Source: Thermomicrobiales bacterium
GTDB taxonomy: Bacteria > Chloroflexota > Chloroflexia > Thermomicrobiales > UBA6265
Assembly (NCBI GenBank): GCA_020853615.1
Contig: JADYYO010000342.1
Span: 3,172 to 67,171 of the forward strand
DNA length: 64,000 nt
Reading direction: 5' to 3'
A program made the translations under genes and the position numbers. The notes beneath the pieces are model-generated. The model was not told the origin of the DNA. It saw only the letters and a program-made list of their open reading frames with translations, and did no database searches. Every line of letters begins with the position of its first letter. The first letter of the stretch is position 1. Positions 1 to 64,000 of the stretch are shown in pieces.

Positions 1-67
1 GGGCCGGGTCCGTGGCCTGCGTGGTCAGCTCGACGATGTCGCTGCCGGCGCGCCGGGCGGTGCTCAT
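1..67 (-). CDS. hypothetical protein, 5' end only (runs off left edge)
   Basis: ATG (cat 65-67) 10 nt after stop of 78-1055 gene with GAGG upstream; N-term MSTARRAGSDIVELTTQATDP. Confidence 0.4.
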   Translation of the reverse strand, partial: MSTARRAGSDIVELTTQATDPA

Positions 68-77
68 GGGCTAGGCC

Positions 78-1055
78 TCACGGGAGCCAGTCCAGGCCCT
101 GGTAGAACCGGATGAAGTCGATGTCGAACATCGTCGCGCCACCCGCGCCGTTGTTGCACCGGGCCCAGATCGCGACCGCGTTGATGCCCGCGAGGCCCGC
201 GTTCGTGTAGGTGCCCATGTAGATCTTGCCGCCGTCGTCGATGACCCAGGCCGCGTAGTCGGTCGAGTTGAGCTTCTGGAGCGCCAGGTACCCCGAGTAG
301 AACGCATAGTCGCTCCGGTTCGTCGTCGTCGCGTTCTGCCGCGTGCCCTCGCTGTTGTTGACGATCGTCGCGCCGTTGCGCCCCCAGAACAAGGGCTTGA
401 TCACGTTCGCGACCGCGCCCTCCTGCGTGTTGTTGAGGTTGATCGTCGCGTGCTTCGCGAAGCTGAAACCCGCGCCCGTGTCCTCGAAGAACGAGAGCCC
501 GATGTCGCTGTCGGCGGCCGCGGGCGCGGTCGCATTCTTCCAGCTGAAGCGGAACCGGCACCACGCGAGCAGCGCCGCGGGCGTCGCGCCGCCGAACGCG
601 GCGCTGTCGATCCGCTGCCAGATCCCGCCGAGACCTGCGGCGGGCTGCATCCGGAGCCACGTGTTCTGCGTGAGCGCGGCCGCGCTCGAGTTGTCCGGGT
701 CGCGCAGGTTCTCCCACGACGCGCGGTTCGTGACGATCGGGTTGACGTAGGGCGCCGGCCGGGTCGTGAAGTCCAGCGCGGTGAAGCCGGTCTGGAGCCA
801 GCTCGCGCTCAGCGCGTTCGTGTTGAACTCGTCGTCCGCGGCGTGCGGCGTGATCCGGGGCGCCCAGAGCTCGTTGAGCGTCGGCACCGGCGTGAGCTGC
901 GAGACCGTGCCGCCGCCGCCCATCGCAAAGAGCTGCGCGGTGCCGTTGACGCTTTTCGCGTAGAGCTGCGCCTGGCCCGCGACGACGCCGGGGTCGGCGA
1001 CGCGCGCGATCAGCTTGCCCAGCTTCGAGCCGGCCCGACGCAGGATCGAGCTCAT
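78..1055 (-). CDS. virion fibre/receptor-binding-like beta-sandwich protein (lectin/ConA-like?)
   Basis: Real start MSSILRRAGSKLG at 1055 (ATGA overlap with upstream stop). The first 117 codons of the tracked ORF are Arg/Gly junk. Beta-rich N/T/G-rich sequence at the end of the late operon. Confidence 0.65.
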   Translation of the reverse strand: MSSILRRAGSKLGKLIARVADPGVVAGQAQLYAKSVNGTAQLFAMGGGGTVSQLTPVPTLNELWAPRITPHAADDEFNTNALSASWLQTGFTALDFTTRPAPYVNPIVTNRASWENLRDPDNSSAAALTQNTWLRMQPAAGLGGIWQRIDSAAFGGATPAALLAWCRFRFSWKNATAPAAADSDIGLSFFEDTGAGFSFAKHATINLNNTQEGAVANVIKPLFWGRNGATIVNNSEGTRQNATTTNRSDYAFYSGYLALQKLNSTDYAAWVIDDGGKIYMGTYTNAGLAGINAVAIWARCNNGAGGATMFDIDFIRFYQGLDWLP

Positions 1056-1627
1056 GCCTCGTCCTGCACTTGGAGGTACGCCTCGACGTCCGTCGTGATC
1101 GGCGCGAACGCGCCGGTCGTGGTGATCGCGATGTCGAGCAGGTCGCCGGCGGCGTAGGTGTCGATGCCCGGCGCCTGCGTCACCTGCGTACCGCTGCCCG
1201 CGACGCTGGTCGCCGCCAGCGTCCCGGGCGCGCCGTTGACCCGCACGGTCAACGTCACCGAGCCCGCTGTGATGGCCTCGGAGAACCGGCTCACCAGCCC
1301 GACGATCGACCCCGCGCGCACCGCGCGCCAGGTCGCGAACAACTGCGACACGTTGGTCTCGAGCTGCACGTCGCTCTGCGAGGCCGCGACGTCCTGCTGG
1401 GCCCACATCTCGTTGGGCGTGTACCGAGCGCCGCCCAGCGCCATCCAGTCAGTGTCGGCCGCGCCGAACTTGACGTAGACCACGCCGGCGACGTTGTCCA
1501 TCGCCAGCGAGCCCAGGTCGGCCGCGAGCCCGCCGCCGGTGTTCGGCGCGGTCGCGACGCGCCGGACGTCGGCGCCGTCGGTCTTGGACCCGACGCGCAG
1601 ATGCCCGCTCGAGGCGTAGGCGGTCAT
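1052..1627 (-). CDS. fibre-associated beta-rich virion protein
   Basis: Start MTAYASSGHLRVGSK (cat 1625-1627), ATGA overlaps at both ends; only the last 191 aa of tracked ORF 1052-2902 look genuine. Confidence 0.65.
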   Translation of the reverse strand: MTAYASSGHLRVGSKTDGADVRRVATAPNTGGGLAADLGSLAMDNVAGVVYVKFGAADTDWMALGGARYTPNEMWAQQDVAASQSDVQLETNVSQLFATWRAVRAGSIVGLVSRFSEAITAGSVTLTVRVNGAPGTLAATSVAGSGTQVTQAPGIDTYAAGDLLDIAITTTGAFAPITTDVEAYLQVQDEA

Positions 1628-2943
1628 CAGATCCCTCCCTGGTGGAACACGCGGACGAGCTGCTCGGTGTCGGTGATCGGCAGGACCGGCGAGAAGTCGG
1701 TCCACGCGAACGTCCCGGCGTTGCCCAGCGACACGTCGCCCGAGCCGCCGGTGACGTCGGTCGAGCTGTCGGTCGTGACCGAGGCGTTGCGGATGCACTC
1801 GAGGCCGTAGTCGTTGCCGGTGCCGACCACGGTCGTCATGACCACCTCGAAGGAGCCCAGCACGTAGACGCCCGAGCCGGCGTTGTTGGTGCAGCGGACG
1901 CCGGCGATCGACCACGTGCCGAACCGGCACTGGATCGCGGCGCCGGTGCCGTTGCGCACCTCGGCTTGCGTGATCTCGGCCGCGAACTGGGACGTGCCCG
2001 AGCCGCCGCCGAGCGGCGAGCATGTGTCGAGCACGACCTGGTCGACGACCGCCCGGCCGCGCGTGCTGACGATGTTGAGATCGCGCCCGGCGACCTTCTG
2101 CAAGGTCGGGAACGCGCCCTCGAAGATCAGCCCGCCGTCGCGGATGACCGAGCCGTAGACCAGCACCTGCGCGCTGCCGCCGGCGAGGTGGAGCCCGTCG
2201 AGCTGGCACATCGTGAAGTCGACCGGCTGGTGCGCCCAGACCGTGAACGCCGCCGACTTGCTGGCGGCGGTCGACGCGAACGCCAGGCCCCGGAACGACC
2301 AGTCCGCCAGCGCGGCCAGGTGGATCGCGCCGTCGAGCCCCTGGGCCGGGTCGCCGTAGGTGATCGTCGCGCCCGGCGCGTAGGCCGTCGTCGCTGCCGC
2401 GAACGTCGTCGCGCTCGCGACGTAGATCGTGTTCGGCCCGGCGCCCGAGGTGTACCCGTTCTTGACGATCGGGCCCACGCCGCCGTCGACGTCGACCAGG
2501 ATCAGGTCGTCCAGAGCGCCGGGGGTGATCGCCTCGGCGACGGTGATCGTCGTCAGGTTCGTCGCCGGATCGGCGACCTGCGACGTGACCGTGAAGGCCT
2601 GCACGGGGGTCAGGTCGGCGCGGATCTGGACCTGGCGCCGGTTCGGCAGATCGGGCACGACGGGCGCGTTGTAGGTGTTGATCGTGCCGCCAAGGTCGGT
2701 GCCGCCCAGCTGCAGCAGTTCGGCGGCCGCGATCGTCATGCCGGTGACGTCGATGATCGACGGGCGGTTGGTCGCGTAGAGCGGCACCTCGCGCAGCGCG
2801 CGCTCGAGCGTCGCGAACGCGTCGAGCGCGCTCGTGCCGCTGTTGTTGTTGTCGCCGCCCGGCCGCACGTACCACGTGAGCGCGGCCTCGCCCACGGGCC
2901 ACGTGAGCGTGATGAGGCGGTTCGTCGCGAAGTCGCCTTGCAT
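1627..2943 (-). CDS. right-handed beta-helix (pectate-lyase-like) tailspike/fibre protein
   Basis: 438 aa with periodic short G/N/T/V-rich strands (NIVSTRG, VVLDTCS, IQCRFGT, VRCTNNAGSGVYV, IRNASVTT) typical of parallel beta-helix depolymerase spikes. Confidence 0.7.
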   Translation of the reverse strand: MQGDFATNRLITLTWPVGEAALTWYVRPGGDNNNSGTSALDAFATLERALREVPLYATNRPSIIDVTGMTIAAAELLQLGGTDLGGTINTYNAPVVPDLPNRRQVQIRADLTPVQAFTVTSQVADPATNLTTITVAEAITPGALDDLILVDVDGGVGPIVKNGYTSGAGPNTIYVASATTFAAATTAYAPGATITYGDPAQGLDGAIHLAALADWSFRGLAFASTAASKSAAFTVWAHQPVDFTMCQLDGLHLAGGSAQVLVYGSVIRDGGLIFEGAFPTLQKVAGRDLNIVSTRGRAVVDQVVLDTCSPLGGGSGTSQFAAEITQAEVRNGTGAAIQCRFGTWSIAGVRCTNNAGSGVYVLGSFEVVMTTVVGTGNDYGLECIRNASVTTDSSTDVTGGSGDVSLGNAGTFAWTDFSPVLPITDTEQLVRVFHQGGI

Positions 2944-2952
2944 GGAGATCCC

Positions 2953-4839
2953 CTACGGGCCGTTGAAGACGTCGAAGGTGATCACGTCGCCCAGCATGGG
3001 CGCCGTCGTGGTCTCGACGTCGAACGAGGCCGCGATCTTGGACGCGACGGCGATGCCGAACTGCCGGACGACCACGCCCAGCATGGAGCGCACCTGGTAG
3101 GTCGCGTCCGGCTGCGCGACAGGCAGCGTGACGGTGAACGCCTGGCCCTCGACGCCGGTCGCGGTGTACGTGAACGACTGCCAGTTCGTCGGCCCGGCGC
3201 CGACCGTCGCGACGATCGTCCAGTCCGAAACGCCGTCACTGACCAGCAGGAGCGCGCCGTTGGCCGGCACCCGGACCGCGCCGGCGGCGCCGCCGATCGT
3301 GTCGGCGCCGTTCGGCGTCACCGTCGCGACGCCGCCGCCGTGCTCCGAGACCAGGACGAAGCAGCCCGGGCCCGACAGGCCCTGCGCGGCCGCGCCGATC
3401 GCCGGGAGCGGTTGCGCGATCGCGCCGCCGCTCGCGTCGAGCCGCATCCAGAGGTTGAACGTCGCCGAGACCGGCGCCACCGCCGGCGCCAGCAGGTACG
3501 GCGTCGGCACCAGCGACGGCGCGACGTCGAGCCGGGGCGCGTCGATCGTGCCCAGCCAGTTCGGGTAGACGGTGTTGACCGTCGCCAGCGAGCTCGACGC
3601 CCGCTGCAGCGTCGCGCCGACCGCGCCCACCACCGCGGCCGGCACGGCGATCGCGCTCGCGCCCTCGGTACCGATGAAGACGGTCGCGCCTGCCGGCGCG
3701 TCGATCACCGGCCCGGCGACGAGCGCGCTCGCGCCGATCTGCGACGTCTCGTAGAGCTCGAAGACGACCGTGTCGCCCGGGCCCAGCGCCGCCAGGCCGA
3801 AGAACGGCTGGCCGCCGGTGACCGTCTCGAGGACGGCCCCGTGGAGCGTCACGATGCCGCCGTTCAGCAGGTCGATCACCGCTGGCGCCGTCGTGTTGAG
3901 GTTGGTGACCTGCAGGTAGCCCTGGAAGCGGCGCAGCCCGGCGAACGACGAGCCCTCGGCCAGCTCGACGAACGCGCCGAACCCGTCGGCGCGGCCCTCC
4001 CACGTCACGCCGGTCATGTTGTACGCGCCGGCGGGCACCACCGCTGGCGAGACGAACTGGTCGTCGAACTGGATCGTGTAGCAGCCGCCGCCGCTGGCGT
4101 CGGCGCGCAAGAGGCCCAGCGCCGTGATCAGGTCCGCCCACGTGTCGAACGTGCCCGGCCCGGCGCTGCCGCCGCCCGGCTGGTAGATCAGGCAGTTCGA
4201 GATGCCGGGCGTGCCGCCGCCACCGCCGCCACCGCCGGCGTCGTTGACCGCGCCCACGGCCGCCGTCGCGGTGAACGGGATGACCGCCTTGCGGCCGCTC
4301 ACGCGGACCCGCATGAAGTTGGCCGTGACGACCGCGCTCTGCTGGCCGCCGTAGTTGGCGAACGCGACGACCGGCGCGTACGCCACGCCGTCCTCGGACG
4401 CCTCGATCGTCAGCGTCACGCCCAGGAACGAGCCTGCCGTGATGAACGTGCAGTAGGAGCCCAGCGCGCTGACGTCGACGGCCGCGCCGACGCCGTTGTT
4501 GGCCGGCATCGGCAGCGCCGCGAACTGCGCGCCGATGTCGCTAGCGCCGACGTCGGCGTTGGCGGTGAACGTGACCGCGCTCTTGCGGCCCTCGACGTTC
4601 ACGCGCATGTAGCGCGCCGCCACCTCGAGCAGCCGGCGCTGGTCGCCGTTCTGGAACGTCGTCACCGGCGCGAAGCCGGTCGCGCCGCCGGCGTCCTGCG
4701 AGATCTCGATCGTGATCGTCGCGCCGGGGAAGTCGCCGCGCACCACCACGGTCTTGTCGCGGCCCATGCCGCTCACGTCCACGGCGGCGCCCGGCCCGTT
4801 GGCGACGGGCATCGGCAGGTCGGCGAACAGGTTGGCCAT
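2953..4839 (-). CDS. large fibre/spike protein with duplicated N-terminal domain
   Basis: Start MANLFADLPMP (cat 4837-4839); two ~98-aa homologous repeats, G8 linker, ~420-aa beta-rich C-terminal domain. Confidence 0.75.
   Translation of the reverse strand: MANLFADLPMPVANGPGAAVDVSGMGRDKTVVVRGDFPGATITIEISQDAGGATGFAPVTTFQNGDQRRLLEVAARYMRVNVEGRKSAVTFTANADVGASDIGAQFAALPMPANNGVGAAVDVSALGSYCTFITAGSFLGVTLTIEASEDGVAYAPVVAFANYGGQQSAVVTANFMRVRVSGRKAVIPFTATAAVGAVNDAGGGGGGGGTPGISNCLIYQPGGGSAGPGTFDTWADLITALGLLRADASGGGCYTIQFDDQFVSPAVVPAGAYNMTGVTWEGRADGFGAFVELAEGSSFAGLRRFQGYLQVTNLNTTAPAVIDLLNGGIVTLHGAVLETVTGGQPFFGLAALGPGDTVVFELYETSQIGASALVAGPVIDAPAGATVFIGTEGASAIAVPAAVVGAVGATLQRASSSLATVNTVYPNWLGTIDAPRLDVAPSLVPTPYLLAPAVAPVSATFNLWMRLDASGGAIAQPLPAIGAAAQGLSGPGCFVLVSEHGGGVATVTPNGADTIGGAAGAVRVPANGALLLVSDGVSDWTIVATVGAGPTNWQSFTYTATGVEGQAFTVTLPVAQPDATYQVRSMLGVVVRQFGIAVASKIAASFDVETTTAPMLGDVITFDVFNGP
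4246..4836 (-). repeat. in-frame tandem duplication of a ~98-aa domain (aa 2-99 / 101-198)
   Basis: FADLPMPVANGPGAAVDVS...YMRVNVEGRKSAVTFTANADVGA versus FAALPMPANNGVGAAVDVS...FMRVRVSGRKAVIPFTATAAVGA. Confidence 0.85.
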
Positions 4840-4843
4840 CGGG

Positions 4844-5161
4844 CTATCGCTTCTTCCGGTTCCGGCGGAGGATCGCACCGCCGACGAGCAACGCGACGCC
4901 GCCGAGCACGTACGGCAGCGCCCCGCGGCAGCAGCCGCCGGCCTGCGCGGTCAGGATCGCGCGGTTCTGGATCAGGTCGCCGCGGAACTGCATCGCCATC
5001 ATCTTGGGCGTCGCGATGACGTTGCCGGACTTGTCGACCGCGCCCAGCGACGCGCACGGCCGCCCCTGGGCGCAGGGCGCGCAGCACGCGCCCAACGACT
5101 CCTCCATCTGGCCGCGGGGTCCGACGTAGAGCCGGGCGCCCGGCGCGAGCATGTACGGCAT
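4844..5161 (-). CDS. small Cys-rich tail-anchored membrane protein
   Basis: Start MPYMLAPGARLY (ATGA overlap at 5161); ends GGCCRGALPYVLGGVALLVGGAILRRNRKKR. Confidence 0.65.
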   Translation of the reverse strand: MPYMLAPGARLYVGPRGQMEESLGACCAPCAQGRPCASLGAVDKSGNVIATPKMMAMQFRGDLIQNRAILTAQAGGCCRGALPYVLGGVALLVGGAILRRNRKKR

Positions 5162-6258
5162 CAGCGTGCTCCCTTCCGGCCGCGGGGCCGCGGGTTCGAC
5201 GTCGCCGCCTCGGCGCTGACGCGCCGCAGGTCGCGCACCAGCCGGTTCAGCGTCTGCGCGGCCGCGTTGGTGATCACGCGGCGGCGGTTGAGCGACGCGA
5301 TCCGCTCCTGGATCTCGGCGAAGTCGTGCGCGCCCTTGATCGCCTCGAGCATGTGCTCGGTGAGGCCGTTGGCGAGGCCCCGCCGGTTCTGGGCGTGGAC
5401 CTCGTCCTGCATCGCCACCATCTGGGCGTTCGTGAAGCCCGCGGGGTTGGCCATCGACCGCGGCGACCAGTCGACGCGCCACGCGTCCCGATCGTCGTCG
5501 GGCGAGGCGTCCAGCCATGCCTGGAAATGGATCCGCTTGAGCGGGAACGGCTTGTGGTTGTCGGTCCACGCGACGCCGGTGCCGAGCGCCTGCATCGCGA
5601 GCGCGTGCCCGAACAGGTCCGCGAGCCGGCTGGACGGCTTGCGCCCGTCGGCCTGGGCGGCCGTGCGGAACAGATCGGCGATCGGCTTGTCGTTGGCCTG
5701 CTCGTAGAGCTCGATCAGCGCCTGGCCGGCCTCAAGCGCCGAGCGCGGCGTCTCGCCGGCGGCGTCGTTCCAGTCGCCGCCGCCCGGCGCCAGCTCGCGC
5801 TGCTGGGCCTTGGGGAGCCCCTCGACCCAGTCGGCGAACGACGTCACCCAGATCGCCCGGGCCATGCCGTCCTTGATGTCGTCGTCGAAGTCGTCGGGGT
5901 TGTGGCGGGTCATCGGCTTGTTGCCCTTCCGGCGGGGATTGTCCTCGAGACGATCGCGCTCCATCTGCGGGCGCCAGTGCTTGATGTAGGCCAGCGCCCG
6001 GTCGCCCCATCCGCGCTGGTAGGACGCCCATGCCTTGTCGGGATCAAGCCCCTCGAAGTCGCCTTGATCGGCGATCCACCGCGCCTTCGTCGCTGGCGCC
6101 TTGACGTCGTAGGTCTGATCGAGGATGTCGTCCAGGAGCTGCGCGTCGGTGTAGCCAGGATGCTCGCGGAGCGCCTCACGCACGTCGTCCATATCGAAGA
6201 CGTTTTCTGCGTCGCGGACGCCGTCCTGATAGAAATGGTGGAGCGTGAGGCGGGCCAT
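5161..6258 (-). CDS. hypothetical virion-module protein (365 aa)
   Basis: Full tracked ORF with normal composition (W/D/E/K-rich, helical); C-terminus ...ATSNPRPRGRKGAR. Confidence 0.75.
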   Translation of the reverse strand: MARLTLHHFYQDGVRDAENVFDMDDVREALREHPGYTDAQLLDDILDQTYDVKAPATKARWIADQGDFEGLDPDKAWASYQRGWGDRALAYIKHWRPQMERDRLEDNPRRKGNKPMTRHNPDDFDDDIKDGMARAIWVTSFADWVEGLPKAQQRELAPGGGDWNDAAGETPRSALEAGQALIELYEQANDKPIADLFRTAAQADGRKPSSRLADLFGHALAMQALGTGVAWTDNHKPFPLKRIHFQAWLDASPDDDRDAWRVDWSPRSMANPAGFTNAQMVAMQDEVHAQNRRGLANGLTEHMLEAIKGAHDFAEIQERIASLNRRRVITNAAAQTLNRLVRDLRRVSAEAATSNPRPRGRKGAR

Positions 6259-6262
6259 GCTG

Positions 6263-6901
6263 CTAGCGCGCGAAGACGAGCGCGCCCCCCTGCCCGACCG
6301 GGCGGATCACGTTGTTCTCGATCACCACGTGGAAGTCGCAGATGTTGCCGAGGCGCTCGCGGTAGCGCGGGTCGATCTCCCACGTGCAGCGGAACGGCGT
6401 CGACACCGACAGCCGACCGCCGACGCCGGCCGGGAAGGCCTGCGCCATCTGCGCGTGCGTCCAGCCCGGGAACGCGGGCACGAACGGGCCCGGCTCGTAC
6501 GCCATCTGCTTCTGATCGGCGGTGACCCGGAGCGCGTTGCGCTCCGCGAACTCGCGCGCGAGGCAGTGCGGGCACAGCAGGTGGAGGTACATCGGCTGAT
6601 CGGGGAGCTGGTAGACGTCGATCTCGACGATCATCTCCTGCCCGCCGATCGCGTACAGGCACTTCGGGTGCCCGGCCGCGCTCTGGTTGAGCCGGTAGCC
6701 CGGCGCGACGCCGCGCGCGCTGCCACCGGTGGGGTCGGCGGCGTCGCCGGCGACGTGGAACGTCTCCTTGTAGCTGTCGGAAGGCTGCATGCGATCGACG
6801 GTACACCCGCGGGCGGACGCACGCACGGCGACGGCCGCGAGGGCCCAGGCGCTTGCCAGGGCCAGCAGCACGATCGTCACGAGGTGCGGACGCGCGGGCA
6901 T
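6263..6901 (-). CDS. secreted protein with N-terminal signal peptide
   Basis: MPARPHLVTIVLLALASAWALAAVAVRASARGC...; CPHC motif; 4-nt gap to the upstream gene. Confidence 0.75.
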   Translation of the reverse strand: MPARPHLVTIVLLALASAWALAAVAVRASARGCTVDRMQPSDSYKETFHVAGDAADPTGGSARGVAPGYRLNQSAAGHPKCLYAIGGQEMIVEIDVYQLPDQPMYLHLLCPHCLAREFAERNALRVTADQKQMAYEPGPFVPAFPGWTHAQMAQAFPAGVGGRLSVSTPFRCTWEIDPRYRERLGNICDFHVVIENNVIRPVGQGGALVFAR

Positions 6902-6909
6902 GGACGAGC

Positions 6910-7245
6910 TCAGCGGCGGCGGCGAGCCGGGTTCTTGCGCTTGCGCAGGAGCAGCGCGCCGGCGACGACCGCGACGCCGCCGACCGCGACGGGGACCACC
7001 CAGCCCGGCATGCCGCCGCGCTGCTGCAGCGCCGCCTGCTGCTGCGCCGCGATCTGCTGGTAGGCCTGCGCCTGGCCGGCCGACTGCTGGCCGGACGAGT
7101 ACACCGAGACGGCCGCCTTCGCGCCCGACTTGATGAAATCGCCGATCTTGTCCAGCACGCCGTCCAGCCCGGTGGGCGTGGGGCCGCCGTAGCCGCGCCG
7201 GGCGATCAGCTCGGTGGGGCCGTTGGTGGGTTGGAAGTAGGACAT
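6910..7245 (-). CDS. tail-anchored membrane protein with NPARRRR terminus
   Basis: Start MSYFQPTNGP (cat 7243-7245); Gln-rich middle; ends VAVGGVAVVAGALLLRKRKNPARRRR. Confidence 0.7.
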   Translation of the reverse strand: MSYFQPTNGPTELIARRGYGGPTPTGLDGVLDKIGDFIKSGAKAAVSVYSSGQQSAGQAQAYQQIAAQQQAALQQRGGMPGWVVPVAVGGVAVVAGALLLRKRKNPARRRR

Positions 7246-7261
7246 GGCCGAGCTCCTTCGA

Positions 7262-7825
7262 TCAGCGCTTGCGCTTGGTGATGGTGCGGTACAGCACGAC
7301 GCCGCCGGCGGCGGCGCCCGCCCAGATCCACCACGGCAGCTTCTTCGGTGCCGGGGCGGCGGGTTCGGCGCTGGCCTTCGTCGGGATCTCGTCGATCTCG
7401 TCGTAGAACCCGCCGCCGCCACCGCCGCCACCGCCGCCCGAGGCGGGACGCCCGGGCTGGGGCGCGACCGTGCCCGGCGTGACGCTGGTCGACGTCGACA
7501 GCGCCGGGCGGCCGGGCTGCGCCTTGACCGGCGTCAGGGTCTGGAGCGGCGGGAGCGTCGTCAGCCGAGGCGGCTTGGGCGCCGGGAGCGCGGGCATCCC
7601 GCGCGGCCGGGGCACCGGGAACGCGACGGTCACGAGCGTCCGCGGCCCCGTGCCCGAGCCGCCGCTGGCGCCCGAGCCCGAGTCCTGGCCCGGTCCGCCC
7701 TGGTTGATCGCGCCGAGCGCGCGCCGGCCGCGCAGCATCGGCGCCGGCGCCGAACGCGGGGCGGGTGCGTGCGCGGCGATCGCGCCAGCGCCCTGGGTGC
7801 GATCGAGGAAGTAGTCCTGGCTCAT
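7262..7825 (-). CDS. Pro/Gly-rich tail-anchored membrane protein
   Basis: Start MSQDYFLDRTQ (cat 7823-7825, ATGA overlap); G10 tract; ends LPWWIWAGAAAGGVVLYRTITKRKR. Confidence 0.65.
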   Translation of the reverse strand: MSQDYFLDRTQGAGAIAAHAPAPRSAPAPMLRGRRALGAINQGGPGQDSGSGASGGSGTGPRTLVTVAFPVPRPRGMPALPAPKPPRLTTLPPLQTLTPVKAQPGRPALSTSTSVTPGTVAPQPGRPASGGGGGGGGGGFYDEIDEIPTKASAEPAAPAPKKLPWWIWAGAAAGGVVLYRTITKRKR

Positions 7826-8160
7826 GCGCTCCTCCGTCGACGGCCGCTGGCGTAGCCCAGGGCGAACAGGCCGACCACGACCGCGGCGGCGCCGACGGGC
7901 ACGACCCACGGCCGCTCCCGCACCCAGACGACGGCCTCGAGCGGCTTGACCGCCGAGCACAGCCCGATGCCCTTGGTGGGCGGCTTGGGCGGCGCCGGCG
8001 GCTGGCCCGGCCGGGCGGGCGCCTGCCCGCGCTGCTCCGCGGCGTGCAGGCGCAGCACGAGCGTCGCGACGCGATCGAGGCACGGATCGGTGACGATCGC
8101 GTTGGTCGCGCTCAGGACGTCGGCGATGCCGCTCATCGGCTGGTGGGTGACGTAGGGCAT
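7822..8160 (-). CDS. tail-anchored membrane protein
   Basis: Start MPYVTHQPMSG (cat 8158-8160); ends PWVVPVGAAAVVVGLFALGYASGRRRRSA. Confidence 0.65.
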   Translation of the reverse strand: MPYVTHQPMSGIADVLSATNAIVTDPCLDRVATLVLRLHAAEQRGQAPARPGQPPAPPKPPTKGIGLCSAVKPLEAVVWVRERPWVVPVGAAAVVVGLFALGYASGRRRRSA

Positions 8161-8288
8161 GGGCTGGTAGGCAGGGGCGCGGGCCGCTCGAGGCACCCGG
8201 CGACGATGAAGCGTTGGCAGCTCTCCCGTTCTGTTCAACGACCCGGCGTCGGCCGGTTGCCTCCAGGGGCCCCCGCGGGGGTCACGGT

Positions 8289-8978
8289 TCAGGGGAGGGC
8301 CTTCTTGGGCTTGAGCGCGCCGGTCAGGCGCTCGCGGGCGCCCAGCTTGTCCCAGACGAACCAGCCCACGGCGACGACGCCGCCGATCTTGAGCCAGAAC
8401 CCCGAGTCCGTACACTTGCCGCTCTTGATGCACTCGTAGTGCTCGCGCTCCTCGGCGGTCTGGGCGCGCGACCGGATCAGCGTCGTCAGCACGAGCGCGA
8501 TCGCGCCGACGACGATGACGGCCGGCCAGAGCCAGACGAAGCCGACGTCCTGGGGCTGCGTCGCCTCGCCGGGCAGGCGCCCGCTGATCGCGATCTGCGC
8601 CAGCTTGACCGCGGCCTCGGGATCCCGGCGGAGGTCCGGAGCCGGCAGTTGGCGGGCGTCGAAGACTTCGCCCAGGAGCTGGTAGAGGTGCTCGGCCAGC
8701 GGCTGCTCGTCGGCCATGCGCTCGCGCTGGAGCTTCGTGCGGAGCACCGGCGCCGGCGGCGCCACCGCGCCCGGCCGGCGCAGGAGCGCGTCGGGCACGG
8801 GCTGGCCGCTGGCGACGCGATCATTGATCCGCCGGTAGCGCAGCCACCGCTCGAGCCCGCGCCGCATCTGCTGGAGCTCGACGCGGGCGCGCTGCGCCTG
8901 CGCCGGCGTGACCGGGGTGGTCGCGTCGGCCGGGACGTCGAGTCCCATGGCGTAGGAGGGGGCCGCGTAGATCGACAT
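8289..8978 (-). CDS. two-TM membrane protein
   Basis: Start MSIYAAPSYAMG (cat 8976-8978); helices VGFVWLWPAVIVVGAIALVLTTLI and FWLKIGGVVAVGWFVW. Confidence 0.7.
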   Translation of the reverse strand: MSIYAAPSYAMGLDVPADATTPVTPAQAQRARVELQQMRRGLERWLRYRRINDRVASGQPVPDALLRRPGAVAPPAPVLRTKLQRERMADEQPLAEHLYQLLGEVFDARQLPAPDLRRDPEAAVKLAQIAISGRLPGEATQPQDVGFVWLWPAVIVVGAIALVLTTLIRSRAQTAEEREHYECIKSGKCTDSGFWLKIGGVVAVGWFVWDKLGARERLTGALKPKKALP

Positions 8979-9009
8979 GGCGAAGGCCTTGCTCGCGCGA
9001 ACGCGCGGG

Positions 9010-9648
9010 CTACAGGTTGACGATCTTGTAGCCGGGGAAGCCGACCCAGAGGACGCCGGCGGTGGTGGCCACCTCCTCGCCGCCGCCCGGGTTGAAGACG
9101 ATCCGCTCAAAGGTCGGCGTGAACCGCACGACCGAGTTGGGCGCGAACAGCGTCGGCACCGGCAGCGGAATCGCGTTGTCGGGCCGAGACAGGATCGGCG
9201 CGACCGGCGCGTTCTGGAACTCGCGCTGCGAGCCACCGTCGGTCACCTCGTAGCTGATGTCGATCAGGTCGGTGCCGAGCTCCTGGGTCGGCAGCGGCCA
9301 CGTCGAGACCGGCCGCCACGCGCCGAAGTTGGTCGCGTTCTCGGGCTCGGTCGGACGCCAGATCGCCATCGGGTAGTGCGTCGCGATGAACGGGCCGTCC
9401 TGCGAGATCTCGAAGCGCATCGCGGTGGCGCGCGTGCCGGCCACGTCATCGTTGAACGGGAGCACGGCGCAGAGCGTGTAGAAGATCCGCCGGCCCGGGA
9501 TCGAGTCGATCTGCTGCGTGATCGACTGGGGCTGGTTCTGCAGCGCGCTCACCAGCTCGTTGTAGCGAGCGGCGATCTGCGCCATCTGCTGCTGCTGCAC
9601 CTTCTGGCGCTGCAGCAACTGGCGGACGACAACTTCGACGTTGGCCAT
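9010..9648 (-). CDS. beta-rich virion protein, capsid candidate (N-terminal Gln-rich coiled coil)
   Basis: Start MANVEVVVRQLL (cat 9646-9648); strand-patterned sequence, no TM segment; adjacent to a second beta-rich protein. Confidence 0.75.
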   Translation of the reverse strand: MANVEVVVRQLLQRQKVQQQQMAQIAARYNELVSALQNQPQSITQQIDSIPGRRIFYTLCAVLPFNDDVAGTRATAMRFEISQDGPFIATHYPMAIWRPTEPENATNFGAWRPVSTWPLPTQELGTDLIDISYEVTDGGSQREFQNAPVAPILSRPDNAIPLPVPTLFAPNSVVRFTPTFERIVFNPGGGEEVATTAGVLWVGFPGYKIVNL

Positions 9649-9793
9649 CGGACACTCCCGGCAGGGGTTGGCAGGCGAACCTGCCCTCCGCACCGACACG
9701 GTGCGGGTGGGCGCCTGGACGCATCAGCGGCCGAGGCGCGGAAGATGGACGCCCGGGGCGTCGGCCAGATCGACCGACGCCCGGGCGGGTGCG

Positions 9794-10369
9794 CTACTGC
9801 GCGTCGCGGGTCTGCAGGCCGTCGATCAGGTACATGATGACCATCTGATCGTCGGTGGCCGCGCCGTTGATCAGGTCGAGCACGTTGGTCGTCCCGACCG
9901 CGAAGAACTCGGCGTTGACCGAGATGTTCTGGCGGACCGGGATGATGATCGGACGCGCCAGCTTGAGGATGGCGGTCTGGCTCGGGTCGCCGTTGTTGAG
10001 CACCGAGTCGGCGGCGTCGAAGCCCGCGATGCCACCGCCGGCCGGGAAGTACCAGCACGGCGCGACGAACTGCGGCTTGTCGCCGAGCGTCAGCGTGAAG
10101 TACAGCTGCGACACCGTCTGCAGGTACAGATCGCGGTGGTTGGTGCCGTCGAAGTACAGCCACGCGCGGAGCGCGAGGATGACGTAGGTCTGGTCGCTCG
10201 CGAGCTGACCGGGGACCTGGAGGTTGGTGCGGTCCAGCTGGCCGACGTTCGCGTTGCCGAACAGGCGGGTGCTGGGACCGACCGCGGGGGTGGGCGAGCC
10301 GGTGCTGCGGACCAGAGTGTCCCAGACGGGCTGGTGGCGGCGCTCGCGGACTCCGTGCAGGCGGGGCAT
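9794..10369 (-). CDS. beta-rich virion protein, capsid candidate
   Basis: Start MPRLHGVRERR (cat 10367-10369); alternating-hydrophobic strands (YVILALRAWLYFDG, LYFTLTLGDK, IIIPVRQNISVNAEFFAV). Confidence 0.75.
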   Translation of the reverse strand: MPRLHGVRERRHQPVWDTLVRSTGSPTPAVGPSTRLFGNANVGQLDRTNLQVPGQLASDQTYVILALRAWLYFDGTNHRDLYLQTVSQLYFTLTLGDKPQFVAPCWYFPAGGGIAGFDAADSVLNNGDPSQTAILKLARPIIIPVRQNISVNAEFFAVGTTNVLDLINGAATDDQMVIMYLIDGLQTRDAQ

Positions 10370-10527
10370 GACATTCTCCTCGTGACGAATCGGTGCCCGG
10401 GATGGGCGGGTGGCCCCGCACATGCGGGGCCGGTGGGCGAGGTGTCGACGAGGAGGAGCGAAGAAAGGCCGGGCGGAGCGTCACCGGCCGGCGCGCCCGG
10501 AGGCGCCGGCGGTCCGGGGGCGGCTGA

Positions 10528-11862
10528 TCAGCCGCCGAAGCCGCCGGCGAAGACGCCGCCGTACAGGTTGCGCGGGTTGTCGTAGGCGGCCGACGCGTTC
10601 GGGATCGCCTTGGTGAACGAGCGGGCCGGCACCGCCTCGAGCGCGGGCATCTGCTTGATCGGCGCGAGCAGGTTGCCCTGGCGCTGGCCGCCCAGGTACG
10701 CGTCGGCGCCCAGCTCCTCCTCGAGCCCCAGCTCCTCCTCGACCTGGCCCAGCTCCTCCTCGGCACCGACCTCGAGGTAGTCGCCCACCTCGACGTAGTC
10801 GCCCATCGTGATGTTGTCGTCGATCGGCGGCGCGCCGTTGACGCCGACGTAGTCGCCCAGGCCGTCCGCGTAGACGTCGCCCAGGCCGATCTTGGCCTTC
10901 ACCGAGGCCGGCGCGATCGCCGACAGCGCGTTGTCGAGCAGGTTGAGGCCGAGGCCGATCATCACCGAGGTGCGGTACTTGGCCAGCTTGGCCACCTTCT
11001 TGGTGGCGAAGTGACCGATCACGCCCAGGCCGATCGCCATCGCGGTGCCCTGCCACTGGCTCGGGAGCCGGTTGATGAGCGGCACGCGCGAGGCCAGCGT
11101 GTACGACGCCGCGCGGGCGCCGTACAGCGAGACCGCGATCGGCACCACCTGGGTCAGCGTGTCCATGAACACGCCGGCCGGGTTCGAGCGCATCCGGTAG
11201 CGCCGGATCGTCGCGCGGCCGAGCGCGGTCTTGTAGCGGTTGCGGATCGCCCGGCGGGCGCGGAGGATGCTCCGCTGCGTCGACGGCCGCGGGTTGCGGC
11301 GGTAGCGCCGGCGGCGGGCGTGGCTGCGCATCCGGCGCGCCGGGTTCCGCCGGCGGCGCCGGCGGGGCGCGTGGCTCGCGGCGGCGTTGTGGCGCCGGCG
11401 GCGGCGCCGGCGGGGCGCCGGGTTGGCGCGGCCCTCGGTCATCGCGACGGCGCGGCGGCGCCGGGCGCGGGTGCGGCGCGCGCGCCGGGCGTGCGGGCGG
11501 GTGCCGGGGCGGACGCGCCGGCGCGCCCGGGTGCGGGTCCGGCTGCGCCGGCGGCGCCGCTTCGGGGCGGACGTGCGGGCGGTCGCGCGCCGCTTGCGGC
11601 GGCGGCTGGTGGACGGGCGGCGCCGAGAGGCACCACGGCGCCGCTTCGTCTTGGCTCGCTTGCGGGCGTGCGCGAGAGCGGCAGCGCCATGGAGCTTCTT
11701 CCGGGCCATGTTCTTCTTCCTCCGAGGACGAGTGGGTGCGGCCGAGGTGGCCGCGCGCGACCGGCGGCCGTACCGGCCCCAGTCCTTGTGCGAGGTGGAC
11801 GCGCGCTTACCCCGTGCGTGCTTCCGGGGAGCCGGGGCGGGGTTCACGTAGGTGAGCGGCAT
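10528..11862 (-). CDS. protamine-like Arg-rich / membrane / acidic tripartite protein
   Basis: Full ORF. G/C third positions and AAG Lys codons persist through the Arg-rich half. Alternative start at 11709 (MARKKLHG, AGGAAG upstream). Confidence 0.75.
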   Translation of the reverse strand: MPLTYVNPAPAPRKHARGKRASTSHKDWGRYGRRSRAATSAAPTRPRRKKNMARKKLHGAAALAHARKRAKTKRRRGASRRRPSTSRRRKRRATARTSAPKRRRRRSRTRTRARRRVRPGTRPHARRARRTRARRRRAVAMTEGRANPAPRRRRRRRHNAAASHAPRRRRRRNPARRMRSHARRRRYRRNPRPSTQRSILRARRAIRNRYKTALGRATIRRYRMRSNPAGVFMDTLTQVVPIAVSLYGARAASYTLASRVPLINRLPSQWQGTAMAIGLGVIGHFATKKVAKLAKYRTSVMIGLGLNLLDNALSAIAPASVKAKIGLGDVYADGLGDYVGVNGAPPIDDNITMGDYVEVGDYLEVGAEEELGQVEEELGLEEELGADAYLGGQRQGNLLAPIKQMPALEAVPARSFTKAIPNASAAYDNPRNLYGGVFAGGFGG

Positions 11863-11921
11863 GGTTCTCTCTGGACCTCGAGACGCGGGTTGTCACCCGC
11901 ATCGACCGTGGGAGAGAACAC
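11863..11921 (-). promoter_or_regulatory. structured 5' leader (nested hairpins) abutting the start of the Arg-rich gene
   Basis: GTTCTCTC (11864-11871) pairs with GAGAGAAC (11912-11919); inner hairpin GCGGGT-TGTC-ACCCGC (11885-11900). Confidence 0.4.
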
Positions 11922-11981
11922 GGAGCGCGACGATGCACTGGGATGTTGATCTGATCTCCCCCAGCGTGTCAAGGCCCGCGC

Positions 11982-12215
11982 TCACGATGCGGCCAACTGC
12001 TGGATGCTGTCGCCCAGCGAGATGACCAGGCTGTCGCCGTCGTCGGCGACGTCGAGCACGATCCCGTCGTCGACGCTGTCGACCTCGGCGGCCAGCTCCT
12101 CGGCAGCCGCGCGCAGCTTGGCAGATTCGTCCATGCTCTGGCGACAGGCCTCGTCGTCGTCGTCGTAGACCGGCACGGCGGCCGGCGGTGGCGGCGGTGG
12201 CGGCAGCGGGATCAT
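11982..12215 (-). CDS. small highly acidic protein
   Basis: 77 aa with P7 then a D/E-rich sequence (VYDDDDEACRQSMDES...DVADDGDS); ATGA overlap with the upstream gene. Confidence 0.6.
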   Translation of the reverse strand: MIPLPPPPPPPAAVPVYDDDDEACRQSMDESAKLRAAAEELAAEVDSVDDGIVLDVADDGDSLVISLGDSIQQLAAS

Positions 12216-12616
12216 TCAGTGCCTCCTCGGATCTTGCGGACCAGCCCCTTGAAGGCCTCGAGCATCGCCTGCGACTGGCCCTGGAGCGCGTCGGCCTGCT
12301 GGCGCGACTGGGTGATGTGGCGCTCGAGCAGCTCCTGGTAGCGCTTGTCGTGCTTGTCCTGCTGATCGGCCAGGAGCTTGAGCGTCTCCTGGTGGCCGTC
12401 GCGAACCGCCTTGACCATCTGCGCGTGGAGATCGGCGATCTGGCGATCGTGCGCCTCTTGGCCCTTGGCCTGCGACGTCCGGTCCTCGCGCCGCTCGGCC
12501 AGGAACTGGCGCAGCCCGATGATGAGCGCCGCCAGCGCCAGCGCCGCGACGACGCCGATCGCGCCGTAGCGCTCCGCCCAGGACTCGGTCCCGGGCGGTG
12601 GAATCGTTGGGTTCAT
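12212..12616 (-). CDS. N-terminal TM + coiled-coil protein
   Basis: Start MNPTIPPPGTESW (cat 12614-12616); helix GAIGVVAALALAALIIGL followed by a Q/E/K-rich coiled coil. Confidence 0.7.
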   Translation of the reverse strand: MNPTIPPPGTESWAERYGAIGVVAALALAALIIGLRQFLAERREDRTSQAKGQEAHDRQIADLHAQMVKAVRDGHQETLKLLADQQDKHDKRYQELLERHITQSRQQADALQGQSQAMLEAFKGLVRKIRGGTE

Positions 12617-12669
12617 GGTGGCACGATCGCATGGCGTTAGGACGAGCGCGATGACCGTAGAAGGATGAG

Positions 12670-13158
12670 CTAGTGGACGATGCCGCGCCGCTCGACGCCG
12701 AGCCGGCCGCCCCAGATCAGCGCGAGCAGCCGGCGCTTGCTCTGGATGATCAGGAGCGCCTTGCCGGACGGCGTCGTGTAGAGCTCGGGCAGCGGCTCGG
12801 TGGCGCCGACCTTGCGAACGCGGCCGCCCTCGTCGCGGTACGCGAACCCCAGCGACTTGCCGAGCCACGTGAAGCTCTGCTGGCGCTGCAGCCAGCTCGG
12901 CACCGCCACCAGGTCGGCGTCGGCCGGCGGCCGCGCCTCGACGCGGTGGGCGATCACGCCGGCGCCGTGCTCGTGGATGTAGTCGATCCAGCCCTCGTCC
13001 TGGCCCGTCGTCGGGTTGAGCTTGTCCGAGCGGTAGAGCACGTGCTCGGCCGTGCCCAGCCGGATCACCTCCCGCGGGATCACCAGGTCGGCGTGGAAGT
13101 CCCCCTCGCCGCGCCAGTCGCGGGAGTGGAACGTCTTGAACATCCGGCGCGCGCTCAT
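12670..13158 (-). CDS. hypothetical protein (162 aa)
   Basis: Start MSARRMFKTFHSRDW (cat 13156-13158, ATGA overlap); only the tail of tracked 755-aa ORF 12670-14937 is genuine. Confidence 0.75.
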   Translation of the reverse strand: MSARRMFKTFHSRDWRGEGDFHADLVIPREVIRLGTAEHVLYRSDKLNPTTGQDEGWIDYIHEHGAGVIAHRVEARPPADADLVAVPSWLQRQQSFTWLGKSLGFAYRDEGGRVRKVGATEPLPELYTTPSGKALLIIQSKRRLLALIWGGRLGVERRGIVH

Positions 13159-13951
13159 CGGCGCCGCCGCCGGCGCCGGGCCGGGTTCGAGGTGGGCGCG
13201 GGCTTCTTGGGCTTCGCGAGGTAGTAGGCGGCGACGCCGAGCGCGCCCCACTTCGTCCACGTCCAGATCTTGCTGACCGTGTCGGGGATCGCGAGCACGG
13301 CCTCGCCGACCTCGACGACGACGCCGACGACCGTCCGCACGATCGCCGCGAGCTTCATGCACGCCGCCGACGCCGCCTGGAACATCGAGACGATGAACGG
13401 CTTGATGCACTCGAAGTACGCGACGGCCGTGTACCCGTTGCTGGTCGTCGTCATGCTCTCGAGCACCCACCGCCGCAGGCCGGGCGCCTCGATCACGCGG
13501 ATGTTCTTCGCCTGGGCTTCCTTGATCGCGCTCGTGTACTCGAGCGACGCGTTCATCTTCTTGTAGATCAGATCGAGGCGCCCGTAGAGGAACGTGCGCG
13601 CGTCGGCGGCGGCGCCCCGCTTGATCGACGCATCGATCGCGGCCGAGGCCCCCTTCAAGTAGGCGAACGTGGCGTCGCGCAGGCGGATCACCTCGTCGAC
13701 CGAGAACGTGTCGGGCGGGCGCCACGTCGCCGCGAGCCGGTTGGTCTCGCTGTCCAGGACGGCCGTGGCCGCCTTGGCCTTCGCCATGCACGCCTCGTCG
13801 GACGGCGCGCCGAACAGCGCGTTCGCCAGATCCTTCCACGGGTCGGTGATGAACGACAGCAACCCGTCGGTGGGCGTCGCGGTCACGAGCCCGGCGTGGG
13901 CCGGGGCCGTGTAGCGACCGCGGCTGATCGGCAACGTGCGGCGGTAGATCA
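13155..13951 (-). CDS. tail-anchored membrane protein with NPARRRRRRR terminus
   Basis: Start MIYRRTLPISRG (ATGA overlap at 13949-13951); C-terminal hydrophobic segments; ends WGALGVAAYYLAKPKKPAPTSNPARRRRRRR. Confidence 0.75.
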
Positions 13952-14275
13952 TCGCGACTTCCCTCCGAGGAGCACCTTGGCGCCGACGACGCCGGCGGCC
14001 ACCAGGAGCCCGATCTTGACCAGGCCCAGGCCGCCGCCGTCGTCGCTCGCGCCGAGCGCGCCCGCGCGATCGATCGCGACGCGCCCCTGGGCGTGAACAC
14101 CCGTGCCGACGAACCGCGCGCCGGCCGGCAGCGGCCACGCCGCCTGCTCGACGGTCGATCCGAGCGCCCGCGCGCGCAGGTGCGTCGGCTTCGGGGCGTG
14201 CGCGCCGACGTCGTCGCCGGCGGCGTCGTAGTAGTCGAACTGCCGCTGGCCGGGGTTCCAGACCGAGTAGCGCAT
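13949..14275 (-). CDS. tail-anchored membrane protein
   Basis: MRYSVWNPGQRQFDYYD...; ends GLGLVKIGLLVAAGVVGAKVLLGGKSR. Confidence 0.65.
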   Translation of the reverse strand: MRYSVWNPGQRQFDYYDAAGDDVGAHAPKPTHLRARALGSTVEQAAWPLPAGARFVGTGVHAQGRVAIDRAGALGASDDGGGLGLVKIGLLVAAGVVGAKVLLGGKSR

Positions 14276-14279
14276 CGGC

Positions 14280-14804
14280 TTAGAAGACCCAGTGGACGTG
14301 GTAGTTGACGCGATCGCGCCTGCCCCGGCCCTTGTTGCGGCGGCGCGCGAGCAGCACGAGCGCCGCCAGCCCGACCGCGCCCACGACCAGCGCCTTCTTC
14401 TCGCTGTCGCTCAGGTCGTCGACGAACCCGGCCGGGGCCTGGAAGTTGCGATCGCGGAGCGGCGGGTACGGGAGCTGGTAGGGCGAGAGCCCGCTCTCGT
14501 ACAGGTCGCCGCCCGAGAGCTCGCGCGTCTCGGCGGCCCGCTGGCCGCCGGGCACGCCGCCGGGCCAGCCGTGCCACTGGAACGGGTACGACCGCGCCTG
14601 CGCCGCGAAGCGGTAGTACGCGGTCGAGCCGGGCGGCTGACGCCGCCCGTTCGCGAGGTTGATCGCCGTGCGGATGATCGGGCCGGGTGCCGCGATGCTC
14701 CCCAGCGCAGGACGCCCTGGCGCGCAGCACGCCATCACGTGAACGACGTTGGGCGTGCGGTGGCACGCACACGGGCAGTTGTTGTAAGCAGGCGGCAACG
14801 GCAC
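14280..14804 (-). CDS. Cys-rich protein with C-proximal TM and basic tail
   Basis: GTG start at 14804 preceded by GAGGAG + 7 nt (VPLPPAYNNCPCACH...); ...ALVVGAVGLAALVLLARRRNKGRGRR... Confidence 0.6.
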   Translation of the reverse strand: MPLPPAYNNCPCACHRTPNVVHVMACCAPGRPALGSIAAPGPIIRTAINLANGRRQPPGSTAYYRFAAQARSYPFQWHGWPGGVPGGQRAAETRELSGGDLYESGLSPYQLPYPPLRDRNFQAPAGFVDDLSDSEKKALVVGAVGLAALVLLARRRNKGRGRRDRVNYHVHWVF

Positions 14805-14815
14805 GGGTGTTCTCC

Positions 14816-15523
14816 TCAGCGGCGACGGGTCCGGCGGACGCGGGTGCGGCGCGTCGGCGCGCGGCGACGCTTGCCCTTCGCCGGCGGGATCGCGAACTTG
14901 AACAGCGCGAGCCCGGCGACGCCGAGCGCGGCCGCACCCAGCGGCGACTGGAAGCCGCTTGGCAGGTACGTCAGCGCCGACACCGACGCGCTGCTCTGGA
15001 TCACCGACGGCGGCGGGTGGACGACGCCGCCCGAGCTCGAGGGCTGGGACGGCTGGCTGCTGCGCGGATCGGCGACCACCGGGTAGTTCATCTCGGCGGC
15101 GACCTGCTGGATCCGCGCGACGATCAGGTCCGCGGCCTGCGCGATCGTGTCGCACGGCTGGCCGCGGATGTTGGCCCACTGCAGGCCCATCGCCTGGGCC
15201 TCGGGCGTGATCGCCTTGCTGCCCAGCCACGCCATCGCGTCGGCGACGGCGTTCACCGTCGCGGGCCCGATCCGGCCGTCGACGGCGATCAGCTTCTTGC
15301 CGGCCTTGCTCAAGACACGGTTGGTCTGGCGCTGCAGCTCCTTGAACGTCGCGAGCGTCGCGGCGTTGGTCGGCAGGCAGATCCCCTTGAGCGGCGAGCA
15401 CGAGCCTTGCCGGTTCGCGGTGCTGCACCAGTTCGCGGCCGCGATCGACCCCAGCTCGGTGGGCGGCGCCAGCGGCGGCTCGAGGCTCACCATGTGATAG
15501 GCCATGCGGGGGACGTAGGGCAT
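14816..15523 (-). CDS. peptidoglycan-binding-domain protein, tail-anchored
   Basis: PG_binding_1-like LQRQTNRVLSKAGKKLIAVDGRIGPATVNAV; AGGAG RBS; ends GVAGLALFKFAIPPAKGKRRRAPTRRTRVRRTRRR. Confidence 0.8.
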   Translation of the reverse strand: MPYVPRMAYHMVSLEPPLAPPTELGSIAAANWCSTANRQGSCSPLKGICLPTNAATLATFKELQRQTNRVLSKAGKKLIAVDGRIGPATVNAVADAMAWLGSKAITPEAQAMGLQWANIRGQPCDTIAQAADLIVARIQQVAAEMNYPVVADPRSSQPSQPSSSGGVVHPPPSVIQSSASVSALTYLPSGFQSPLGAAALGVAGLALFKFAIPPAKGKRRRAPTRRTRVRRTRRR

Positions 15524-15535
15524 CTGGAGCTCCTG

Positions 15536-16009
15536 CTAGGACCGCTTGCGGCCCACGAAGTAGTAGAACGCGGCGCCACCCGCCAGCCACGCGAGCGGGT
15601 TGGACGCCAGGCTGATCACCGGATCGAGGACGTCGCCGGTGGCGGTGGCTCGGGCGGGCGGAAGCGTGGCCTGCGGCGCGCGCGCGACGACCTTGCCGGC
15701 CATCACGTCGCCGTAGATCTGCACCCAGGTCTTGTCCATCCACCGCGGCCCGGCGTAGACGCGCGTCGCGTCCATCGTGGCGCGGCCCATCCAGCCGTCG
15801 ACCGGCACGTGGTGGCCGCGCGCGGCGAGCATGTTCTGCAGCCCCTGGACGATCGCCTGCGTGGCCTGCGCGTACGGGTCGCAGGTCCGCGGCAGGAAGT
15901 ACATGTACGGGATCGCCATCTGGGCCAGGTACTGACCGATCCCGGCGTTGAGCACCATCTCGCGGACGTTCCACTGGTGCCCGCCGATCTGCTGGACGAG
16001 TTGGGCCAT
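15536..16009 (-). CDS. peptidoglycan-binding-like protein, tail-anchored
   Basis: Start MAQLVQQIGGH (cat 16007-16009); LQNMLAARGHHVPVDGWMGRATMDA; ends NPLAWLAGGAAFYYFVGRKRS. Confidence 0.7.
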   Translation of the reverse strand: MAQLVQQIGGHQWNVREMVLNAGIGQYLAQMAIPYMYFLPRTCDPYAQATQAIVQGLQNMLAARGHHVPVDGWMGRATMDATRVYAGPRWMDKTWVQIYGDVMAGKVVARAPQATLPPARATATGDVLDPVISLASNPLAWLAGGAAFYYFVGRKRS

Positions 16010-16013
16010 GGGA

Positions 16014-17051
16014 TCACCGCTTCTTCGTGGCGACGTAGAGGAGCCCCAGCCCGCCGACGACGGCCGCGCCGACCGCGACCGGCTTGACCCAGGTCGCGCG
16101 GGCCGGCGGCGGCGGCGGCGGCGGCATCGCGGGGAGCGCCGCCGCAGCGGCGCCACCGCCGCCACCGCGGTTGCAGACGCCCGAGGCGACGCTCGCGCCG
16201 GCGGCGCCGGCCGGGCCACCGGCGGCGGTCGCGGCCAGCTGGCCCGCGCCGGAGGTGACGACCGAGCAGGCCAGCCCGCCCAGCGCCGAGATGCCGCGGG
16301 TGACGAAGTTGCCGACCGACGAGGCCGCGCTCGAGGCCGCGCCGGCGACCGCGCCGGCCGCCGACTTGACGCCCGAGCCGATCGCCTGGCCGGCGCGCTT
16401 GACCGCCGAGACGGGGTTCAGATCGCTCAGACCGAAGCCCAGGCTCTCGAGCGCGTGGCTGGTCGCCCGGGGCACGGCGTCCGGGTAGACGCCGAGCGCG
16501 AGCTGGCCCTGCCGGCTCACCGGCTGGCGCTGGCCGCGCTGCGCGCGCCGCCCGGCCTCGACGATCTCGCGCAGCATGCCCTCGGACATGCTGGTGGCGA
16601 TCGCCTGCTGGAGCGCGTCGCGCGGGCTCGCGCCCTGGCTGCGGAGCTGCGTCGCGCGCGCCTCGACGGTCCGCCAGAGCGAGCGATCGATCGCGTCGAA
16701 CATCGCCCGGAGCGCCGCCGTCCGGTGCTCCGACGGCACGCTCCTGATCGAGTGCATGATCCACGACGCCGCCTTCTGGCCGTAGCCGGCGATCGCGTCG
16801 CCCTTGGCCGCACGCTGGGGCGCCTGCGCGCCCAGCGTGTCGTCGCCGAGCGAGCCCAGGCCCGCGTCCTTGCGGTCCAGGAGCGTCGTCCCGGCGCGCT
16901 GCGCCTGGAACTCCGGCACCAGCTCGCTGATCGTGCCGCGGGGCAGCCACGCGGTCGTGAACGTCCCCCGGCCCGGCGGCTCCGCCATGACGTAGGCCGG
17001 GATCGCGTAGCCGGGATCCCACGCGGACGGAAGGTTGTAGAAGTTCGACAT
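16014..17051 (-). CDS. Gly/Ala-rich tail-anchored virion-module protein
   Basis: Start MSNFYNLPSAWDPG (cat 17049-17051); P8 tract then VKPVAVGAAVVGGLGLLYVATKKR. Confidence 0.7.
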   Translation of the reverse strand: MSNFYNLPSAWDPGYAIPAYVMAEPPGRGTFTTAWLPRGTISELVPEFQAQRAGTTLLDRKDAGLGSLGDDTLGAQAPQRAAKGDAIAGYGQKAASWIMHSIRSVPSEHRTAALRAMFDAIDRSLWRTVEARATQLRSQGASPRDALQQAIATSMSEGMLREIVEAGRRAQRGQRQPVSRQGQLALGVYPDAVPRATSHALESLGFGLSDLNPVSAVKRAGQAIGSGVKSAAGAVAGAASSAASSVGNFVTRGISALGGLACSVVTSGAGQLAATAAGGPAGAAGASVASGVCNRGGGGGAAAAALPAMPPPPPPPARATWVKPVAVGAAVVGGLGLLYVATKKR

Positions 17052-17070
17052 GCAGGGGCTCCTTCGGGGG

Positions 17071-17673
17071 TCAGGCGATCGGCCAGATATGGGCGGCACG
17101 CACGCGGGCGAGCATCTTGGCCGCGCCCTCGGCGGCGACCGGGTCGAGCACGATCCACTGGCCGGTCAGCGGCTCGCGGACGCGCACGAAGACGTGGCTG
17201 TACTGGCGCTGGCCGCGCACGAACGCGTCCCGGAACGCGACCGTCATGATCTGGACCTCGCGGCCCAGGATCAGCAGCAGCGCCACCAGCAGCGCCGTCA
17301 TGTCGTCGCAGTCGAGCGACGGCCGCCACCGGGCGTCGCCCGCCTCGGCGACCTGGCCGGTGCGCGCGATCTCGAGCAGCTGGGCGGTGTGCCGCTCGAG
17401 CCGCGCCAGCACTTCCGCCGGCGACCGGACGAGCTCGACCGACCGCGGGTCGTTCGCGTAGCGGCAGTTCGCCAGCACCCAGTAGTGGACCGCGCCGATC
17501 TCGGACAGGTAGTCCTTCGACGGCAGCCGCCCGACGATCTCCTCCGCCAGCTCGCGGAGCGCGTAGTTCAGCTGGGCCTTGACGGCCAGCCGGCGGATGT
17601 TGTCGACGGTGTGCGGCGCGCCGCGAAAGCGCTCCGTCGTGACCCGTCGGCTTGCATCGAACTGACCGCGCAA
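17071..17673 (-). CDS. transglutaminase-like cysteine protease fold protein
   Basis: Cys-His-Asp core pattern: LDCDDMTALLVALLLILG ... YSHVFVRV ... WIVLDPV. Start is probably TTG at 17673 (uncertain). Confidence 0.7.
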   Translation of the reverse strand: MRGQFDASRRVTTERFRGAPHTVDNIRRLAVKAQLNYALRELAEEIVGRLPSKDYLSEIGAVHYWVLANCRYANDPRSVELVRSPAEVLARLERHTAQLLEIARTGQVAEAGDARWRPSLDCDDMTALLVALLLILGREVQIMTVAFRDAFVRGQRQYSHVFVRVREPLTGQWIVLDPVAAEGAAKMLARVRAAHIWPIA

Positions 17674-17712
17674 CGCATGTTCGCTTCCCGGGAGAGGGAG
17701 GCCTGTAGCGTA

Positions 17713-19629
17713 TCAGGTCTGGGCGCGAAACAGTAGCTGCGCGACCTGGCGGATCCACGTGCGGCCGTGCTGCGTCACCAGCGGGCTGGACGGCTTCTCG
17801 GCCGCGACCGCCTGCAGGAAGCGATCGATCCCCACCTCCTTGATCCACTGCACCGTCGCCGGCGGGATGAGCTTCGCCGCCGACGTCGCCACCTGCTCGG
17901 GCTTCACGCCGCGTCCGAGCGCGTTCTCGAGGTACGCGACCGCCATCGCCACCTCCTTGGACTCCGGCGGCGGCGTCGCAGGCGCGGGACCGCCCTGGGC
18001 GGCGGGCGCGGCCAGCGCGGGCGCCGGGGTGGGGGTTGGTGCGGGCGCGCCGGCGGGCGCCGCCGCACCAGCACCAGCGGCGGGCGCGCTCGGCAGATCG
18101 CGCCGGCGGCGCTGGGCCAGCTGGGGCGCGGGCGCGGCCGGAGGCGTGCCACCGGCGCCGGGCTGCGCGATCTGCTGGCGCGCCCGCTGCTTGGTCGCCG
18201 CCAGCATCTGGCGGACCTGCGCTTCCTCGTAGGGGCCCTCGAACAAGGCCTCGCCGCGGTGGATGTACCACTTGCCGTCATCGGGGTTCTTGAACGGGCG
18301 GCCGATGGGCGGCAGCATCCGCGGCTGCGGGTGCGGCGCGGGGGCCGCCGCCGGCGGCGCGTCGTCGCCGGCATCGGCATCGCCGACGTCGCCATCGCCG
18401 CCGCCGGTGAGCCGCTCGACGATCTTGATCCCCACCTCGCTGTTGCCGACCGCGTCCAGCACCTGCGCGTACCACGGCTTGTTCTCGTCGCCGCCCCCGC
18501 CGCCGCCGGTGAGCGCGTCCATCTGTTCCTTGATGGTCGCCATCTCCTTGAGCAGCTCGACCGGGGTCTTGTCCTTCTTGTCGCGCAGCGCGCCGATCTC
18601 GCCCTTGCTCTCGGCGATCTGCGCCTGGAGCCGGGCCACCTCGCCCTTGAGCGACGCGATCTGCGTCTCGTAGGCGATCTTCAGCGCGGCGCTCTCGCCG
18701 GACTGGCTGCGCTCGACGTGCTTGAGCTCGCGCTCGTGCGCCTTCGTCAGATCGGCGTTGGTCCGCTCCATCTGCTTCTGGAGATCGGCCAGCGCGCGAT
18801 CGTGGCGGTCCTCGAGCCGCTTGACGTCCTGCGCGTGCCCCTCGCGGAGCTGGCGCAGTTCGGAGGCGTGGTTGTCGCGCAGCTGATCGAGGCGCTTCTC
18901 GTAGCGATCAGCCTGGGCCTGGAGCTTGGCGTTCTCGTCGTCGACGGCCTTCGCGAGCAGCTTGTCGCGGAACTCGTCGCGCGGCGGCTGGCGCGTCGTC
19001 GCCGCCAGTAGATCCTGCTGGAGCCGCTCGTTGGTCGTGCGCATCGCGGCCAGCTCGTCGCGGAGCGGCCGCATCAGCAGATCGATCTGCGCCAGGTCGC
19101 CGAGGCCGCCCTGCTGGCGCCCCGCGGCGATCTCGCGCTCGAGCCGGTCGGCGCGCTCGCGCTCCTTGTCGGCGAACTTCGTCGCGACGCCGATCGCCGT
19201 GGCCGAGACGTTCTCGTTCTCGATCGGAATCGCCGCCGCCGGCGCCGCCTCCGTCAACGGCCGTCCGTGCATCTTCGGCTCGCCCGCGAGCCGCAACTGG
19301 CGCGCCTTGCCGTACCGCCACCCGCCCGTGTCCTTGGGGAGTTGCAGTTGGAGCTGGAACGTCCCGCCGCCCCACATGTCGCGGATGTACTCCTCGAGAT
19401 CATCGGGGACATCCTCGATCGTCTCGAGCACGCCGCCGCAGTTCTCGCCGTTGCGCCCGGTCCGGGGCGCCTTGCGATCGACGCGCACCTTGCAGGCCAG
19501 GCCGTTCGTGTTGGCGTTGAACCACTCGGCTGTCGACAGATCGTCTTCGTCGCGATCGCGGCGCAGCGCGGCCGACTCGCGGCCCTTGGTCGGGCGCTCG
19601 TCCATCGTCTCGGCGTCGGGCGTCGACAT
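17713..19629 (-). CDS. long coiled-coil protein (scaffold-like?)
   Basis: 638 aa with a ~250-aa heptad-like E/R/K/L/Q region, Pro/Ala linkers and a globular C-terminus; TAGATG junction with the upstream gene. Confidence 0.8.
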   Translation of the reverse strand: MSTPDAETMDERPTKGRESAALRRDRDEDDLSTAEWFNANTNGLACKVRVDRKAPRTGRNGENCGGVLETIEDVPDDLEEYIRDMWGGGTFQLQLQLPKDTGGWRYGKARQLRLAGEPKMHGRPLTEAAPAAAIPIENENVSATAIGVATKFADKERERADRLEREIAAGRQQGGLGDLAQIDLLMRPLRDELAAMRTTNERLQQDLLAATTRQPPRDEFRDKLLAKAVDDENAKLQAQADRYEKRLDQLRDNHASELRQLREGHAQDVKRLEDRHDRALADLQKQMERTNADLTKAHERELKHVERSQSGESAALKIAYETQIASLKGEVARLQAQIAESKGEIGALRDKKDKTPVELLKEMATIKEQMDALTGGGGGGDENKPWYAQVLDAVGNSEVGIKIVERLTGGGDGDVGDADAGDDAPPAAAPAPHPQPRMLPPIGRPFKNPDDGKWYIHRGEALFEGPYEEAQVRQMLAATKQRARQQIAQPGAGGTPPAAPAPQLAQRRRRDLPSAPAAGAGAAAPAGAPAPTPTPAPALAAPAAQGGPAPATPPPESKEVAMAVAYLENALGRGVKPEQVATSAAKLIPPATVQWIKEVGIDRFLQAVAAEKPSSPLVTQHGRTWIRQVAQLLFRAQT

Positions 19630-20196
19630 CTAGCCCTCCTGCCCGGGCGTCGCGCCGCCACCCTCGACCGGATCGACGACGGGCTCGCCCTCAGCCGGCT
19701 CGGGGCCGGCGTCGTCGTCGGGTGCCTCGGGATCACCCTCGCCGTCGAGCGTCGGGATCGCCATCACGACGTCGCGCACCGCGCTCTCGGTCGCGCGGTA
19801 GGTCCGGATCGCGTTCTGGGCGCGCTTCCGGGTGGTCTGGTCCGCCGTCTTCACGGCGGCCTCGAGCAGCTGGCAGATCACCTTGCCCTGCTCGAAGACG
19901 GCCATGATCTGGCCGATCGTCTCCTCGTGCAGAAACTCGCTGTCCTCGGCGAGCGCGTCCAGTTCCTGGGCCAGCTCGGACACCTCCTGGACGACGTCCT
20001 CCTGGACGGCTTCGGCCACGGCCTCGACGAGCGGGTAGGCGTTCATCGCCAGCTCGCGCTTGAGCCACTCGAAGACGCTCTGGACCGTCGGGACGGTCTC
20101 GCCCTCGGCGAGCGTCGCCTCGAGCGGCGTGGCGAGGATGCGCTCGCGCGCGAGCGCGGCGTCGGTCTTGGTCTGCTGCAAACGGGTGACGGTCAT
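19630..20196 (-). CDS. acidic helical protein
   Basis: 188 aa, GGAG RBS 7 nt upstream, E/D-rich, ends DPEAPDDDAGPEPAEGEP. Confidence 0.75.
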   Translation of the reverse strand: MTVTRLQQTKTDAALARERILATPLEATLAEGETVPTVQSVFEWLKRELAMNAYPLVEAVAEAVQEDVVQEVSELAQELDALAEDSEFLHEETIGQIMAVFEQGKVICQLLEAAVKTADQTTRKRAQNAIRTYRATESAVRDVVMAIPTLDGEGDPEAPDDDAGPEPAEGEPVVDPVEGGGATPGQEG

Positions 20197-20208
20197 CGGG
20201 AGAGGCTC

Positions 20209-20892
20209 CTACGGGTTGACGACGAGATCGGGGTTGTTCTCGAGGAAGGTCTCGCGGCGCTTCTGGAGCTGGCGCAGCTCCTTCGGATCGCCGGGATCCC
20301 ACTGGTTGCACTCGTAGACCAGGGTCTCGGTGAGATCGGTCTCGCAGCCGGGCTGGCGCATGCACGTGCGGACGATCTGGCGCGGCGCCTTGACGGGCTT
20401 GCCATCGGGCAGCGGGACGACCTGGTTGCCCTCGCAGACCATGCACGGCACCCATCGCGGCGCCGGCTCGTCGATGACGTGGTGGTGCGCGCCCGCGTGA
20501 TTCGCCACCAGCCGGCACGGGATCTCGCGGTGGATGCCCTGGCTCGGGCGGTAGCCGCACGCCGCGTCGTCCGACGGGGCAAGATCGGGCGTCGCCATGA
20601 CCTGGCCGCGCCCCGCGCAGTTCGGGCACGGCGCCATGTCGCGCAACCCGTGGACCGGGTCGAAGGTCTGCGCCGGGTTGCCGATGTCCAGGTGGACCTT
20701 GAGCTCGCCGTAGTAGCGACACGGGCCCCGCAGGCAGATGAACGTCTGCGGCGTCGCCTCGGGCAGCGGCGCCGGCGCGCCCACGGTCCCGGCCGCGATG
20801 CCGCCGTCGGGCGCGATCGGCGGGAGCGGGGCGCTGTCGATGTTGGCGTAGACGTCGATCGGGCTCTTGTGGCGCGGGGGGAGAGTCGGCAC
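20209..20892 (-). CDS. Cys-rich protein, first gene of late operon
   Basis: GTG at 20892 (VPTLPPRHKSPIDVY...). Several CxxC-type pairs (CPNCAGRG, CMVCEG). The upstream part of tracked ORF 20209-21231 is low-GC3 noncoding. Confidence 0.6.
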   Translation of the reverse strand: MPTLPPRHKSPIDVYANIDSAPLPPIAPDGGIAAGTVGAPAPLPEATPQTFICLRGPCRYYGELKVHLDIGNPAQTFDPVHGLRDMAPCPNCAGRGQVMATPDLAPSDDAACGYRPSQGIHREIPCRLVANHAGAHHHVIDEPAPRWVPCMVCEGNQVVPLPDGKPVKAPRQIVRTCMRQPGCETDLTETLVYECNQWDPGDPKELRQLQKRRETFLENNPDLVVNP

Positions 20893-21464
20893 GGGTGGTG
20901 ACACTACGCGATCCACCGGGCGGGTTCTAGCGCCGTTCGTGCGGCGTTTTCGCGAGCCCCGATCGCGCACGGGCGCAGCTTTCGATCGCCACCAGGCCGA
21001 GACCGTTGTGGCGTTTGGGTGCCGCTCGAGCGCGCGGGCAACGCCAAACCGCCGCGCAACTGCGCTCGGGGCCCGGTTTGGCGTTAGCGGATCCTGTTGC
21101 CAAAACGCGGATCGCGGTGCCGTTCCGGAGCGATCGATGGCGCGCAAGCGCGATCTGCGGCCTGGTACCGCGGTGGCCCCGGTCCCGCGCTGGACCGGGC
21201 GCCGGATGGCCCCGGTGCGATGCGATGCCACACCAGCCTACAGTGTAGGTGTTGCGGCCCGCAACATGGTTAAAATCCCCCGCCAACCTGTCAGGTTCCC
21301 GGACACTTTCCGGTGGATTTTCACCACGTGCCCGGTCAAGTACCCGGAAACACTGCGCCTAGAACCCGGCATGCCGGATGCTTTGACCGGGAATGCGGCC
21401 GGAATCCTCCGGCGCCCCCGGCTGGACAACCGGGGCCCGTCAACCCTCACCGACAGGATACCCG
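20893..21464. promoter_or_regulatory. 572-bp divergent control region between late (-) and early (+) operons
   Basis: Lowest-GC stretch. TTTGGCG/CGCCAAA inverted repeats (21010-21108). Palindromes CCTACAgTGTAGG (21237-21249) and GTTGCGgccCGCAAC (21251-21265). TAAAAT box at 21271-21276. CCGGA-N4/5-TCCGG palindromes at 21299-21313 and 21399-21412. Confidence 0.6.
20901..20906 (-). promoter_or_regulatory. -10-like TAGTGT, 8 nt upstream of GTG 20892 (leaderless late-operon promoter candidate)
   Basis: Minus strand reads gatcgcgTAGTGTcaccacccGTG. Confidence 0.35.
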
Positions 21465-22160
21465 ATGCTGGCGACCGAAAGCCGCGCCCATGGCGCGGTG
21501 GTACAGTGCCCGTCCTGCGCCTGGACGGGGCCGCGCACCGCGCGGGGCCCCATCCCAGCGCACAAGGTGATTCGGCTGGCGGGCCCGGGCGATCGACTCG
21601 CCTCCCGCCACCGCGGGGCCGCTCCCGTGGGACCCCGTCCCGCGTGCGCGGGCCCCATGTCCGACCGGCAGATCGCCCGGGCCATCGCCCGGACGTTCGC
21701 TGCGGTGCGCATGCCGGACCTTGCGCGACTCTCGACCACGCTTCCCCCCGATCTCTGGGCTACCAGCGCGCTGTACCGCGCGCTGGCCCCGATGCCGTGG
21801 GCCCGCTACGTGGTGCGCGTGCTGGCGCCGCTGGACCACGACGGTTCGCGCCGGACCGTGGTGCAAGCGTTCCACGTCCGGGCCCATGCGGAAGCGTGGG
21901 CCCACGCGTGCGCGCTGGCGCTGGGCCCCGCGGGGACCAGCGCGCGCACCGCGGGCTACGTGACCGTGGGTGCGCTGGACACCCGCCCCAAGCGGTGGGC
22001 CACCATGGCGAGCTACTACGGGCGGGATCTGGGGCTCGAGTCCCCGGTCACGTACACCGCGATCGATCCGGGTGGCGTGGTGTTCCGGTACACGGATCCC
22101 GCGCACTACCCCGGCCATGGCGACGCACCGTCGCGTGACGCGTGGGATCGGATCTGGTGA
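21465..22160 (+). CDS. hypothetical early protein
   Basis: ATG 21465 (MLATESRAHGAVVQCPSCAW); alternative start 21657 (MSDRQIARAIAR); the C-terminal 160 aa clearly look like protein. Confidence 0.55.
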   Translation: MLATESRAHGAVVQCPSCAWTGPRTARGPIPAHKVIRLAGPGDRLASRHRGAAPVGPRPACAGPMSDRQIARAIARTFAAVRMPDLARLSTTLPPDLWATSALYRALAPMPWARYVVRVLAPLDHDGSRRTVVQAFHVRAHAEAWAHACALALGPAGTSARTAGYVTVGALDTRPKRWATMASYYGRDLGLESPVTYTAIDPGGVVFRYTDPAHYPGHGDAPSRDAWDRIW

Positions 22161-22444
22161 TGCTGGCCCCGGCCGCATACACCGTCGCGTCCGACGCGTA
22201 CGCCCGGGGCCGCTCCGGGAAGTCTCGCGACCCGCTCCCGGGCGAACGTCCGGACGCCCCGCTCCCGGCCACGGATCCGTGGCTCGCGGGTCACTTGGAT
22301 CGGTGGCTGGAGCGTTGCGCGCCGCATGGCGCGGACGTCGCCGAGCTACGGGCCCGGATCCTCGGGTACTACGCGACCGATCCCGAGGATGCCCACCGGA
22401 GCGATTACCCGACGATCCTCCGCCGGACCGGGGGCGCGCGATGA
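22160..22444 (+). CDS. hypothetical small protein
   Basis: MLAPAAYTVASDAYARG...; TGATG junction with the upstream gene. Confidence 0.55.
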   Translation: MLAPAAYTVASDAYARGRSGKSRDPLPGERPDAPLPATDPWLAGHLDRWLERCAPHGADVAELRARILGYYATDPEDAHRSDYPTILRRTGGAR

Positions 22445-22677
22445 TGCCGTGCGCGGTCATGGTGCGCCTCCCGGGCGGCCGGCGCATCCTGGACAGCTAC
22501 CGGCCCGGACGTCCGTACTACCCCGGCCCGGGCGCCGCATGGCGCCGGGCGATCGTGATCGCGCGCGCCACGCGTGGCGTGGTGGTCACGGTCGAGACCT
22601 GCAATGGCGCGCGCCTCGCATCGATCACCCGCGCCACCGACGGCGCGATCACGATCGACACCCGGAGAACCCCATGA
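22441..22677 (+). CDS. hypothetical small protein
   Basis: ATGA overlap; MMPCAVMVRLPGGRRILDSYRPG... Confidence 0.55.
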   Translation: MMPCAVMVRLPGGRRILDSYRPGRPYYPGPGAAWRRAIVIARATRGVVVTVETCNGARLASITRATDGAITIDTRRTP

Positions 22678-23012
22678 AGATCCAAGCGTACACGAGCGGT
22701 GGCCGGTCGGAGATCGCCGCGGGCGGGTTTGATGGCCCGTGGCGGTTCGATCGGTACCACCCGGCGCCCCCGGCCGACGGGTGCCGGACGTGCGCGCGCA
22801 TCGCCCCGGCCCAGTGCAGCGACCACCGGCCCGTCATGGAGCGGTGCATGATCCTCGGGCCGGGCGATCTCAGTCTCCGGTGCGTCGGGTACAGCGGCAA
22901 CGGGCCGGCCCGGCCCGAGGATCCCGCGTGGCGCGCGTACGATCCGCGCTGCGGAAGCTGCTACCTCGGGACGCCACACACGATCGCGCGCCACGATCAC
23001 GAGACCGCGTGA
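22674..23012 (+). CDS. Cys-rich small protein
   Basis: ATGA overlap; MKIQAYTSGGRSEIAAGG...CRTCARIAP...CGSCYLG. Confidence 0.6.
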   Translation: MKIQAYTSGGRSEIAAGGFDGPWRFDRYHPAPPADGCRTCARIAPAQCSDHRPVMERCMILGPGDLSLRCVGYSGNGPARPEDPAWRAYDPRCGSCYLGTPHTIARHDHETA

Positions 23013-23091
23013 TCCGGTCGCGGGGTCCGGGCCATCGCCCGGGCCGCCTCCCGACGCTGCGAACCCTTCCCCTTCCCTCTGGAGCATCACC
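23013..23091 (+). repeat. intergenic repeat element copy A (hairpin + conserved 21-mer + SD)
   Basis: CCGGTCGCGGGG, hairpin CCGGGCcatcGCCCGG (23027-23042), core GCCTCCCGACGCTGCGAACCC (23046-23066), CT-rich tract, GGAG. Confidence 0.8.
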
Positions 23092-23460
23092 ATGATCACG
23101 TTCGATCTGTACTGGACCGAATCCGCGCGCGCCTGGCACGCGGTCATGCCCGGCGCGTGCGGAAGCGGCGCCACGCCGTGGGAAGCGCTGGCGGAAGCGT
23201 TGACCGTCTGGGATCGCCGCGGACGCCCGGAGGCCGATCCCGCGGACGTCCGGCGCGGCGGCGCGGACTGGGTGATCGATCACGTGGTCGACCGCGGCCC
23301 CGGTCACTTCTACCGCTACCACGTGCGCGGCGTGAACCTGAACCAGCGGCCCGGCGGGTACGCCCGGATCATCGACTGGGACGTTCCGAGCATCGCCGAC
23401 CCGCGTTACGAGATCCTCCCGGGCGCGTGGGGTTCCGCTTGCTGGAAGTGTGCCGCGTGA
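23092..23460 (+). CDS. hypothetical protein (122 aa)
   Basis: Full ORF MITFDLYWTESARAWHAV..., GGAG RBS. Confidence 0.7.
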   Translation: MITFDLYWTESARAWHAVMPGACGSGATPWEALAEALTVWDRRGRPEADPADVRRGGADWVIDHVVDRGPGHFYRYHVRGVNLNQRPGGYARIIDWDVPSIADPRYEILPGAWGSACWKCAA

Positions 23461-23669
23461 GCGATCCCGCGATCTACCTATCGACGTCGGATGGGCGCTG
23501 GCGCGTGATCCACCACGGCGCGCAACTGTGTGCTGATACCGATCTGGCCGGTGCGCGACGGGTCGCCGAAAAGTACCGTCTCGATCTCTCTGGAGTTCCC
23601 GTGTGGAATGGCGATCTCGGAATCTGGGAGGATCGGCCCGGCGCCCACCGTGGCGGGGGTGGGCGGTGA
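23457..23669 (+). CDS. hypothetical small protein
   Basis: GTGA overlap; VSDPAIYLSTSDGRWRVIHHGAQLCAD... Confidence 0.55.
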   Translation: MSDPAIYLSTSDGRWRVIHHGAQLCADTDLAGARRVAEKYRLDLSGVPVWNGDLGIWEDRPGAHRGGGGR

Positions 23670-24034
23670 GCATCGCGATCGGGATCCGCTGGCACGTCTA
23701 CCAGGTGCGAGACGGCGCGGCCGATAAGCACGTGGGGACCGTGGTGGCCATGGACGCGGACGGCGCGCGCCGCAAGGCGTTCCTGCGGTTCGGCTCGGGC
23801 CGTACTGCGCCGGTCGGCGACCGGCCCGGCCGCGGGTTCGCGATCGGGTTCACCCTGCGGTGCGAGCGCTGGTGCGAGGTGCGGCCCGGCGCCCACCGTA
23901 CCGCGGCGGAATGCGCGCCGACGCTGCTACCGGATCGCACGTGCGCCGTGTGCGGCGTCGCGCACGCGAACCCGTGCCCGACCTGCGGCGCCGGCGGGTT
24001 CCACGCCGACGGATGCCCGGAGATCGACGCGTAG
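23666..24034 (+). CDS. Cys-rich small protein
   Basis: GTGA overlap; VSIAIGIRWHVYQVRDG...CAVCGVAHANPCPTCGAGGFHADGC. Confidence 0.6.
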   Translation: MSIAIGIRWHVYQVRDGAADKHVGTVVAMDADGARRKAFLRFGSGRTAPVGDRPGRGFAIGFTLRCERWCEVRPGAHRTAAECAPTLLPDRTCAVCGVAHANPCPTCGAGGFHADGCPEIDA

Positions 24035-24127
24035 CCCGGTCGCGGGGCCGGTAGACGGTCCGGGGCCCAGTGCCCCGGCGCGCCTCCCGACGCTGCGAAC
24101 CCCTTCCCTTGCCCGAGGATCAGCACC
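24035..24127 (+). repeat. intergenic repeat element copy B
   Basis: CCGGTCGCGGGG, hairpin CCGGGGCccagtGCCCCGG (24060-24078), identical core GCCTCCCGACGCTGCGAACCC (24082-24102), GAGGA. Confidence 0.8.
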
Positions 24128-24799
24128 ATGCGCCAGCGCTACGCGATCACCTACGTCTCGGATCGGTCCGGGCTGCGAACCCTGCGGTTCGCGAACCAGG
24201 GCCACAACCACTATGACGATCCGAAGCATGCCGCGGCCTGGCTGCGGGCCGCGCTCAAAAACTCGCCGACCGGGCTCGGCTCGGATCGCGAAAAGATCTC
24301 GCTCGCGGTGTCCCCGGTCGAGTGTTACGACCACGGCGACGCCACGGGCGTCTACGTCGACGCCGTGCTGATGACCCTGCCGGATTGCCTCTGGCTGGAT
24401 CTGGCGTCGATCCCCGACAGCCTCGCCGGGCGCGGTTTCTGGGACGAGATCAAGCGGTACTGGCCGACGCCGACCCGGCCCCAGTTGGCCACCGCGCGCC
24501 GCGTGTGCGCGCAGCTGGCGGCGCTGGCCCGGCCGTACGCCATGATCCAAGTCGCGGAGTGCAACGGGATCCCCGAGGCGGCCCGGCCCGCCCTGGCCGA
24601 GAGCGCGCGCAAGATCGAGGATCAGGCGCGCGCGCTGATCGCGGAGCTCCCGCCGCTCACCAGCGGCAAGCGCGCGGGCGTCAAGTTCACCGGCGACCCG
24701 CGCGGGTTCACGCTGCGGGTGGTGATCCCCGACGCGCCCCACGACGGCAACACGTGGGGCCGCGATGGGGAGTTTGGGATCGATCCCGGCTACGTGTGA
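24128..24799 (+). CDS. hypothetical protein (223 aa)
   Basis: Full ORF MRQRYAITYVSDRSGLRTLRFANQGHNHYDDPKH...; normal composition. Confidence 0.75.
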   Translation: MRQRYAITYVSDRSGLRTLRFANQGHNHYDDPKHAAAWLRAALKNSPTGLGSDREKISLAVSPVECYDHGDATGVYVDAVLMTLPDCLWLDLASIPDSLAGRGFWDEIKRYWPTPTRPQLATARRVCAQLAALARPYAMIQVAECNGIPEAARPALAESARKIEDQARALIAELPPLTSGKRAGVKFTGDPRGFTLRVVIPDAPHDGNTWGRDGEFGIDPGYV

Positions 24800-24810
24800 C
24801 GGCGCCGACG

Positions 24811-24835
24811 GATGGCCCGGGATGGCCCGGGCCAT
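24811..24835 (+). repeat. 10-bp perfect tandem repeat GATGGCCCGG x2 overlapping 14-bp palindrome ATGGCCCGGGCCAT
   Basis: Read directly at 24811-24835 in the gap between the 24128-24799 and 24873-25040 genes. Confidence 0.8.
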
Positions 24836-24872
24836 GCTTCGGAATCGTTCACCTCACCTTGAAAGGATCACC

Positions 24873-25040
24873 ATGCGACTCCGCCAGTACGTTCGGGACA
24901 ACCGCGATCACCTGACCGCCTACGTGCGCCAGGCGCTCGGCCGGCCCACCGTCAAGCTCACCACGTCCGATCTGGAAGACTGGATCCGGAACGATGAATC
25001 CCTGTATCTGGCGGCAAAGCGGGCGGGGGCGAACCCGTGA
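24873..25040 (+). CDS. hypothetical small protein (55 aa)
   Basis: AAGGA RBS; MRLRQYVRDNRDHLTAYVRQALGRPTVKL... Confidence 0.55.
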   Translation: MRLRQYVRDNRDHLTAYVRQALGRPTVKLTTSDLEDWIRNDESLYLAAKRAGANP

Positions 25041-25834
25041 TGCCCCCTTCCGTGACCGACCTTCCGGCCCGGCTCGAGCCTGCGGTTCGCGCGGTGATCG
25101 CCGCGCGCGATGCCGGCGAGCCTGGGATCCTGATGATCCGGAGCCCCGGGCTCGGGGCGAGCATGCTCGCGAGCCGGATCCCGACCATGATCGATCTCAC
25201 CGAGCACCAGCGGCGCTGGATCGCCGTCGAGCATGACGCGTCGACGTGGACGTGGGAGAGCAAGAGCCCCGCGCCGACCGGCGCGCCGTTCCAGGCGCCG
25301 CACTACACGATCAGCGCGCCCGCCATGGCCGCGCGCCCGCACCGGGCGCACGACGTGCGGTGTCTGAACCCGACCACGCCGCGGTGTCTCTGCGGGCTCG
25401 CGTCCGATCGCAGCGCCGGCGGGCACGTCGTGACGAAAGCGAGCGTGTGCGAGTTGGCGCGGTTTGGCGTCCTCTTGCTGGACGAGATCGAGGAATTCCA
25501 GCGGTCGACTCTCGAGGCCGCGCGCGAGCGGCTCACCCGGATGGGGCCCACCGCGCCGTTCGTCGTCGCGGCGGCGCGGCCCTGCCCGTGCGGATACGGC
25601 GCGCCGGAACCCGCGGGCTCGGCGTACTGGCGCGATTGCCAGTGCAGCGCCGACGCGATCGCGCGCCACGTCGCGCGCGTCCAGCGGCACGCCGGCATCC
25701 TGCGGCTGGTCCGGTCCGTGGTCCTGCCGACCAACGGGATCGCCAGCCGGCCCACCGAACCGGCCGGCGGCGGGCCCCGGTGCCCCGACCTGGCGACGAT
25801 CCGCGCCGCGATGGCGGCGGAGCGCGCGGCGTGA
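25037..25834 (+). CDS. ComM/YifB (Mg-chelatase-type) AAA+ -like protein, degenerate Walker A
   Basis: IRSPGLGASMLASRIP (vs GPPGSGKTMLA), APHYTIS (PHHTxS), FGVLLLDEIEEFQRSTLEAARERL, AARPCPCGY (NPCPCGY). Confidence 0.7.
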   Translation: MMPPSVTDLPARLEPAVRAVIAARDAGEPGILMIRSPGLGASMLASRIPTMIDLTEHQRRWIAVEHDASTWTWESKSPAPTGAPFQAPHYTISAPAMAARPHRAHDVRCLNPTTPRCLCGLASDRSAGGHVVTKASVCELARFGVLLLDEIEEFQRSTLEAARERLTRMGPTAPFVVAAARPCPCGYGAPEPAGSAYWRDCQCSADAIARHVARVQRHAGILRLVRSVVLPTNGIASRPTEPAGGGPRCPDLATIRAAMAAERAA

Positions 25835-26061
25835 CCCGCCGGGACCACTGTCCGGACTGCGGCGCCGCATACGCGGCGCTCCGGGTCGGCCTGACGTTCG
25901 CGGACGTGCGCCGGGAACTTCGGGCCGAGCCGGAACGCCGACGCGTCACCCGCCACACCGTCCTGGGCCGGCTGCACGAGCACAAGATGAACCTCTGGCG
26001 CTACTGGCACGGGCCGGGGCGCTGCGTTGCCGACACCCACCACGCCCGCGAGGCCGCATGA
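25831..26061 (+). CDS. small zinc-ribbon-like protein
   Basis: GTGA overlap; VTRRDHCPDCGAAYAALRVG... Confidence 0.55.
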   Translation: MTRRDHCPDCGAAYAALRVGLTFADVRRELRAEPERRRVTRHTVLGRLHEHKMNLWRYWHGPGRCVADTHHAREAA

Positions 26062-26606
26062 CCACCGCGACCATGACCGAACCGATCACCCCCACCCTGC
26101 CGCTCCGGAAGCTCCGCGAGATCCTCGTGAGCCTCCCGGTCGATCAGCGCTGCGATCCGCTCTGCCCGGGCTGGATCGTGTCCGAGGGCAACGGCGGGTT
26201 GCGCGTCGAGCGCTGCGACGACTGCGACGGCGAGCGGCGCGCGCTGGGGATGCCCCAGATCTACGATGAGGACGTGCGCCGGTTGCCCGAGGCGCGCCGC
26301 GAGCGGCTCCGCGTCCTGGCCGGCAAGCCGCTCCGCGTCCTAGGCGTCACGTGCGCGGCGATGCACTGGACCGACGGCACCGCCAGCCAGTGGCGGGTCT
26401 ACCGGGTGCCCGTCCGCGGCTACCCGCGCCCGATCAAGGCGCTGGATCTCAACAAGGGCACCGTCATCGCCACGCCGACGATGCGCGGCGACTACACCGC
26501 CAACCAGCGCGGCCTCGCCGCGCAGTACGCCACCCAGGAATGGCCCGCGTTCGCGTGGCCGTCCGCCGACGACGAGATCGCCACCCTCGACAGGAGCAAC
26601 GCATGA
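26058..26606 (+). CDS. hypothetical protein (182 aa)
   Basis: ATGA overlap; MTTATMTEPITPTLPLRKLREILV...CDPLCPGW...CDDCDG. Confidence 0.65.
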   Translation: MTTATMTEPITPTLPLRKLREILVSLPVDQRCDPLCPGWIVSEGNGGLRVERCDDCDGERRALGMPQIYDEDVRRLPEARRERLRVLAGKPLRVLGVTCAAMHWTDGTASQWRVYRVPVRGYPRPIKALDLNKGTVIATPTMRGDYTANQRGLAAQYATQEWPAFAWPSADDEIATLDRSNA

Positions 26607-27133
26607 GCCACGCCAAGCCTTCCCGCCCCGCCCCGCCGTTCTCGGCCGCCGTCCTGGCCTCCGCCCGCGACTACGTGCCGGCGCTGATCGAGGCGTGCGG
26701 CAACCTCAACCCGATTGAGGTGCTGCTCGAGACCGCGCACTACCAGGCGGTTCTCGATCGCCTCGACATGGCCGAGTTCGTCGTGGGGTGGTTCCACGGC
26801 GTCGCCGAGGCGGCCGGCGGCGACAACGTCCGCGAGACCTATCTGCGGCTGCTCGAGGCCACGCGCCCGACCGCGCCCGCGAAGCGCACGGCGCCCGCGA
26901 AGCCCAAGGCCAAGGCCCCCGCGCCGGGGAAGCGCCAGCGCGTGGCCGTGGTGCCGCCGGCCGAGCTCGCGCCCCCCGCGGCGCCGCCCGCGCCCGCGCC
27001 CGCGCTGCCGCCGCCCCCGGCCAGCAAGCGCCAGGTGATGGCGGCGATCTACGAACCGCCGACCGTCACGCCGGCCGCCAGCCCCCGCGGCCGGCGCCAG
27101 CGGGGCACCAACCAGGCGAGCCTCGCGCTCTAG
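26603..27133 (+). CDS. hypothetical protein with Pro/Ala/Lys-rich C-terminus
   Basis: ATGA overlap; MSHAKPSRPAPPFSAAVLASARDYVPALIEACG... Confidence 0.6.
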   Translation: MSHAKPSRPAPPFSAAVLASARDYVPALIEACGNLNPIEVLLETAHYQAVLDRLDMAEFVVGWFHGVAEAAGGDNVRETYLRLLEATRPTAPAKRTAPAKPKAKAPAPGKRQRVAVVPPAELAPPAAPPAPAPALPPPPASKRQVMAAIYEPPTVTPAASPRGRRQRGTNQASLAL

Positions 27134-27142
27134 GGGGCCGCC

Positions 27143-27304
27143 ATGCTGATCTGTCCCCGCTGCAAGACGCCCGTGCGGGCCTGTCACCGCCGCGATCCCG
27201 GATGCACCCATTGCGATGGGTGCGGCTGGTGCGGCACCACCGCGAAGGAAGCGCCCATGCCGAACAAAGCGATCAAGGATGTCGCGCCCGGGGTCGCGCC
27301 GTGA
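27143..27304 (+). CDS. 53-aa zinc-ribbon protein (below ORF-track cutoff)
   Basis: MLICPRCKTPVRACHRRDPGCTHCDGCGWCG...; stop overlaps the next GTG (GTGA). Confidence 0.5.
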   Translation: MLICPRCKTPVRACHRRDPGCTHCDGCGWCGTTAKEAPMPNKAIKDVAPGVAP

Positions 27305-27696
27305 CCCGCGCGCTGGACGTGCTGCCGGAGGCGGCGCGCCGAGCGATGGCCTTGCGCGCGTCGATGGAGTTGCTCGGCGTCGATCTCGAGCGTGTGATCC
27401 TGGCGCTCTCGAGCAGCGAGACGCCCGACCACGCGCGGATCGTCGTCGCCTACTGCGCCACCGAGGGGGATCTCACGAGCGCGCGCTACGTCGCGGTCTG
27501 CGGGGACGTGCCGGTGACGTGGTCGATCGACGAGATCCCGCGCGCCTGGAACGCGCTCACCCAACCCCAGCGCGGGCTCGAGCGGCAACGGTGGGTGTCG
27601 CCCGACGCGCTGACGCTGCTCGTGCTCGATCTCCACCGCGCCGGCGTGCCGATGCCGCGGCTCCCGCCCGGGCTGACGCCCCCACCCCCGAACTAG
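27301..27696 (+). CDS. hypothetical protein (131 aa)
   Basis: VTRALDVLPEAARRAMALRASMELLGVDLERV...; followed by hairpin CCCGGCccggcGCCGGG (27705-27721). Confidence 0.6.
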   Translation: MTRALDVLPEAARRAMALRASMELLGVDLERVILALSSSETPDHARIVVAYCATEGDLTSARYVAVCGDVPVTWSIDEIPRAWNALTQPQRGLERQRWVSPDALTLLVLDLHRAGVPMPRLPPGLTPPPPN

Positions 27697-27777
27697 CGGC
27701 GAAACCCGGCCCGGCGCCGGGTCGCGCGGACCACGCCCCACCGCGCCTGATGAGCCAGGGCACCCCAGGAGACCACC

Positions 27778-28365
27778 ATGATCGTGATCCACCCCGACCA
27801 CAGCCTGACCGACCTGCAAGGCACGCTGCACCGCTGCGCCACCCGGCGCGTGGCCGAGCTCGCCGCCGCGACCAGCGCGCTCCGCGCGGCCGGCTGGACG
27901 GTGCGCGGCCCCGACACGCGCGCCGGCTGGCGCCGCCCGCTGCTGCTCGCGGGCGAGCGGTGCGGTGAGCCGCTGGACGGCGCGCGGAGCGACGAGCGCT
28001 GCCAGGGGCTGGTGATCTTCCGTGGCGGCGGCGTCGACGCGACGTCGCCCGACGCGCTCGTGATCGACGCCTGCGCGGGCCTGCCGCTCGCGGTGATCGA
28101 GGATCGTGGCGTCACGACGGCCGCCCGCGCGATCGTCGCGCTCTACCTCGGGCCGCTGCCCGGCGAGCCCATCCTGTACACCACGCACGGAGACGTTCGC
28201 GGCCCCTGTGGCCACGCTCACAAGTCGATCGAGGCCGCGGTGCGGTGCTTGCGCTCCGATCTGCGCACGAATTCGGACCGCAATGTAATGCGGCTGATCA
28301 ACGGGGGGCGTCAGCCGCTCACGCTCGACGAGGCTCGACTGGTGGATCACTTGGTGGAGGCGTAG
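27778..28365 (+). CDS. hypothetical protein (195 aa)
   Basis: AGGAGA RBS; MIVIHPDHSLTDLQGTLHRC... Confidence 0.75.
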   Translation: MIVIHPDHSLTDLQGTLHRCATRRVAELAAATSALRAAGWTVRGPDTRAGWRRPLLLAGERCGEPLDGARSDERCQGLVIFRGGGVDATSPDALVIDACAGLPLAVIEDRGVTTAARAIVALYLGPLPGEPILYTTHGDVRGPCGHAHKSIEAAVRCLRSDLRTNSDRNVMRLINGGRQPLTLDEARLVDHLVEA

Positions 28366-28368
28366 CCC

Positions 28369-29037
28369 GTGCCCAAGCCTATTCGCCCGCCGGTCTTTTC
28401 ACGCCGCTCGCCGCTCGCGCCCGGGCGCGTCCAGAACGCGGCGGCCCGCTGGTCCGACGCCATGCGCTACCCGCGCGAGCTCACCGACGACGCCGCGACC
28501 GGCGCCGCCGACGCGTACGCCGCCGAGCACGCCGCGCCCGTCATGCCGACGCGCGAGGCGTTCGTGGCGGCGGCCGGCCGCGCGCGCCTTGCGATCGCCG
28601 CGCTGGCGCTGGTGGCGGGCTGCGCTGGCCCCGCGCCCGAGCCCGGCCCGGACGGCGGCGCCGACGCCGGCGCCGACGCCGCGGACGGCGGCGCGTGCGC
28701 CGATCAGTGCCTGCCGCCCGACGCCGGCGACGCCGGCGCGGGCCTGCCGATCAACGCGGCGTGCGAGCCGACGCTCGACGAGTGCGCGCCCGGCCTGACG
28801 TGCCGGATCGCGTCCGCGCACGTCGGCACGTGCCGGCCGATCGGCACGCTCGCGGCCGGCGCGATCTGCACGGCGAGCGATCAGTGCGGCGCCGCCCAGG
28901 CGTGCCTGCCGGCGGAGGCACCCAACCGGCTGCGCTGCCAGGTCGTCTGCGCGATCGCGCGCCCGCTCGAGCGCTGCCAGGCCGGCGAGACCTGCGCCCC
29001 CCAGTGGGGTGCGGACACCGGCGTCTGCATCCCCTGA
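28369..29037 (+). CDS. Cys-rich lipoprotein
   Basis: Lipobox LALVAGC then a D/G/A linker and a 12-Cys domain (CADQC, CEPTLDEC, CTASDQC). Start is GTG 28369, or more likely ATG 28543. Confidence 0.7.
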   Translation: MPKPIRPPVFSRRSPLAPGRVQNAAARWSDAMRYPRELTDDAATGAADAYAAEHAAPVMPTREAFVAAAGRARLAIAALALVAGCAGPAPEPGPDGGADAGADAADGGACADQCLPPDAGDAGAGLPINAACEPTLDECAPGLTCRIASAHVGTCRPIGTLAAGAICTASDQCGAAQACLPAEAPNRLRCQVVCAIARPLERCQAGETCAPQWGADTGVCIP

Positions 29038-29052
29038 TTCCCCAGGAGTCCC

Positions 29053-29853
29053 ATGGAGATCCAACACTTCCCATACGCCCACCTGCGCGTCGCCGCGTGC
29101 AACCCGCGCGTCCAGATCGATCCCGCCGAGCTGCGCCAGCTGGCGCTGCACGTCGCGCGCGACGGCCTCTTGACGCCGCTCCGGGTGACGCCCGGCGGCG
29201 ACATCCTGGCCGGCCAGCGGCGCTGGCGCGCGATCGGGCTCGTGATCGCGTGGCGCGAGCATTTGGTCGACGGCGAGGATGGCGCGCAGCCCGACGAGCA
29301 TGCGCTGTTCGACATGCGGGCCCAAGCGCTGATCGGCGCGGTGCCGTGCGTCGTCGACGACGCCGGCGCCGCCCAGGCGCCGGTCCGCGCGCTCGCCGAG
29401 AACCTGCACCACGAGCCGATGAGCAGCTACGACACGGCCATGGCCTACGCCGCGCTGGCGGGCCCCGTCAACGAGCCGCGCCGGACGATGACCGAGCTTG
29501 CCCGCGAGACCGGGCGCAGCAAGAGCACCGTCTCGCGCATGCTGACCGCGTGGCGTCAGGCCGGCCCCGAGCTCCACGCCGCGTGGCAGGCGGGCCTGGC
29601 GTTCGAGCGCGTGCTCGCGCTGGCGGCGCTGCCGCTCGAGGCGCAGCGCGACGCGCTCGCTGGCGGTCACAAGAGTCACGGCCGGCCTGGGATCGAGGCC
29701 ACCAAGGCGGTGCTGCGCGAACTGCGCGAGACGCATGGCGACAGCCACCCGTACTCTGACGGCGCGATCGCCGCGCTGCGGTTCGTCGCCGGCGAGTTGC
29801 CGATGGACCAGTTCATCTCGACCATCAAGGCGGAAGTCGACGTCTCGCCATGA
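29053..29853 (+). CDS. ParB/Srx-fold N-terminal domain + HTH protein (ParB-like)
   Basis: LLTPLRVTPGGDILAGQRRWRA (GxRRxxA box), ENLHHEPMSSYDTA, HTH MTELARETGRSKSTVSRML; AGGAG RBS. Confidence 0.75.
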   Translation: MEIQHFPYAHLRVAACNPRVQIDPAELRQLALHVARDGLLTPLRVTPGGDILAGQRRWRAIGLVIAWREHLVDGEDGAQPDEHALFDMRAQALIGAVPCVVDDAGAAQAPVRALAENLHHEPMSSYDTAMAYAALAGPVNEPRRTMTELARETGRSKSTVSRMLTAWRQAGPELHAAWQAGLAFERVLALAALPLEAQRDALAGGHKSHGRPGIEATKAVLRELRETHGDSHPYSDGAIAALRFVAGELPMDQFISTIKAEVDVSP

Positions 29854-29892
29854 CGTCCGCGACCGCGATCACCCCCAGCACGGAGAATCCCT

Positions 29893-30105
29893 GTGACCAC
29901 TGAGAACCGCCCCGAGTGGAAACCCCACCGCGCAATCATCGCCGACCTGACGCCGAACCGCGCCACCGTCGTGCGCGTGCTGCCGCGCGGCGCGAAGGAC
30001 GCCGAGCACCGCCCTGACCAGCGGATGGTCGCCTCCGATGAGCCGATGTTCGTCGGTGATAGAGTGTGGATAACCGGACCCCAGGCCGTTGATATCGTGG
30101 GCTGA
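29893..30105 (+). CDS. hypothetical small protein
   Basis: GTG start with GGAGA RBS; TTENRPEWKPHRAIIADL... Confidence 0.55.
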   Translation: MTTENRPEWKPHRAIIADLTPNRATVVRVLPRGAKDAEHRPDQRMVASDEPMFVGDRVWITGPQAVDIVG

Positions 30106-30119
30106 ACAAGGAGATCGTC

Positions 30120-30590
30120 ATGGGTAATACCACCGCATTGATCTGTGGCCGCGGCACCGCACCGGCAGGCCTCCAAGCTGTCGTCGCGCAGGCAGACGCG
30201 CGCTGCGTCGTCATCGACCACCGCGATCCCGACGGGCAACGCAGCTGGTGGATCGATGGGCCGAATCGCGGTGAGCCGTTCGACGGCCAGTTGCAGCGCC
30301 GAATCTGCGCCGCCGCCAAGGCGCAGGGGATTGCCGGGTTCGTCGACGAGAGCGAGGCGACGGTGCCGGTCGCGCCCGCGCCGCGGCGGCGGGGCGGCGT
30401 CCACCGCCACCGCCCCAAGCACACCGACGAGCGCGTGTACATGGGCGAGCACCCCGCCGGCGCCGCCTACGCCAAGGTCCAGTCCGCCCAAGGTGGCGTC
30501 GCCATCCGCGACACGTGCAGCTGCGGCGCGACTCGCCTGACGCTCGCCAATGGCGCCCACGTCGCCCGCGGCAGTTGGACCTCGCCGTGA
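30120..30590 (+). CDS. hypothetical protein (156 aa)
   Basis: AAGGAG RBS; MGNTTALICGRGTAPAGLQAVV... Confidence 0.7.
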   Translation: MGNTTALICGRGTAPAGLQAVVAQADARCVVIDHRDPDGQRSWWIDGPNRGEPFDGQLQRRICAAAKAQGIAGFVDESEATVPVAPAPRRRGGVHRHRPKHTDERVYMGEHPAGAAYAKVQSAQGGVAIRDTCSCGATRLTLANGAHVARGSWTSP

Positions 30591-30799
30591 GATTCTACCG
30601 CGTTCACTTCAAGGCCTTCGACGTCGGATCGGCTGGCTTCGAGTTCTTCACCAATGAAGCCGCCGCCCGGAAGGCGCTGCGGCGCGACGCGCGGATGGAG
30701 CACGACCCGAGCTCGCTCGAGGTGATCGACGTCGAGCCTACCAAGGCGGGGATCTTGCGCGCCCTGCAACGCTACGCGAGCCACCCGGACAACGGGTAG
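30587..30799 (+). CDS. hypothetical small protein
   Basis: GTGA overlap; VRFYRVHFKAFDVGSAGFEFFTNEAAARKAL... Confidence 0.6.
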   Translation: MRFYRVHFKAFDVGSAGFEFFTNEAAARKALRRDARMEHDPSSLEVIDVEPTKAGILRALQRYASHPDNG

Positions 30800-30802
30800 A
30801 CT
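30797..30802 (+). promoter_or_regulatory. TAGACT box, 7 nt upstream of ATG 30810
   Basis: gGTAGACTGgcgcggATG; the TAG is also the stop of the upstream gene. Confidence 0.45.
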
Positions 30803-30809
30803 GGCGCGG

Positions 30810-30929
30810 ATGCTAACGGTCATGCGGGTTTGTTTCGGGATTGCCTTGTTGGCGTTCATCATCTACGCGACGCTGGCTGTGGTCGCAGGCGTCCGCCTGC
30901 TTTGGTGGCGCCTTCATCGCCGTCGGTAG
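30810..30929 (+). CDS. 39-aa single-TM protein (not in ORF track)
   Basis: MLTVMRVCFGIALLAFIIYATLAVVAGVRLLWWRLHRRR; sits just upstream of the lysis genes. Confidence 0.45.
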   Translation: MLTVMRVCFGIALLAFIIYATLAVVAGVRLLWWRLHRRR

Positions 30930-30945
30930 TGGTAGCGTCGCTGGC

Positions 30946-31191
30946 ATGGGATCGCTCTTGCGGCGCTGCGCGCCGTTCGTCGCCGTGCTGGCCTCGCTCC
31001 TGATCGCCTGCGCCACCCACGGCTGGACGCCGTGGTGCTGGGCCTGCGCGTGCGTCTGGACGGGCGACGCCCCGGCCACCCGGGCCAACGTCGACGGGGC
31101 GCTCTGCGCCTACCACGAGGCGCACGACGACGACGCGATCGTGCCGACGTGCCAGCGGTGCCTGATCGAGCGGGGGCTGGTCGCGATCTGA
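30946..31191 (+). CDS. small Cys-rich membrane/secreted protein
   Basis: MGSLLRRCAPFVAVLASLLIACATHGW...; the upstream part of tracked ORF 30841-31191 overlaps the 39-aa gene in another frame. Confidence 0.5.
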   Translation: MGSLLRRCAPFVAVLASLLIACATHGWTPWCWACACVWTGDAPATRANVDGALCAYHEAHDDDAIVPTCQRCLIERGLVAI

Positions 31192-31197
31192 TAGGAT
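31192..31197 (+). promoter_or_regulatory. TAGGAT box, 7 nt upstream of ATG 31205
   Basis: ctgaTAGGATggcggccATG. Confidence 0.4.
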
Positions 31198-31204
31198 GGC
31201 GGCC

Positions 31205-31771
31205 ATGCGTTTCTTCCGCCCGTCCCTGTTGTTCCTGACCCTCTGTTGCTTTGCGCTGCTCACGATGCTCTCGGTGCCGTGGGCGCTGGCCCAGGTCGCG
31301 CCCGCGACGCCGACCGCGTCCGACGGTGGGATGTTCTGGCAGGTCACCGACGGCGTGCTCAGGATCGTCGGGCCGGCGCTGGCGATCGTCCTGACCGCCC
31401 TGGCTGCGTTGCTGGTCCGGACGTTCCAGCAGAAGACGCACGCGACCGTCACCGATCGGCAGATGGCGATGATTGACACGTGGGTGGACGAGGCGGTGCG
31501 CTGGGTGGAGGAGCAGGTCCACAAGCGCGCCAAGGCCGGCGCCGGCAAGCCCGGCCCCGAGAGCAAGCTCGAGATGGGCGTGCGCTACGTGCTCGACCTG
31601 GTGGAAGCGGCTGGCATCCCCGGGTGGACCGCCCAGAAGGTCCAGCAGAAGATCGAGGCGGCGCTCCAGCACGAGCGGGTGGTGAACCGATCGCGCAGCT
31701 CGCTTGCGGAGGCGTTCGGCATGGGTCCGGACGCGATCAAGCCGCCGCCCAGCACCGGCGACGCGCCGTGA
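31205..31771 (+). CDS. holin, LL-H-like family
   Basis: N-terminal hydrophobic segments, then WVDEAVRWVEEQVHKRAKAGAGKPGPESKLEMGVRYVLDLVEAAGIP...KIEAAL, matching the LL-H holin pattern. Alternative ATG at 31196. Confidence 0.6.
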   Translation: MRFFRPSLLFLTLCCFALLTMLSVPWALAQVAPATPTASDGGMFWQVTDGVLRIVGPALAIVLTALAALLVRTFQQKTHATVTDRQMAMIDTWVDEAVRWVEEQVHKRAKAGAGKPGPESKLEMGVRYVLDLVEAAGIPGWTAQKVQQKIEAALQHERVVNRSRSSLAEAFGMGPDAIKPPPSTGDAP

Positions 31772-32280
31772 GCATCGCGATCGGCCTCGCCGCGCTGGCG
31801 GTGATCGGGAGCCTGGTGGCGCTCGCGTTCTACGCGCTGCGCCAGGCGTTCAAGCGCACCGACCAGGCGCTCGAGGGGTGGGTGTCGGCGCTCAAGCACG
31901 CCGACCGCGCGCTCGCGCTCCAGGACCGCGTTGACGTGCTGGGGCGGGAGGTGGAGAGTCGAGATCATGCCCTGGCCGACGTCAACCGCGAGATCACCCA
32001 GCACCGAAGCGCCCTCGAAGTCGTCCGCCGCCAGCGCGACGCCGCGCGCGACGGGCTCCAGGATATCCTCGCGCGCGTCACCGCCGGCGGCGATCTCGCC
32101 GGGCCGGCGGCTGCGCCTCGCGTGGCTCAGCTGGTGCGCGCTCAGCTTGACCGCCTGCAAGCTCTGGGGGGGCGGAGCGCCAGCGGCACGTTGCCCGGAG
32201 CCCCTGCCCCCGCTGCCGGCGCCGCCGCCGACGCTCCAGGTAGTGGAGCGGACGTGCGCGGGCCCGGACCTGCCGGCTGA
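31768..32280 (+). CDS. i-spanin-like protein (N-terminal TM + coiled coil)
   Basis: GTGA overlap; VSIAIGLAALAVIGSLVALAFYAL followed by a R/E/D/L-rich coiled coil. Confidence 0.6.
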   Translation: MSIAIGLAALAVIGSLVALAFYALRQAFKRTDQALEGWVSALKHADRALALQDRVDVLGREVESRDHALADVNREITQHRSALEVVRRQRDAARDGLQDILARVTAGGDLAGPAAAPRVAQLVRAQLDRLQALGGRSASGTLPGAPAPAAGAAADAPGSGADVRGPGPAG

Positions 32281-32461
32281 CGCGCTGGCCTTCCTGGCGC
32301 GCGACTGGCCCGAGCCCGATGCCCAGGGCGGCACCTATCTCTCCCCGCTCGCGACGATCAAGTTCGTGACCGCGCTGACCGCGCTGAACGACTACATCGA
32401 GGACGACCATGCCCAGTGCCACGCGCCGGCGCCCGCCCCAGCCGCAGCCCCAGACCCGTAG
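31967..32461 (+). CDS. o-spanin-like lipoprotein overlapping the i-spanin gene in another frame (start unresolved)
   Basis: RLRLAWLSWCALSLTAC (lipobox Cys codon 32156-32158) then Pro-rich CPEPLPPLPAPPP. No ATG/GTG lies close upstream (CTG at 32111; first ATG at 31967). Confidence 0.4.
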   Translation: MPWPTSTARSPSTEAPSKSSAASATPRATGSRISSRASPPAAISPGRRLRLAWLSWCALSLTACKLWGGGAPAARCPEPLPPLPAPPPTLQVVERTCAGPDLPADALAFLARDWPEPDAQGGTYLSPLATIKFVTALTALNDYIEDDHAQCHAPAPAPAAAPDP

Positions 32462-32999
32462 GTGCCGGTTCGAGGGCCGCCACGGCCGCTGCACCAGCAT
32501 CGCCACCAGCGACGGTTTTTGCGGTCGCCATCTCGAGGAGATCGCCGCCGACGTCGCGACGCCGACCCTGGGCGAGTCGATCCTGAACCTGTTTGCCGGC
32601 ACGCCGCGCCAGCAGCGCAAGGCCCAGGAGCACGTCGTGGCGGGGCTCGGCCAGTTCTTCCAGCAGACGATCGATCGGCGCTTCCCGCCGCCCGGCGCGC
32701 CGCCGGCTGGTGGCCAGGTCGGGCCCGGCCCGGCGGGGCCGGCGCGGCCACGCGTCTCGCCCGAGGCGATCGAGCGGCGCAAGCGGCAGATCGCGGCGCG
32801 CGCGACGATCGGGTTCGAGCCCGACGAGCCGCTGACCGTCGACGCGATCCGCAAGCGCCGCCATGAGCTCATGCGGGTCTGGCACACCGACAAGGCGGCC
32901 GGCGCGCCGGACCCGACGCGCGAGAAGATGGTCCGCCAGATCAACGCCGCCACCGAGTTCCTGCTGGCGCACGTCGCGCCCCCTCCGCCCCAACCGTAG
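32409..32999 (+). CDS. J-domain-like protein (HTD instead of HPD) with N-terminal Cys/His cluster
   Basis: LTVDAIRKRRHELMRVWHTDKAAG...REKMVRQINAATEFLL; N-terminal CRFEGRHGRCTSIATSDGFCGRH. Confidence 0.65.
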   Translation: MPSATRRRPPQPQPQTRRCRFEGRHGRCTSIATSDGFCGRHLEEIAADVATPTLGESILNLFAGTPRQQRKAQEHVVAGLGQFFQQTIDRRFPPPGAPPAGGQVGPGPAGPARPRVSPEAIERRKRQIAARATIGFEPDEPLTVDAIRKRRHELMRVWHTDKAAGAPDPTREKMVRQINAATEFLLAHVAPPPPQP

Positions 33000-33017
33000 C
33001 GGCGCCCCCCGGGGCGG

Positions 33018-33026
33018 TGGTAGCAT
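33018..33026 (+). promoter_or_regulatory. extended -10-like TGGTAGCAT upstream of the SLT gene
   Basis: Identical 9-mer to 40208-40216. Confidence 0.3.
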
Positions 33027-33058
33027 GACCCCCAGCTTTCCCAGGCTGGGGCCCCGCG

Positions 33059-33679
33059 TTGCTGCCCACGACCTACGATCCGCTGTTCCGCCGCTACGCG
33101 GGTTCGATCCCGGTCGCCTACCTGCGCGCGCTCACGCAGCGCGAGAGCGGCTTCAACCCCCGCGCCAACGCCGGCAAGGCGGCCGCGCAGGGCCTGCTGC
33201 AGATCACGACCGTGGCGCGCGACGCCTTCAACCGCGCCCAGGGCACGAGCTACACGCGGGACGACACGCTCGATCCCGAGGTGAACATCCGGATCGCGAC
33301 CAACCTGCTCCAGCGCATCATCGCCAGCTACCGCGCGCACCCGAGCGCCAACATGCGCGAGGACTGGAGCAACCCGGCGTTCGTCCAACTGCTGACCGCC
33401 GGCTGGAACGCCGGCTACTCCGAGGGCGGCGGCGTCGGCAAGGTCGCGCGCTACCTCGAGCAGCGCAACCTGCCGGTCACGCCCGCCACGGTCTACCAGC
33501 ACGCCGGCGCGGCCGGCGCGGTCGCGTTCTTGTCCGATCCGGCCCGGGCCCGCTGGCACCAGTCGGTGGCCGAGCTCTACCTGGCGCAGCCCGATCGCGC
33601 CTCCGCCGCCACGCCGGCGCTGGGCCTGCTGGCCATGGCGCTGCTCGCGTGGGGCGGCTACACCCTGCTGACGAGGTGA
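33059..33679 (+). CDS. lytic transglycosylase (SLT domain) with C-terminal TM anchor; endolysin candidate
   Basis: LTQRESGFNPRANAGKAAAQGLLQIT (catalytic-Glu motif ES-GLLQI); TTG start; ends LGLLAMALLAWGGYTLLTR. Confidence 0.75.
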   Translation: MLPTTYDPLFRRYAGSIPVAYLRALTQRESGFNPRANAGKAAAQGLLQITTVARDAFNRAQGTSYTRDDTLDPEVNIRIATNLLQRIIASYRAHPSANMREDWSNPAFVQLLTAGWNAGYSEGGGVGKVARYLEQRNLPVTPATVYQHAGAAGAVAFLSDPARARWHQSVAELYLAQPDRASAATPALGLLAMALLAWGGYTLLTR

Positions 33680-33683
33680 TCCG

Positions 33684-34310
33684 ATGGCCCCCAGCCTGCG
33701 CAACCTGACCCTGGGGCTGCCCCAGCAATTCGTGGAGACGGTCGCCGACCGGCTCCGCCAGACCGGCGGCCGGATGTCGCCCGAGGTGGCGCGCGCGCTG
33801 CCGAACGGGCCTGCCGGCGCCGACGCCAAGGATCTGCAGCGGTGGCGGACCGAGATGTCGGTCATCTTCACGACGCAGCTCGGCGTCTCGCAGCAGTTCT
33901 ACCAGGCCGAGCAGTGGCAGATCGTCCAGGTCATGCTCGAGACCGCGGGCCCGGTCGCGATCTCGACGCGGACCGACGTGCTGCCGGTGCTGTCGGGCAA
34001 GGGCCGGCTGCTCACGACGAACATCAACTACAAGTTCGTGCTGCCGCGGGGCGCGCGCCTCTACTACGCCGCCGAGTCGGTCAACCGGATCGCGTTCTCG
34101 GTGGAGCCGATCCCGTGGCTCGAGCAGCTCGCGATGGAGATCCGCCGCGTCAGCGCGGGCGGACTCGCGGGCGCGAAGGAGATCGTCAAGGCCGTCCTGC
34201 GCGGCCAGCCGGCGCGCGACGAGCTGCCCGCGATGCCCGAGCCGCCGCCGCCGGCGAGCGCGCCGCCGCCGCTCCGCCAGCTCAAGCGCCTCCCCAACTT
34301 CCGCGGATAG
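33684..34310 (+). CDS. hypothetical beta-rich protein (208 aa)
   Basis: Full ORF; WQIVQVMLETAGPVAISTRTDVLPVL...YKFVLPRGARLYYAAESVNRIAFSVEP. Confidence 0.7.
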   Translation: MAPSLRNLTLGLPQQFVETVADRLRQTGGRMSPEVARALPNGPAGADAKDLQRWRTEMSVIFTTQLGVSQQFYQAEQWQIVQVMLETAGPVAISTRTDVLPVLSGKGRLLTTNINYKFVLPRGARLYYAAESVNRIAFSVEPIPWLEQLAMEIRRVSAGGLAGAKEIVKAVLRGQPARDELPAMPEPPPPASAPPPLRQLKRLPNFRG

Positions 34311-34319
34311 CGAGCCCCC

Positions 34320-35237
34320 ATGACCCTGCCCAACCAGCCCAGCTCCGTCGACGCGGTCCTCGCCAACCAGGACTTCTTCCGGATCTTCCAGCCCGTCACG
34401 AGCCCCGGGGACATCTGGGAGATCGACAACGGCGCGCACGCGGTCTACATCGGCCCCAACAGCGATCTCGCGAAGGTCCGGCTGGCCTACTACCAGCGCG
34501 CGGCCGCGCTGAACCAGCAGGAGATCGCCGACGTCTCGGTCAACGGCCCGTTCGCGACGCGGATCGACGCGCTCAACGTCACGCCCTACCAGGGCCTGGG
34601 CGGCCAGAAGGGGCGGATCCTCGCCTACCCCGACGACATCGTGGATCTGGCCTACGAGCGCCCGACGTCGGCGCTCTCGGTGCCGCAGCGGCGCTACAAC
34701 GTCGTCCCGCGGATCGACCTGATCACCGCGCTCAAGCAGATCCCGGACATCCCGCAGGTCCGCGCCGATCGGACGCTCCGCTTCCCGCGGGTGCCGTTCC
34801 AGAACCTGGGCGAGACCGACACCAACGGCTCGACCGACATCGTGATTCCGATCTACGGCCGCCGCATGGTGACCGTCCAGATCGTCACGCCGGCGCTGGT
34901 CGCGCACGAGACCTCGTTCTTCCTGGCCGCGCTGCAGCCGGGCACGACGCAGCCGTTCGCCAAGTTCCTGGGCTCGGTGCTCAAGCCAGCGATCGCGGTC
35001 CAGGACACCGACTCCGTCGTCTACCGCGCCTCCGACCAGGTCAGCCAGATCACCGGCACTGGCACCACCGACGCGCCGTCGACGTTCGACTACACGCAGG
35101 AGTCGCAGCCGCTGCCGAGCGCCAAGGGCCAGGCCGACCTGCTGATCATCAACGTGCGCCCGGCGTACGGCGAGACCCCGCCGCCCGGCTACTCGATGAT
35201 CTCGCTGTTCATCCAGGTCTCCGACCGTGAGGCGTAG
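34320..35237 (+). CDS. hypothetical beta-rich virion-like protein (305 aa)
   Basis: Full ORF with normal composition, ends ADLLIINVRPAYGETPPPGYSMISLFIQVSDREA. Confidence 0.75.
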   Translation: MTLPNQPSSVDAVLANQDFFRIFQPVTSPGDIWEIDNGAHAVYIGPNSDLAKVRLAYYQRAAALNQQEIADVSVNGPFATRIDALNVTPYQGLGGQKGRILAYPDDIVDLAYERPTSALSVPQRRYNVVPRIDLITALKQIPDIPQVRADRTLRFPRVPFQNLGETDTNGSTDIVIPIYGRRMVTVQIVTPALVAHETSFFLAALQPGTTQPFAKFLGSVLKPAIAVQDTDSVVYRASDQVSQITGTGTTDAPSTFDYTQESQPLPSAKGQADLLIINVRPAYGETPPPGYSMISLFIQVSDREA

Positions 35238-35621
35238 ATGACGACCCCCGCGACCACCATCCAAGAGGCGATCGACCTGGCCGCCGACAACATCGCGGAG
35301 CTGTCCTACGACGGCGTCGTGTCGCTGGCCAGCCGGATGAACGACTGGGTCGACGGCATGTTCGTCGCCCCGGCCGGGATCTACATCGACGTCGACAGCA
35401 CGTCCCAGCGCCGGGTGCTGGACTGGTTCGGGCCGACGCGCCGGGCGCAGGCCGAGATCGAGGGCCCGAACCCCGGCGACAGCGGGCTGATCGGCACGTC
35501 GGCGGTGATCGACGCCGTCACGCGCGCGCTCTGCGCGGTGCGCGACTCGGCGCTGGCCGGCGCGATCACGGCGACGCAGGAGACCGACACGGTGACGCTG
35601 TTCAACACGGCGTGGACCTGA
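35238..35621 (+). CDS. hypothetical protein (127 aa)
   Basis: TAGATG junction; MTTPATTIQEAIDLAADNIAEL... Confidence 0.7.
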   Translation: MTTPATTIQEAIDLAADNIAELSYDGVVSLASRMNDWVDGMFVAPAGIYIDVDSTSQRRVLDWFGPTRRAQAEIEGPNPGDSGLIGTSAVIDAVTRALCAVRDSALAGAITATQETDTVTLFNTAWT

Positions 35622-35623
35622 CG

Positions 35624-35878
35624 ATGAAGATCGTCGACGCCCGCTCGGGCAAGGCCGTCCAGATCGGCCAGACGATCAAGTACCCGTGGACCCCGGAGTT
35701 CCAACCCCACGGGCCAGAGTGGATCAGGCTGGTCGACGTCCGTCCCGGCATCTGGAGCGCGAGCGCCATCATCCAGCGCGGCAACGGGGTGCGGTCCGAG
35801 ACCCTCGAGATCCCGCTGGTCGTGCGCTGGACGCACCCGAGCTACTTTCTGCAGCACGTCGCGTTTCTGCCGACGTAG
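35624..35878 (+). CDS. hypothetical small protein (84 aa)
   Basis: MKIVDARSGKAVQIGQTIKYPWTPEF... Confidence 0.65.
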   Translation: MKIVDARSGKAVQIGQTIKYPWTPEFQPHGPEWIRLVDVRPGIWSASAIIQRGNGVRSETLEIPLVVRWTHPSYFLQHVAFLPT

Positions 35879-35881
35879 ACT
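35876..35881 (+). promoter_or_regulatory. TAGACT box, 7 nt upstream of ATG 35889
   Basis: cGTAGACTGcggcgcATG; the TAG is the stop of the upstream gene. Confidence 0.45.
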
Positions 35882-35888
35882 GCGGCGC

Positions 35889-36452
35889 ATGCGCTCTCCC
35901 ACGAACCTCGAACGCCGCCCGATCAACCGCTGGGACTCCTTCGCCACCGACGAGTTTCGCCACCGCGCCTACCTGTTCGGGAGCGGGAACATCGGACGCA
36001 TGGACCACTGCAACATGGACGTGCCGGGCTCGCTGTCGCCGGACCTGACGACGGTGATCGAGCACGTCTACGCGCGGACCGAGGCGGCCCCGCGCGATCT
36101 GGTGGCGACCCTCGATCTCCATCGGTGGGCCAGCCACGCGGTCGTCCGCTTGCTCGTCGGCGACAAGCCGCGCCGCGTGTTCGCCCTGGCGGATCTGCTG
36201 CAGGAACGTCCGTGGGAGCCGGCGGCCATCGCGATCGCGCGCGAGATGGAGGCCGGCGAGCCCGCGGCGGCAGGAGTGGTCGCGGCCTACAAGGAGCGTC
36301 TCGGACAGCGGCGCGGCGACGGGCCGCCGGGGGTGGAGGTGCCGGTGCGCCAGTACGTCGCCGTCGACATCGATGCTCCGGACTGGCCGCCCGGGCCGCC
36401 GACCCGGATCTGGATCCATCTCGAGGGCTTCCAGGTCTGGCCGCAGTGCTGA
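35889..36452 (+). CDS. hypothetical protein (187 aa)
   Basis: Full ORF MRSPTNLERRPINRWDSFATDEFRHRAYLFG... Confidence 0.7.
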   Translation: MRSPTNLERRPINRWDSFATDEFRHRAYLFGSGNIGRMDHCNMDVPGSLSPDLTTVIEHVYARTEAAPRDLVATLDLHRWASHAVVRLLVGDKPRRVFALADLLQERPWEPAAIAIAREMEAGEPAAAGVVAAYKERLGQRRGDGPPGVEVPVRQYVAVDIDAPDWPPGPPTRIWIHLEGFQVWPQC

Positions 36453-36643
36453 TCGGCTTCGACCGCACGAGCGGCGAGATCCTGATCGACCGTCACGGTC
36501 GCCGCATCACCGATGTTGGTCTCGCGGCGTTGTGGTTGCGCTGGGACGCTGGCACGCCACCCGAGACGCGGGTTGCCGAGACGCTCGTGATCGACAACTA
36601 CACCCGGGGGCGCGACGACGGGATCCCGAGTGCCTTCGGGTAA
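36446..36643 (+). CDS. hypothetical small protein (65 aa)
   Basis: GTG overlapping the upstream stop (GTGCTGA); VLIGFDRTSGEILIDRHGRRITDVGLAALW... Confidence 0.5.
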   Translation: MLIGFDRTSGEILIDRHGRRITDVGLAALWLRWDAGTPPETRVAETLVIDNYTRGRDDGIPSAFG

Positions 36644-36653
36644 GGGCTACGTG

Positions 36654-36659
36654 TAGACT
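36654..36659 (+). promoter_or_regulatory. TAGACT box, 7 nt upstream of ATG 36667
   Basis: gtGTAGACTGcggcccATG. Confidence 0.45.
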
Positions 36660-36666
36660 GCGGCCC

Positions 36667-37687
36667 ATGAAGCTCTCCGTCATCACTCCGACCTGTCGCT
36701 CCAACCCGCGGTTCGCGGAGATGGCGGCGACGCTCCTGCAGTCGTTCATGCGCGCGCCGGCGACGACGCTGCTCGAGTGGCTCATCGTCGACGAGGTGCT
36801 CTGGCGCGATCCGCCCGAGGAGCGCCTGGCGCCGATCACCGAGGCGCTCGCGACACTGCCGCTCGAGGTGCGCCAGCGGATCCACGTCGATCACTTCGCG
36901 CCGCCGCCCGGCCAGCACCGCGGCCCCGACATCGCCGACCCGCTGCCCGCCCACAACACCGCGCGCAACGCCGGCCTGGCCGCGGTCGCGCCGGACAGCC
37001 GCTACGTCATCATCCTGTCGGACTGCTCGCTCGTCACGTCCGACTGGGTCACCGTCGCGTGCGAGCTGGCGCAGCAGCACGTGGGCTGGAAGTGCCGGCT
37101 GGCGCAGGTCCACGACATGGTCGTGCCCCACCACCAGCCGCTCCGCTACCAGGACGCGTGGGACACGTTCCACCCGGTCGCAGCGACGACGGTGGCCGGG
37201 CCGTGCTGGGGCGCGCCGCTCGACGCGTTCCTCGCGGTGGGCGGCTTCGACGCCGACTACGACGGCGAGGACGACTACTACGACCACGAGATCCTGCTGC
37301 GCCTCAGCCGCGTCGGGATCCAGTTCCACACCACCAAGCGCGCCGGCGTCGTCCGGCTCCGCCGCACCCTCGTCAAGCACGAGGTGACCAACCACCGCGA
37401 GGTGCTCCATGCGAAGCGCAACGTCGCCTTCTACCGCGCCCTGGCCGCCGACCGCGATCGTCTCCTGCCGGGTGGCAACGCCACCGGAGGTGCCCAGCTT
37501 GGCCGAGGCGCCCCCCACCAGCCGCCGCGTCCCGCTCCGGCTCCGGCTCCGGCTCGCGTGGCGCCGCCTGTGGCGGCCGGAACGCGTCGGGTTCCGGGCG
37601 CTGGCGTTCCGCCGGCGCGACCTGCACCGGCGCGTCCTGCGGCTGCACCTGCTGCAGACCACCGGCTCGCGGTGGGATCCGCCGTGA
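36667..37687 (+). CDS. family-2 (GT-A) glycosyltransferase; reading frame switches +1 near 37450-37500
   Basis: MKLSVITPTCRSNPRF..., GGFDADYDGEDDYYDHEILLRL. GC3 collapses in the starting frame after ~37455 while the +1 frame has high GC3 and stops at 37685-37687. Confidence 0.6.
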
Positions 37688-39309
37688 CGGCCGCGCCGCC
37701 GGTCGCGCGCAGGAACGATCCCCTGACGCCGGCGGCGCACGCGAGCGAGATCTGCGGCTACGTCCACGACGGCACCGCCTGCAAGCTGGTCACCGGCCAC
37801 GCCGGCGCGCACGTCTTCGGGACGCCCGAGTGGGTGTTCGGCGTCGACCCGGCGACGTACGTGCCGCGGTACCGGGAGCTCGAGGCCGCGATGGCCGAGC
37901 GCCGCCTCGCGATCGCCGATCCCCAGACGCCGGCCGAGCGGATCGAGCCGCTCAAGGCGGAGATCGCGGGGCTGGCCGACGAGCAGTCCGATCTCTGGTA
38001 TGCGCTCAGCCCGGCGCAGAAGGACGAGGTGGACCCCGAGGGCGCGCAGGCGCGCGCCTACGCCCGCGAGGCGGGCTCGATCCCGCAGGAGGCCCCGCTG
38101 TCGCTCCACGAGCGCGCCCAGCAGGCGAAGGCGGCCAAGGCGGCCCGGGTGGCGGCCGAGCAGGCCGGGACCGCGCCACCGCTGGCGGACGACGAGCGCT
38201 GCCCGTACACGCCCACCCAGGGGAGCTACGCCGGCATGCGTTGCCGCCACCGCGCGCGCCACGGCGGGCCGCACGCCTACATCGGCCAGACGCCGGCGGC
38301 GCCGGCGGCGCCCGCGGCCAAGAAGCCCGCGCCCACCGTGCCCCGCACGCCGCCGCAGCCCACCGCGGCGATCCAGCAGACGATGACCGCGCTGGCGGAC
38401 CACGGCCAGGTCGTGGTCGGCGAGCTCGCGCTCCTGCCCAAGAACCGCGCCCGGATCGCGGTGGCGATGGCGGTCGCGCTCCGCCAAGACGGGCTGCTCA
38501 CGCTCGAGGCCGACTACCGGCAGTTGCTGACCGAGATCGCCGCGGTCGAGTTCGGGCCGGCCGGCAACGCGCGGTCGGCTCTCGACGAGACGCCCGAGGG
38601 CTGGCTCGCCCAGCGGATGTCGACCTACGCCGGCGCCGAGCTCGACGCCGACCTGGCCGGCGTGGCCGAGATCTGCCAGATGCTCCCGGCGATCCCGGTC
38701 TCGCAGGTCGCGTTCCGCGCGCTCCACGACCACGCGCTGCAGGTCGACCGCTGGCGGGCCGCGAGCGGGCTGTCGCCCCGGGCCGAGATGAAGCTGATCG
38801 ATCGCGCCTACGCCTGCGCCGCCGACCACGGGATCGCGCTGACGCCGCCCGACGACTTTGGGGACTACGCGCTCGACGAGCTGGCCGAGCTCGAGCGCGC
38901 CAACGCCGAGGTGGGCCAGGACGAGATCGCGTCGGTCGAGCCGCTCTCGGCGGCGGCCGCCGCGTGGGAGGCGATGGGCCCGGTCCGGGCGATCGTCCAC
39001 ACCGACGCCTACCTGCAGGCGATCGCGCACGCCAACGGCATCACCGTCGACGAGGCGCAGCGCCGGCGGGACCAGCCGGTGACGCCCGCCGATCAGCCGC
39101 ACGACGACTACGCGACGATCGTGCGCTGGGTGGCGCCTGCCGACGTCACCGGGTTGCTGGCGAAGAACTGGGTGCTGGTCAACGAGGACGACCAGGATCA
39201 GCTCCGCACCTGCTGGCCGCTGCCGGAGCCCGAGTGGCCCGAGGAGCGCCAGCTGGCGTGGGTGCCCGACGCCGACGCGGTCGCGATGCTGACGCTCGAT
39301 CCGCTGTAG
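37684..39309 (+). CDS. hypothetical protein (541 aa) with two Cys/His motifs
   Basis: GTG 37684 in a GTGA overlap with the +1-frame stop; CGYVHDGTACKLVTGHAGAHVF and CPYTPTQGSYAGMRCRHRARHGGPHAY; GC3 high again from here. Confidence 0.6.
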   Translation: MTAAPPVARRNDPLTPAAHASEICGYVHDGTACKLVTGHAGAHVFGTPEWVFGVDPATYVPRYRELEAAMAERRLAIADPQTPAERIEPLKAEIAGLADEQSDLWYALSPAQKDEVDPEGAQARAYAREAGSIPQEAPLSLHERAQQAKAAKAARVAAEQAGTAPPLADDERCPYTPTQGSYAGMRCRHRARHGGPHAYIGQTPAAPAAPAAKKPAPTVPRTPPQPTAAIQQTMTALADHGQVVVGELALLPKNRARIAVAMAVALRQDGLLTLEADYRQLLTEIAAVEFGPAGNARSALDETPEGWLAQRMSTYAGAELDADLAGVAEICQMLPAIPVSQVAFRALHDHALQVDRWRAASGLSPRAEMKLIDRAYACAADHGIALTPPDDFGDYALDELAELERANAEVGQDEIASVEPLSAAAAAWEAMGPVRAIVHTDAYLQAIAHANGITVDEAQRRRDQPVTPADQPHDDYATIVRWVAPADVTGLLAKNWVLVNEDDQDQLRTCWPLPEPEWPEERQLAWVPDADAVAMLTLDPL

Positions 39310-39312
39310 ACT
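39307..39312 (+). promoter_or_regulatory. TAGACT box, 7 nt upstream of ATG 39320
   Basis: ctGTAGACTGgagcgcATG; the TAG is the stop of the upstream gene. Confidence 0.45.
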
Positions 39313-39319
39313 GGAGCGC

Positions 39320-39937
39320 ATGGCGCTCGACCTCGGCTTCCGGAAGCCCGTCCCCGACAACGTCTTTGCCGAGGTGATGAGCGGGTGGGGCCGGCCGCGC
39401 GCCGGCGGCAAGGAGCACTCGGGGCTCGACATCCTCCTGCCGATCGGCAAGCCGGTCGTGGCGATGGCGGACGGGCAGGTGATCCGCGTCCAGGCCACCG
39501 ACGACGGCGGCTCGGCCGGCATCTTCCTCGTGATCCGCCACCCGTCGGGGATCTCGAGCCGCTACATCCACCTGGGCCGGGCCGACGTGCGGCTCAACCA
39601 GCAGGTCGCCAAGGGCCAGGTGATCGGCGCGTCGGGCAACACCGCGATCAAGAACAGCCCGCCGCACATGCACGTCGACATCAAGGTGCCGGCGGCGCTC
39701 TTGCCGCAGATCGAGGCGGCCGCCGGCAAGCCGCCGGGCGGGTGGCACCCGCTGGTCAACCCCTGGGGCTACGGCGTGCCGGCCGAGCCGTGGATCCCGG
39801 TCGACCGCTACTCGGCCCGGACGCTCGAGGACGCGCAGCGCAACGGGATCCCGCTCTACCGGGGCGGGGCCGCGAAGGCGGTCGGGCTCGCCGCGCTGCT
39901 GCTCTTGGGCTGGGGGCTCTACCGCCTGACGCGCTAG
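39320..39937 (+). CDS. M23/LytM metallopeptidase with C-terminal TM anchor
   Basis: HSGLDILLPIGKPVVAMADGQV, RYIHLGRADVRLNQQVAKGQVIGASGNT, PPHMHVDI; ends AVGLAALLLLGWGLYRLTR. Confidence 0.8.
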   Translation: MALDLGFRKPVPDNVFAEVMSGWGRPRAGGKEHSGLDILLPIGKPVVAMADGQVIRVQATDDGGSAGIFLVIRHPSGISSRYIHLGRADVRLNQQVAKGQVIGASGNTAIKNSPPHMHVDIKVPAALLPQIEAAAGKPPGGWHPLVNPWGYGVPAEPWIPVDRYSARTLEDAQRNGIPLYRGGAAKAVGLAALLLLGWGLYRLTR

Positions 39938-40200
39938 ATGCGCTCGCGGATCTGCTGCGGCTGGGCCGGCCCGTCGATGCGGGGTTGCGCCGGGGCCAAC
40001 GGGAAGTCGCGCAGGGCCTCGGCGCGCGCCGCGTCGTTCATGCGGAGGAGCTCGTCGTTGTGCGCCTTGCACAACCGCGGCTCGAGGCCCTCGGCAAAGA
40101 CGCCCAGGGCGATGTCGTAGAGGACGGTGTACTCGGCCGGGCTCGCGCACCGGCAGCACGTGGCCGGCGCGGGTGGTTCGACAACGTCGGTGTTCGGCAT
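39934..40200 (-). CDS. hypothetical small protein (88 aa)
   Basis: Full ORF MPNTDVVEPPAPATCCRCASPAEYTVLYDIALGVF...; convergent overlap with the M23 gene stop. Confidence 0.65.
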   Translation of the reverse strand: MPNTDVVEPPAPATCCRCASPAEYTVLYDIALGVFAEGLEPRLCKAHNDELLRMNDAARAEALRDFPLAPAQPRIDGPAQPQQIRERI

Positions 40201-40206
40201 CCGACG

Positions 40207-40216
40207 ATGGTAGCAT
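40207..40216. promoter_or_regulatory. overlapping divergent -10 boxes in a 23-bp intergenic gap
   Basis: Plus strand TAGCAT (40211-40216) + 7 nt + ATG 40224. Minus strand TACCAT (40212-40207) + 6 nt + ATG 40200. Confidence 0.45.
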
Positions 40217-40223
40217 CGGCCCC

Positions 40224-40571
40224 ATGTACGCGTGGCCCGACGATGCCCCCCGGATCAGCCCCACCCCCGCGCTCGAGGCGCACTACCGCGCGGCGATCGC
40301 CGCGTCGGTCGCGTGGCTCGAGGCCAACGCCGCGCCGGCGCCGACGTGGAGCGGCGGCCACCACGCCAGCCCGGCGGATCCCGCCGCGCAGGCGCACCAC
40401 GCCGCGATCGTGGCGGCGATCGCGGCGCAGCCCGGGCCGACGCCGCAGGGCCTCGCGCTCCGGACGATCGTCACCGTCGCGGCGCGCTGCGCGTTCGTCG
40501 CGCGCGCCGGCGGCTTTGGCGAGGCGGGCTGGGCCAAGGTGCGGGCGACCTTCCAGAGCCCGCGGTCGTAG
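40224..40571 (+). CDS. hypothetical Ala-rich protein (115 aa)
   Basis: MYAWPDDAPRISPTPALEAHYRAAIAASVAWLEAN... Confidence 0.6.
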   Translation: MYAWPDDAPRISPTPALEAHYRAAIAASVAWLEANAAPAPTWSGGHHASPADPAAQAHHAAIVAAIAAQPGPTPQGLALRTIVTVAARCAFVARAGGFGEAGWAKVRATFQSPRS

Positions 40572-40573
40572 CC

Positions 40574-41188
40574 GTGCCGATCCGCGGCCAGCGCGTCGTG
40601 ATCGTCGGGGACAGCCTGTCGGCCGGGCCGCACACGCCCGGCCAGGTGCTGGCCGATCGGCTCGCCGCCGCCGGCGCCGACGTTCGCGTGAACGCGCGCG
40701 TCGGGCGCAGCGCCAACAACTTCTACGGCCGCGAGGACTGGCGGGGCCAGCTGCAGCAGATCGCGGCGACGCACCCCGACGTCGCGATCGTCGTGCTCGG
40801 CACCAACGACATCGGCCTGTCGATGACCGTCGACGCCCAGCGCATGACGCAGCTCCGCGACGCGCTCGCCGGCGCCGGCGCCGACGTCTACGCGTTCGGG
40901 CCGCCGACGTTCCCGCCCGGCACCCGGCTGGTCGCCGGCCAGCCCCAGGTCGTGCGGATGATGCGCGACGTGTTCGGCGGTGATCGCTTCATCGACCTGA
41001 CGCCGCTGACCGCCGACCTGGTGACGAGCCAGCACCGGACCGGAGACCAGGTTCACTTCACCGCCGCCGGCGGCGACGTCGCCGGGCAGCGCATGGCCGA
41101 CGCGTTCCTGCGGGCCTCGAGCGCGCCGGGCGGCGGCTGGCCGGTCGCGGTCGCGCTGCTCGTGGCCGGCTGGTTCCTGCTGCGGTAG
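40574..41188 (+). CDS. SGNH/GDSL hydrolase (esterase) with C-terminal TM anchor
   Basis: GTG start; VVIVGDSLSAG (block I), VLGTNDIG (block III), GDQVHFT (block V DxxH); ends GGWPVAVALLVAGWFLLR. Confidence 0.75.
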   Translation: MPIRGQRVVIVGDSLSAGPHTPGQVLADRLAAAGADVRVNARVGRSANNFYGREDWRGQLQQIAATHPDVAIVVLGTNDIGLSMTVDAQRMTQLRDALAGAGADVYAFGPPTFPPGTRLVAGQPQVVRMMRDVFGGDRFIDLTPLTADLVTSQHRTGDQVHFTAAGGDVAGQRMADAFLRASSAPGGGWPVAVALLVAGWFLLR

Positions 41189-42118
41189 CTACGGCTGGAG
41201 GCCGTAGGCGTAGTTCATCGGGATGCGCTGCTCGATCCCGTCGAACCAGACGTGGGCGCGGCCCGGGATCCGGACCTGCTTGCCCCAGCCCTTGGTGCCG
41301 GTGAAGACGTCGAAGTGCGCGCCGAAGATGCCGCCGCCGGTGTCGTTCACGGTCACCCAGCCGTCGTGGACGTCGCCGCCCGGCAGGCGGAGCCCGACGA
41401 GCTCGAGCACCCAGACCCGGGTGCCGGCCGGCACGACGCCGCCCAGGCTCGCGTAGCGATCGTCGTGCCGCGGCAGCCGGCCGTTGTCGGCGGCGACCGT
41501 GCGGAACGGCCGGCACTCGATCCCCTTGGCGCAGATCGGCCAGCCGCCGGGCCCGGGCCGCTTCACCGCGAACGTGCGGACCTGCGTCACCTGCTGGCCG
41601 CTGACCCGCAGCCCGGCGTACCCCGGCTTGTTGGGCAGCCAGCCGTTGCGCTGCGCCAGCGCCAGCACCGGCTTGTAGAGCGGGGCGTCGGCGCCGGCGT
41701 CGCGCCAGCCGCTCACGTTGATCAGCCGCCCGTCCGCGAGGATGCTCGAGCCCTCGAGCGAGGCCTCGACGAACGCGTGGGCGTTGACCGGCGCGAGCAC
41801 GTGCCCGTCGGCGCCGTAGAGCGGCACCTGGCCCGGGCCCCACGGCTGGACCATGCCCACGTGGTAGTAGGTCAACTGCCAGCGGCGCATCGACTGGATC
41901 TGCGCCGGCGCGCTGCGCTGCAGGGCCTGCGCGATCGGCGCGAGGACGTGGTCCGTCTTGGCGCCGAACCACCCGTCGGCCTCGCCGCACGCCGGGTAGT
42001 CGCGCTGGAAGCGCCGCAGGTCGTCGCGCCAGTTCTCGCCCTCGTAGTCGCCGTCCACCTCGCCGTCGTAGTAGCCCAGCTTCTGGAGTGCGGCCTGTGC
42101 CTCGGGGATGCTCAGCAT
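41189..42118 (-). CDS. peptidoglycan-binding domain + 3D (MltA/RlpA-like) domain muralytic protein
   Basis: LQKLGYYDGEVDGDYEGENWRDDLRRFQ...ADGWFGAKT; C-terminal VNDTGGGIFGAHFDVFTG. Confidence 0.75.
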   Translation of the reverse strand: MLSIPEAQAALQKLGYYDGEVDGDYEGENWRDDLRRFQRDYPACGEADGWFGAKTDHVLAPIAQALQRSAPAQIQSMRRWQLTYYHVGMVQPWGPGQVPLYGADGHVLAPVNAHAFVEASLEGSSILADGRLINVSGWRDAGADAPLYKPVLALAQRNGWLPNKPGYAGLRVSGQQVTQVRTFAVKRPGPGGWPICAKGIECRPFRTVAADNGRLPRHDDRYASLGGVVPAGTRVWVLELVGLRLPGGDVHDGWVTVNDTGGGIFGAHFDVFTGTKGWGKQVRIPGRAHVWFDGIEQRIPMNYAYGLQP

Positions 42119-42149
42119 GGCCGCGAGCGTACCCCGGGCCGGCCCGGCG

Positions 42150-42554
42150 TCACCAGTCGAACGGGAACGCGCCCTCGGCGTTGCCGTGGCGCTCGCGACC
42201 GCCGGCGGCGACGTAGCGCTCGACGTCGGCCGCCAGGTGCGCGGGCACGTCCGCCGGCGCGGCGCCTTGGCCGAGCTGGTAGGCCCAGACCCGCACCGCG
42301 CGCTCGTGCGCCGCGATCGCCGCCGGCGTCGGCGGGATCCACGGGATGCGCGACGCGGGCGCTGACGACCACCGCGGAAGCGCCAGTGGCACCGGCGGGG
42401 GAGGCTCGGGCCGGCGGGTCAGGGCGACGTACGCGGCGGCGCCGGCAAAGCCGCCCACGACCGCGGTGGCGATCGGGTGGCGGCGAAAGAAGCCGCCTAC
42501 GGCCCGGGCGACGTCGGGATCGTTCAAGAGCCCGAGCAACCCCGGCCCGCTCAT
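42150..42554 (-). CDS. membrane protein (134 aa)
   Basis: Start MSGPGLLGLLNDPDVARAV (ATGA overlap at 42551-42554); helix HPIATAVVGGFAGAAAYVAL. Confidence 0.6.
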   Translation of the reverse strand: MSGPGLLGLLNDPDVARAVGGFFRRHPIATAVVGGFAGAAAYVALTRRPEPPPPVPLALPRWSSAPASRIPWIPPTPAAIAAHERAVRVWAYQLGQGAAPADVPAHLAADVERYVAAGGRERHGNAEGAFPFDW

Positions 42555-42853
42555 CGCCGCTGGGCCGCCGCGGCCTGCGCGTTGGTGATGCGCGTGCTCC
42601 GCGCCTGCTGCTCGAGCGGCTCGATCCGGCGCGAGATCTCGGTCAGGAGCCGGATGTACGCGGGGATGTGCCCGACGTTCTTGTAGATCGAGCGCTCGGT
42701 CTTGCCGTTGCGGGTCCACTCGCGGAACACCGCGAACGAGTGCTTGCCGTCGACGGCGCGTTCGGTGATCACGCCCACCAGGCCATCGGGGTCGCGGATC
42801 TCGGCCACCACGATGAACGCGGGCGAGGGATCGTCGGGGAGAGCGTCGGGCAT
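42551..42853 (-). CDS. hypothetical protein (100 aa)
   Basis: Full ORF MPDALPDDPSPAFIVVAEIRDPDGLVGVITERAVDGKHSF... Confidence 0.7.
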   Translation of the reverse strand: MPDALPDDPSPAFIVVAEIRDPDGLVGVITERAVDGKHSFAVFREWTRNGKTERSIYKNVGHIPAYIRLLTEISRRIEPLEQQARSTRITNAQAAAAQRR

Positions 42854-42859
42854 GGTGGG

Positions 42860-43048
42860 CTACATCACCTTGTAGTGCGTCCAGTCGCCGTGGTTGCGCG
42901 GCTTGACCGAGAAGTTGTCGCCGCGCTTGAGCTTGCGCTTGCGCGGCATCTCCAGGTAGGCGCGCTTGGCGCCGTCCAGCGAGCGGGCGTTCACGGTGCT
43001 CATGCGGCCGTCGGGGCCGCGCACCAGGTACATCTCGACGGCCGACAT
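42860..43048 (-). CDS. small basic protein (62 aa)
   Basis: MSAVEMYLVRGPDGRMSTVNARSLDGAKRAYLEMPRKRKLKRGDNF...; first gene of a 3-gene minus-strand operon. Confidence 0.65.
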   Translation of the reverse strand: MSAVEMYLVRGPDGRMSTVNARSLDGAKRAYLEMPRKRKLKRGDNFSVKPRNHGDWTHYKVM

Positions 43049-43120
43049 CGGGCCATCATCCTACCACCACGTGGCGATTGCTGTCAGGTCGCACCTCGGG
43101 CCCGGGTACGATGCGCCCGC
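43049..43120. promoter_or_regulatory. 72-bp divergent promoter region (candidate genetic switch)
   Basis: Minus strand CTGACA-N18-TAGGAT (43063-43058) + 9 nt + ATG 43048. Plus strand TACGAT (43107-43112) + 8 nt + ATG 43121. Palindromes CCACGTGG (43067-43074) and CGGGCCCG. Confidence 0.45.
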
Positions 43121-43324
43121 ATGCTGTCTCCCTCCGCCAAGGCCTTCCGGCTCCAGCTCATCGCCGCCGCCCACTGCAAGGGCCTCGCGAGCGGCGTCCA
43201 CCTGTGGGTCGCCGACGACATCCCCGGCGGGGTGATCTGCGCCGGCTGCGTCGAGCGGCGCGCGCGGGCCGACGTGATCGCCAGCCCCAGCGACGACGAG
43301 CCGCTCGAGGCGACCGCGCCCTAG
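43121..43324 (+). CDS. small protein (67 aa) with CxxC
   Basis: MLSPSAKAFRLQLIAAAHCKGLASGVHLWVADDIPGGVICAGCVERR...; only the tail of tracked 690-aa ORF 41252-43324 is genuine. Confidence 0.6.
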   Translation: MLSPSAKAFRLQLIAAAHCKGLASGVHLWVADDIPGGVICAGCVERRARADVIASPSDDEPLEATAP

Positions 43325-43860
43325 CCCTCGTTCGCCGGCGCGGCCGCCGGCGGCGGCAGCTCCGGCGCCATCGACTCGCCGGTCAGCGCGACCGCGATGC
43401 AGTCGAGCCACGAGCCGTCGGTCAGCGCGCCGGCGGCGCGCGCCTCGGTCAGCCGGGTGTGCGCGAGCCGGTAGCCGCGGATCATCTTCTGATGATCGGC
43501 GACGATCGCCTCCTGCACGTAGCGGACGTCCTGCGAGGCCCCGCGGCCGGGGCGTTCGATCGTCAGCACCAGGTGGTTGGGCGCGCCGTCCGTCGATTCC
43601 GCGCCGCCGGCCATCGTCGAACACACGTACGAGGTGCCGTCGTCGAGCAGCATCGGGATCAGCGAGTTGCCGCGCAGCTCGCGCACCCGCTGCAGATCCT
43701 GCTGGTGCTTGGTGTGCTCGTCGGCCCGCGCCGCCTGCATCGCGTTCTTGAACCATGTCTCGAGCATCTCGGGGCCGAGGCCCCGGCGCAGGAACTCCTT
43801 GGCCCACGCGTGGTGGTCGGTGCAGTTGACGGTCCAGTCGGGAGTGGGAGAGGCAGTCAT
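43321..43860 (-). CDS. hypothetical protein (179 aa), last gene of integrase operon
   Basis: Full ORF MTASPTPDWTVNCTDHHAWAKEFLRRGLGPEMLETWFKN... Confidence 0.75.
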   Translation of the reverse strand: MTASPTPDWTVNCTDHHAWAKEFLRRGLGPEMLETWFKNAMQAARADEHTKHQQDLQRVRELRGNSLIPMLLDDGTSYVCSTMAGGAESTDGAPNHLVLTIERPGRGASQDVRYVQEAIVADHQKMIRGYRLAHTRLTEARAAGALTDGSWLDCIAVALTGESMAPELPPPAAAPANEG

Positions 43861-43979
43861 CGTGGCGTCCTTCGGTTGAGAGTCCAGTTTCGGTCACGCG
43901 GGCGTTCCTCGAGCTCGGCCAGCGCGACGGTTCCACAGGTCATCCACACCCTGTGGACAACCGCGATCATCACGTTCAT
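43857..43979 (-). CDS. 40-aa ORF coupled by ATGA overlaps on both sides (excisionase/RDF-sized)
   Basis: MNVMIAVVHRVWMTCGTVALAELEERPRDRNWTLNRRTPR; its ATG overlaps the int stop and its stop overlaps the next ATG. Confidence 0.4.
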   Translation of the reverse strand: MNVMIAVVHRVWMTCGTVALAELEERPRDRNWTLNRRTPR

Positions 43980-44833
43980 CGACGTTCCTCGACCGGCGGC
44001 TCGAACATGGATTCGGCGACCCGGTCGATCGCCTCGCCGCGGACGTGGTCGACGTACTGCATCGCCGTCGACAGGTTGGCCCACTGCATGTGCTCCATCA
44101 GCTTCGGGAGCGCCTCGGCGTCGCCGGCGTGGGCGCGCAGGAACGTCACCGCGTAGGTTCGACGCAGCCGGTGCGGGTGCAGCCCGTCGATCCCACACCG
44201 TCCTCCCAGCCGCTTGAGTTGGCGCTGGACCTTCCGGGCCGCGCTCTGCAGCCGCACCTCCTCGTCCTTGGACGTCGGAACGAGCAGGTGCGCGACGGTA
44301 TCCCAGCCGCGCTCGTGCGCGAGCAGCTCGAGCCACGGCTTGAACGTCTTGAGCACGGTGAACTCGAGGTAGCGCCGCCCCTTCGCAACGAACGAGAGCC
44401 GGCCCGTAACGAGCGCGCTGACGATCTGCGCGCGCTGCATCCTCAGCACGTCGGCGTCGCGGAACCCGCGGTATGCCATCAACCCGATCACCGCGCGCAT
44501 CGGCGGTGTAAGATCCTTCGCCGCCCGCACCTCGAGCATGAGCCGCTGCAGCGGCTGGGCGTCGACCGGCACTTTCTCTTTCGCGCGCCGGGGCGGCGGC
44601 AAGCGGAACTCGCCCAACGCCTCGCGCAGCGCAGGGTCCACGGCGTAGTCCGCCCAGCGGCGGGCGGCCGCCCGCACCAACCGGCGCGTCTTCGGCGCGC
44701 CCCGCTTGAGCCGCTCGATCCAGCCGCCGTCCTCGGTCGCGCGCTTCGCGTGGTGGACGTAGATCGCGACCGTGCCGGGCTGGAGCCCGAACCGCCCCAG
44801 GTAGGTGCGGAAGCCGTCGAGCGTGGTGGCCAT
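43976..44833 (-). CDS. int: tyrosine recombinase / phage integrase
   Basis: C-terminal catalytic motifs GLHPHRLRRTYAVTFL (HxLRHT-type) and LMEHMQWANLSTAMQYV (GH..x..T..Y); start MATTLDGFRTYL (a GTG at 44845 is also possible). Confidence 0.85.
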   Translation of the reverse strand: MATTLDGFRTYLGRFGLQPGTVAIYVHHAKRATEDGGWIERLKRGAPKTRRLVRAAARRWADYAVDPALREALGEFRLPPPRRAKEKVPVDAQPLQRLMLEVRAAKDLTPPMRAVIGLMAYRGFRDADVLRMQRAQIVSALVTGRLSFVAKGRRYLEFTVLKTFKPWLELLAHERGWDTVAHLLVPTSKDEEVRLQSAARKVQRQLKRLGGRCGIDGLHPHRLRRTYAVTFLRAHAGDAEALPKLMEHMQWANLSTAMQYVDHVRGEAIDRVAESMFEPPVEERR

Positions 44834-44845
44834 GTCCGAAAACAC

Positions 44846-45125
44846 CGTGCGCCGGTCTCCATGCGCTGGTCAAGGCGAGATCCCGGTCTTGACGCGGGGC
44901 GCGGACGTTGGCAGGATGACCGGGTAAGGACATCGGCTGGTCGCCATTGTCCCTGTCGCAACGCTGGCCCGGGATGTCCCCCCGGGCCAGCGCCCTTTTC
45001 GGGCCACCGTTGGCAGATCACTGAACACGCGCACCGTGCCGATCTCCCCGGGAGTGGCGACGGTTGCAGAGTTTCGGTCCGAAAAGGTTGCAACCCCGAC
45101 CCGGCTTCCGCAGGATGCGAGGCCG
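44846..45125. promoter_or_regulatory. int-adjacent noncoding region, attP/regulatory candidate
   Basis: IR GTCAAG-N13-CTTGAC (44869-44893). Direct repeats GTTGGCAG (44907, 45009) and GTTGCA (45063, 45087). Palindrome TTTCGGtCCGAAA (45072-45084). Confidence 0.45.
44964..45000 (+). terminator. 10-bp GC stem-loop followed by CGCCCTTTTC
   Basis: CTGGCCCGGG-atgtccc-CCCGGGCCAG then a T4 run. Its orientation does not match any upstream plus-strand gene, so the function is uncertain. Confidence 0.35.
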
Positions 45126-45353
45126 ATGACCGACTTCACGATCGAGACGTGGGTGGGCGGCCACCGTTGTCCGTGCGGCGGGACGGTGGAGATCGGCGTG
45201 CTCGCCGACGACACCCCGGTCCCGCCGGGCTGCCTACCGATCGTCGTTACCCACACTCTCCCGGCCTGCGACAAGTTCACGCAGCTCGAGGCGGCCGACT
45301 TCGTCTCGTACCTGGTGCGGCACCTGACCGCGCCAGCGCCGGTGCCGGCGTGA
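45126..45353 (+). CDS. small Cys-containing protein (75 aa)
   Basis: MTDFTIETWVGGHRCPCGGTVEIGVLADD... Confidence 0.6.
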   Translation: MTDFTIETWVGGHRCPCGGTVEIGVLADDTPVPPGCLPIVVTHTLPACDKFTQLEAADFVSYLVRHLTAPAPVPA

Positions 45354-45568
45354 GCGCGCCCCTGCGCGGCGTGCCGCTGCTCGTGTCGGTGGTGACGTCG
45401 ATGTTTGCGCCACCGCCGCTGCGCGAGGCATTGCTGCAGCGCTCGGCGTGCAAACGCCTGCAGGAGATGGCGGAGGGCAATCCTGCGCTCGTCACGCTCC
45501 TTGGCGGCGTGATCGCCGAGCATCTGGCCGCGCACCACCTCGACGAGATCGGACTGCCCCGATGGTGA
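45350..45568 (+). CDS. hypothetical small protein (72 aa)
   Basis: GTGA overlap; VSAPLRGVPLLVSVVTSMFAPPPLREALLQRS... Confidence 0.5.
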   Translation: MSAPLRGVPLLVSVVTSMFAPPPLREALLQRSACKRLQEMAEGNPALVTLLGGVIAEHLAAHHLDEIGLPRW

Positions 45569-45993
45569 ACATGAACGCGATGATGAGCGCGATGACGGTG
45601 CTTGGGATGGTTGACGGCCCCGAGTTGCTGGTGACGTACGACGGCCACCGCCCGCTCGCGGTGGTCGCGCCGCTTTGCCCGATCACGACCACGACCCGCG
45701 CGCTCTACGACCGCACGCTCTACGACCGCACGCTCGTGGTCGACGCGATCGCGCGCCCCCGGCCGCAGGTGCTGCCCACCGCCGTGCTGATGGCGGCCGC
45801 GTTGGCGTCGACGCCGACCGACATCCTGCCTCGGCGGCAGGGCGGGCTCGATCCGCACCTTGATCGCCGCCACGCGATCGAGGCGGCACGCAAGGCCGAG
45901 GCGCCGGCTCAGCCGAGCGCGCCTGGCGCCGGCGTGGGCGTCAGCGAGGCGCGCCGGCGGCGCCGGGCCGCGAAGCGCAAGAGGGGGTTCTAG
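45565..45993 (+). CDS. hypothetical protein (142 aa) with basic C-terminus
   Basis: GTGA overlap; VNMNAMMSAMTVLGMVDGPELLVTYDG...; ends EARRRRRAAKRKRGF. Confidence 0.55.
   Translation: MNMNAMMSAMTVLGMVDGPELLVTYDGHRPLAVVAPLCPITTTTRALYDRTLYDRTLVVDAIARPRPQVLPTAVLMAAALASTPTDILPRRQGGLDPHLDRRHAIEAARKAEAPAQPSAPGAGVGVSEARRRRRAAKRKRGF
45702..45735 (+). repeat. 15-bp tandem repeat GCTCTACGACCGCAC x2.3 (encodes LYDRT-LYDRT)
   Basis: Read directly at 45702-45735. Confidence 0.85.
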
Positions 45994-46301
45994 TGGAGTC
46001 GCTTGCCCAGCAGCTGCGGGACACCGTCCGCAAGGGCCTCCCCATCCACCAGCGGATCGAGCTCGAGCGCCACCTGGCCGGGCTGTCGGGCTCGCACTGC
46101 GCGCGCGCGATCGGCTGGTCGCACACGCTCTGGCAAGAGCTCGAGGCCGGCCAGCGGGAGCCCCGCCACGAGGAGCTGCCGCGGATCGCCAAGATCCTAG
46201 GGATCAGCGTCCGCCGGCTGACCGGCGGCCACGCCAAGAAGACGCCCGGCTGGAAGCCGATCGGCCGGCCCCGCACCCGCAAGGCGATCACCGCGGCATG
46301 A
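45993..46301 (+). CDS. XRE/Cro-CI-type helix-turn-helix regulator
   Basis: GTG overlapping the TAG stop; LSGSHCARAIGWSHTLWQELEAGQREPRHEELPRIAKILGISVRRL. Confidence 0.7.
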   Translation: MESLAQQLRDTVRKGLPIHQRIELERHLAGLSGSHCARAIGWSHTLWQELEAGQREPRHEELPRIAKILGISVRRLTGGHAKKTPGWKPIGRPRTRKAITAA

Positions 46302-47203
46302 GCGAAGGCAAGTACACCAAGGTGGGCACCGCGCTGTTCGCGTGGGAGCCCTACCTGGCCGTCCGGCGCGAGAGTTCGGATGCCGCGCACCTGTGGCTCG
46401 CGCTCTACGCGTCCGCGCCCGCGAAGCTGCTCATCCCCGGCCTCTGGATGGGCGGCGTGGGCACGATGGCCGACGCGAGCCGCCTGACGTTCCACGAGTG
46501 CGTCCACGCGCTCGACCTGCTGTGCGAGCGCGGTCTGGCCGAGTTCGACCCCAAGACCCAGTTGCTGCGCCTGACGGCCCTGCCCGACAAGAGCGAGGCC
46601 GCGCCCAACCAGGCCTGCCTGCTCGGCTGGTGGAGCCGCCGGCAGGGCCTGCCCGACTGCGGTGTCCGCGAACGCCACCTCGACCTGATGGCGTGGTTGA
46701 CCCTGCCGATCAAGCCCTCGAAGCGCTCCACCGGGCTCGAGATGCAGCGCGCCTGGGACAACACCTGGGGCGCGGCACTGCACGCTCGTGCAGGTCTTTC
46801 CTTCCCAGCTTCTCAGGTTCCGGTTCTGGGTGCCGCAAAACCAAACCAGCTCGACCTGTTGTCCAGCCCACCAAATCGAGACGGTGGGGGGGACCGTCAG
46901 GGGGACGGTCGGGGGGACCGTCCGGAAGAGGTAGAGGTATTGGTAGAGGAGAGAGGGAGAGGTGCAGGAGAGGGAGACCCGGACCACCGGCTCTGGGCGG
47001 CCGTCCTGGCGTCCGCCTCGGAGGGCATCACGGTCCAGAACTTCGACATGTGGCTGGCGCCGCTCCAGTGCCAGCGCGAGGACACCCAGCTCCGGGTGAT
47101 CGCCCCGTCCGAGTTCCACGCGCAGTGGGTGAAGAACAACTACCTGCGCCAGCTGCAAGCCGCCGTCGACCAGCAGGCCCCGGGCCTGCGCATCGCCATC
47201 TGA
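46298..47203 (+). CDS. replication initiator-like protein with DnaA-domain-I-like C-terminus
   Basis: ATGA overlap. C-terminus LWAAVLASASEGITVQNFDMWLAPLQCQREDTQLRVIAPSEFHAQWVKNNYLRQLQAAV matches the DnaA N-terminal domain pattern. Low-GC3 linker carries DNA repeats. Confidence 0.65.
   Translation: MSEGKYTKVGTALFAWEPYLAVRRESSDAAHLWLALYASAPAKLLIPGLWMGGVGTMADASRLTFHECVHALDLLCERGLAEFDPKTQLLRLTALPDKSEAAPNQACLLGWWSRRQGLPDCGVRERHLDLMAWLTLPIKPSKRSTGLEMQRAWDNTWGAALHARAGLSFPASQVPVLGAAKPNQLDLLSSPPNRDGGGDRQGDGRGDRPEEVEVLVEERGRGAGEGDPDHRLWAAVLASASEGITVQNFDMWLAPLQCQREDTQLRVIAPSEFHAQWVKNNYLRQLQAAVDQQAPGLRIAI
46885..46922 (+). repeat. three tandem ~12-bp iteron-like repeats GGGGG(G)ACSGTC, followed by purine-rich lower-GC tract to ~46975
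   Basis: GGGGGGGACCGTC A GGGGGACGGTC GGGGGGACCGTC, then GAAGAGGTAGAGGTATTGGTAGAGGAGAGAGGGAGAGG. Confidence 0.7.
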
Positions 47204-47225
47204 CCAGCCACGAAAGGGACATCCA

Positions 47226-48293
47226 ATGAACGAGACCGACCAGCGCCATCCCGTCAACAGCATCGTCGCGACCGACCACGAGATCCACATCCGCCTCGGC
47301 GGGCTGGCGGTGGCGATCCGCCTTGGCGCAGACGCCACCGACACCGCGGTGATCAACGAGGATCTGTACCTGCCGCTCTACAGCGTGGTTTCGCGCGAGA
47401 TCGCGAAGCGCATCAAGCTTGATGGCAAGTGGCCACAGCGCTTCCGTGAGTTCTTCGAGGCCGACCCCGAGTTCATCAGGAGCTTCGGCGGCGCCATCGA
47501 CGCCTCGATCGCCACCGCTGCCGCGAATGCGCCAGCGACCGACGATGAGCTTGCGGCGCTGTTGCGCGGCGAGAGCCTTCCGCGCGGACGGCGCGTGCTG
47601 GTGATGCAGGCGGCGCTGATCCGGCTCGAGTGGCGGCTCGGGGAGCAGTTGCCGCCGCAGATGCGCGAGATCGGGGCGCGCCTCGAGTCGCTGGAGCGCA
47701 ACATCCAGCAGCTCCGGTCGAACGTCGACGCCAACCTGACGACGCGGATCAGCAAGCTCGAGAGCGACATCACGGCGCTCAAGGTGCAGAAGGGCCACCA
47801 AGGCGACGTCAACGCCGAGCACAAAAAGGCCATCTCCGAGCTCTCGGTCGCGGTCGCCGGCCTCGATCGGGCGGCGCCGCCCGAGCTGGCGTCGCTCGTC
47901 GAGCTGGTGACCGGCCAGCAGGACCAGATCGACAAGCTGCAGGCGATGCTCGAGCCGCGCATCCCCGCCGGTGTGGTCGACGGGCGCCCGGTCGCCGGCC
48001 CGGAGATCGGGATCGCGCTCGACGGCGAGATCGCGCGGGCGATCGACCGCCAGGATCTCGCGACCCGCACGCACGTCGACGAGGCGGTCCGCAGGCTGGC
48101 CGCGACGATCCGCCAGTACGTCCGCGACCAGGTCCAGCAGGCGCTGCGCCGCCGGCCCTCGGCGCTCCGCCGCGTCTGGGACGCGCTCGCCGATCGCGGC
48201 GCGCCGTCCGCGCCCGCACCCGCGCAGGAGCCGGCGGCGGTTCCGCCGGCGATCGCCGAGCTGGCCGAGCAGGCGCTCCGGCGGGGGCGGTGA
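47226..48293 (+). CDS. coiled-coil protein (355 aa)
   Basis: Full ORF MNETDQRHPVNSIVATDHEIHIRLGG...; central heptad-like region (LESLERNIQQLRSNVDANLTTRISKLESDITALK). Confidence 0.75.
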   Translation: MNETDQRHPVNSIVATDHEIHIRLGGLAVAIRLGADATDTAVINEDLYLPLYSVVSREIAKRIKLDGKWPQRFREFFEADPEFIRSFGGAIDASIATAAANAPATDDELAALLRGESLPRGRRVLVMQAALIRLEWRLGEQLPPQMREIGARLESLERNIQQLRSNVDANLTTRISKLESDITALKVQKGHQGDVNAEHKKAISELSVAVAGLDRAAPPELASLVELVTGQQDQIDKLQAMLEPRIPAGVVDGRPVAGPEIGIALDGEIARAIDRQDLATRTHVDEAVRRLAATIRQYVRDQVQQALRRRPSALRRVWDALADRGAPSAPAPAQEPAAVPPAIAELAEQALRRGR

Positions 48294-48298
48294 CCCCG

Positions 48299-49888
48299 AT
48301 GGACGCGTTGCCCGACGGGCCGATCGACGTCGAGATCTTCTCGTGCGCCGGCGGCATGGCCGAGGGGTTCCGGCGCGCCGGGATCACGTTCCACATGGCC
48401 GTCGACATGGCCAAGGACCACTGCGACAGCTACGAGCGCAACCTCGGCCATCGGCCGGTGCAGATGGACGCCCGCGACCTGCTGCGGATGGCGCGCCTGG
48501 GCTGGCGCGTGCCCGTGCGGCTGCTCGTCGCCGATCCGCCCTGCACGCCGTGGTCGCGCGCCGGCAAGCGCCAGGGCGTCAGCGACGACCGCGACATGCT
48601 CCGGCAGACCGCCGAGATCATCGGGCTGCTCCGGCCCCGGGCCTACCTGATCGGCAACGTGCCGGGGCTCGAGGACGCCAACAACCTGGCGGTCGTGCAG
48701 GACGTGATCGGCGGGCTCGCGCGGTGGGGATACTGCGTCAGCGACTTCGCCGCGCTCGACGCGGCCGACTACGGCGTGCCCCAGCACCGCGTGCGGCCGT
48801 TCTGGTTCGGGCACCGCCACGGCCCGTGCCTGCGGTGGCCGTTGCCGACGCACGGCGACCCGTGCGACATCAAGGACACGCTGCCCGGCCTGCCGATGCC
48901 CGCGCCGTGGGTGACGTGCGGGCAGGCGCTCGGTCACCTGTCGCCGCGCGAGCTGGGGCGCATGGTCTGGCTGCGGAAGCGGCCGGCGGCGCCGGCGTCG
49001 GCGCTCCGCGCGAGCGTACCCGAGCGCCCGGCCCGGACCGTCTGCGCCTCGAGCTTGGGCGACGGGAACGTGATCAACTACAGCCGCAAGCACGCGCCGT
49101 CCGCCGGCAACCAGCCCGCCAAGACCGTGCGGACCGGCGGCCGAGGCGGCCACCAGGCCGTCGTCCTCGAGAACACCAACGACTCGGACCCGGGCCAGCC
49201 GGCCAAGACGATCGTCGCGGCCCGGCGAGGCACGCAGGCGATGACGCTGCACGACACGCCCAACCACCCGCCCGCGATGGCGTTTGGCGGCCGCGATGGC
49301 GGCGTCGACCGCACGCACCAGCAAAACAAGCCCGCGCGCGCGATCACGACGCAGACCGGCGACCATGGTGTGCTGGTGCTCGCGATCGAGGGCGCCCGGC
49401 GGCGGGTGCCGCAGTCGGAGCGCGTCGTCGCGACCGATGGCCCGGCGACGACGCTCCAGGCGCGGGAGGATCGGCAGGGCACCGGCATGGTGATGGAGTG
49501 GCCGTGGGCGCGGCCGTCGACGGCGATCATGGCCGATCCCCGGCTGGGCCAGCCGGGCCACAAGGACAAGGCCTGGAAGGGCAAGGGCGGCCAGCGCGCG
49601 CGCGCGAAGCAGCGCGGCGTGCTCTTAAGCGAGCGCGCCGGCGCGATCCTGCAGGGGTTCCCCGAGACCTGGGTGTTCTCGGGCGTCACGAAGAAGACGC
49701 GGTGGAGCCAGATCGGCCAAGCGATGCCGCCGCCCCTCGCGCACGCGGTCGCGCAGAGCATCGTCGCGCAGCTTGCCGCCACCGTCGACGACGGGCCGCC
49801 CGAGAACTACGTGGGCTGGGTGCCCCCGGTCGCGCGCACCGAGTCCGAGGCGCGCGAGCAGCTCGTGCTGGTCGGGGGATCGCCATGA
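48299..49888 (+). CDS. dcm: DNA (cytosine-5) methyltransferase-like, long repeat-containing target-recognition region
   Basis: Motif I IFSCAGGMAEGF, IV DPPCTPWSRAG, VI IGNVPGL (ENV Glu replaced by Gly), VIII QHRVRPFWFG, IX/X LQGFPETWVF...GQAMPPPLA. Confidence 0.8.
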   Translation: MDALPDGPIDVEIFSCAGGMAEGFRRAGITFHMAVDMAKDHCDSYERNLGHRPVQMDARDLLRMARLGWRVPVRLLVADPPCTPWSRAGKRQGVSDDRDMLRQTAEIIGLLRPRAYLIGNVPGLEDANNLAVVQDVIGGLARWGYCVSDFAALDAADYGVPQHRVRPFWFGHRHGPCLRWPLPTHGDPCDIKDTLPGLPMPAPWVTCGQALGHLSPRELGRMVWLRKRPAAPASALRASVPERPARTVCASSLGDGNVINYSRKHAPSAGNQPAKTVRTGGRGGHQAVVLENTNDSDPGQPAKTIVAARRGTQAMTLHDTPNHPPAMAFGGRDGGVDRTHQQNKPARAITTQTGDHGVLVLAIEGARRRVPQSERVVATDGPATTLQAREDRQGTGMVMEWPWARPSTAIMADPRLGQPGHKDKAWKGKGGQRARAKQRGVLLSERAGAILQGFPETWVFSGVTKKTRWSQIGQAMPPPLAHAVAQSIVAQLAATVDDGPPENYVGWVPPVARTESEAREQLVLVGGSP

Positions 49889-50790
49889 CCGACCTGCACA
49901 CGTGGGATCCGGCGAAGCTCGCGGCGGTGCCGCTGCTCAAGTGGGTCGGCGGCAAGAGCGCGCTCCTGCCCGAGCTCCGCAAGCGCCTCCCGACGCGGTT
50001 CGGGACGTACTACGAGCCGTTCGCCGGCGGCGCCGCCCTGTTCTTCGCGCTGGCGGCCGCGGTCGTGCGCCGGGATGCTTATCCGTGGAGCCACATCTCG
50101 GATCTGAACCCGCACCTGATCGGCGCGTACCGCCTCGTGCGCGACCATCCGTCGGAGGTGTTGGCCGCACTGGTCGACTACGAACGGCGCCACGCCACCG
50201 TGCGTCCATCGAAGCGATACCCGGCGCCCGCGCTCTACTACCAGGTCCGCGAGATCTGGAATGCCGGGGCGTTCACGACCGATCACCAGCACGCGGCCGC
50301 GTTCCTGTACCTCAACCGGACGTGCTTCAACGGCATCTGGCGGGTCAACAAGGAGGGCAAGTTCAACGTGCCGGCCGGGCGCTACAAGCGGCCGCGGATC
50401 GCGGACGAACGGCGGCTCCGGGTGTGCGCCGCCGCGCTTGCGGGCGCGCGCGTGGCGGTCGAGCGGTGGCAGGACGCGATCGAGGGCATCACCAAGAACG
50501 ATCTGGTCTACTTCGATCCGCCGTACGTGCCGCTGTCCGAGACCGCGAACTTCACGGCGTACACGCAGCAGGGCTTCGGGAAAGACGACCACGCGGAGCT
50601 GGCGGAGGCTGCGCACGCGCTCGTCCGCAAGGGCGTCCACGTGATCATCAGCAACAGCGACACGCCGGCGGTCCGCAAGCTCTACAAGGGCATGCGGATC
50701 AGCCGGGTGAAGATGGCGCGCTCGCTCTCGTGCAAGGGTGACCGGCGCCAGCCCGTGGGGGAGCTGCTGATCGTCGGAGGCCGACGGTGA
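49885..50790 (+). CDS. dam: Dam-family DNA N6-adenine methyltransferase
   Basis: ATGA overlap; LLKWVGGKSALLPEL, YYEPFAGGAALFF, CFNGIWRVN, VYFDPPYVPLS. Confidence 0.85.
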   Translation: MTDLHTWDPAKLAAVPLLKWVGGKSALLPELRKRLPTRFGTYYEPFAGGAALFFALAAAVVRRDAYPWSHISDLNPHLIGAYRLVRDHPSEVLAALVDYERRHATVRPSKRYPAPALYYQVREIWNAGAFTTDHQHAAAFLYLNRTCFNGIWRVNKEGKFNVPAGRYKRPRIADERRLRVCAAALAGARVAVERWQDAIEGITKNDLVYFDPPYVPLSETANFTAYTQQGFGKDDHAELAEAAHALVRKGVHVIISNSDTPAVRKLYKGMRISRVKMARSLSCKGDRRQPVGELLIVGGRR

Positions 50791-51419
50791 TCCTGCGAGC
50801 GGCCGCACGCGACGAGGTGCTCTCACTGTTCGAGCGGCACCATGCCTACGCGGGCATTTCACGCTCGACGACGTACCTGTTTGCTGTGGAGGAACCGTGC
50901 GGCATCGTCGCAGCGTTCGCGTGGCAGCCCCCCCCGCCCGGCGCCGCCAAGAGCGTCTGCGCCGAGGCACCTCATGGCGTGCTGGCCCTGTCCCGCATGG
51001 TCGCGGTGCCAAGGACGGATCGGGCGCTGCGGCACATCTCGAAGCCGCTTCGCCAGCAGATGCGCCGCATGATCGATCGGACGCGATGGCCTGTGCTCGT
51101 GACCTACTCCGACGAGGGACTGGGGCACACGGGCCACGTCTACAAGTGCTCTGGCTGGCAGCCGACGATCCGGAGCCAGCGACCGCAGTTCGTGGATGCT
51201 GATGGCGTTCGCCGGTCAGCTTACGCGAACGGCCGTAGCGGCCACGCTCATCTCCGGTCGATCGGCACGGCCACGATTCAGCGCTGGGAGCACTGGTCGT
51301 GCGAACGCGGTGACGCCGCCCGCTGGATGGAAGCGCATGGGTGGCAGCGCGTGGCCGTGCCCGGCAAGCAATGGCGCTCGGGCAGTCCCGCGTTCACGTG
51401 GGTGCGGAGCCTCGCATGA
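50787..51419 (+). CDS. Mom-like / GNAT-fold DNA-modification protein candidate
   Basis: GTGA overlap; ERHHAYAG, VLALSRMVAVP, VLVTYSDEGLGHTGHVYKCSGWQPT resembles the Mom-family YaD..GH.G.iY.a.gW core. Confidence 0.45.
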   Translation: MILRAAARDEVLSLFERHHAYAGISRSTTYLFAVEEPCGIVAAFAWQPPPPGAAKSVCAEAPHGVLALSRMVAVPRTDRALRHISKPLRQQMRRMIDRTRWPVLVTYSDEGLGHTGHVYKCSGWQPTIRSQRPQFVDADGVRRSAYANGRSGHAHLRSIGTATIQRWEHWSCERGDAARWMEAHGWQRVAVPGKQWRSGSPAFTWVRSLA

Positions 51420-52099
51420 GCGACGCGGTCGACGAACTGGCGATCGCGCGCAAGGCCCGGGCGGCTGCCGACGAGTTGGCGGACCTGCGCGCGCAGAACG
51501 CGCGGCTGGTCGAGCTGCTCGACGTGCTGCGGGCCCAGTCGGCCGGCATCGCCGAGACGCCGCGCCCCCACGCCGAGCAGAAGTGCTACCGCTGCGCCGC
51601 GGTCTACGTCGACAACAAGCGGCGCGTCGTCGAGTGCCAGCGGTGCGGCGCGGAGCTCGACCCGATCGAGGTGCTGCACGAGTTCGCGGTGCGCGAGCGG
51701 CGGTTCCTGGCCAGCAACGATCTGGCCAAGCGCGAGCTCGCCCGGCTGCACGCCGAGATCGAGGCGCTCAAGGGCGACCTGCAGACGGCCCGCCGGCCGC
51801 CCACGCGCGTCGAGTGCCCGCGGGGCTGCGGGAAGTTCGTCGCGGCCAGCGACGTCCACCCGCGGGGCGTGGCGCCGCACGCCTGCTACGCGGCCCGCGC
51901 CAAGCGCCACCTGGTGCCGCGCGTCATCCAGGAGCGCTGGCGCGTCGTCACCGACGCCGGCGGGGGACGGTGGACCGACATGGTGACCGCCACGCGCGCC
52001 GCCGCCGTCACCGCCGGCGCGCGCGTCGAAGAATACCTCGGCCCGATCGGCGACGCGGCCGAGCGCGCGACCGAGCGGCGCGCGCTCGAGCGGCGATGA
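51416..52099 (+). CDS. zinc-ribbon + coiled-coil protein (227 aa)
   Basis: ATGA overlap; MSDAVDELAIARKARAAADEL...CYRCAAVYVDNKRRVVECQRCGAEL. Confidence 0.7.
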   Translation: MSDAVDELAIARKARAAADELADLRAQNARLVELLDVLRAQSAGIAETPRPHAEQKCYRCAAVYVDNKRRVVECQRCGAELDPIEVLHEFAVRERRFLASNDLAKRELARLHAEIEALKGDLQTARRPPTRVECPRGCGKFVAASDVHPRGVAPHACYAARAKRHLVPRVIQERWRVVTDAGGGRWTDMVTATRAAAVTAGARVEEYLGPIGDAAERATERRALERR

Positions 52100-52621
52100 T
52101 CAGGCGGGGTCGGGGGCGTCGGGGCCGCCGACCGCGCCGGGGATGTCCTCGGCCAGCGCGACGTTCGGCTGCGGGTGGCGCGCGCAGAAGTGGTAGGTCT
52201 CGAAGGTCGGGGTCTCGGGCTCGTCGGTCTTCATCAGCAGCACCGAGACCGCGTCCATGACCGCGCCGTCCTCGACGTTGCCCTTCTTGAGCACGTCTCG
52301 GACCACCTGCAGGTCGGCGCGCAGCTTGTCGCACTCGTCATCGGCGTGGCCGATCTTGGTCATCAACTCGTCGACCAACGCGATCGCCCGCTGGCGCTCC
52401 TGCCCGTTGGCCTTGAGCATCTCGGACAGCGAGGCCCAGAGCGGCGCGATCGCCTTGCGGAGCCGGCCGCCGGCGGTGACGCCGTGGACCTCGGGCAGCT
52501 TTGCCGCCCACCACCCCTCCGGCAACTCGGCCCCGCAGAGGGCCGGCGCCTCGACCTGCTGATCGCAGGCCTGCTTGGTGGCGGGGTCGATGCCGTCGCA
52601 GAACAGGAAAGCCTTGTGCAT
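52100..52621 (-). CDS. hypothetical protein (173 aa)
   Basis: Full ORF MHKAFLFCDGIDPATKQACDQQVEAPALCG...; convergent with the upstream gene. Confidence 0.75.
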   Translation of the reverse strand: MHKAFLFCDGIDPATKQACDQQVEAPALCGAELPEGWWAAKLPEVHGVTAGGRLRKAIAPLWASLSEMLKANGQERQRAIALVDELMTKIGHADDECDKLRADLQVVRDVLKKGNVEDGAVMDAVSVLLMKTDEPETPTFETYHFCARHPQPNVALAEDIPGAVGGPDAPDPA

Positions 52622-52726
52622 GCGGGTACGATAAGCCCGCTCGGTTGACGGTCAATGGCGAGGCTGCATATACTTCCGAACACCTACGGGCGCGACCTCC
52701 CTCAGCGCACAAGTCGGAGCCCCAGC
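52622..52726. promoter_or_regulatory. back-to-back divergent promoters sharing a palindromic -35
   Basis: Plus strand TTGACG (52645-52650)-N18-TATACT (52669-52674), then GGAG + 7 nt + ATG 52727. Minus strand TTGACC-N16-TATCGT (52633-52628) + 6 nt + ATG 52621. Core TTGACgGTCAA. Confidence 0.6.
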
Positions 52727-53434
52727 ATGCCCAAGCCCGCCGCGTCGAAGTCGCCCGCCAAGCCCACCAAGACGCGCCCCGGCGCCGTGCGGCGCCGGCG
52801 GGCCCGCGCGACGGCCCGGGCGGTCATCCAGCGCAGCAACCCGGCCGGCGGCGGCTGGGGCGAGCTGGGCGCGATCGCCAAGCAGGTGGGCGCCGGCGCC
52901 GCCGGCTACGCGGGGACGCGGGTGGTCCAGCGGATCGCGTGGACGCTCACCCACAAGCGCCGGCCGACGTGGAGCAAGCACGTCCAGGCGCTGGCGGGCG
53001 TCGCGACGTTCGGCGCCGTGCTCTACGGGGCCTCCAAGATCCGGGCGCTCGACGGCTACCACGAGGCGGTCCTGGTCGGCTCGGGCGTCGCGGCGGCGCA
53101 GGGCGTCGTGCAGGCCTACGTGCCGAAGTACGCGTGGCTGCTCCAGGACCCGCGCGGCGACGCGGGGCGTGCGTTGCCGGCGGCGGCGCCCGAGGCGCCG
53201 GCCGCGCAGGGCGACGACGATCTCCTCGAGCAGCAGATCCAGCAGATGGAGCGGCTGCCGCAGCGGCCGCCGCAGCAGCGGCGCGCGCCGGTCGCGCAGG
53301 CGCTGCAGACGGCCGCCGCCGCAAGCGGCGACGGGATCGACCTCGACGAGAAGCTGCTCGAGGAGCTCGGCGACGAGGACGTCGACGACCTCTACGCCGG
53401 CACGTTCGAGAACCCCACCCTGTTCGCGAACTGA
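52727..53434 (+). CDS. paralog of the 10528-11862 protein (basic N-term / hydrophobic core / acidic C-term)
   Basis: MPKPAASKSPAKPTKTRPGAVRRRRARATARAVIQRSNPAGG...; WSKHVQALAGVATFGAVLYGASKIRALDGYHEAVLVGSGV aligns with QWQGTAMAIGLGVIGHFATKKVAKLAKYRTSVMIGLGL; ends LEELGDEDVDDLYAGTFENPTLFAN. Confidence 0.75.
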   Translation: MPKPAASKSPAKPTKTRPGAVRRRRARATARAVIQRSNPAGGGWGELGAIAKQVGAGAAGYAGTRVVQRIAWTLTHKRRPTWSKHVQALAGVATFGAVLYGASKIRALDGYHEAVLVGSGVAAAQGVVQAYVPKYAWLLQDPRGDAGRALPAAAPEAPAAQGDDDLLEQQIQQMERLPQRPPQQRRAPVAQALQTAAAASGDGIDLDEKLLEELGDEDVDDLYAGTFENPTLFAN

Positions 53435-53441
53435 GGCCCCG

Positions 53442-53735
53442 ATGCCCTACCTCGCCGCGAGCAGCCTGGGCGCCGACGAGACGACGGGATCGACCGTCGG
53501 GCTTGAGGTGCTCAACCGGGTCGACCTGCGCACCCAGCAGATCCTGGCCGGCCAGCGGCGCGCCGAGGCGCGCTGGAAGTGGCAGACGATCGCCGCGGTC
53601 GCCGGCGCCGTGTTCGCGGCGGTCCGCCTGGGCATCATCGCCGTGCCGCACGTGCGGGCGCGCCGCCAGCAGCGCCTGGGGCAGCTGGGCGAGGCCACGC
53701 CGAACCCGGCGCGCCGGCGCCGCCGGCGACGGTGA
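53442..53735 (+). CDS. small membrane protein with NPARRRRRRR terminus
   Basis: MPYLAASSLGADETTG...WQTIAAVAGAVFAAVRLGIIAV...GEATPNPARRRRRRR. Confidence 0.7.
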   Translation: MPYLAASSLGADETTGSTVGLEVLNRVDLRTQQILAGQRRAEARWKWQTIAAVAGAVFAAVRLGIIAVPHVRARRQQRLGQLGEATPNPARRRRRRR

Positions 53736-53935
53736 GCGCCACGCGGCCCCGGGCCGCCGTCGCCGCGCTCCTGGCGGTGGCCGGCCACCAGCCCAACCAC
53801 GGCTCCGTCCAGTGCGAGCGGTGCCGGCGGTGGACGCCGGCGCTCTCCGCCGAGGGGAGCTACCACTGCGCGTGCGGCGACGCCTGCTACGTCGAGCCCG
53901 CCCGCGCCGCCGATCAGTCGCGGAACTCGATGTAG
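53732..53935 (+). CDS. small zinc-ribbon-like protein (67 aa)
   Basis: GTGA overlap; ...VQCERCRRWTPALSAEGSYHCACGDAC. Confidence 0.5.
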   Translation: MSATRPRAAVAALLAVAGHQPNHGSVQCERCRRWTPALSAEGSYHCACGDACYVEPARAADQSRNSM

Positions 53936-54273
53936 AACTCGATCTCCGGGGTTGCGGCCGCGCCGTCTTCGTTGGTGACCTCGATCTGGAACGCGAGGCC
54001 GGTGCCGCTCTTGACGATGCGCAGCGGCACGGCGGTCGCCGGCGCGTCGCCGACGAAGTTCCATGTGACGCGGACCGACTCGGTCAGCGGGATCGTGTCG
54101 CCCTGGTAGGCGTACGGCTTGGGGTTGAACCCGTCGGGCAGCGCCTCGGCGCCGACGACGGTGGAGCCGAACAAACCGAACAGGCCGCTCGCAGCGGCGG
54201 CGAGCGAGAGGCCGGTGACGCGCACGCAGCGGTCGCTGATCTGGGTCTTGACGGCGGTTCCGGTGAAAGCCAT
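53914..54273 (-). CDS. small beta-sandwich-like protein (119 aa)
   Basis: GGAGA RBS + 7 nt; MAFTGTAVKTQISDRCVRVTGLSL...LAFQIEVTNEDGAAATPEIEFYIEFRD. Confidence 0.7.
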   Translation of the reverse strand: MAFTGTAVKTQISDRCVRVTGLSLAAAASGLFGLFGSTVVGAEALPDGFNPKPYAYQGDTIPLTESVRVTWNFVGDAPATAVPLRIVKSGTGLAFQIEVTNEDGAAATPEIEFYIEFRD

Positions 54274-54366
54274 GACGAAATCTCCTGCAGGGGCTGGCGG
54301 GGAGCTACCCGGCGAGGATAGGCGAAATCGGGATCGGCCGCCAGCGCGTGATACCGTGACCGGCGG

Positions 54367-55206
54367 ATGACCCTCATGATCCGCTACTTCTGCCTCGTGG
54401 CGCGAGGCGCCGCCGGCGACGCCGCCCACGCCTACCTGGTCGCCCTCGCGCAGACCGGCCGGCCGCTCCGGGCGCAGCCGATCGGCCTGGCCCAGTTCGA
54501 CTGCGAGCCCCGCTGGTGGCAGGTGACCCGGCTGTTCACGCGCCCGATGGGGACGCGCTTCGTCAACGTCGTCTGCGCCCGGCCCGGGCTGGCGCTGGGC
54601 GTGCGCCTGCCGGCGCGCGCGCTCCGCCCGCAGGGCGCGGACGACCCGCTGCGCGAGCTCGAGCGCGCGATCGGTCCGCTGCCCGACGCGCCCGACGACG
54701 TCTACCAGCCCGAGCTGGCGCTGGCCGGGCTCTACACCGTGGGCTGCCGGAACGTCGCGATCACGAGCGCGACGCCGCCGCCCAGCGACGTCGAGCTCGC
54801 CGCGCTCCACCGCTACGACCTGGTGATCGCCACCAGCCCGGACGACCGGGATCGGCTCCGGGATCTGCTGGGTCATCGTCACCCCCGCGTGGTACACGTG
54901 CCACCCGACGCCTCCCTCCTGGGCGCCTTCCTCGACGAACTATGCGGATCATCTACTTCGGCCACTACTCCGCCCTCACCGGCTACGGGCGCGCCTGCCG
55001 CGACTACTGCGCCGCCCTCCACCGCGCCGGCCACGATCTCCGGATCGTCGACTGGCAGTCGATCCCCGGCAACCAGGAGCGCGCCCTCAGCGCTCCGGAG
55101 CCGCGGTTCCGGGCGCTGGATGATCTCCTGGTGCCGTGGCCTCTGGCGCTGGGCGACGACGACGTGGCGATCGTTCACGGCACGCCGAAGCTCCTCGCGG
55201 CGGTGA
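54367..55206 (+). CDS. truncated paralog of the GT1 N-terminal half; ORF tail (after ~54945) is out-of-frame read-through of the GT1 gene
   Basis: MIRYFCLVARGAAGDAAHAYLVALAQTGRPLR parallels MRIIYFGHYSALTGYGRACRDYCAALHRAGHDLR; no stop codon until 55206. Confidence 0.5.
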   Translation: MTLMIRYFCLVARGAAGDAAHAYLVALAQTGRPLRAQPIGLAQFDCEPRWWQVTRLFTRPMGTRFVNVVCARPGLALGVRLPARALRPQGADDPLRELERAIGPLPDAPDDVYQPELALAGLYTVGCRNVAITSATPPPSDVELAALHRYDLVIATSPDDRDRLRDLLGHRHPRVVHVPPDASLLGAFLDELCGSSTSATTPPSPATGAPAATTAPPSTAPATISGSSTGSRSPATRSAPSALRSRGSGRWMISWCRGLWRWATTTWRSFTARRSSSRR

Positions 55207-56171
55207 TGGTGCAGGGCGCGCTGCCGCGCGGTGGCCGCCGCGTCGCGATGACGACGTGGGAGACCGACACGTTCCCCGGCGAGTTCATCGCTCCGCTCGG
55301 CTGCTACGACCGGATCCTCGTGCCGTCGGTGTTCTGCCGCAACGCGATCCTGGCCGCGCGTGATCGTCGCGAGGAGCCGTGGGTCGACGACGTCGTGGCG
55401 GTCGTGCCCCACACCTTCGATCCTGACTGGTGGACGCCGGCGCCGGTGTCGACGTTCCCGCCGGTCAACTTCTACAGCGTCGGCACGTGGAGCGAGCGCA
55501 AGAACCACGAGGCCGTGATCAAGGCGTACCTGCACGCGTTCACGCCTGACGATCCGGTCCACCTGACGATCATCAGCTCGGCGAGCGAGGGCCAGCGCGT
55601 CACGCACGCGTTCCAGTCGGTGCTGGGGCGCAGCGGCCTCGCGCCGGCTCAGATCCCGTCGATCGAGCTCGTCCACGCTCCGCTGGGTGACGCCGAGATG
55701 CGGGAGCTGCTGCAGCGCCAGCACGTCTACGTCAACGCCTCGCGTGGTGAGGGCTGGGGCCTGTCGGTGTTCGAGGCCGCGCTCCTGGGCCACGAGATCC
55801 TGACGCCTAACGAGGCGAGCGGCGAGGCGCAGTTCCTCGCGCGCTACGACAACCAGATGGAGATCGACAGCTGGATGACGCCGTGCTTCGCCGGCCCGGG
55901 CCTGCCGATCGTCCAGAACAACCAGGTCATGGGCGAGAAGACGCTGACCGTGCCCGGCATGAGCGCCCGCGGGATCTGGATCGACATCAACGTTCACGAT
56001 CTGGCCCACACGATGCGCGAGTCGCTCGTCTGTCGACTGTCGAAGTGCGGGCGCCACGCGAACACCCCGCGCGATGTCGCGCTTGCGGCCGAGACCCACG
56101 CGCGCCTGGTCGATCACTTCGGCTACGCGGCCGTGGCGGCGACGTTGACCGAGGCGCTGCAGCCGCTGTAG
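54942..56171 (+). CDS. family-1 (GT-B, GT4-like) glycosyltransferase
   Basis: MRIIYFGHYSALTGYG...; nucleotide-sugar half HVYVNASRGEGWGLSVFEAALLGHEILTP (E-x7-E region). Confidence 0.8.
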   Translation: MRIIYFGHYSALTGYGRACRDYCAALHRAGHDLRIVDWQSIPGNQERALSAPEPRFRALDDLLVPWPLALGDDDVAIVHGTPKLLAAVMVQGALPRGGRRVAMTTWETDTFPGEFIAPLGCYDRILVPSVFCRNAILAARDRREEPWVDDVVAVVPHTFDPDWWTPAPVSTFPPVNFYSVGTWSERKNHEAVIKAYLHAFTPDDPVHLTIISSASEGQRVTHAFQSVLGRSGLAPAQIPSIELVHAPLGDAEMRELLQRQHVYVNASRGEGWGLSVFEAALLGHEILTPNEASGEAQFLARYDNQMEIDSWMTPCFAGPGLPIVQNNQVMGEKTLTVPGMSARGIWIDINVHDLAHTMRESLVCRLSKCGRHANTPRDVALAAETHARLVDHFGYAAVAATLTEALQPL

Positions 56172-56211
56172 AAGCGGGACGTTCTCCACCCCAGCACGAG
56201 GTACATCGACC

Positions 56212-56544
56212 ATGTCCACGTTCACCGCCGCCGAATCGCTCGCCATGATGTTCCACCACGCCGTCAAGGCCGAGCCGACCCGGCCGCTCCAGATCTGCCT
56301 GCCCTACACGGGCCCCATCGGGCCCGGCATCGTCCGCGTCGCCGGCGAGGCGGTCGGCGCGGAGGGCATCTACACGATCGAGACCCAGGCCCAGATGGGC
56401 CAGGGGCCGAAGGCACGGATCCTCACGCTGCCGATCACCTTCGCCGCCGAGGATCTCGTCTGGTTCTCGACGGGCGCGGTCGAGCAGGAGCAGCCGCTGG
56501 TGGTGCCGCTCAACGGCGGCGGCCTGATCGTCCCCCGCAGCTAG
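56212..56544 (+). CDS. hypothetical protein (110 aa)
   Basis: Full ORF MSTFTAAESLAMMFHHAVKAEPTRPLQICLPYTGPIG... Confidence 0.7.
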   Translation: MSTFTAAESLAMMFHHAVKAEPTRPLQICLPYTGPIGPGIVRVAGEAVGAEGIYTIETQAQMGQGPKARILTLPITFAAEDLVWFSTGAVEQEQPLVVPLNGGGLIVPRS

Positions 56545-56576
56545 GACGCAGCCGGGGGGCGGGATCTGCCCGCGCG

Positions 56577-56623
56577 CGACAAACAGTTGACATGCGGCGG
56601 ACGTTTGTCGTAGAGGTGGGGGC
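56577..56623 (+). promoter_or_regulatory. sigma70-type promoter with flanking operator-like inverted repeat, leaderless GTG
   Basis: CGACAAAC (56577-56584) ag TTGACA (56587-56592) ... GTTTGTCG (56603-56610) TAGAGG (56611-56616) + 7 nt + GTG 56624; 18-nt spacer. Confidence 0.55.
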
Positions 56624-56815
56624 GTGCGTTGGGAACACATCGACGGCGTGGGCACGGTCTGCTTCCAGCCCGACGGATCGGTCTCGATCCTCGTGGCGGA
56701 CGGCGACGGGCTGCCCGAGACGGTCACGGACGCCATCGCGGCGACCGGGCTGTCCGCGGATGCGTTGATCCAGCGTATGCTGGATGCCGCCCATGCCCCC
56801 GACCCGCAGCGGACC
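56624..56815 (+). CDS. N-terminal segment of a split/frameshifted gene (continues in frame of 56784-57125?)
   Basis: VRWEHIDGVGTVCFQPDGSVSILVADGDGLPETVTDAIAATGLSADALIQRMLDAA is protein-like. Beyond ~56850 this frame loses GC3 and has no stop until 57241. Confidence 0.35.
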
Positions 56816-57125
56816 CCCCGTGCAACGCCCAGCGCAACGCCCGGCCACGCCGGGCCGCCCGACGCCCCGGACGGGGCCGCTGGGTGCGGTGCCGTGCCCG
56901 CACTGCGGCCACAAGCTGGACATGCGGCCGATGGCCGGCGTCGCGATGGGTGGGGTGGGGGAGGGGGACGTCGGGATCGAGGTGGGCGCGGTCTGGAGCT
57001 GCGACCACTGCCGGCAGAAGTTCAAGATCACGGCGCTGGACCGGATCGTCGTGGTGAAGGTCGCGCCGATGGCGCCGGCGGTTGCGGCGCCGCGACCGGG
57101 CGCGCCGCCGCCCCGGCGCCGCTAG
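56784..57125 (+). CDS. zinc-ribbon protein (113 aa)
   Basis: Pro-rich N-terminus then CPHCGHKL...CDHCRQKFKITALDRIVVVKV; high GC3. Confidence 0.6.
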   Translation: MPPMPPTRSGPPVQRPAQRPATPGRPTPRTGPLGAVPCPHCGHKLDMRPMAGVAMGGVGEGDVGIEVGAVWSCDHCRQKFKITALDRIVVVKVAPMAPAVAAPRPGAPPPRRR

Positions 57126-57251
57126 GTTCGCCCGCAGAGGGCTGTGACCGGGGCGGCGCCCCAACGCGACGGTGCTCGGCCGAGACGCGCCACAGGCGTG
57201 CGCGTCGTCCGTACGGCTCGGCCCCGATCGGGCGTGCATAGCGCAAGTCTC

Positions 57252-57273
57252 GGGGCCCGCTGCAGCGGGCCCC
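57252..57273 (+). terminator. 22-nt perfect GC palindrome (11-bp stem) followed by weak T tract
   Basis: GGGGCCCGCTG/CAGCGGGCCCC then ggggcggaTCTTTC; lies between two operons. Confidence 0.45.
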
Positions 57274-57311
57274 GGGGCGGATCTTTCACCACCAACCGAG
57301 GATGCTCTCCC

Positions 57312-57695
57312 ATGGGTTCTGAGTCGAAAGCCGAAGCCGCCGCCGCCCAAGCCACGCTGGCTCGCGACTTCGTGATGGCGCGCTGCGCGGCCGCTCGCGC
57401 GTCGCTGCAAGCCGCGCTCGAGTCGATCGACCAGGTGCTGCTCGCGTTCGTCGCACCCGACACCGACCCGAAGGGCAAGGATCGCACGCAGGCGCTCGAG
57501 GACGCCGACGCCGCGCTGGGCGACGCGGCCAGCTCGATCCACGCGGCGATGTCCGAGTTCGGCGAGATCGATCCCGCGGAGGGCGAGCCGGAGGCCGACG
57601 ACGACGACGACGACGACGACGAGGACGAGGACGAGGACGACGACGACGACGAGGACGACGAGGAGCAACCGCGCCGGCGCGGAGGCCGTCGGTGA
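57312..57695 (+). CDS. helical protein with extreme poly-Asp/Glu tail
   Basis: GAGGA RBS; MGSESKAEAAAAQATLARDFVMARC...EADDDDDDDDEDEDEDDDDDEDDEEQPRRRGGRR. Confidence 0.7.
   Translation: MGSESKAEAAAAQATLARDFVMARCAAARASLQAALESIDQVLLAFVAPDTDPKGKDRTQALEDADAALGDAASSIHAAMSEFGEIDPAEGEPEADDDDDDDDEDEDEDDDDDEDDEEQPRRRGGRR
57597..57665 (+). repeat. GAC/GAG trinucleotide repeat tract (23 acidic codons)
   Basis: gacgacgacgacgacgacgacgacgaggacgaggacgaggacgacgac... Confidence 0.85.
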
Positions 57696-57982
57696 GCGAA
57701 GGCCTCGTGCTCCGCGTGGAGCGCGTGGAGGCGCCGCCGATGCTCGGCGATCGGGTGATCTACACCCGCGCCCAGGGCGACGAGTACGCCGCGATCATCG
57801 TGAAGGTGGTCGTCTCCCGACCCGACGACAAGCGGGTCCAGCTCGCCGTCTTCATGCCGGGCGCGATCGCCACCGGATCGCCGGACGTGTTCGAGTCGAA
57901 GACGTGGTACTCGCGCTGGGTCGGCTTCGACGCTCACGGCGCGCAGAACACCTGGCGCTGGCGCCCGGACGGGTCGCGGTGA
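57692..57982 (+). CDS. hypothetical small protein (96 aa)
   Basis: GTGA overlap; SEGLVLRVERVEAPPMLGDRVIYTRAQGDEYAAIIVKVV... Confidence 0.65.
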   Translation: MSEGLVLRVERVEAPPMLGDRVIYTRAQGDEYAAIIVKVVVSRPDDKRVQLAVFMPGAIATGSPDVFESKTWYSRWVGFDAHGAQNTWRWRPDGSR

Positions 57983-58581
57983 GCTCCGCGCGCGTCGTCA
58001 CGCCGCCCGGCACGCGCACGTCGCGGGCCATGCCGGGGGCGTTGCCCGGGCCGCTCGTGACCGTCGAGCACGGCGAGCGCGTGGTCTGGGGCGACGACAA
58101 GGAGCTCGAGGCGGTGCTCGCGGACGCGCTGGCGTCGCGGCAGATGAGCTTCCACCCGACCGTTGGCGGCAAGCTGCTGGTGCGCGTCCAGGCCGCGACG
58201 ATCGTGCCGATGGTGCGCTGGGTGATCCAGTGGCGGACGCTGCCGCCCAGCCAGAACGAGATCATGCGGCGCTTCCGCACGCCGCAGGCGTACGACCGGC
58301 TGCTGGCCAGCTGGCGCCAGGTGTTCGGCGCGGCCGCCACCACCATTCCGAAGGCGACCGGCCGCCGGCGCCTCGAGATCACGCGGTTCGTCCGCGACAA
58401 GAACTACCGGCTGGATCGAGGGAACCTCGTCGGAGGGTGCAAGCCACTCCTCGACGCTGCGGTCCACGCCGGGTTGCTGATCGACGACAGGGAGGACCAC
58501 CTCGATGACCACTACGACCAACGGATCGACCCCGTCGAGCGGGTCCGGATCGCCATCTCCGACCTGCCCGCCAGCGGGTGA
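57979..58581 (+). CDS. rusA: RusA-like Holliday-junction resolvase
   Basis: GTGA overlap; ...PPSQNEIMRRFRTPQAY...RRRLEITRFVRDKNYRLDRGNLVGGCKPLLDAAVHAGLLIDDRE (D-x-x-N...K..lDal...g...DD pattern). Confidence 0.55.
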   Translation: MSSARVVTPPGTRTSRAMPGALPGPLVTVEHGERVVWGDDKELEAVLADALASRQMSFHPTVGGKLLVRVQAATIVPMVRWVIQWRTLPPSQNEIMRRFRTPQAYDRLLASWRQVFGAAATTIPKATGRRRLEITRFVRDKNYRLDRGNLVGGCKPLLDAAVHAGLLIDDREDHLDDHYDQRIDPVERVRIAISDLPASG

Positions 58582-58717
58582 CGCCGACCGCTGCGCCTGC
58601 GGCGCGGACGCGTGGGCGACGTCGGCGACGCTGATCGCCTGTCTCGCGTGCGGTCGGCTCTGGGGCCGCGTCAACGGCGCGTGGGTGCTCGACCCCGACA
58701 CGGTGCGTCGTGGCTGA
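58505..58717 (+). CDS. small Cys-rich protein (70 aa), 77-nt overlap with the rusA-like gene
   Basis: High GC3 downstream of 58581 (DADRCACGADAWATSATLIACLACGRLWG); the only in-frame start is ATG 58505. Confidence 0.45.
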   Translation: MTTTTNGSTPSSGSGSPSPTCPPAGDADRCACGADAWATSATLIACLACGRLWGRVNGAWVLDPDTVRRG

Positions 58718-59207
58718 TGATCTGGGCCAGGCCCGGCGCGAGAGCACGCTCACGCCCGAGCAACTGCTCGCGCAGGCGCTCAAGGACAAGGCGTTCCCGA
58801 CGCACCGCTTCCGGCTCGAGAGCCCGAAGGCGGGCGCGTCGCGGCTGCTGACGCAGAAGGCGGCCGCGCGCGCCCAGGCGCGCTACGGCGGCGACGTCGT
58901 GGAGCTCGTCACGATGAAGGACTGGCTGACCGCGACCGCGCAGTCCCTGCCGACGTGCGAGCGCGCGTCGTGCCAGGCGCCGGCGGGTCTCCCGTGCCGC
59001 GACGTTCACGGCATCCGCAAGCCGCACCCGAACCGGCTCGGCAAGCGCGAGTCGACGCGGATCGCGCTCGAGGAGTACCTGCGGTGCGAGACGTGCGGGG
59101 CGTGGCCCGGCAAGTCGTGCGTGACCGAGAGCGGCATGGTCCGGCGCGCGCACAAGGATCGGCCGATGCTGGCGCCGCCGGCGCCGGTCGCGGAGCCCGC
59201 GCCGTGA
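58710..59207 (+). CDS. hypothetical Cys-containing protein (165 aa)
   Basis: GTG start; ADDLGQARRESTLTPEQLLAQALKDKAFP...CERASCQAPAGLPCRD...CETCGAWPGKSC. Confidence 0.6.
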   Translation: MADDLGQARRESTLTPEQLLAQALKDKAFPTHRFRLESPKAGASRLLTQKAAARAQARYGGDVVELVTMKDWLTATAQSLPTCERASCQAPAGLPCRDVHGIRKPHPNRLGKRESTRIALEEYLRCETCGAWPGKSCVTESGMVRRAHKDRPMLAPPAPVAEPAP

Positions 59208-59485
59208 CCCGGACCCGCTACTTCACGCCAGCGGCGAAGGTCGCGCGGCCCGAGCACGTCCGCGAGGCGCGGCCCAGCACGATCCCGTGGTCGTCCAACC
59301 CCGCCGACTCGATCGCCGTCTTCCGCCCGGCGCGCTGCACGGTCGCGCGCTGCGCCGAGAAGCCGATGATCTGGCGGCGCTGCCGCCGCTGCCGCCAGCC
59401 GATCGCCCGCTGCTACCAGCACGAGGCGCCCGACCCGATCGCCACCGCCCACGCCACCCACGAGGCCGCATGTCCAGCACGATGA
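59204..59485 (+). CDS. small Cys-rich protein (93 aa)
   Basis: GTGA overlap; VTRTRYFTPAAKVARPEHV...CTVARCAEKPMIWRRCRRCRQPIARC. Confidence 0.5.
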   Translation: MTRTRYFTPAAKVARPEHVREARPSTIPWSSNPADSIAVFRPARCTVARCAEKPMIWRRCRRCRQPIARCYQHEAPDPIATAHATHEAACPAR

Positions 59486-60210
59486 GCACCGAGACGCGCG
59501 TCTACCTGCGCGAGCGCCGCCGCCAGCAGCGGATCGAGCGGTCGTCCGAGACCGCGGCGGCCACCGAGACCCAGATCGCCCGGCTGGCCGAGCCGGCGTT
59601 CAAGGATCACGTCTTGACCGCCGAGGGCCCGCACTGGCGGTGTGGGCGGCCGGACACCGGCGTCTACGGCTTCTGGCTCTACGCGCCGGCCGGCGCGATC
59701 ATGGTGTGGGGCGACATCGGTTCGTTCATGCTGCGCCACGGCTCCAAGGACAGCCTCGCCTGGCTAGCGGGCGCCGTCCGCAACGGCGACCCGGACTACC
59801 TGCTGGGCAAGCTCTGCGCGGCCGACGGGGCGATCAGCGAGTTCAAGCGCGGCGACGCGTTCCGGTACATCGACGAGATGGTCCGCGGGAGCGGCAACGC
59901 CGCGCGGTGGCGCGCGGTGCGCCAGCGCTTCCACGAGCGGCTGCCGCACACCTACGGCAACTCCGAGGAGGCGAACGCCTTTTACGCGGCCTGCCACGAG
60001 CATCGCGCCGATCCGTGCGGGGCGATGGGGTGGGCCAGCGGGCCGCTCTACCTCTGGCATGCGCTCCGCGTCTTCGCGCGCCTCCATCGCCGGGCGACGC
60101 ACTGCGGGGTCTGCGATCGGCAGACCACGAACCAGAACCACGCGCCGGTCGGCGCCGGGCTGCCGCCGGAGCCGACGTGCGATGCGTGCATCACCCCCAA
60201 CCAGGACTAG
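59470..60210 (+). CDS. hypothetical protein (246 aa)
   Basis: MSSTMSTETRVYLRERRRQQRIERS...GVYGFWLYAPAGAIMVWGDIGSFMLRHG... Confidence 0.7.
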   Translation: MSSTMSTETRVYLRERRRQQRIERSSETAAATETQIARLAEPAFKDHVLTAEGPHWRCGRPDTGVYGFWLYAPAGAIMVWGDIGSFMLRHGSKDSLAWLAGAVRNGDPDYLLGKLCAADGAISEFKRGDAFRYIDEMVRGSGNAARWRAVRQRFHERLPHTYGNSEEANAFYAACHEHRADPCGAMGWASGPLYLWHALRVFARLHRRATHCGVCDRQTTNQNHAPVGAGLPPEPTCDACITPNQD

Positions 60211-60214
60211 CGAC

Positions 60215-60763
60215 ATGACCAGCCGAGCCGAGTCCGATCGAGCCACGTCCGAGGGCGTGCCCCAACCGCTCCTCACCTCCCGCCCCGACGATCACACGCT
60301 CCGCGTGGGCGTCGTCGGCCAGATCGACGACGAGCCCACGTCGGACGGGATCTGCGACGACTCCTACGACGGGCCGACGACGTCCGCCAAGGCCAACCAG
60401 ACCGCGATGGTGCGGTTGCCCTCGGGGGCGACCGCGGTGGTCAAGGCCGGCCAGGTGCCGCCGGCCGGCGCGCGGACGATCACGCCCGCGCCGACGTCGC
60501 CGCGCGTGCGGCGCGACGGGCTGGGCCAGCCGATCGACCCGCGCCAGCACTACTTCATCCAGGACAGCCGGCAGTGCGTCGGCAACATGATGCTGTTCTG
60601 GGGGCCGGAGCGCAGCGGCTACCTGTGCTGCATCGACGACGCCGGGCGCTACCGCGGCGACGCCCTGCCCGGCAGTCGCGAGACCGACGTGGCGTGGCCC
60701 GTGGGCTACATCGAAGCCAAGGCGGCCCGCTACGTCGACGTCCAGCGCGTGGGGAAGCCGTGA
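60215..60763 (+). CDS. hypothetical protein (182 aa)
   Basis: MTSRAESDRATSEGVPQPLL...QHYFIQDSRQCVGNMMLFWGPERSGYLCCIDDAGRY. Confidence 0.65.
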   Translation: MTSRAESDRATSEGVPQPLLTSRPDDHTLRVGVVGQIDDEPTSDGICDDSYDGPTTSAKANQTAMVRLPSGATAVVKAGQVPPAGARTITPAPTSPRVRRDGLGQPIDPRQHYFIQDSRQCVGNMMLFWGPERSGYLCCIDDAGRYRGDALPGSRETDVAWPVGYIEAKAARYVDVQRVGKP

Positions 60764-61035
60764 CGCCCGCGCAGAAAACCATCATCGCCATCGCCGCCGG
60801 GGTGGCGTGCGGCGCGGCGTTCACGTTTGCCACCGGCTGCGAGGCTCCGCCTGAGCGCCGGGCGCGCCACCTGGTCGAGCAGGCCGGCGGCGGCCCGACG
60901 ACGTGCGTCACCGCCGACAGCGGCGAGAACGGCGACGACATCTCGTTCTGCACCAACGGCGTCACCCTGACGATCTGCGTCCAGGGTGGCGGCTGCATCA
61001 CCGTCGCCGCGCCGGCGGAAAGGCTCTCCCCATGA
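60760..61035 (+). CDS. small lipoprotein (91 aa)
   Basis: GTGA overlap; VTPAQKTIIAIAAGVACGAAFTFATGC (lipobox) then a Cys-containing domain. Confidence 0.6.
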   Translation: MTPAQKTIIAIAAGVACGAAFTFATGCEAPPERRARHLVEQAGGGPTTCVTADSGENGDDISFCTNGVTLTICVQGGGCITVAAPAERLSP

Positions 61036-62222
61036 CCTGGCACCACGACCACGATCACGCCACCGCGGCGACGACATCGCCCGCGCCCGCCGCCGGCGGC
61101 ACGCCCGGCAAGCGCACGCTCACGAGCCGCCTGCCGGCCCGCCGGGCGGCGCCGTCGCCGGCGGCAGACGACGCGAACGAGATCGAGATGACCGGCGTGC
61201 CGCTCATCGACGATGGCCTGTTCTGCGACGATCAGCCCTCGGGGACGCCGGGGTGCCCGCTCAACGGCACCGAGGCCGGCTACCTGCTGTTCGCGATCCA
61301 GACCCGCGCCCTCGAGTACGCCAGCGTCGTGATGACCCAGATCGGGCGCGTCCGGCTCGAGCTGGTGACGAAGCGGACGGCGCACTGGGACGCCTGGAGC
61401 GAGGCGATCTTCATGGCGATCACGACCGCGATGATCGGCCCGCTCGCCGGCGCGGTCGCGACGGCCGCCGCCCGGACGGCGGTGGCGGTGGCGGTCCGGG
61501 GCGCGACCAAGGCGGCGTGGACGCTGGCCTCGGTCGACCCGAAGCGGATCGCCGGCGCGCTGCAGATGGTCAGCAAGATGGTCCGCACCTCGCTGGCGCA
61601 CCGCAAGGACGCGCCGCCGACGACGCAGCAGGAGTTCCTCGACTACATGGAGACGCTGGCCGCGCCATCGGCCAGCGCGCTGCTCGACGGCATCGCCGAG
61701 CAGCAGCTCGACCAGCGCGAGATGCTCGAGTTGCTGGCCCGGCTCTCCGATCCGGCGCTGACCGGCCCGGCCGCCGTCCGCGATCGTCTGCGGACGCTGG
61801 TCGGGCAGTTCGAGCTCAACCGCGTCGGCCGGATCGGCGATCGGCGCGAGGGCATCGGCGACGAGGCGGAGCTGGCCGAGCCCGTCTGGGCGACGCTCCG
61901 CAAGCAGCGCTACCTCGTGCTCTGCGAGAGCTTCGGGGCGGCGCACCTGGGCGTCGAGCTCAACGGCGCGAACCTGCCCGATCGGACGCTGGGCGACGCC
62001 TTCACCGGCGCGCCGGCGCCGGCGCGCGAGCCGCTCGCGATGGCCAGCCGGACGTTCGTCCGGATCATCGAACCCGCGTTCCACGACCTGGTGCTGGCCG
62101 AGTACACCGCCAAGCGCAAGCGCGCGCCCGATCACGTCGACTTCAACGAGCCCGACCAGCGCCAGGCGCGTTGGTTCGCCGCCTTCTACGCCGCCACCAA
62201 GCAGCTCGCGCCCCAGGAGTAG
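61032..62222 (+). CDS. hypothetical protein (396 aa) with N-terminal PGKRTLT motif
   Basis: ATGA overlap; MTWHHDHDHATAATTSPAPAAGGTPGKRTLTSRLPARR...; internal hydrophobic segment IFMAITTAMIGPLAGAVATAAA. Confidence 0.7.
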   Translation: MTWHHDHDHATAATTSPAPAAGGTPGKRTLTSRLPARRAAPSPAADDANEIEMTGVPLIDDGLFCDDQPSGTPGCPLNGTEAGYLLFAIQTRALEYASVVMTQIGRVRLELVTKRTAHWDAWSEAIFMAITTAMIGPLAGAVATAAARTAVAVAVRGATKAAWTLASVDPKRIAGALQMVSKMVRTSLAHRKDAPPTTQQEFLDYMETLAAPSASALLDGIAEQQLDQREMLELLARLSDPALTGPAAVRDRLRTLVGQFELNRVGRIGDRREGIGDEAELAEPVWATLRKQRYLVLCESFGAAHLGVELNGANLPDRTLGDAFTGAPAPAREPLAMASRTFVRIIEPAFHDLVLAEYTAKRKRAPDHVDFNEPDQRQARWFAAFYAATKQLAPQE

Positions 62223-62226
62223 CCCG

Positions 62227-62679
62227 ATGCGCACCTCCCACCTCCGCCAGCGGATCGTCCCGCTCACCACCGGCGCCATCTTCGTCGCGGCGTTCGTGAT
62301 CGCCGTGGCGATCGCCGCCCGCGCGATCCGCGACAAGGACCGGCTCGCCCAGCGGGTCCAGGCGCTCGAGGCCTCGCGCGCCCAGGCCTGCCTGATGGTC
62401 GAAGCCCGGCTCGCGCTGGGCCGCTCGATCGCCGATCAGTGGCTGGCCGGCCGGGCACCGCACCTCGAGCCAGATCGCGTCCGGCTGCGCGAGGATCTCG
62501 TGCTGATCACCGTCCAGTCCGACCCGTGCCTCTACCCGCTCCCCGAGGCCACCACCCGGGCGCTCGACGCGATGTTCGCCGGCACGCTCGAGGACGAGGT
62601 GCTGGCCCAGGGCGTCCAGTCGCTCGACGACGCACTGATCCGGCAGGCCTACAAGGGCTGGCCGCTCCGCACCGACTGA
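62227..62679 (+). CDS. N-terminally anchored membrane protein (150 aa)
   Basis: MRTSHLRQRIVPLTTGAIFVAAFVIAVAIAARAI... Confidence 0.7.
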   Translation: MRTSHLRQRIVPLTTGAIFVAAFVIAVAIAARAIRDKDRLAQRVQALEASRAQACLMVEARLALGRSIADQWLAGRAPHLEPDRVRLREDLVLITVQSDPCLYPLPEATTRALDAMFAGTLEDEVLAQGVQSLDDALIRQAYKGWPLRTD

Positions 62680-62717
62680 CCCGAACCACCTCACCCCACT
62701 CCGAAGGACTCTCCCCG

Positions 62718-63272
62718 ATGAAGATCTACGCCGCCTCCTCGTGGCGCAACCCGTGGCAGCAGCCCGTGGTCGCGCACCTCCGCTCGCTCGGCCACGACGT
62801 CTACGACTTCCGCAACCCGCCCACCGGGAGCGGGTTTGGCTGGCGTGAGCTCGATCCGAACTGGCAGCGGTGGTCGCCCACCGAGTACCGCCAGAACCTC
62901 GAGAAGCCCCGGGCCCGCGAGGGGTTCGAGAGCGACTTCAAGGCGATGCGCGAGTGCGACGCCTGCGTGCTGATCCAGCCGTGCGGCACCAGCGCCCACC
63001 TCGAGCTGGGCTGGTGCGCCGGCGCCGGCCGCCACACCGCGGTCTACTTCCCGCTCGACACCCGGGCCGACCTGGCCAGCGTCGGGCACACGGGCTCGGC
63101 CACCGGCGGAACCACCGGGATCCCCTGCGGCGCCTGCGGCGACATGGAGGGGTGCCACCTGCCGGCCAAGCTCCACCGGATCGAGCCCGAGCTGATGGTC
63201 AAGCTGGCCGACGCGCTGCTCCTGGGCCGCGTCGAGCTCGAGGACTGGCTCAAGAAGGTCGACCGGCGGTGA
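62718..63272 (+). CDS. nucleoside 2-deoxyribosyltransferase-like (Rossmann-like) protein
   Basis: MKIYAASSWRNPWQQ..., MRECDACVLIQPCGTSAHLELGWCAGAGRHTAVYF (sD..v...p...s.G...ElG.a pattern) with a Cys-containing insertion. Confidence 0.5.
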   Translation: MKIYAASSWRNPWQQPVVAHLRSLGHDVYDFRNPPTGSGFGWRELDPNWQRWSPTEYRQNLEKPRAREGFESDFKAMRECDACVLIQPCGTSAHLELGWCAGAGRHTAVYFPLDTRADLASVGHTGSATGGTTGIPCGACGDMEGCHLPAKLHRIEPELMVKLADALLLGRVELEDWLKKVDRR

Positions 63273-63691
63273 ACTGCTGCGCGATCCACGGCGGCGACGC
63301 GGACCCGGCCACGCTGGCCCGGGTCGAGCACCCGCGTGCGGCGAAGCCGTACCGCTGTTGCGAGTGCGCCGCCGTGATCGATCGCGGCGAGCGCCACGAG
63401 CACTACACGCTGCTGTCGGAAGGCGGTTGGGACACGTACCGGACGTGCCTGTCGTGCGTCGAGATCCGGACGCACTTCGCCTGCGACGGATGGCTGTTCG
63501 GCGAGATCTGGAACGATCTGGCCGACGAGTTCCTCCCCAACCTGCGCGCCGGCGGCCCGTGTCTCGAGGGCCTGAGCCCCGCGGCCCGCGCCCGGCTGTT
63601 CGAGCTGCACCTCGCGCTCAAGGCCGAGGTGCCGCACTGGACGCGCGCCCACAAGCCCGATCCGGGCGACAAGCACTGGAGCCACCGATGA
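63269..63691 (+). CDS. Cys-rich protein (140 aa)
   Basis: GTGA overlap; VNCCAIHGGDADPATLARVEHPRAAKPYRCCECAAVIDRGERHEHY...CLSCVEIRTHFACDG. Confidence 0.6.
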   Translation: MNCCAIHGGDADPATLARVEHPRAAKPYRCCECAAVIDRGERHEHYTLLSEGGWDTYRTCLSCVEIRTHFACDGWLFGEIWNDLADEFLPNLRAGGPCLEGLSPAARARLFELHLALKAEVPHWTRAHKPDPGDKHWSHR

Positions 63692-64000
63692 CCACGCACA
63701 CGATCCCACCCCGCGATCCGCTCGCCGACGAGGCGACGATCGCCGCGCTCCGCGACCTGCACGCCGCCCTGGTCGGGCGGACCGCGCTCCTCGAGCGCAA
63801 GATCGCCGACGCCGACCAGCGGCACGTCGTCGAGCGCGCCAACGCCGAGCTCTGGGGCATCATGCGGGTGCTGCAGGCGGCCAACGCGCTGCGCACCTAC
63901 CCCGACCAGCCCGCGGGGGAGCCGCCCGGCTACAACATGGGCGTCGTCCAGTGGCAGCACCTCGCGCACGAGGGCTACGCGATGATGCGCGAGCTGCTCG
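63688..64000 (+). CDS. hypothetical protein, 5' part only (runs off right edge)
   Basis: ATGA overlap; MTTHTIPPRDPLADEATIAALRDLHAALVGRTALLERKIADADQRH...; no stop before the window end. Confidence 0.6.
   Translation, partial: MTTHTIPPRDPLADEATIAALRDLHAALVGRTALLERKIADADQRHVVERANAELWGIMRVLQAANALRTYPDQPAGEPPGYNMGVVQWQHLAHEGYAMMRELL

What the first reader, a model, noticed from the sequence alone, without database searches (positions are those of the whole stretch)
43049..43120. Candidate lysis-lysogeny switch: 72-bp divergent leaderless promoter region next to the integrase cluster
On the minus strand, CTGACA-N18-TgGTAGGAT lies 9 nt before ATG 43048. That gene starts a 3-gene operon: a 62-aa basic protein, a 100-aa protein and a 134-aa membrane protein. 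On the plus strand, TACGAT lies 8 nt before ATG 43121 (67-aa CxxC protein). The palindromes CCACGTGG (43067-43074) and CGGGCCCG sit between the two promoters. The position (between late genes and int), the opposing small genes and the palindromes resemble CI/Cro-type switches. The minus operon could equally be a prophage-expressed exclusion/defence cassette.
Basis: inference. Interest (0 to 1): 0.6.

Follow-up and report, generated by a model that had tools for sequence, protein, structure and literature searches.

The report
Divergent leaderless promoters, not a CI/Cro switch
The 72-bp gap holds real, conserved promoters that start two opposing genes almost at their start codons in an uncultured high-GC phage. 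Nothing shows it is the lysis-lysogeny switch: it is mainly the promoter of a conserved operon that leads to a cell-wall hydrolase gene.

Summary
The minus-strand promoter (CTGACA-18-TGG-TAGGAT, 9 nt before ATG 43048) is one of only three sigma-70-like sites in the 64-kb window. Its core is 40/41 identical in a relative whose synonymous sites are only 53-79% identical. Across six lineages the gene start is always preceded by TAnnnT. Starts with a -10 hexamer 6-9 nt upstream recur in this genome (10 of 84 gene starts against 0.5 expected).

The switch reading is not supported:
- 8-bp palindromes are at chance frequency. CGGGCCCG is not conserved, and CCACGTGG overlaps a lineage-specific TGG insertion.
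- No operator repeats were found.
- The 62-aa protein models as a small beta-beta-alpha-beta-beta fold, not an HTH.
- The 67-aa zinc-motif protein is acidic and found only in the closest lineages. Elsewhere the divergent partner is unrelated or absent.
- The minus unit has four genes, ending in a PG_binding_1+3D muralytic enzyme. The conserved core is 62 aa, 100 aa and 3D.
- The only XRE regulator found lies 3 kb away, behind another conserved leaderless promoter that diverges from int.

This is an ordinary kind of feature, next to uncharacterised proteins.

The parts
43058..43066 (-). Extended -10 element TGG-TAGGAT of the 62-aa operon promoter. It ends 9 nt before ATG 43048.
   Evidence: Sequence and promoter scan. 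In six lineages the hexamer is TAGGAT, TAGGAT, TAGCAT, TAGGCT, TACGAT or TATGCT. T1, A2 and T6 are invariant, and the hexamer lies 6-10 nt before the start.
43081..43096 (-). Invariant 16-nt block AGGTGCGACCTGACAG. It contains the -35-like CTGACA (43087-43082) and the ACCTGACA box (43089-43082).
   Evidence: Identical in all four close lineages. ACCTGACA occurs once per related locus, always here, including the distant L026. Its distance to the -10 is 18, 15 or 23 nt, so it may be a regulator site rather than a fixed -35.
43067..43074 (.). Palindrome CCACGTGG in the promoter spacer.
   Evidence: Present in 3 of 4 close lineages. L010 and L026 read CGTGG-TAG with no extra TGG, so the palindrome overlaps a lineage-specific 3-nt insertion. 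It occurs 3 times in the window.
43097..43104 (.). Palindrome CGGGCCCG.
   Evidence: Occurs 14 times in the window and is not conserved in L010 or L001. Treated as chance.
43107..43112 (+). -10-like TACGAT, 8 nt before ATG 43121. No recognisable -35.
   Evidence: TACGAT in the window, L003, L007 and L010, and TACGCT in L001. The same GGTACG(A/C)T motif precedes the 309-aa gene.
43121..43324 (+). 67-aa acidic protein with an H18-C19...C40xxC43 motif. Its stop codon overlaps the stop of the convergent 179-aa gene (CTAG).
   Evidence: GC1/2/3 of 0.73/0.55/0.99. The protein is conserved with in-frame indels in the window, L003, L007, L010 and L001. There is no homolog in L023, L025 or L026, and pI is 5.4.
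42860..43048 (-). 62-aa basic protein (pI 10.5), first gene of the leaderless operon.
   Evidence: Homologs at 79-98% identity and about 50% in L022, L023 and L026. The AlphaFold2 model has pLDDT 87 with a beta-beta-alpha-beta-beta fold. The best PDB match is AcrIF9, E 0.09, TM 0.62.
42551..42853 (-). 100-aa protein of a widespread uncharacterised family of about 90 residues.
   Evidence: 97 representative clusters at E<=1e-3, with no Pfam or PDB match. The model has four strands plus a long helix, pLDDT 63. Homologs lie downstream of int in the same orientation in all five more distant contigs whose gene maps were read, and next to a PG_binding/3D gene in three of them.
42150..42554 (-). 134-aa single-pass membrane protein. 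Its start overlaps the 100-aa stop by 4 nt.
   Evidence: Hydropathy peak at residues 28-46. It is the least conserved gene of the unit, at 62-69% amino-acid identity, and is absent in L023 and L026.
42126..42131 (-). Internal -10-like TACGCT, 7 nt before ATG 42118 of the 309-aa gene.
   Evidence: GGGGTACGCT is invariant in five loci while its flanks vary.
41189..42118 (-). 309-aa PG_binding_1 + 3D-domain muralytic enzyme with no N-terminal hydrophobic segment.
   Evidence: Pfam 3D at 8e-07 and PG_binding_1 at 1e-06, both above their cut-offs. PHROG endolysin at 1e-03. It is 94-100% conserved.
43321..44833 (-). 179-aa protein of unknown function and a tyrosine integrase, both convergent on the 67-aa gene.
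   Evidence: Phage_integrase at 5e-09. The integrase start ATG 44833 is conserved.
44834..45125 (.). Second divergent control region, between int and the early genes. It holds a TTGACC box for int (44873-44868, minus strand), TTGACG-17-CAGGAT (44889-44917, plus strand), a hairpin with a 12-bp stem (44962-44992), and TTGCAA-17-CAGGAT-9-ATG45126.
   Evidence: About 90% conserved in four lineages, while the adjacent early genes fall to 32-60%. The hairpin carries a compensatory change in L001. Repeats are listed. The RNA fold has a z-score of -3.6.
45993..46301 (+). 102-aa XRE/HTH_31 regulator in the early operon. It is the only repressor-like protein mapped in the window.
   Evidence: Pfam HTH_31 at 1e-07 and PHROG 'transcriptional repressor' at 6.5e-09. 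NCBIfam RstR-like at 2e-07, below the cut-off.

Best explanation
The 72 bp hold two back-to-back promoters read by the host housekeeping sigma factor. Both transcripts begin at or within a few bases of the start codon.

The leftward promoter (extended -10 TGG-TAGGAT plus the conserved ACCTGACA box) is the conserved promoter of a core phage operon. That operon encodes:
- a 62-aa basic protein;
- a 100-aa protein of a widespread uncharacterised family;
- a lineage-specific membrane protein;
- a cytoplasmic PG_binding_1+3D muralytic enzyme, which also has its own -10 element.

I read this as a separately transcribed cell-wall hydrolase (lysis-type) module with two small partner proteins.

The rightward promoter drives a lineage-specific small zinc-motif protein. 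It is the last gene of the variable cargo region beside int, and its transcript runs antisense into the 179-aa and int genes.

The region therefore marks the boundary between the conserved core and the variable cargo. Any control of the leftward promoter would act through the invariant block around ACCTGACA, by a factor not yet identified.

Shown: the motifs, their conservation, the gene content and the synteny. Inferred: the transcription start sites, the sigma factor, the timing of expression and the roles of the small proteins.
For: Promoter:
- It is the only sigma-70-like site in 7 kb, against 0.1 expected, and one of three in 64 kb.
- Its core is 40/41 identical to L001, where third-codon identity is 0.53-0.79.
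- The TAnnnT pattern is kept in six lineages, with only positions 3-5 varying. This fits a -10 element, not a Shine-Dalgarno site.
- Leaderless-type starts are enriched in the genome (10 of 84 gene starts against 0.49 expected).

Operon:
- The gaps between genes are 6 nt, a 4-nt overlap, and 31 nt.
- Synteny of the ~60-aa, ~100-aa and ~312-aa PG_binding/3D genes is kept in L023 and L026. L025 keeps the ~100-aa and 3D genes but lacks the ~60-aa gene.
- Pfam domains of the 309-aa protein are above their cut-offs.
- The Holin_LLH gene at 31205 carries the same TAGGAT hexamer, 7 nt before its ATG.

Cargo boundary:
- The region between int and the 62-aa gene differs in every lineage.
- The divergent partner is non-homologous or absent in other lineages.
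Against: - No transcription start sites or expression data exist.
- The host is unknown, so the sigma-factor assignment rests on resemblance to consensus sequences.
- The spacing from ACCTGACA to the -10 varies (15, 18 and 23 nt), so its role as a -35 is doubtful.
- A strong unregulated promoter in front of a muralytic enzyme would be risky in a lysogen, so some control must exist, and I did not find it.
- The late operon already carries Holin_LLH, SLT, M23 and GDSL genes, so the 3D enzyme need not be the endolysin.
- In L027 and L028 the 100-aa homolog is not followed by a 3D gene.
Confidence: 0.55

Rival explanations
1. CI/Cro-type bistable switch. The 62-aa and 67-aa proteins are mutually antagonistic DNA-binding regulators acting on the palindromes. 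The minus operon is the lysogenic transcript.
For: - The compact divergent promoters sit next to int.
- A palindrome lies between the -35 and -10, as the OR operator does in mycobacteriophage BPs (PMC4557955).
- The 62-aa protein is strongly basic.
- Divergent leaderless gene pairs recur at this position in L022, L023 and L027.
Against: - The 62-aa model shows no HTH, RHH or Cro-like fold, and neither protein has a family hit.
- The 67-aa protein is acidic and lineage-restricted. Its counterparts elsewhere are unrelated (a weak phosphatase-like match in L027) or missing.
- There are no repeated operators, and palindromes are at chance frequency and poorly conserved.
- The plus gene leads to no lytic operon.
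- The minus unit ends in a muralytic enzyme.
- An XRE regulator and a richer control region lie at 44.8-46.3 kb.
Confidence: 0.1
2. Prophage-expressed accessory cassette (superinfection exclusion, defence or cell-wall remodelling), driven by a constitutive promoter in the lysogen.
For: - It lies beside int, is oriented opposite to the late operon and has its own strong promoter.
- It includes a membrane protein.
- The membrane protein gene diverges fastest.
Against: - The 62-aa, 100-aa and 3D trio is conserved across relatives down to about 40-50% amino-acid identity, which is unlike typical accessory genes (morons).
- There are no PADLOC hits.
- The muralytic enzyme has no N-terminal hydrophobic segment, so it could not act from outside the cytoplasm without a holin-like partner.
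Confidence: 0.15
3. Immediate-early anti-defence or host-takeover operon. A strong leaderless promoter gives instant expression of small proteins, as in acr operons.
For: - The best structural match of the 62-aa model is the anti-CRISPR AcrIF9 (6vqv_A, probability 0.99, TM 0.62).
- 'Lockin', in complex with 3'cADPR, appears among the weak matches of the 100-aa model.
- The promoter is activator-independent in form.
Against: - All fold matches have E>=0.02, and the fold is a very common small topology.
- No Aca-like HTH gene is in the operon.
- The small genes are linked to a muralytic enzyme across lineages.
- Such strong sequence conservation is atypical for anti-defence genes.
Confidence: 0.1
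4. TAGGAT and CAGGAT act as Shine-Dalgarno-like elements on longer transcripts (read-through from int) rather than as -10 boxes.
For: - AGGA lies 11 nt before ATG 43048.
- int and the 179-aa gene are upstream on the same strand, with no terminator predicted between them and the operon.
Against: - The hexamer in relatives is TAGCAT, TACGAT or TATGCT, none of which has a Shine-Dalgarno core, while T1, A2 and T6 are invariant.
- The 11-nt spacing is long for a Shine-Dalgarno site.
- The TGn extension and the upstream box are conserved.
Confidence: 0.08

Closest known systems
Mycobacteriophage BPs (cluster G) immunity switch: divergent Prep/PR promoters in the 33-34 intergenic region beside int (PMC4557955)
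   Same: - Two divergent promoters lie in a short intergenic region near a tyrosine integrase.
- A palindrome sits between the -35 and -10 of one promoter.
   Different: - BPs gp33 is an HTH repressor with operator copies at five genome sites, and gp34 heads the early lytic operon.
- Here neither gene product looks like a repressor.
- The motif occurs once.
- The plus gene stands alone, and the minus unit ends in a muralytic enzyme.
- Whether attP lies inside a repressor gene was not tested.
Lambda-type CI/Cro OR switch (own knowledge)
   Same: Opposing promoters for small genes, located between the int side and other modules.
   Different: - There are no three related operators.
- There are no HTH proteins.
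- No replication or lytic operon lies downstream of either promoter.
Actinobacterial housekeeping promoters with leaderless mRNAs (own knowledge). Streptomyces consensus TTGACR-18-TAGRRT (Strohl 1992) and mycobacterial TANNNT about 7 nt before the start of leaderless genes.
   Same: - CTGACA-18-TAGGAT matches that consensus in 11 of 12 positions.
- TAnnnT lies 6-9 nt before many starts in this genome.
- The 72.5% GC content fits.
   Different: - The host is unidentified: there are no relatives in GTDB genomes, IMG/VR or cultured phages.
- The 8-9 nt distance from the -10 to the ATG is at the long end of the usual range.
Mycobacteriophage Ms6 lysis cassette, which has its own promoter and a small chaperone-like Gp1 before the endolysin (own knowledge)
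   Same: - A dedicated promoter.
- Small non-enzymatic proteins encoded just upstream of a muralytic enzyme that lacks a signal sequence.
- A small membrane protein in the same unit.
   Different: - There is no sequence similarity.
- Ms6 has a long leader with a terminator, whereas here there is none.
- The orientation is opposite to the late genes.
- The role of the small proteins is untested.
Anti-CRISPR AcrIF9 (PDB 6vqv, 7bb5, 6w1x)
   Same: Similar size and beta-rich fold with one helix. It is the top Foldseek match of the 62-aa model.
   Different: E of 0.09, 19% identity and a common small fold. There is no functional evidence.

Membership tests
CI/Cro-type phage genetic switch | Both divergent genes encode sequence-specific DNA-binding repressors (usually HTH). 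| tested here: not met
   There are no HTH or RHH family hits for the 62-aa or 67-aa proteins. The 62-aa AlphaFold2 model (pLDDT 87) is beta-beta-alpha-beta-beta with no repressor-like match. The 67-aa protein is acidic, and its structure was not modelled.
CI/Cro-type phage genetic switch | Two or more related dyad-symmetric operators overlapping the promoters. | tested here: not met
   No repeated half-sites occur in 42950-43400. The conserved block does not recur in the window at up to 4 mismatches. Palindromes are at background frequency.
CI/Cro-type phage genetic switch | One promoter leads into the early lytic operon. | tested here: not met
   The plus transcript encodes only the 67-aa ORF and then meets the convergent 179-aa and int genes. 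The early operon (HTH, DnaA_N, methylases) starts at 45126 behind a different promoter.
CI/Cro-type phage genetic switch | The divergent gene pair is conserved as a unit among relatives. | tested here: not met
   The 67-aa homolog is found only in the closest lineages. The partner is unrelated in L023 and L027 and absent in L026.
CI/Cro-type phage genetic switch | The repressor is expressed in the lysogen and confers immunity. | not testable with these tools
   No host, lysogen or transcriptome is available.
Sigma-70/sigma-A promoter giving a leaderless mRNA | A -10 hexamer TAnnnT with T1, A2 and T6 conserved, ending about 6-10 nt before the start codon. | tested here: met
   Six lineages carry TAGGAT, TAGGAT, TAGCAT, TAGGCT, TACGAT and TATGCT. 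Such starts are enriched in the genome at P about 1e-10.
Sigma-70/sigma-A promoter giving a leaderless mRNA | A -35 hexamer at 16-19 nt from the -10. | tested here: inconclusive
   In the window CTGACA lies at 18 nt. The conserved ACCTGACA box lies at 15 nt in L010 and 23 nt in L026. The TGn extension could make a -35 dispensable.
Sigma-70/sigma-A promoter giving a leaderless mRNA | A mapped 5' end at the start codon. | not testable with these tools
   No RNA data are available.
Holin-endolysin lysis cassette | A muralytic enzyme without a signal peptide. | tested here: met
   PG_binding_1 and 3D score above the Pfam cut-offs. The N-terminus MLSIPEAQAALQKLGYYDGE is not hydrophobic.
Holin-endolysin lysis cassette | A small membrane protein encoded next to the enzyme and conserved with it. 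| tested here: not met
   The 134-aa single-pass protein is present in the close lineages but absent in L023 and L026. A canonical Holin_LLH gene lies elsewhere, at 31196-31771.
PC4/Sub1-like ssDNA-binding fold (100-aa protein) | A four-stranded sheet plus a C-terminal helix, with detectable profile or structural similarity to PC4. | tested here: inconclusive
   The topology fits, and PC4 homologs appear among the matches, but with E 0.3-1.4 and a model of only pLDDT 63. hhalign against human PC4 is not significant.
Known anti-phage defence systems (PADLOC) | Any component model matches the cassette proteins. | tested here: not met
   No hit at E<=1 for the 62-, 100-, 134-, 309-, 67- or 179-aa proteins.

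The most novel reading that the evidence does not exclude
The basic 62-aa beta-beta-alpha-beta-beta protein is a new kind of non-HTH autoregulator. It would bind the invariant ACCTGACA block and gate a muralytic-enzyme operon. Together with the antisense-oriented 67-aa zinc protein it would form an unconventional decision circuit next to int. Alternatively, the 62-aa and 100-aa pair are new anti-defence proteins expressed immediately from a leaderless promoter.
Probability: 0.1. Interest if true: 0.6.

Novelty: new member of a known kind. Interest (0 to 1): 0.3.

Why it matters
This is a clean, comparatively supported example of leaderless, -10-driven promoters in an uncultured high-GC phage lineage. 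That lineage has no relatives among cultured phages or reference genomes.

The analysis identifies a conserved trio: a ~60-aa protein, a ~100-aa protein and a 3D muralytic enzyme. The ~100-aa family has about 100 sequence clusters, no annotation and a position downstream of int in every contig examined.

If the small proteins prove to control or chaperone the muralytic enzyme, that would add to what is known about how lysis is regulated.

As a lysis-lysogeny switch the finding does not hold up. Annotation should not label it as one.

Tried and rejected
Searches for relatives:
- Nucleotide and protein searches of cultured phages (INPHARED) found nothing for the region or for the 100-aa, 309-aa and 638-aa proteins. 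The integrase gave only a weak XerC-like match.
- IMG/VR scans with the 62-aa and 179-aa proteins found nothing.
- GTDB genome scans found nothing for the 100-aa protein. The 309-aa protein matched only unrelated PG-binding domains in Clostridia. The host could therefore not be identified.

Ideas tested and dropped:
- Palindromes as operators: rejected on frequency and conservation.
- A second copy of the conserved block elsewhere in the window: none found.
- Inverted repeats flanking the -35: imperfect and not conserved.
- PC4-like identity of the 100-aa protein: the topology is suggestive, but the statistics are not significant.
- AcrIF9-like identity of the 62-aa protein: weak.
- PDB sequence searches: only spurious hits.
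- Rfam search of 41-47 kb: nothing.
- tRNA genes, for an attP clue: none.

Not completed:
- The HTH_IclR/MarR_2/HTH_23 hit seen in the bulk Pfam scan could not be mapped. Twenty candidate proteins were negative.

Full report
**Observation**

The window is 72.5% GC and phage-like throughout.
- On the minus strand, CTGACA (43087-43082) is followed by 18 nt, then TGG-TAGGAT (43066-43058), then 9 nt, then ATG 43048.
- On the plus strand, TACGAT (43107-43112) is followed by 8 nt, then ATG 43121.
- CCACGTGG lies at 43067-43074 and CGGGCCCG at 43097-43104.

GC at codon positions 1, 2 and 3 supports the following as coding:
- the 62-aa, 100-aa, 134-aa and 309-aa genes on the minus strand;
- the 67-aa gene on the plus strand;
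- the 179-aa and int genes on the minus strand.

**Is it more than chance?**

- A consensus scan of 40.5-47.5 kb finds a single sigma-70-like site, the minus promoter. Shuffles give 0.1.
- Under the same criteria there are only three sites in the whole 64 kb. The other two form a divergent pair at 52.6 kb.
- TAnnnT ending 6-9 nt before a start codon occurs at 10 of 84 composition-supported gene starts. Among all 3085 ATG/GTG triplets it occurs 18 times. The expected number at gene starts is 0.49, giving P about 1e-10. One of the ten starts (31205) was chosen with the motif in view.
- Starts placed directly behind a -10 element are therefore a real habit of this genome.
- The palindromes are not remarkable. 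There are 803 perfect 8-bp palindromes in the window, and 20% of 72-bp windows hold two or more. CGGGCCCG occurs 14 times.

**Relatives**

- Nothing similar exists in cultured phages, IMG/VR or GTDB genomes.
- The 62-aa and 100-aa proteins have a few close homologs in metagenome assemblies. Their contigs (L001-L011) are syntenic with the window.
- A profile of the 100-aa protein finds 97 more distant clusters. All are unnamed proteins of about 90 residues with no Pfam or PDB match.
- Contigs for five of these (L023, L025-L028) and a JGI contig (L022) supply deeper comparisons.

**Conservation of the promoter region**

- In the four close lineages the block AGGTGCGACCTGACAG is invariant and GTGGTAGGAT is kept.
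- Against L001 the stretch from that block to the -10 is 40/41 identical. Third codon positions of the flanking genes are only 53-79% identical.
- Across six lineages the hexamer before the 62-aa homolog is TAGGAT, TAGGAT, TAGCAT, TAGGCT, TACGAT or TATGCT, lying 6-10 nt from the start. Only positions 3-5 vary. That is the signature of a -10 element, not of a ribosome-binding site.
- ACCTGACA occurs once per related locus, always at this place, including the distant L026. Its distance to the -10 is 18, 15 or 23 nt. It may therefore be a regulator site rather than a fixed -35.
- L010 and L026 read CGTGG directly before TAG. The window lineage has an extra TGG, and CCACGTGG overlaps that insertion. 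CGGGCCCG is not conserved.
- The plus-side TACGAT is kept in the close lineages, with TACGCT in L001. That half of the gap is only about 60% identical to L001.

**The genes**

- *62-aa protein.* It is basic (pI 10.5). It models confidently (pLDDT 87) as beta-beta-alpha-beta-beta. Its best matches are the anti-CRISPR AcrIF9 (E 0.09, TM 0.62) and uncharacterised small phage proteins. None is significant, and none is a repressor fold.
- *100-aa protein.* It models weakly (pLDDT 63) as four strands plus a long helix. PC4-family proteins appear among non-significant matches. Profile comparison with human PC4 is negative.
- *134-aa protein.* It has one hydrophobic segment. It is the least conserved gene of the unit.
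- *309-aa protein.* It carries PG_binding_1 and 3D domains above the Pfam cut-offs and has no signal sequence. It is 94-100% conserved. An invariant GGGGTACGCT lies 6-7 nt before its ATG.
- *67-aa protein.* It is a real, conserved protein (RLQ[LM]IxAAHCKGLAxGVHxWV...CxGC). It is acidic (pI 5.4) and matches no family.

**Synteny**

- In L023 and L026 the order is int, a variable set of genes, then ~60 aa, ~100 aa and ~312 aa PG_binding/3D. This block is convergent on the GDSL and M23 genes at the end of the late operon.
- L025 has the same layout but lacks the ~60-aa gene.
- The membrane protein gene is missing in L023 and L026.
- In L027 and L028 the ~100-aa homolog still lies downstream of int but is not followed by a 3D gene.
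- The 67-aa protein has no homolog in L023, L025 or L026.
- The gene facing the 62-aa homolog is an unrelated 84-aa protein in L023. In L027 it is a weakly phosphatase-like 149-aa protein, again with TACGAT before its start. In L026 there is nothing.
- The conserved unit is therefore the leftward operon and its promoter. The rightward gene belongs to the variable cargo beside int.

**Other control regions**

- The int/early gap (44834-45125) is about 90% conserved in four lineages, while the next early genes drop to 32-60%.
- It holds a TTGACC box for int and TTGACG-17-CAGGAT. It also holds a hairpin with a 12-bp stem, carrying a compensatory change in L001, and TTGCAA-17-CAGGAT-9-ATG45126, whose hexamers and spacing are kept while the spacer diverges.
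- The operon it heads contains the only repressor-like protein mapped, a 102-aa XRE/HTH_31 protein.
- If this phage has a classical immunity switch, this region is the better candidate.

**Interpretation**

The region is a back-to-back pair of promoters for leaderless mRNAs.
- The leftward one is the conserved promoter of a core operon that leads to a muralytic enzyme.
- The rightward one serves a lineage-specific small zinc-motif protein and points antisense into the 179-aa and int genes. The two genes share overlapping stop codons (CTAG).

I favour a separately transcribed cell-wall hydrolase module with two partner proteins. One supporting detail is that the Holin_LLH gene at 31205 has the same TAGGAT hexamer 7 nt before its ATG. 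Timing and control remain unknown.

The match of CTGACA-18-TAGGAT to the Streptomyces TTGACR-18-TAGRRT consensus, together with the high GC, points to an actinobacterial host. That consensus is recalled from my own knowledge (Strohl 1992), and the host assignment is an inference only.

**Comparison with known systems**

The closest described arrangement is the Prep/PR region of mycobacteriophage BPs. There a 12-bp palindromic operator lies between the -35 and -10 of PR, next to int (PMC4557955).

The present region shares the geometry. It fails the defining tests of a repressor/Cro switch on four counts:
- no repressor-like proteins;
- no repeated operators;
- no lytic operon downstream;
- no conserved gene pair.

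It is a new member of a known kind, a divergent leaderless promoter region, flanked by uncharacterised proteins.

Noticed in passing
window 30796, 35875, 36653, 39306 (+): The motif GTAGACTG(G/C) occurs four times in the window, always on the plus strand. An ATG lies at the same offset after each copy, 7 nt after the TAGACT hexamer. Three of these ATGs are the starts of the genes at 35889, 36667 and 39320. There the TAG of the motif is the stop codon of the preceding gene. The fourth ATG, near 30811, is not in my gene list. These may be internal -10 promoters or re-initiation signals in the late operon.
   Followed up: partly
window 44834-45125: The int/early intergenic region is about 90% conserved in four lineages. 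It has tandem TTGACG/TTGCAA-17-CAGGAT promoters, CGTTGGCAG and GGTTGCA repeats, and a perfect hairpin with a 12-bp stem (44962-44992) that carries a compensatory change in L001. The leader RNA folds with a z-score of -3.6. There is no Rfam match. It could be the true early/immunity control region, an attP, or a small RNA.
   Followed up: partly
window 52600-52700: Two of the three best sigma-70-like sites in the window form a divergent pair. Their -35 boxes overlap as the palindrome TTGACGGTCAA. One reads TTGACC-16-TATCGT-6-ATG52621 (minus strand) and the other TTGACG-18-TATACT (plus strand). The flanking 173-aa and 259-aa proteins have no family hits.
   Followed up: no
window 42551-42853 (-); L023, L025, L026, L027, L028: The 100-aa protein belongs to an unannotated family of about 90 residues, with 97 clusters at 50% identity. 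In each of the five contigs whose gene maps were read it lies downstream of a tyrosine integrase in the same orientation, directly after it in L028.
   Followed up: partly
window 31196-31771 (+): A Holin_LLH (Phage_holin_6_1) gene scores 36 bits against a cut-off of 24.9. TAGGAT lies 7 nt before an internal ATG at 31205. It is the only other TAGGAT placed before a gene start in the window.
   Followed up: partly
window 43321-43324: The 67-aa (+) and 179-aa (-) genes end in overlapping stop codons within CTAG. There is no room for a terminator, so their transcripts must converge.
   Followed up: no
window 33059-41188 and 41189-42118: The window encodes four different cell-wall enzymes (SLT, M23 peptidase, GDSL esterase and PG_binding+3D) plus an 880-aa protein. 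Glycosyltransferase families were hit in the bulk Pfam scan but were not mapped to a gene. A GDSL esterase at the end of the late operon recalls LysB of phages that infect mycolic-acid bacteria (own knowledge).
   Followed up: no
window 46298-50790; L003 1115-1747: The early operon carries a DnaA_N-domain protein, a C5 cytosine methylase and a D12 adenine methylase. The relatives L003 and L027 also carry a Mom-like gene.
   Followed up: no
whole window: No PHROG or Pfam hit to a terminase, portal or capsid protein was listed among the reported families. The 638-aa protein has no match in cultured phages. This is a deep-branching uncultured phage lineage found in farmland soil (L023) and other metagenomes.
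   Followed up: partly

Follow-up and report, generated by a model that had tools for sequence, protein, structure and literature searches.

The initiator gene and its phage context

Within the window, i.e., the whole stretch of 64 kb of DNA that was analyzed, an open reading frame encoding a protein of 301 aa was observed on the forward strand (46298..47203, with the ATG at 46298 and the stop codon at 47201-47203). Start, stop, length and codon-position GC (0.71/0.50/0.86, the profile of a real gene) agree with the gene as it had been delimited in an earlier sequence-only reading of this DNA. Five close homologs of the protein, referred to as the initiator in the following, were found. The gene directly follows a gene encoding a Cro/CI-type HTH regulator (45993..46301, forward strand; Pfam HTH_31, E=1e-7; PHROG transcriptional repressor families), whose TGA shares an ATGA overlap with the initiator ATG. 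The same order of HTH_31 gene and initiator gene was also found in the related loci L001, L009, L011 and L013. Furthermore, the same element encodes a tyrosine integrase on the reverse strand (43976..44845; Pfam Phage_integrase, E=5e-9), which is syntenic in L001 and L009 and, as genomic context, most likely indicates a temperate phage. Syntenic or related copies of the initiator gene are located on metagenomic or IMG/VR contigs of 72-86 kb together with lysin and integrase genes, and the contig of one relative (L010) also carries Mu-like portal and capsid genes, in line with the phage origin that had been assumed for the gene. The window contained no tRNA gene, its GC skew was uninformative, and a promoter/terminator scan around the initiator gene returned nothing usable. 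The host, a member of the Thermomicrobiales, is known through MAG binning only.

The C-terminal part of the initiator (aa 227-301; 46976..47200, forward strand) was assigned to DnaA domain I by means of Pfam, phmmer, NCBIfam, AlphaFold2 and Foldseek. Pfam PF11638 (DnaA_N) matched aa 231-290; the complete protein scored 44 bits (E=1.9e-11) and the isolated domain 48 bits, both exceeding the gathering cutoff of 24.6 bits. In phmmer searches against the PDB, domain I of Escherichia coli DnaA (2E0G; E=4.2e-7, 58 aa ungapped) and the Bacillus subtilis entry 4TPS (E=0.009) were retrieved. The NCBIfam model for complete DnaA (TIGR00362) was matched over its first 64 positions only (28 bits vs. a cutoff of 343.9), and the initiator contains neither an AAA+ Walker A motif nor a match to Pfam Bac_DnaA or Bac_DnaA_C. 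When the 78-aa C-terminal domain served as the sole query, a word-indexed homology search returned no match.

An AlphaFold2 model computed from an alignment of 150 sequences reached a mean pLDDT of 86 and replaced a run based on 6 sequences (pLDDT 55). In this predicted model, aa 227-301 (pLDDT >93) follow the order alpha-alpha-beta-beta-alpha-beta. The top Foldseek matches in the PDB were domain I of B. subtilis DnaA (4tps_D; TM 0.73, rmsd 1.5 Å, 71 columns) and the corresponding domains of E. coli (2e0g) and Helicobacter pylori (2wp0). As judged from sequence matches and the predicted structure, the C-terminus is a true DnaA domain I. This bears out the sequence-only reading, which had recognized the domain in the last ~70 aa and had made its case dependent on superposition with the domain I fold.

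Domain I of DnaA mediates dimerization and DnaB binding, and roles of individual residues have been described (PMC5448010). In E. coli, W6 is the dimerization Trp, and E21, W25, N44, F46 and W50 are contact residues for DnaB/DiaA. Equivalents of W6 (W233), W25 (W252), F46 (F273) and W50 (W277) are kept in the initiator, whereas E21 (N248) and N44 (S271) are changed. Within the clade of DnaA_N-bearing initiators, the dimerization Trp (E. coli W6, here W233) is the best conserved functional residue. In contrast, the DnaB-contact positions are not conserved across this clade, and the position of F46 is occupied by F, Y, M, L or P.

The N-terminal part (aa ~10-165; 46325..46792, forward strand) is predicted to form a winged-helix domain with a helical extension (AlphaFold2 pLDDT >94) and represents the putative iteron-binding domain. 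Foldseek matches in the PDB comprised winged helices of the MarR/ArsR/CodY type and a plasmid Rep-DNA complex. Among viral models (BFVD), the closest folds were those of proteins named replicon initiation protein, replisome organizer, replication initiator and GpO N-terminal, the match to a ‘Replisome organizer’ showing an E-value of 4.4e-4 at the fold level. No Pfam, PHROG or NCBIfam model matched this domain, including Phage_rep_O and Phage_rep_org_N. At the sequence level, the domain resembled none of the described initiator families, which was counted against the favored explanation. A profile search with the N-terminal domain retrieved 1365 representative clusters (50% identity), which occur only on metagenomic phage-like contigs. 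Since tblastn of the complete sequence matched the DnaA_N part alone, both in GenBank phages and in PLSDB plasmids, the N-terminal family appears to be absent from cultured phages and plasmids. Only ~7% of the winged-helix family carry DnaA_N. At least six recurrent alternative C-termini were found on the same N-terminal domain, in clusters of 97, 12 and 10 members and smaller ones (148 proteins).

No helicase or loader gene had been visible in the sequence-only reading, and the wider search agrees: the Walker A pattern GxxxxGK[ST] is absent from every coding-like frame of the 64 kb, and Pfam scans of ~40 ORFs revealed no DnaB, DnaC or primase. Likewise, in L003-L007, no P-loop protein is encoded at a distance of up to 6 kb from the gene. 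Immediately downstream of the initiator gene, a coiled-coil protein without a Walker A motif is encoded (47226..48293, forward strand). Its product showed no significant sequence match in Pfam, PHROG, NCBIfam or the PDB, with chance-level hits only (best E ~1e-3 to 1e-2). Its C-terminal ~50-90 aa are conserved downstream of the initiator gene in L001, L011, L013 and L014, and weakly in L009; this segment is absent from L003-L007 and L010, which belong to other clades. The P protein of phage lambda is also a non-ATPase loader, so that a phage-encoded adaptor is conceivable at this place and the downstream product may, by analogy, be a partner or adaptor of the initiator. Domain identities, fold, anatomy and conservation of the DNA elements, DnaA boxes of the relatives and absence of P-loop proteins were all determined in silico.

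Candidate origin in the linker-coding DNA

The two domains are connected by a linker (aa ~166-226) that is predicted to be disordered (pLDDT 43-51) and whose coding segment (46793..46975, forward strand) represents the candidate origin DNA. GC3 falls to 0.57-0.70 in this segment, compared to 0.90-1.00 in the flanks. Three-way nucleotide identity between the window, L001 and L011 peaks at 0.92-0.97 at positions 46859-47008 and ranges from 0.62 to 0.90 in the rest of the gene. Third-codon positions were identical at 41/43 sites inside the conserved block vs. 213/259 outside (Fisher p=0.025).

Four tandem 12-bp repeats were found at positions 46880..46927 (GACGGTGGGGGG, GACCGTCAGGGG, GACGGTCGGGGG and GACCGTCCGGAA). 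These candidate iterons share the palindromic core GACSGTC in alternating orientation, and the four-repeat array is also present in L001 and L011. In other clades, 12-bp-periodic arrays with mostly palindromic cores occupy the same place, with ACSGT being read in different frames. Tandem arrays of 12 bp are common in the window's DNA of 72.5% GC (165 TRF rows at a low threshold), and GACSGTC is not enriched window-wide. Accordingly, the iteron claim is based on position, conservation and neighboring elements rather than on repeat statistics.

The repeats are adjoined by a purine-rich, easily melted tract (46924..46977, forward strand), which qualifies as a candidate DNA-unwinding element by its purine content and computed stability. 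It harbors the only 50-mer of the window with at least 84% purines as well as the longest homopurine run of the window (18 nt, 46945-46962), and, of all 60-mers in the window, the one that begins at 46924 ranks second lowest in stability (-85.2 kcal/mol vs. a mean of -101.7, sd 5.1). Moreover, an 18-mer at positions 46957..46974 (GAGAGGTGCAGGAGAGGG) is conserved at the DNA level, being identical in seven loci whose proteins share 35-86% identity. The clade of the window reads it in phase 2 (GRGAGEGD), and L009, L013, L014 and L015 read it in phase 1 (GEVQER); between the window and L009, the perfect match at the 18-mer extends to 24 nt.

A perfect DnaA box adjoining the repeats was detected in the linker DNA of eight out of ten more distant relatives. 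In the four box-bearing loci of the DnaA_N clade, the box is fixed 148-151 bp upstream of the 18-mer and is read in two codon phases. No further perfect box occurs in the ~77 kb of the box-bearing loci, where ~0.08 would be expected per 64 kb. In L009, L013-L015 and phage SecTim467, perfect boxes occur together with DnaA_N initiators, which suggests that host DnaA cooperates and is not bypassed. Perfect boxes were also found in family members without DnaA_N (L003-L006), so that box and domain are not strictly linked. Peptide footprints left by DnaA boxes were also counted across the family, but the counts were too noisy to be of use.

In the clade of the window, the canonical site ~149 bp upstream of the 18-mer contains no box. 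A 9-mer in the window's own linker (TTGTCCAGC, 46859..46867, forward strand) is a degenerate DnaA-box-like sequence with a 7/9 match and was rejected as a DnaA box, since this is chance level (0.38 such matches expected per 270 bp); L011 contains TTGTCCACC (8/9). By sequence comparison, the box is lost in the window's own subclade and present in its relatives. Cooperation with DnaA is therefore extrapolated from these relatives, and for the phage of the window a mode independent of DnaA boxes is possible.

Because repeats, a melting tract, conservation of the linker DNA, the 18-mer kept in two frames and the DnaA boxes of relatives coincide, the origin probably lies inside the linker-coding DNA, as far as can be judged from these sequence features. 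For annotation purposes, the block at 46.86-46.98 kb represents the best candidate origin for a phage of ~80 kb.

Related initiators of phages and plasmids

The sequence anatomy indicates that a fusion of winged helix and DnaA_N is not unprecedented and has counterparts in phage SecTim467 and in Rhodobacterales plasmids. Gp4 of Brevibacillus phage Jenst/SecTim467 (KT151957, ALA07507.1), labeled as ‘putative replication (replicon) initiation protein’, was the best structural match of the initiator in BFVD (E=1.5e-6). Like the initiator of the window, it combines an N-terminal winged HTH (Pfam HTH_36), an iteron linker and a C-terminal DnaA_N. Its linker DNA contains four to five iterons (TCAAAATCTG), three perfect DnaA boxes and an AT-rich stretch, whereas the window's gene lacks a DnaA box and features a purine-rich tract instead. 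SecTim467 also differs in its low-GC Firmicute host, its phage size of 130 kb and a ParM neighbor. We know of no experimental study of SecTim467 gp4 or of the window's initiator.

Furthermore, ‘DnaA N-terminal domain-containing’ proteins of Rhodobacterales were found on 289 plasmids, whose records often begin with the gene in question. These proteins (e.g., WP_035709704 of Haematobacter pOT1-1) resemble the initiator in being small, in carrying DnaA_N at the extreme C-terminus and in residing on mobile replicons. The C-terminal domain of the plasmid protein is 35% identical to that of the window (E=2e-11), with only the C-terminal 82 aa being aligned. In contrast, the N-termini are unrelated (hhalign probability 0.1%); thus the architecture is common to both, but not the sequence family. 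In the one Rhodobacterales example scanned, the N-terminal Crp-type HTH match was weak and sub-threshold, and the one Rhodobacterales locus examined (L008) contained no perfect DnaA box. A plasmid replicon type termed ‘DnaA-like’ has been named after its replicases (PMC9025767, which cites Petersen et al. 2011). From gene position and host genera, we take the 289 Rhodobacterales proteins to represent this published type. The DALP of Rickettsia plasmids shows the same domain order (PMC4316617). Both the Rhodobacterales and the Rickettsia systems consist of plasmid proteins, whereas the window's initiator is a phage protein.

Compared to chromosomal DnaA, the initiator has the sequence and fold of domain I in common, including the dimerization Trp and the aromatic residue at F46. 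Unlike DnaA, it lacks domains III and IV (AAA+ and DNA-binding) and carries domain I at the C-terminus instead of the N-terminus. In phage lambda, the origin, consisting of direct repeats and an easily melted tract, is located inside the phage's own O gene. Lambda O and SPP1 G38P bind the origin with their N-terminal domain, recruit partners with their C-terminal domain and have an in-gene origin; oriL of SPP1 lies in gene 38 (PMC6316719). The window's initiator resembles them in its putative origin-binding N-terminus (a similarity at the fold level), its proposed recruitment tail and its candidate in-gene origin, and in being encoded in an early operon beside a cro/cI-type regulator. The C-termini of lambda O and G38P bind P or G39P, whereas that of the window's protein is DnaA domain I, and the window's locus, unlike those of lambda and SPP1, contains no recognizable loader or helicase gene after the initiator. 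Finally, for the helicase loader DciA, a DnaA-N-like domain (DANL) was proposed to aid DnaB binding (PMC9825169). The domain of the window differs in matching Pfam DnaA_N itself and in lacking a DciA-type C-terminal extension.

Proposed mode of initiation and alternative explanations

Based on its position after a cro/cI-like HTH gene, its viral fold matches and the modular C-termini of its family, the protein is very probably a replication initiator with a genuine DnaA domain I, and most likely one of the lambda-O/SPP1-G38P type (‘replisome organizer’). The whole statement, namely that the ORF encodes the replication initiator of a temperate phage of ~80 kb, with an in-gene origin and a domain I that docks proteins, is given a probability of roughly 0.6. 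The protein shows the anatomy of an origin-binding initiator, as the sequence-only reading had supposed; DNA binding, origin function and all protein contacts of the C-terminus are what we infer. In the proposed mechanism, the winged-helix domain would bind, probably as dimers, to the 12-bp-spaced palindromic repeats at 46880-46927 within its own gene, and the duplex would open at the adjoining purine-rich tract of low stability at 46924-46977. The domain I modules of the origin-bound protomers would then provide a docking surface for protein-protein contacts. Most likely, these tails would pair head-to-head via the conserved Trp, both mutually and with domain I of host DnaA, for which most relatives carry a box ~150 bp upstream. 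The pairing with host DnaA itself is proposed tentatively and is somewhat short of an even chance. The multi-domain-I platform by which DnaB is held at oriC would in this way be reproduced, and the host loader would then place the host helicase on the opened tract, possibly aided by the conserved downstream product. A ComM-like AAA+ gene located 21 kb away was counted against this explanation.

The sequence-only reading had instead favored a tail that binds host DnaB directly and delivers the helicase to the phage origin, needing neither host DnaA nor a loader of the phage. Several observations are compatible with this view: the equivalents of F46, W25 and W50 are present in the initiator, F46 contacts DnaB in E. 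coli (PMC5448010), and the DnaA-N-like domain of DciA has been proposed to act on DnaB (PMC9825169). Moreover, the 64 kb contain no P-loop helicase or loader, the missing box in the subclade of the window fits independence from DnaA, and binding to four iterons would present domain I modules as an array. However, Asn stands in place of E21, the residue at F46 is variable while the dimerization Trp is kept, and DnaA boxes lie beside DnaA_N initiators in L009, L013-L015 and SecTim467 and in the linker DNA of most relatives. In addition, domain I of E. coli alone binds DnaB weakly, loading requiring domain III and DnaC (PMC5448010), and the conserved non-ATPase gene downstream could encode an adaptor, which speaks against the bypass of a phage-encoded loader. 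Direct loading of DnaB is consequently regarded as unlikely, at about one chance in four. A broader interpretation, in which domain I is a portable plug by which an unrelated origin binder recruits host DnaA, or DnaB directly, purely through protein mimicry, starts from the window's subclade, which keeps the domain I tail but has lost the DnaA box, and is considered slightly less probable still. In that case, the conserved non-ATPase gene downstream might encode a new P-like adaptor.

Two further explanations dispense with recruitment to an in-gene origin and are far less probable. The copy of domain I could serve as a decoy or inhibitor that poisons host DnaA oligomers or titrates the partners of domain I and thereby shuts down host replication, with the winged helix being regulatory only. 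Domain I is a known target of inhibitors such as SirA and the prophage protein YfdR (PMC5448010, PMC4776307), and conservation of the dimerization Trp would suit such a role. This explanation is nevertheless judged highly improbable: it leaves unexplained the conserved repeats, DnaA box and unwinding-type tract in the gene, the exchange of C-termini while the N-terminal domain stays constant and the plasmid precedents (289 Rhodobacterales plasmids, often with the protein as first gene, their equation with the DnaA-like type being our own assignment). Least probable of all is an ordinary transcription factor with a dimerization tail, in which the linker repeats would be low-complexity coding sequence generated by slippage and no in-gene origin would exist. 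The MarR/ArsR-like fold matches and the many short tandem repeats in the GC-rich DNA of the window are compatible with such a protein, whereas the 18-mer and the DnaA box are kept in different reading frames at fixed spacing. Furthermore, DNA conservation within the gene is highest in the linker although this part encodes a disordered protein segment, the conserved part coincides with extreme purine bias and a low in stability, and replication proteins top the viral fold matches.

For the initiator of the window, the favored reading as lambda-O/SPP1-G38P-type protein with in-gene origin would provide a large and wholly unannotated family of phage early proteins (1365 clusters, without cultured members and without a model in Pfam or PHROG) with a function and an origin location. 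The ‘conserved peptides’ VDNS, LST and GEVQER of the linkers would be translations of DnaA boxes and of origin DNA. Moreover, unrelated origin binders repeatedly carry DnaA domain I as an exchangeable C-terminal module, namely those of the winged-helix family, Brevibacillus phages, Rhodobacterales plasmids and Rickettsia plasmids. If the module indeed acts as a portable plug, the phage origin would be independent of DnaA boxes, and a recruitment signal encoded in DNA would have been exchanged for one encoded in protein. Such binders would represent natural minimal systems in which domain I acts alone, allowing DnaA dimerization to be weighed against helicase recruitment, and they would extend the question of domain I function beyond E. 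coli to include bacteria that possess DciA instead of DnaC.

Domain structure of the probable initiator protein

The sequence-only reading had placed the focal ORF correctly at 46298-47203 (+): its start codon (ATG, 46298) shares bases with the stop of the preceding gene (ATGA), and its own stop (TGA) occupies 47201-47203. The 301-aa product is encoded with a gene-like codon-position GC content of 0.71/0.50/0.86. Residues 231-290 matched Pfam DnaA_N (E=1.9e-11), the domain alone scoring 48 bits against a gathering score of 24.6. The phmmer alignment of the C-terminal ~70 aa with the E. coli domain I structure 2E0G (E=4.2e-7) is free of gaps, and B. subtilis 4TPS was matched too. The match to the NCBIfam DnaA model was confined to the model's first 64 positions. 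An AlphaFold model computed from 6 sequences was poor; a second model, built on 150 family members, reached a mean pLDDT of 86, with values >93 for aa 10-165 and 227-301 and a disordered stretch at aa ~170-226. Its best PDB match was DnaA domain I of B. subtilis (TM 0.73, rmsd 1.5 Å, 71 columns), and the corresponding domains of E. coli and H. pylori were likewise among the best matches. Since the modelled tail superposes on domain I, the earlier observation of a DnaA-like C-terminus is confirmed: the C-terminal ~70 aa are DnaA domain I, an assignment that is statistically solid, and the fusion is real. With the AAA+ domain and domain IV both missing, the protein itself does not qualify as a DnaA.

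For residues 1-165, no match in Pfam, PHROG or NCBIfam was obtained. A profile of six N-terminal sequences, searched against 1.84 billion representatives, retrieved 1365 proteins at E<=1e-3, of which 155 reached E<=1e-30. In the best 150 of the 1365 matches, the domain was almost always located at the N-terminus, mostly of proteins of 260-460 aa. Its predicted fold consists of a winged helix and three subsequent helices. Foldseek searches against the PDB returned winged helices of the MarR/ArsR/CodY type and a plasmid Rep-DNA complex, and those against BFVD a 'putative replicon initiation protein' (E=1.5e-6), a 'Replisome organizer' (E=4.4e-4), a 'DnaA N-terminal domain containing protein', replication initiators and a GpO N-terminal model. 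DnaA_N was present in only 10 of the 131 family members scanned, and clustering of the last 110 aa of 148 members yielded groups of 97, 12 and 10 sequences, the latter being the DnaA_N type including the window protein, plus smaller ones. Several tail types occur on one head, and the family protein is therefore modular, with a constant, DNA-binding-type head and exchangeable tails, as would be expected if the tail were a host- or partner-docking module. The majority C-terminal type (97/148; loci L003-L006 of other clades and proteins of the P0004 type), which has no Pfam match and is preceded by a conserved 'P.L.LVP' motif, is probably an alternative docking domain.

A candidate origin in the linker-coding DNA

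The DNA that encodes the disordered linker is unusual. It contains four tandem 12-bp units (GACGGTGGGGGG, GACCGTCAGGGG, GACGGTCGGGGG and GACCGTCCGGAA; 46880-46927) in alternating orientation and with a palindromic core, with the caveat that short tandem repeats are frequent throughout the window's GC-rich DNA. Directly after these units follows a purine-rich tract (46924-46977), which provides the window's sole 50-mer with at least 84% purines and its longest homopurine run (18 nt), and of which a 60-mer ranks second from the bottom in stability within the 64 kb (-85.2 kcal/mol vs a mean of -101.7, sd 5.1). GC3 of the linker DNA is 0.57-0.70, compared to 0.90-1.00 in both folded domains. Three-way nucleotide identity between the window and two close relatives amounts to 0.92-0.97 over 46859-47008 and 0.62-0.90 elsewhere in the gene, and third-codon positions are identical at 41/43 sites within this block vs 213/259 outside (p=0.025). 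Furthermore, seven loci with proteins of only 35-86% identity have the 18-mer GAGAGGTGCAGGAGAGGG (46957-46974) in identical form. It is read as GRGAGEGD in the window clade and as GEVQER in the other loci, and its retention in two frames shows conservation of the DNA rather than of the peptide. Other clades possess their own 12-bp-periodic arrays at the same linker position, mostly with palindromic cores (GATACSGTATCC x3 followed by GGATCCC x4 in L004, GGACATGTNNCG in L009, GGGTAYC in L010 and CATGGTGGGGGT in L015), and their common ACSGT core lies in a reading frame different from the window's.

Perfect DnaA boxes (TTDTCCACA) were found in the linker DNA of L003, L004 (two), L005, L006, L009, L013, L014 and L015; these nine are the sole perfect boxes in ~77 kb of these loci, and for the 64-kb window ~0.08 are expected. 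In the four DnaA_N-clade loci with a box, it lies upstream of the 18-mer at a distance of 148-151 bp and in either of two codon phases. In the linkers of the majority-clade members examined (L003-L006, P0004), the peptide 'VDNS' is TGTGGATAAC translated. The window clade has no credible box in its linker, TTGTCCAGC matching at the chance level of 7/9, and none at the canonical position relative to the 18-mer. This anatomy, which runs from a DnaA box in relatives through iterons to an unwinding-type tract within the initiator gene, is that of an iteron origin. Judged from these sequence features, the phage's candidate origin most probably lies inside the initiator's own linker-coding DNA, and the evidence for an in-gene origin is clean. 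Lambda O likewise has an in-gene origin. The SPP1 origin, within gene 38, is placed in the same way (PMC6316719).

Where the N-terminal domain gives way to the linker DNA, a hairpin (CTGCACGCTCGTGCAG) followed by a T-rich run was observed (46778-46793, +), which is only partly conserved in the close relatives L001 and L011; 3 sites of this kind turned up in the scan vs 1.2 expected. The window's sole two perfect DnaA boxes are located at 30065-30073 (-) and within 43940-43960 (0.08 expected; 0/100 shuffles reach 2). The former (TTATCCACA) is intergenic and adjacent to the window's least stable 60-mer (30088), and the latter belongs to an inverted pair (TTGTCCACA and TCATCCACA) in the spacer that separates the integrase gene from the gene beside it. 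They might serve as DnaA sites or as a second origin, or form an operator palindrome.

Phage context and the search for a helicase or loader

The window has a GC content of 72.5% throughout and encodes no tRNA, and most of the ~40 ORFs scanned lacked Pfam or PHROG matches, which is typical of a novel phage. A 3D/PG-binding lysin is encoded near the focal gene, a tyrosine integrase at 43976-44845 (-) and an HTH_31 regulator upstream of it at 45993-46301. Three consecutive genes (48290-51419, +) for a C5 cytosine methylase, a D12 (Dam-type) adenine methylase and a Mom-like protein suggest heavy anti-restriction modification of the phage DNA; L009 carries an extra radical-SAM gene among its modification genes. 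The closest homolog resides on a 72.4 kb contig with the window's gene order, a 42% homolog on an 84.8 kb contig, and more distant relatives on four IMG/VR contigs of 75-86 kb; another relative's contig carries a Mu-like portal and capsid. Moreover, the product of the neighbouring ORF 47226-48293 is 100% identical to 'MAG: hypothetical protein IT338_17495 [Thermomicrobiales bacterium]' (NCBI), encoded on an 80,077-bp contig. Thus, the window is most of a ~80 kb phage or prophage, the host of which is assigned by binning only.

Further features were observed in the window. ORF 29053-29853 (+) encodes a protein combining a ParB N-terminal domain with a winged HTH, which may act in partition, as a nuclease or like a small terminase. 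The 15-bp tandem repeat ACGACCGCACGCTCT (45691-45735 in ORF 45562-45993, +; x2.9, 93% matches, TRF score 74) lies two genes before the initiator and encodes 'LYDRT' repeats. Owing to a CGA x22 tandem (57596-57661; TRF score 104), the small protein from ORF 57372-57695 (+) carries an extended acidic stretch of Asp/Glu (DDDDDDDDEDEDEDDDDDEDDEE) at its C-terminus; it may be a DNA mimic or histone-like binder. Between 21 and 23.6 kb, where minus- and plus-strand gene blocks diverge and few ORFs with weaker coding signal occur, a 17-nt homopyrimidine run (23062-23080) and another stability minimum were found; this may be a regulatory or packaging region.

The earlier statement that no helicase or loader gene is visible nearby holds in that GxxxxGK[ST] is absent from every coding-like frame of the 64-kb window, and likewise from the DNA up to 6 kb away from the gene in five relatives. 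It is qualified by two genes. A ComM/Mg-chelatase-like AAA+ ORF (24998-25834, +; Pfam Mg_chelatase E=3e-17, PDB ComM 8rxd E=4e-9), 21 kb from the focal gene, retains Walker B (LLLDEIEEF) and has a degenerate Walker A (SPGLGAS, no Lys); it may encode a pseudo-ATPase or an unusual helicase-like phage protein. Directly downstream of the initiator, a coiled-coil ORF (47226-48293, +) without known domains has a C-terminal segment of 50-90 aa that is conserved downstream in every DnaA_N-clade locus examined (L001, L009, L011, L013, L014), is not conserved in other clades and is confined to phages with a DnaA_N initiator. Its product may interact with the DnaA_N tail as a partner or adaptor. Lambda P is a loader without ATPase activity.

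Possible role of the tail and relation to known systems

E. coli domain I forms a head-to-head dimer via L5/W6/Q8/C9/L10/L33, binds DnaB through E21 and F46, and binds DiaA through E21/W25/N44/F46/W50 (PMC5448010). In the focal protein, W6, W25, F46 and W50 correspond to W233, W252, F273 and W277, and E21 and N44 are replaced by N248 and S271. Among the ten DnaA_N members, the Trp equivalent to W6 is most constant, and the F46 position varies (F/Y/M/L/P). DnaA boxes and DnaA_N initiators co-occur in two unrelated lineages, namely the window's family and Brevibacillus phage SecTim467. Based on this co-occurrence and the constant Trp, a model is therefore favoured, all of its protein contacts being inferred, in which origin-bound initiator molecules would use domain I to associate among themselves as well as with host DnaA, and the paired modules would build a multi-domain-I platform of the kind holding DnaB at oriC. 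Direct capture of DnaB without DnaA, as first proposed, is a possible alternative, especially for the window clade with its box-free linkers. From that proposal, which is partly supported, the phage initiator with a true DnaA domain I stands; the bypass of DnaA is not supported, given the boxes beside DnaA_N initiators in both lineages.

The architecture of head and DnaA_N tail is already known. Cultured Brevibacillus phages encode the same design, annotated as putative initiator, and the linker DNA of SecTim467 gp4 contains TCAAAATCTG iterons, three DnaA boxes and an AT-rich stretch. Homologs of a Rhodobacterales plasmid gene for a 'DnaA N-terminal domain-containing protein' (235 aa; sub-threshold Crp-type HTH match and C-terminal DnaA_N) occur in 289 plasmids, where they are often the record's first gene. 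The tail of the Rhodobacterales protein is 35% identical to that of the window protein, and its head is unrelated. Presumably, these plasmid proteins correspond to the 'DnaA-like' replicon type (Petersen et al. 2011, cited in PMC9025767). By sequence, the window protein belongs neither to the plasmid replicase family nor to the Pfam families of Phage_rep_O and replisome organisers; the putative initiator would work like these proteins, with which it has its architecture in common. The focal protein thus appears, from sequence comparison, to be a phage initiator of the lambda-O/G38P type from a large unannotated family, of which DnaA domain I as a docking tail would be a minority variant.
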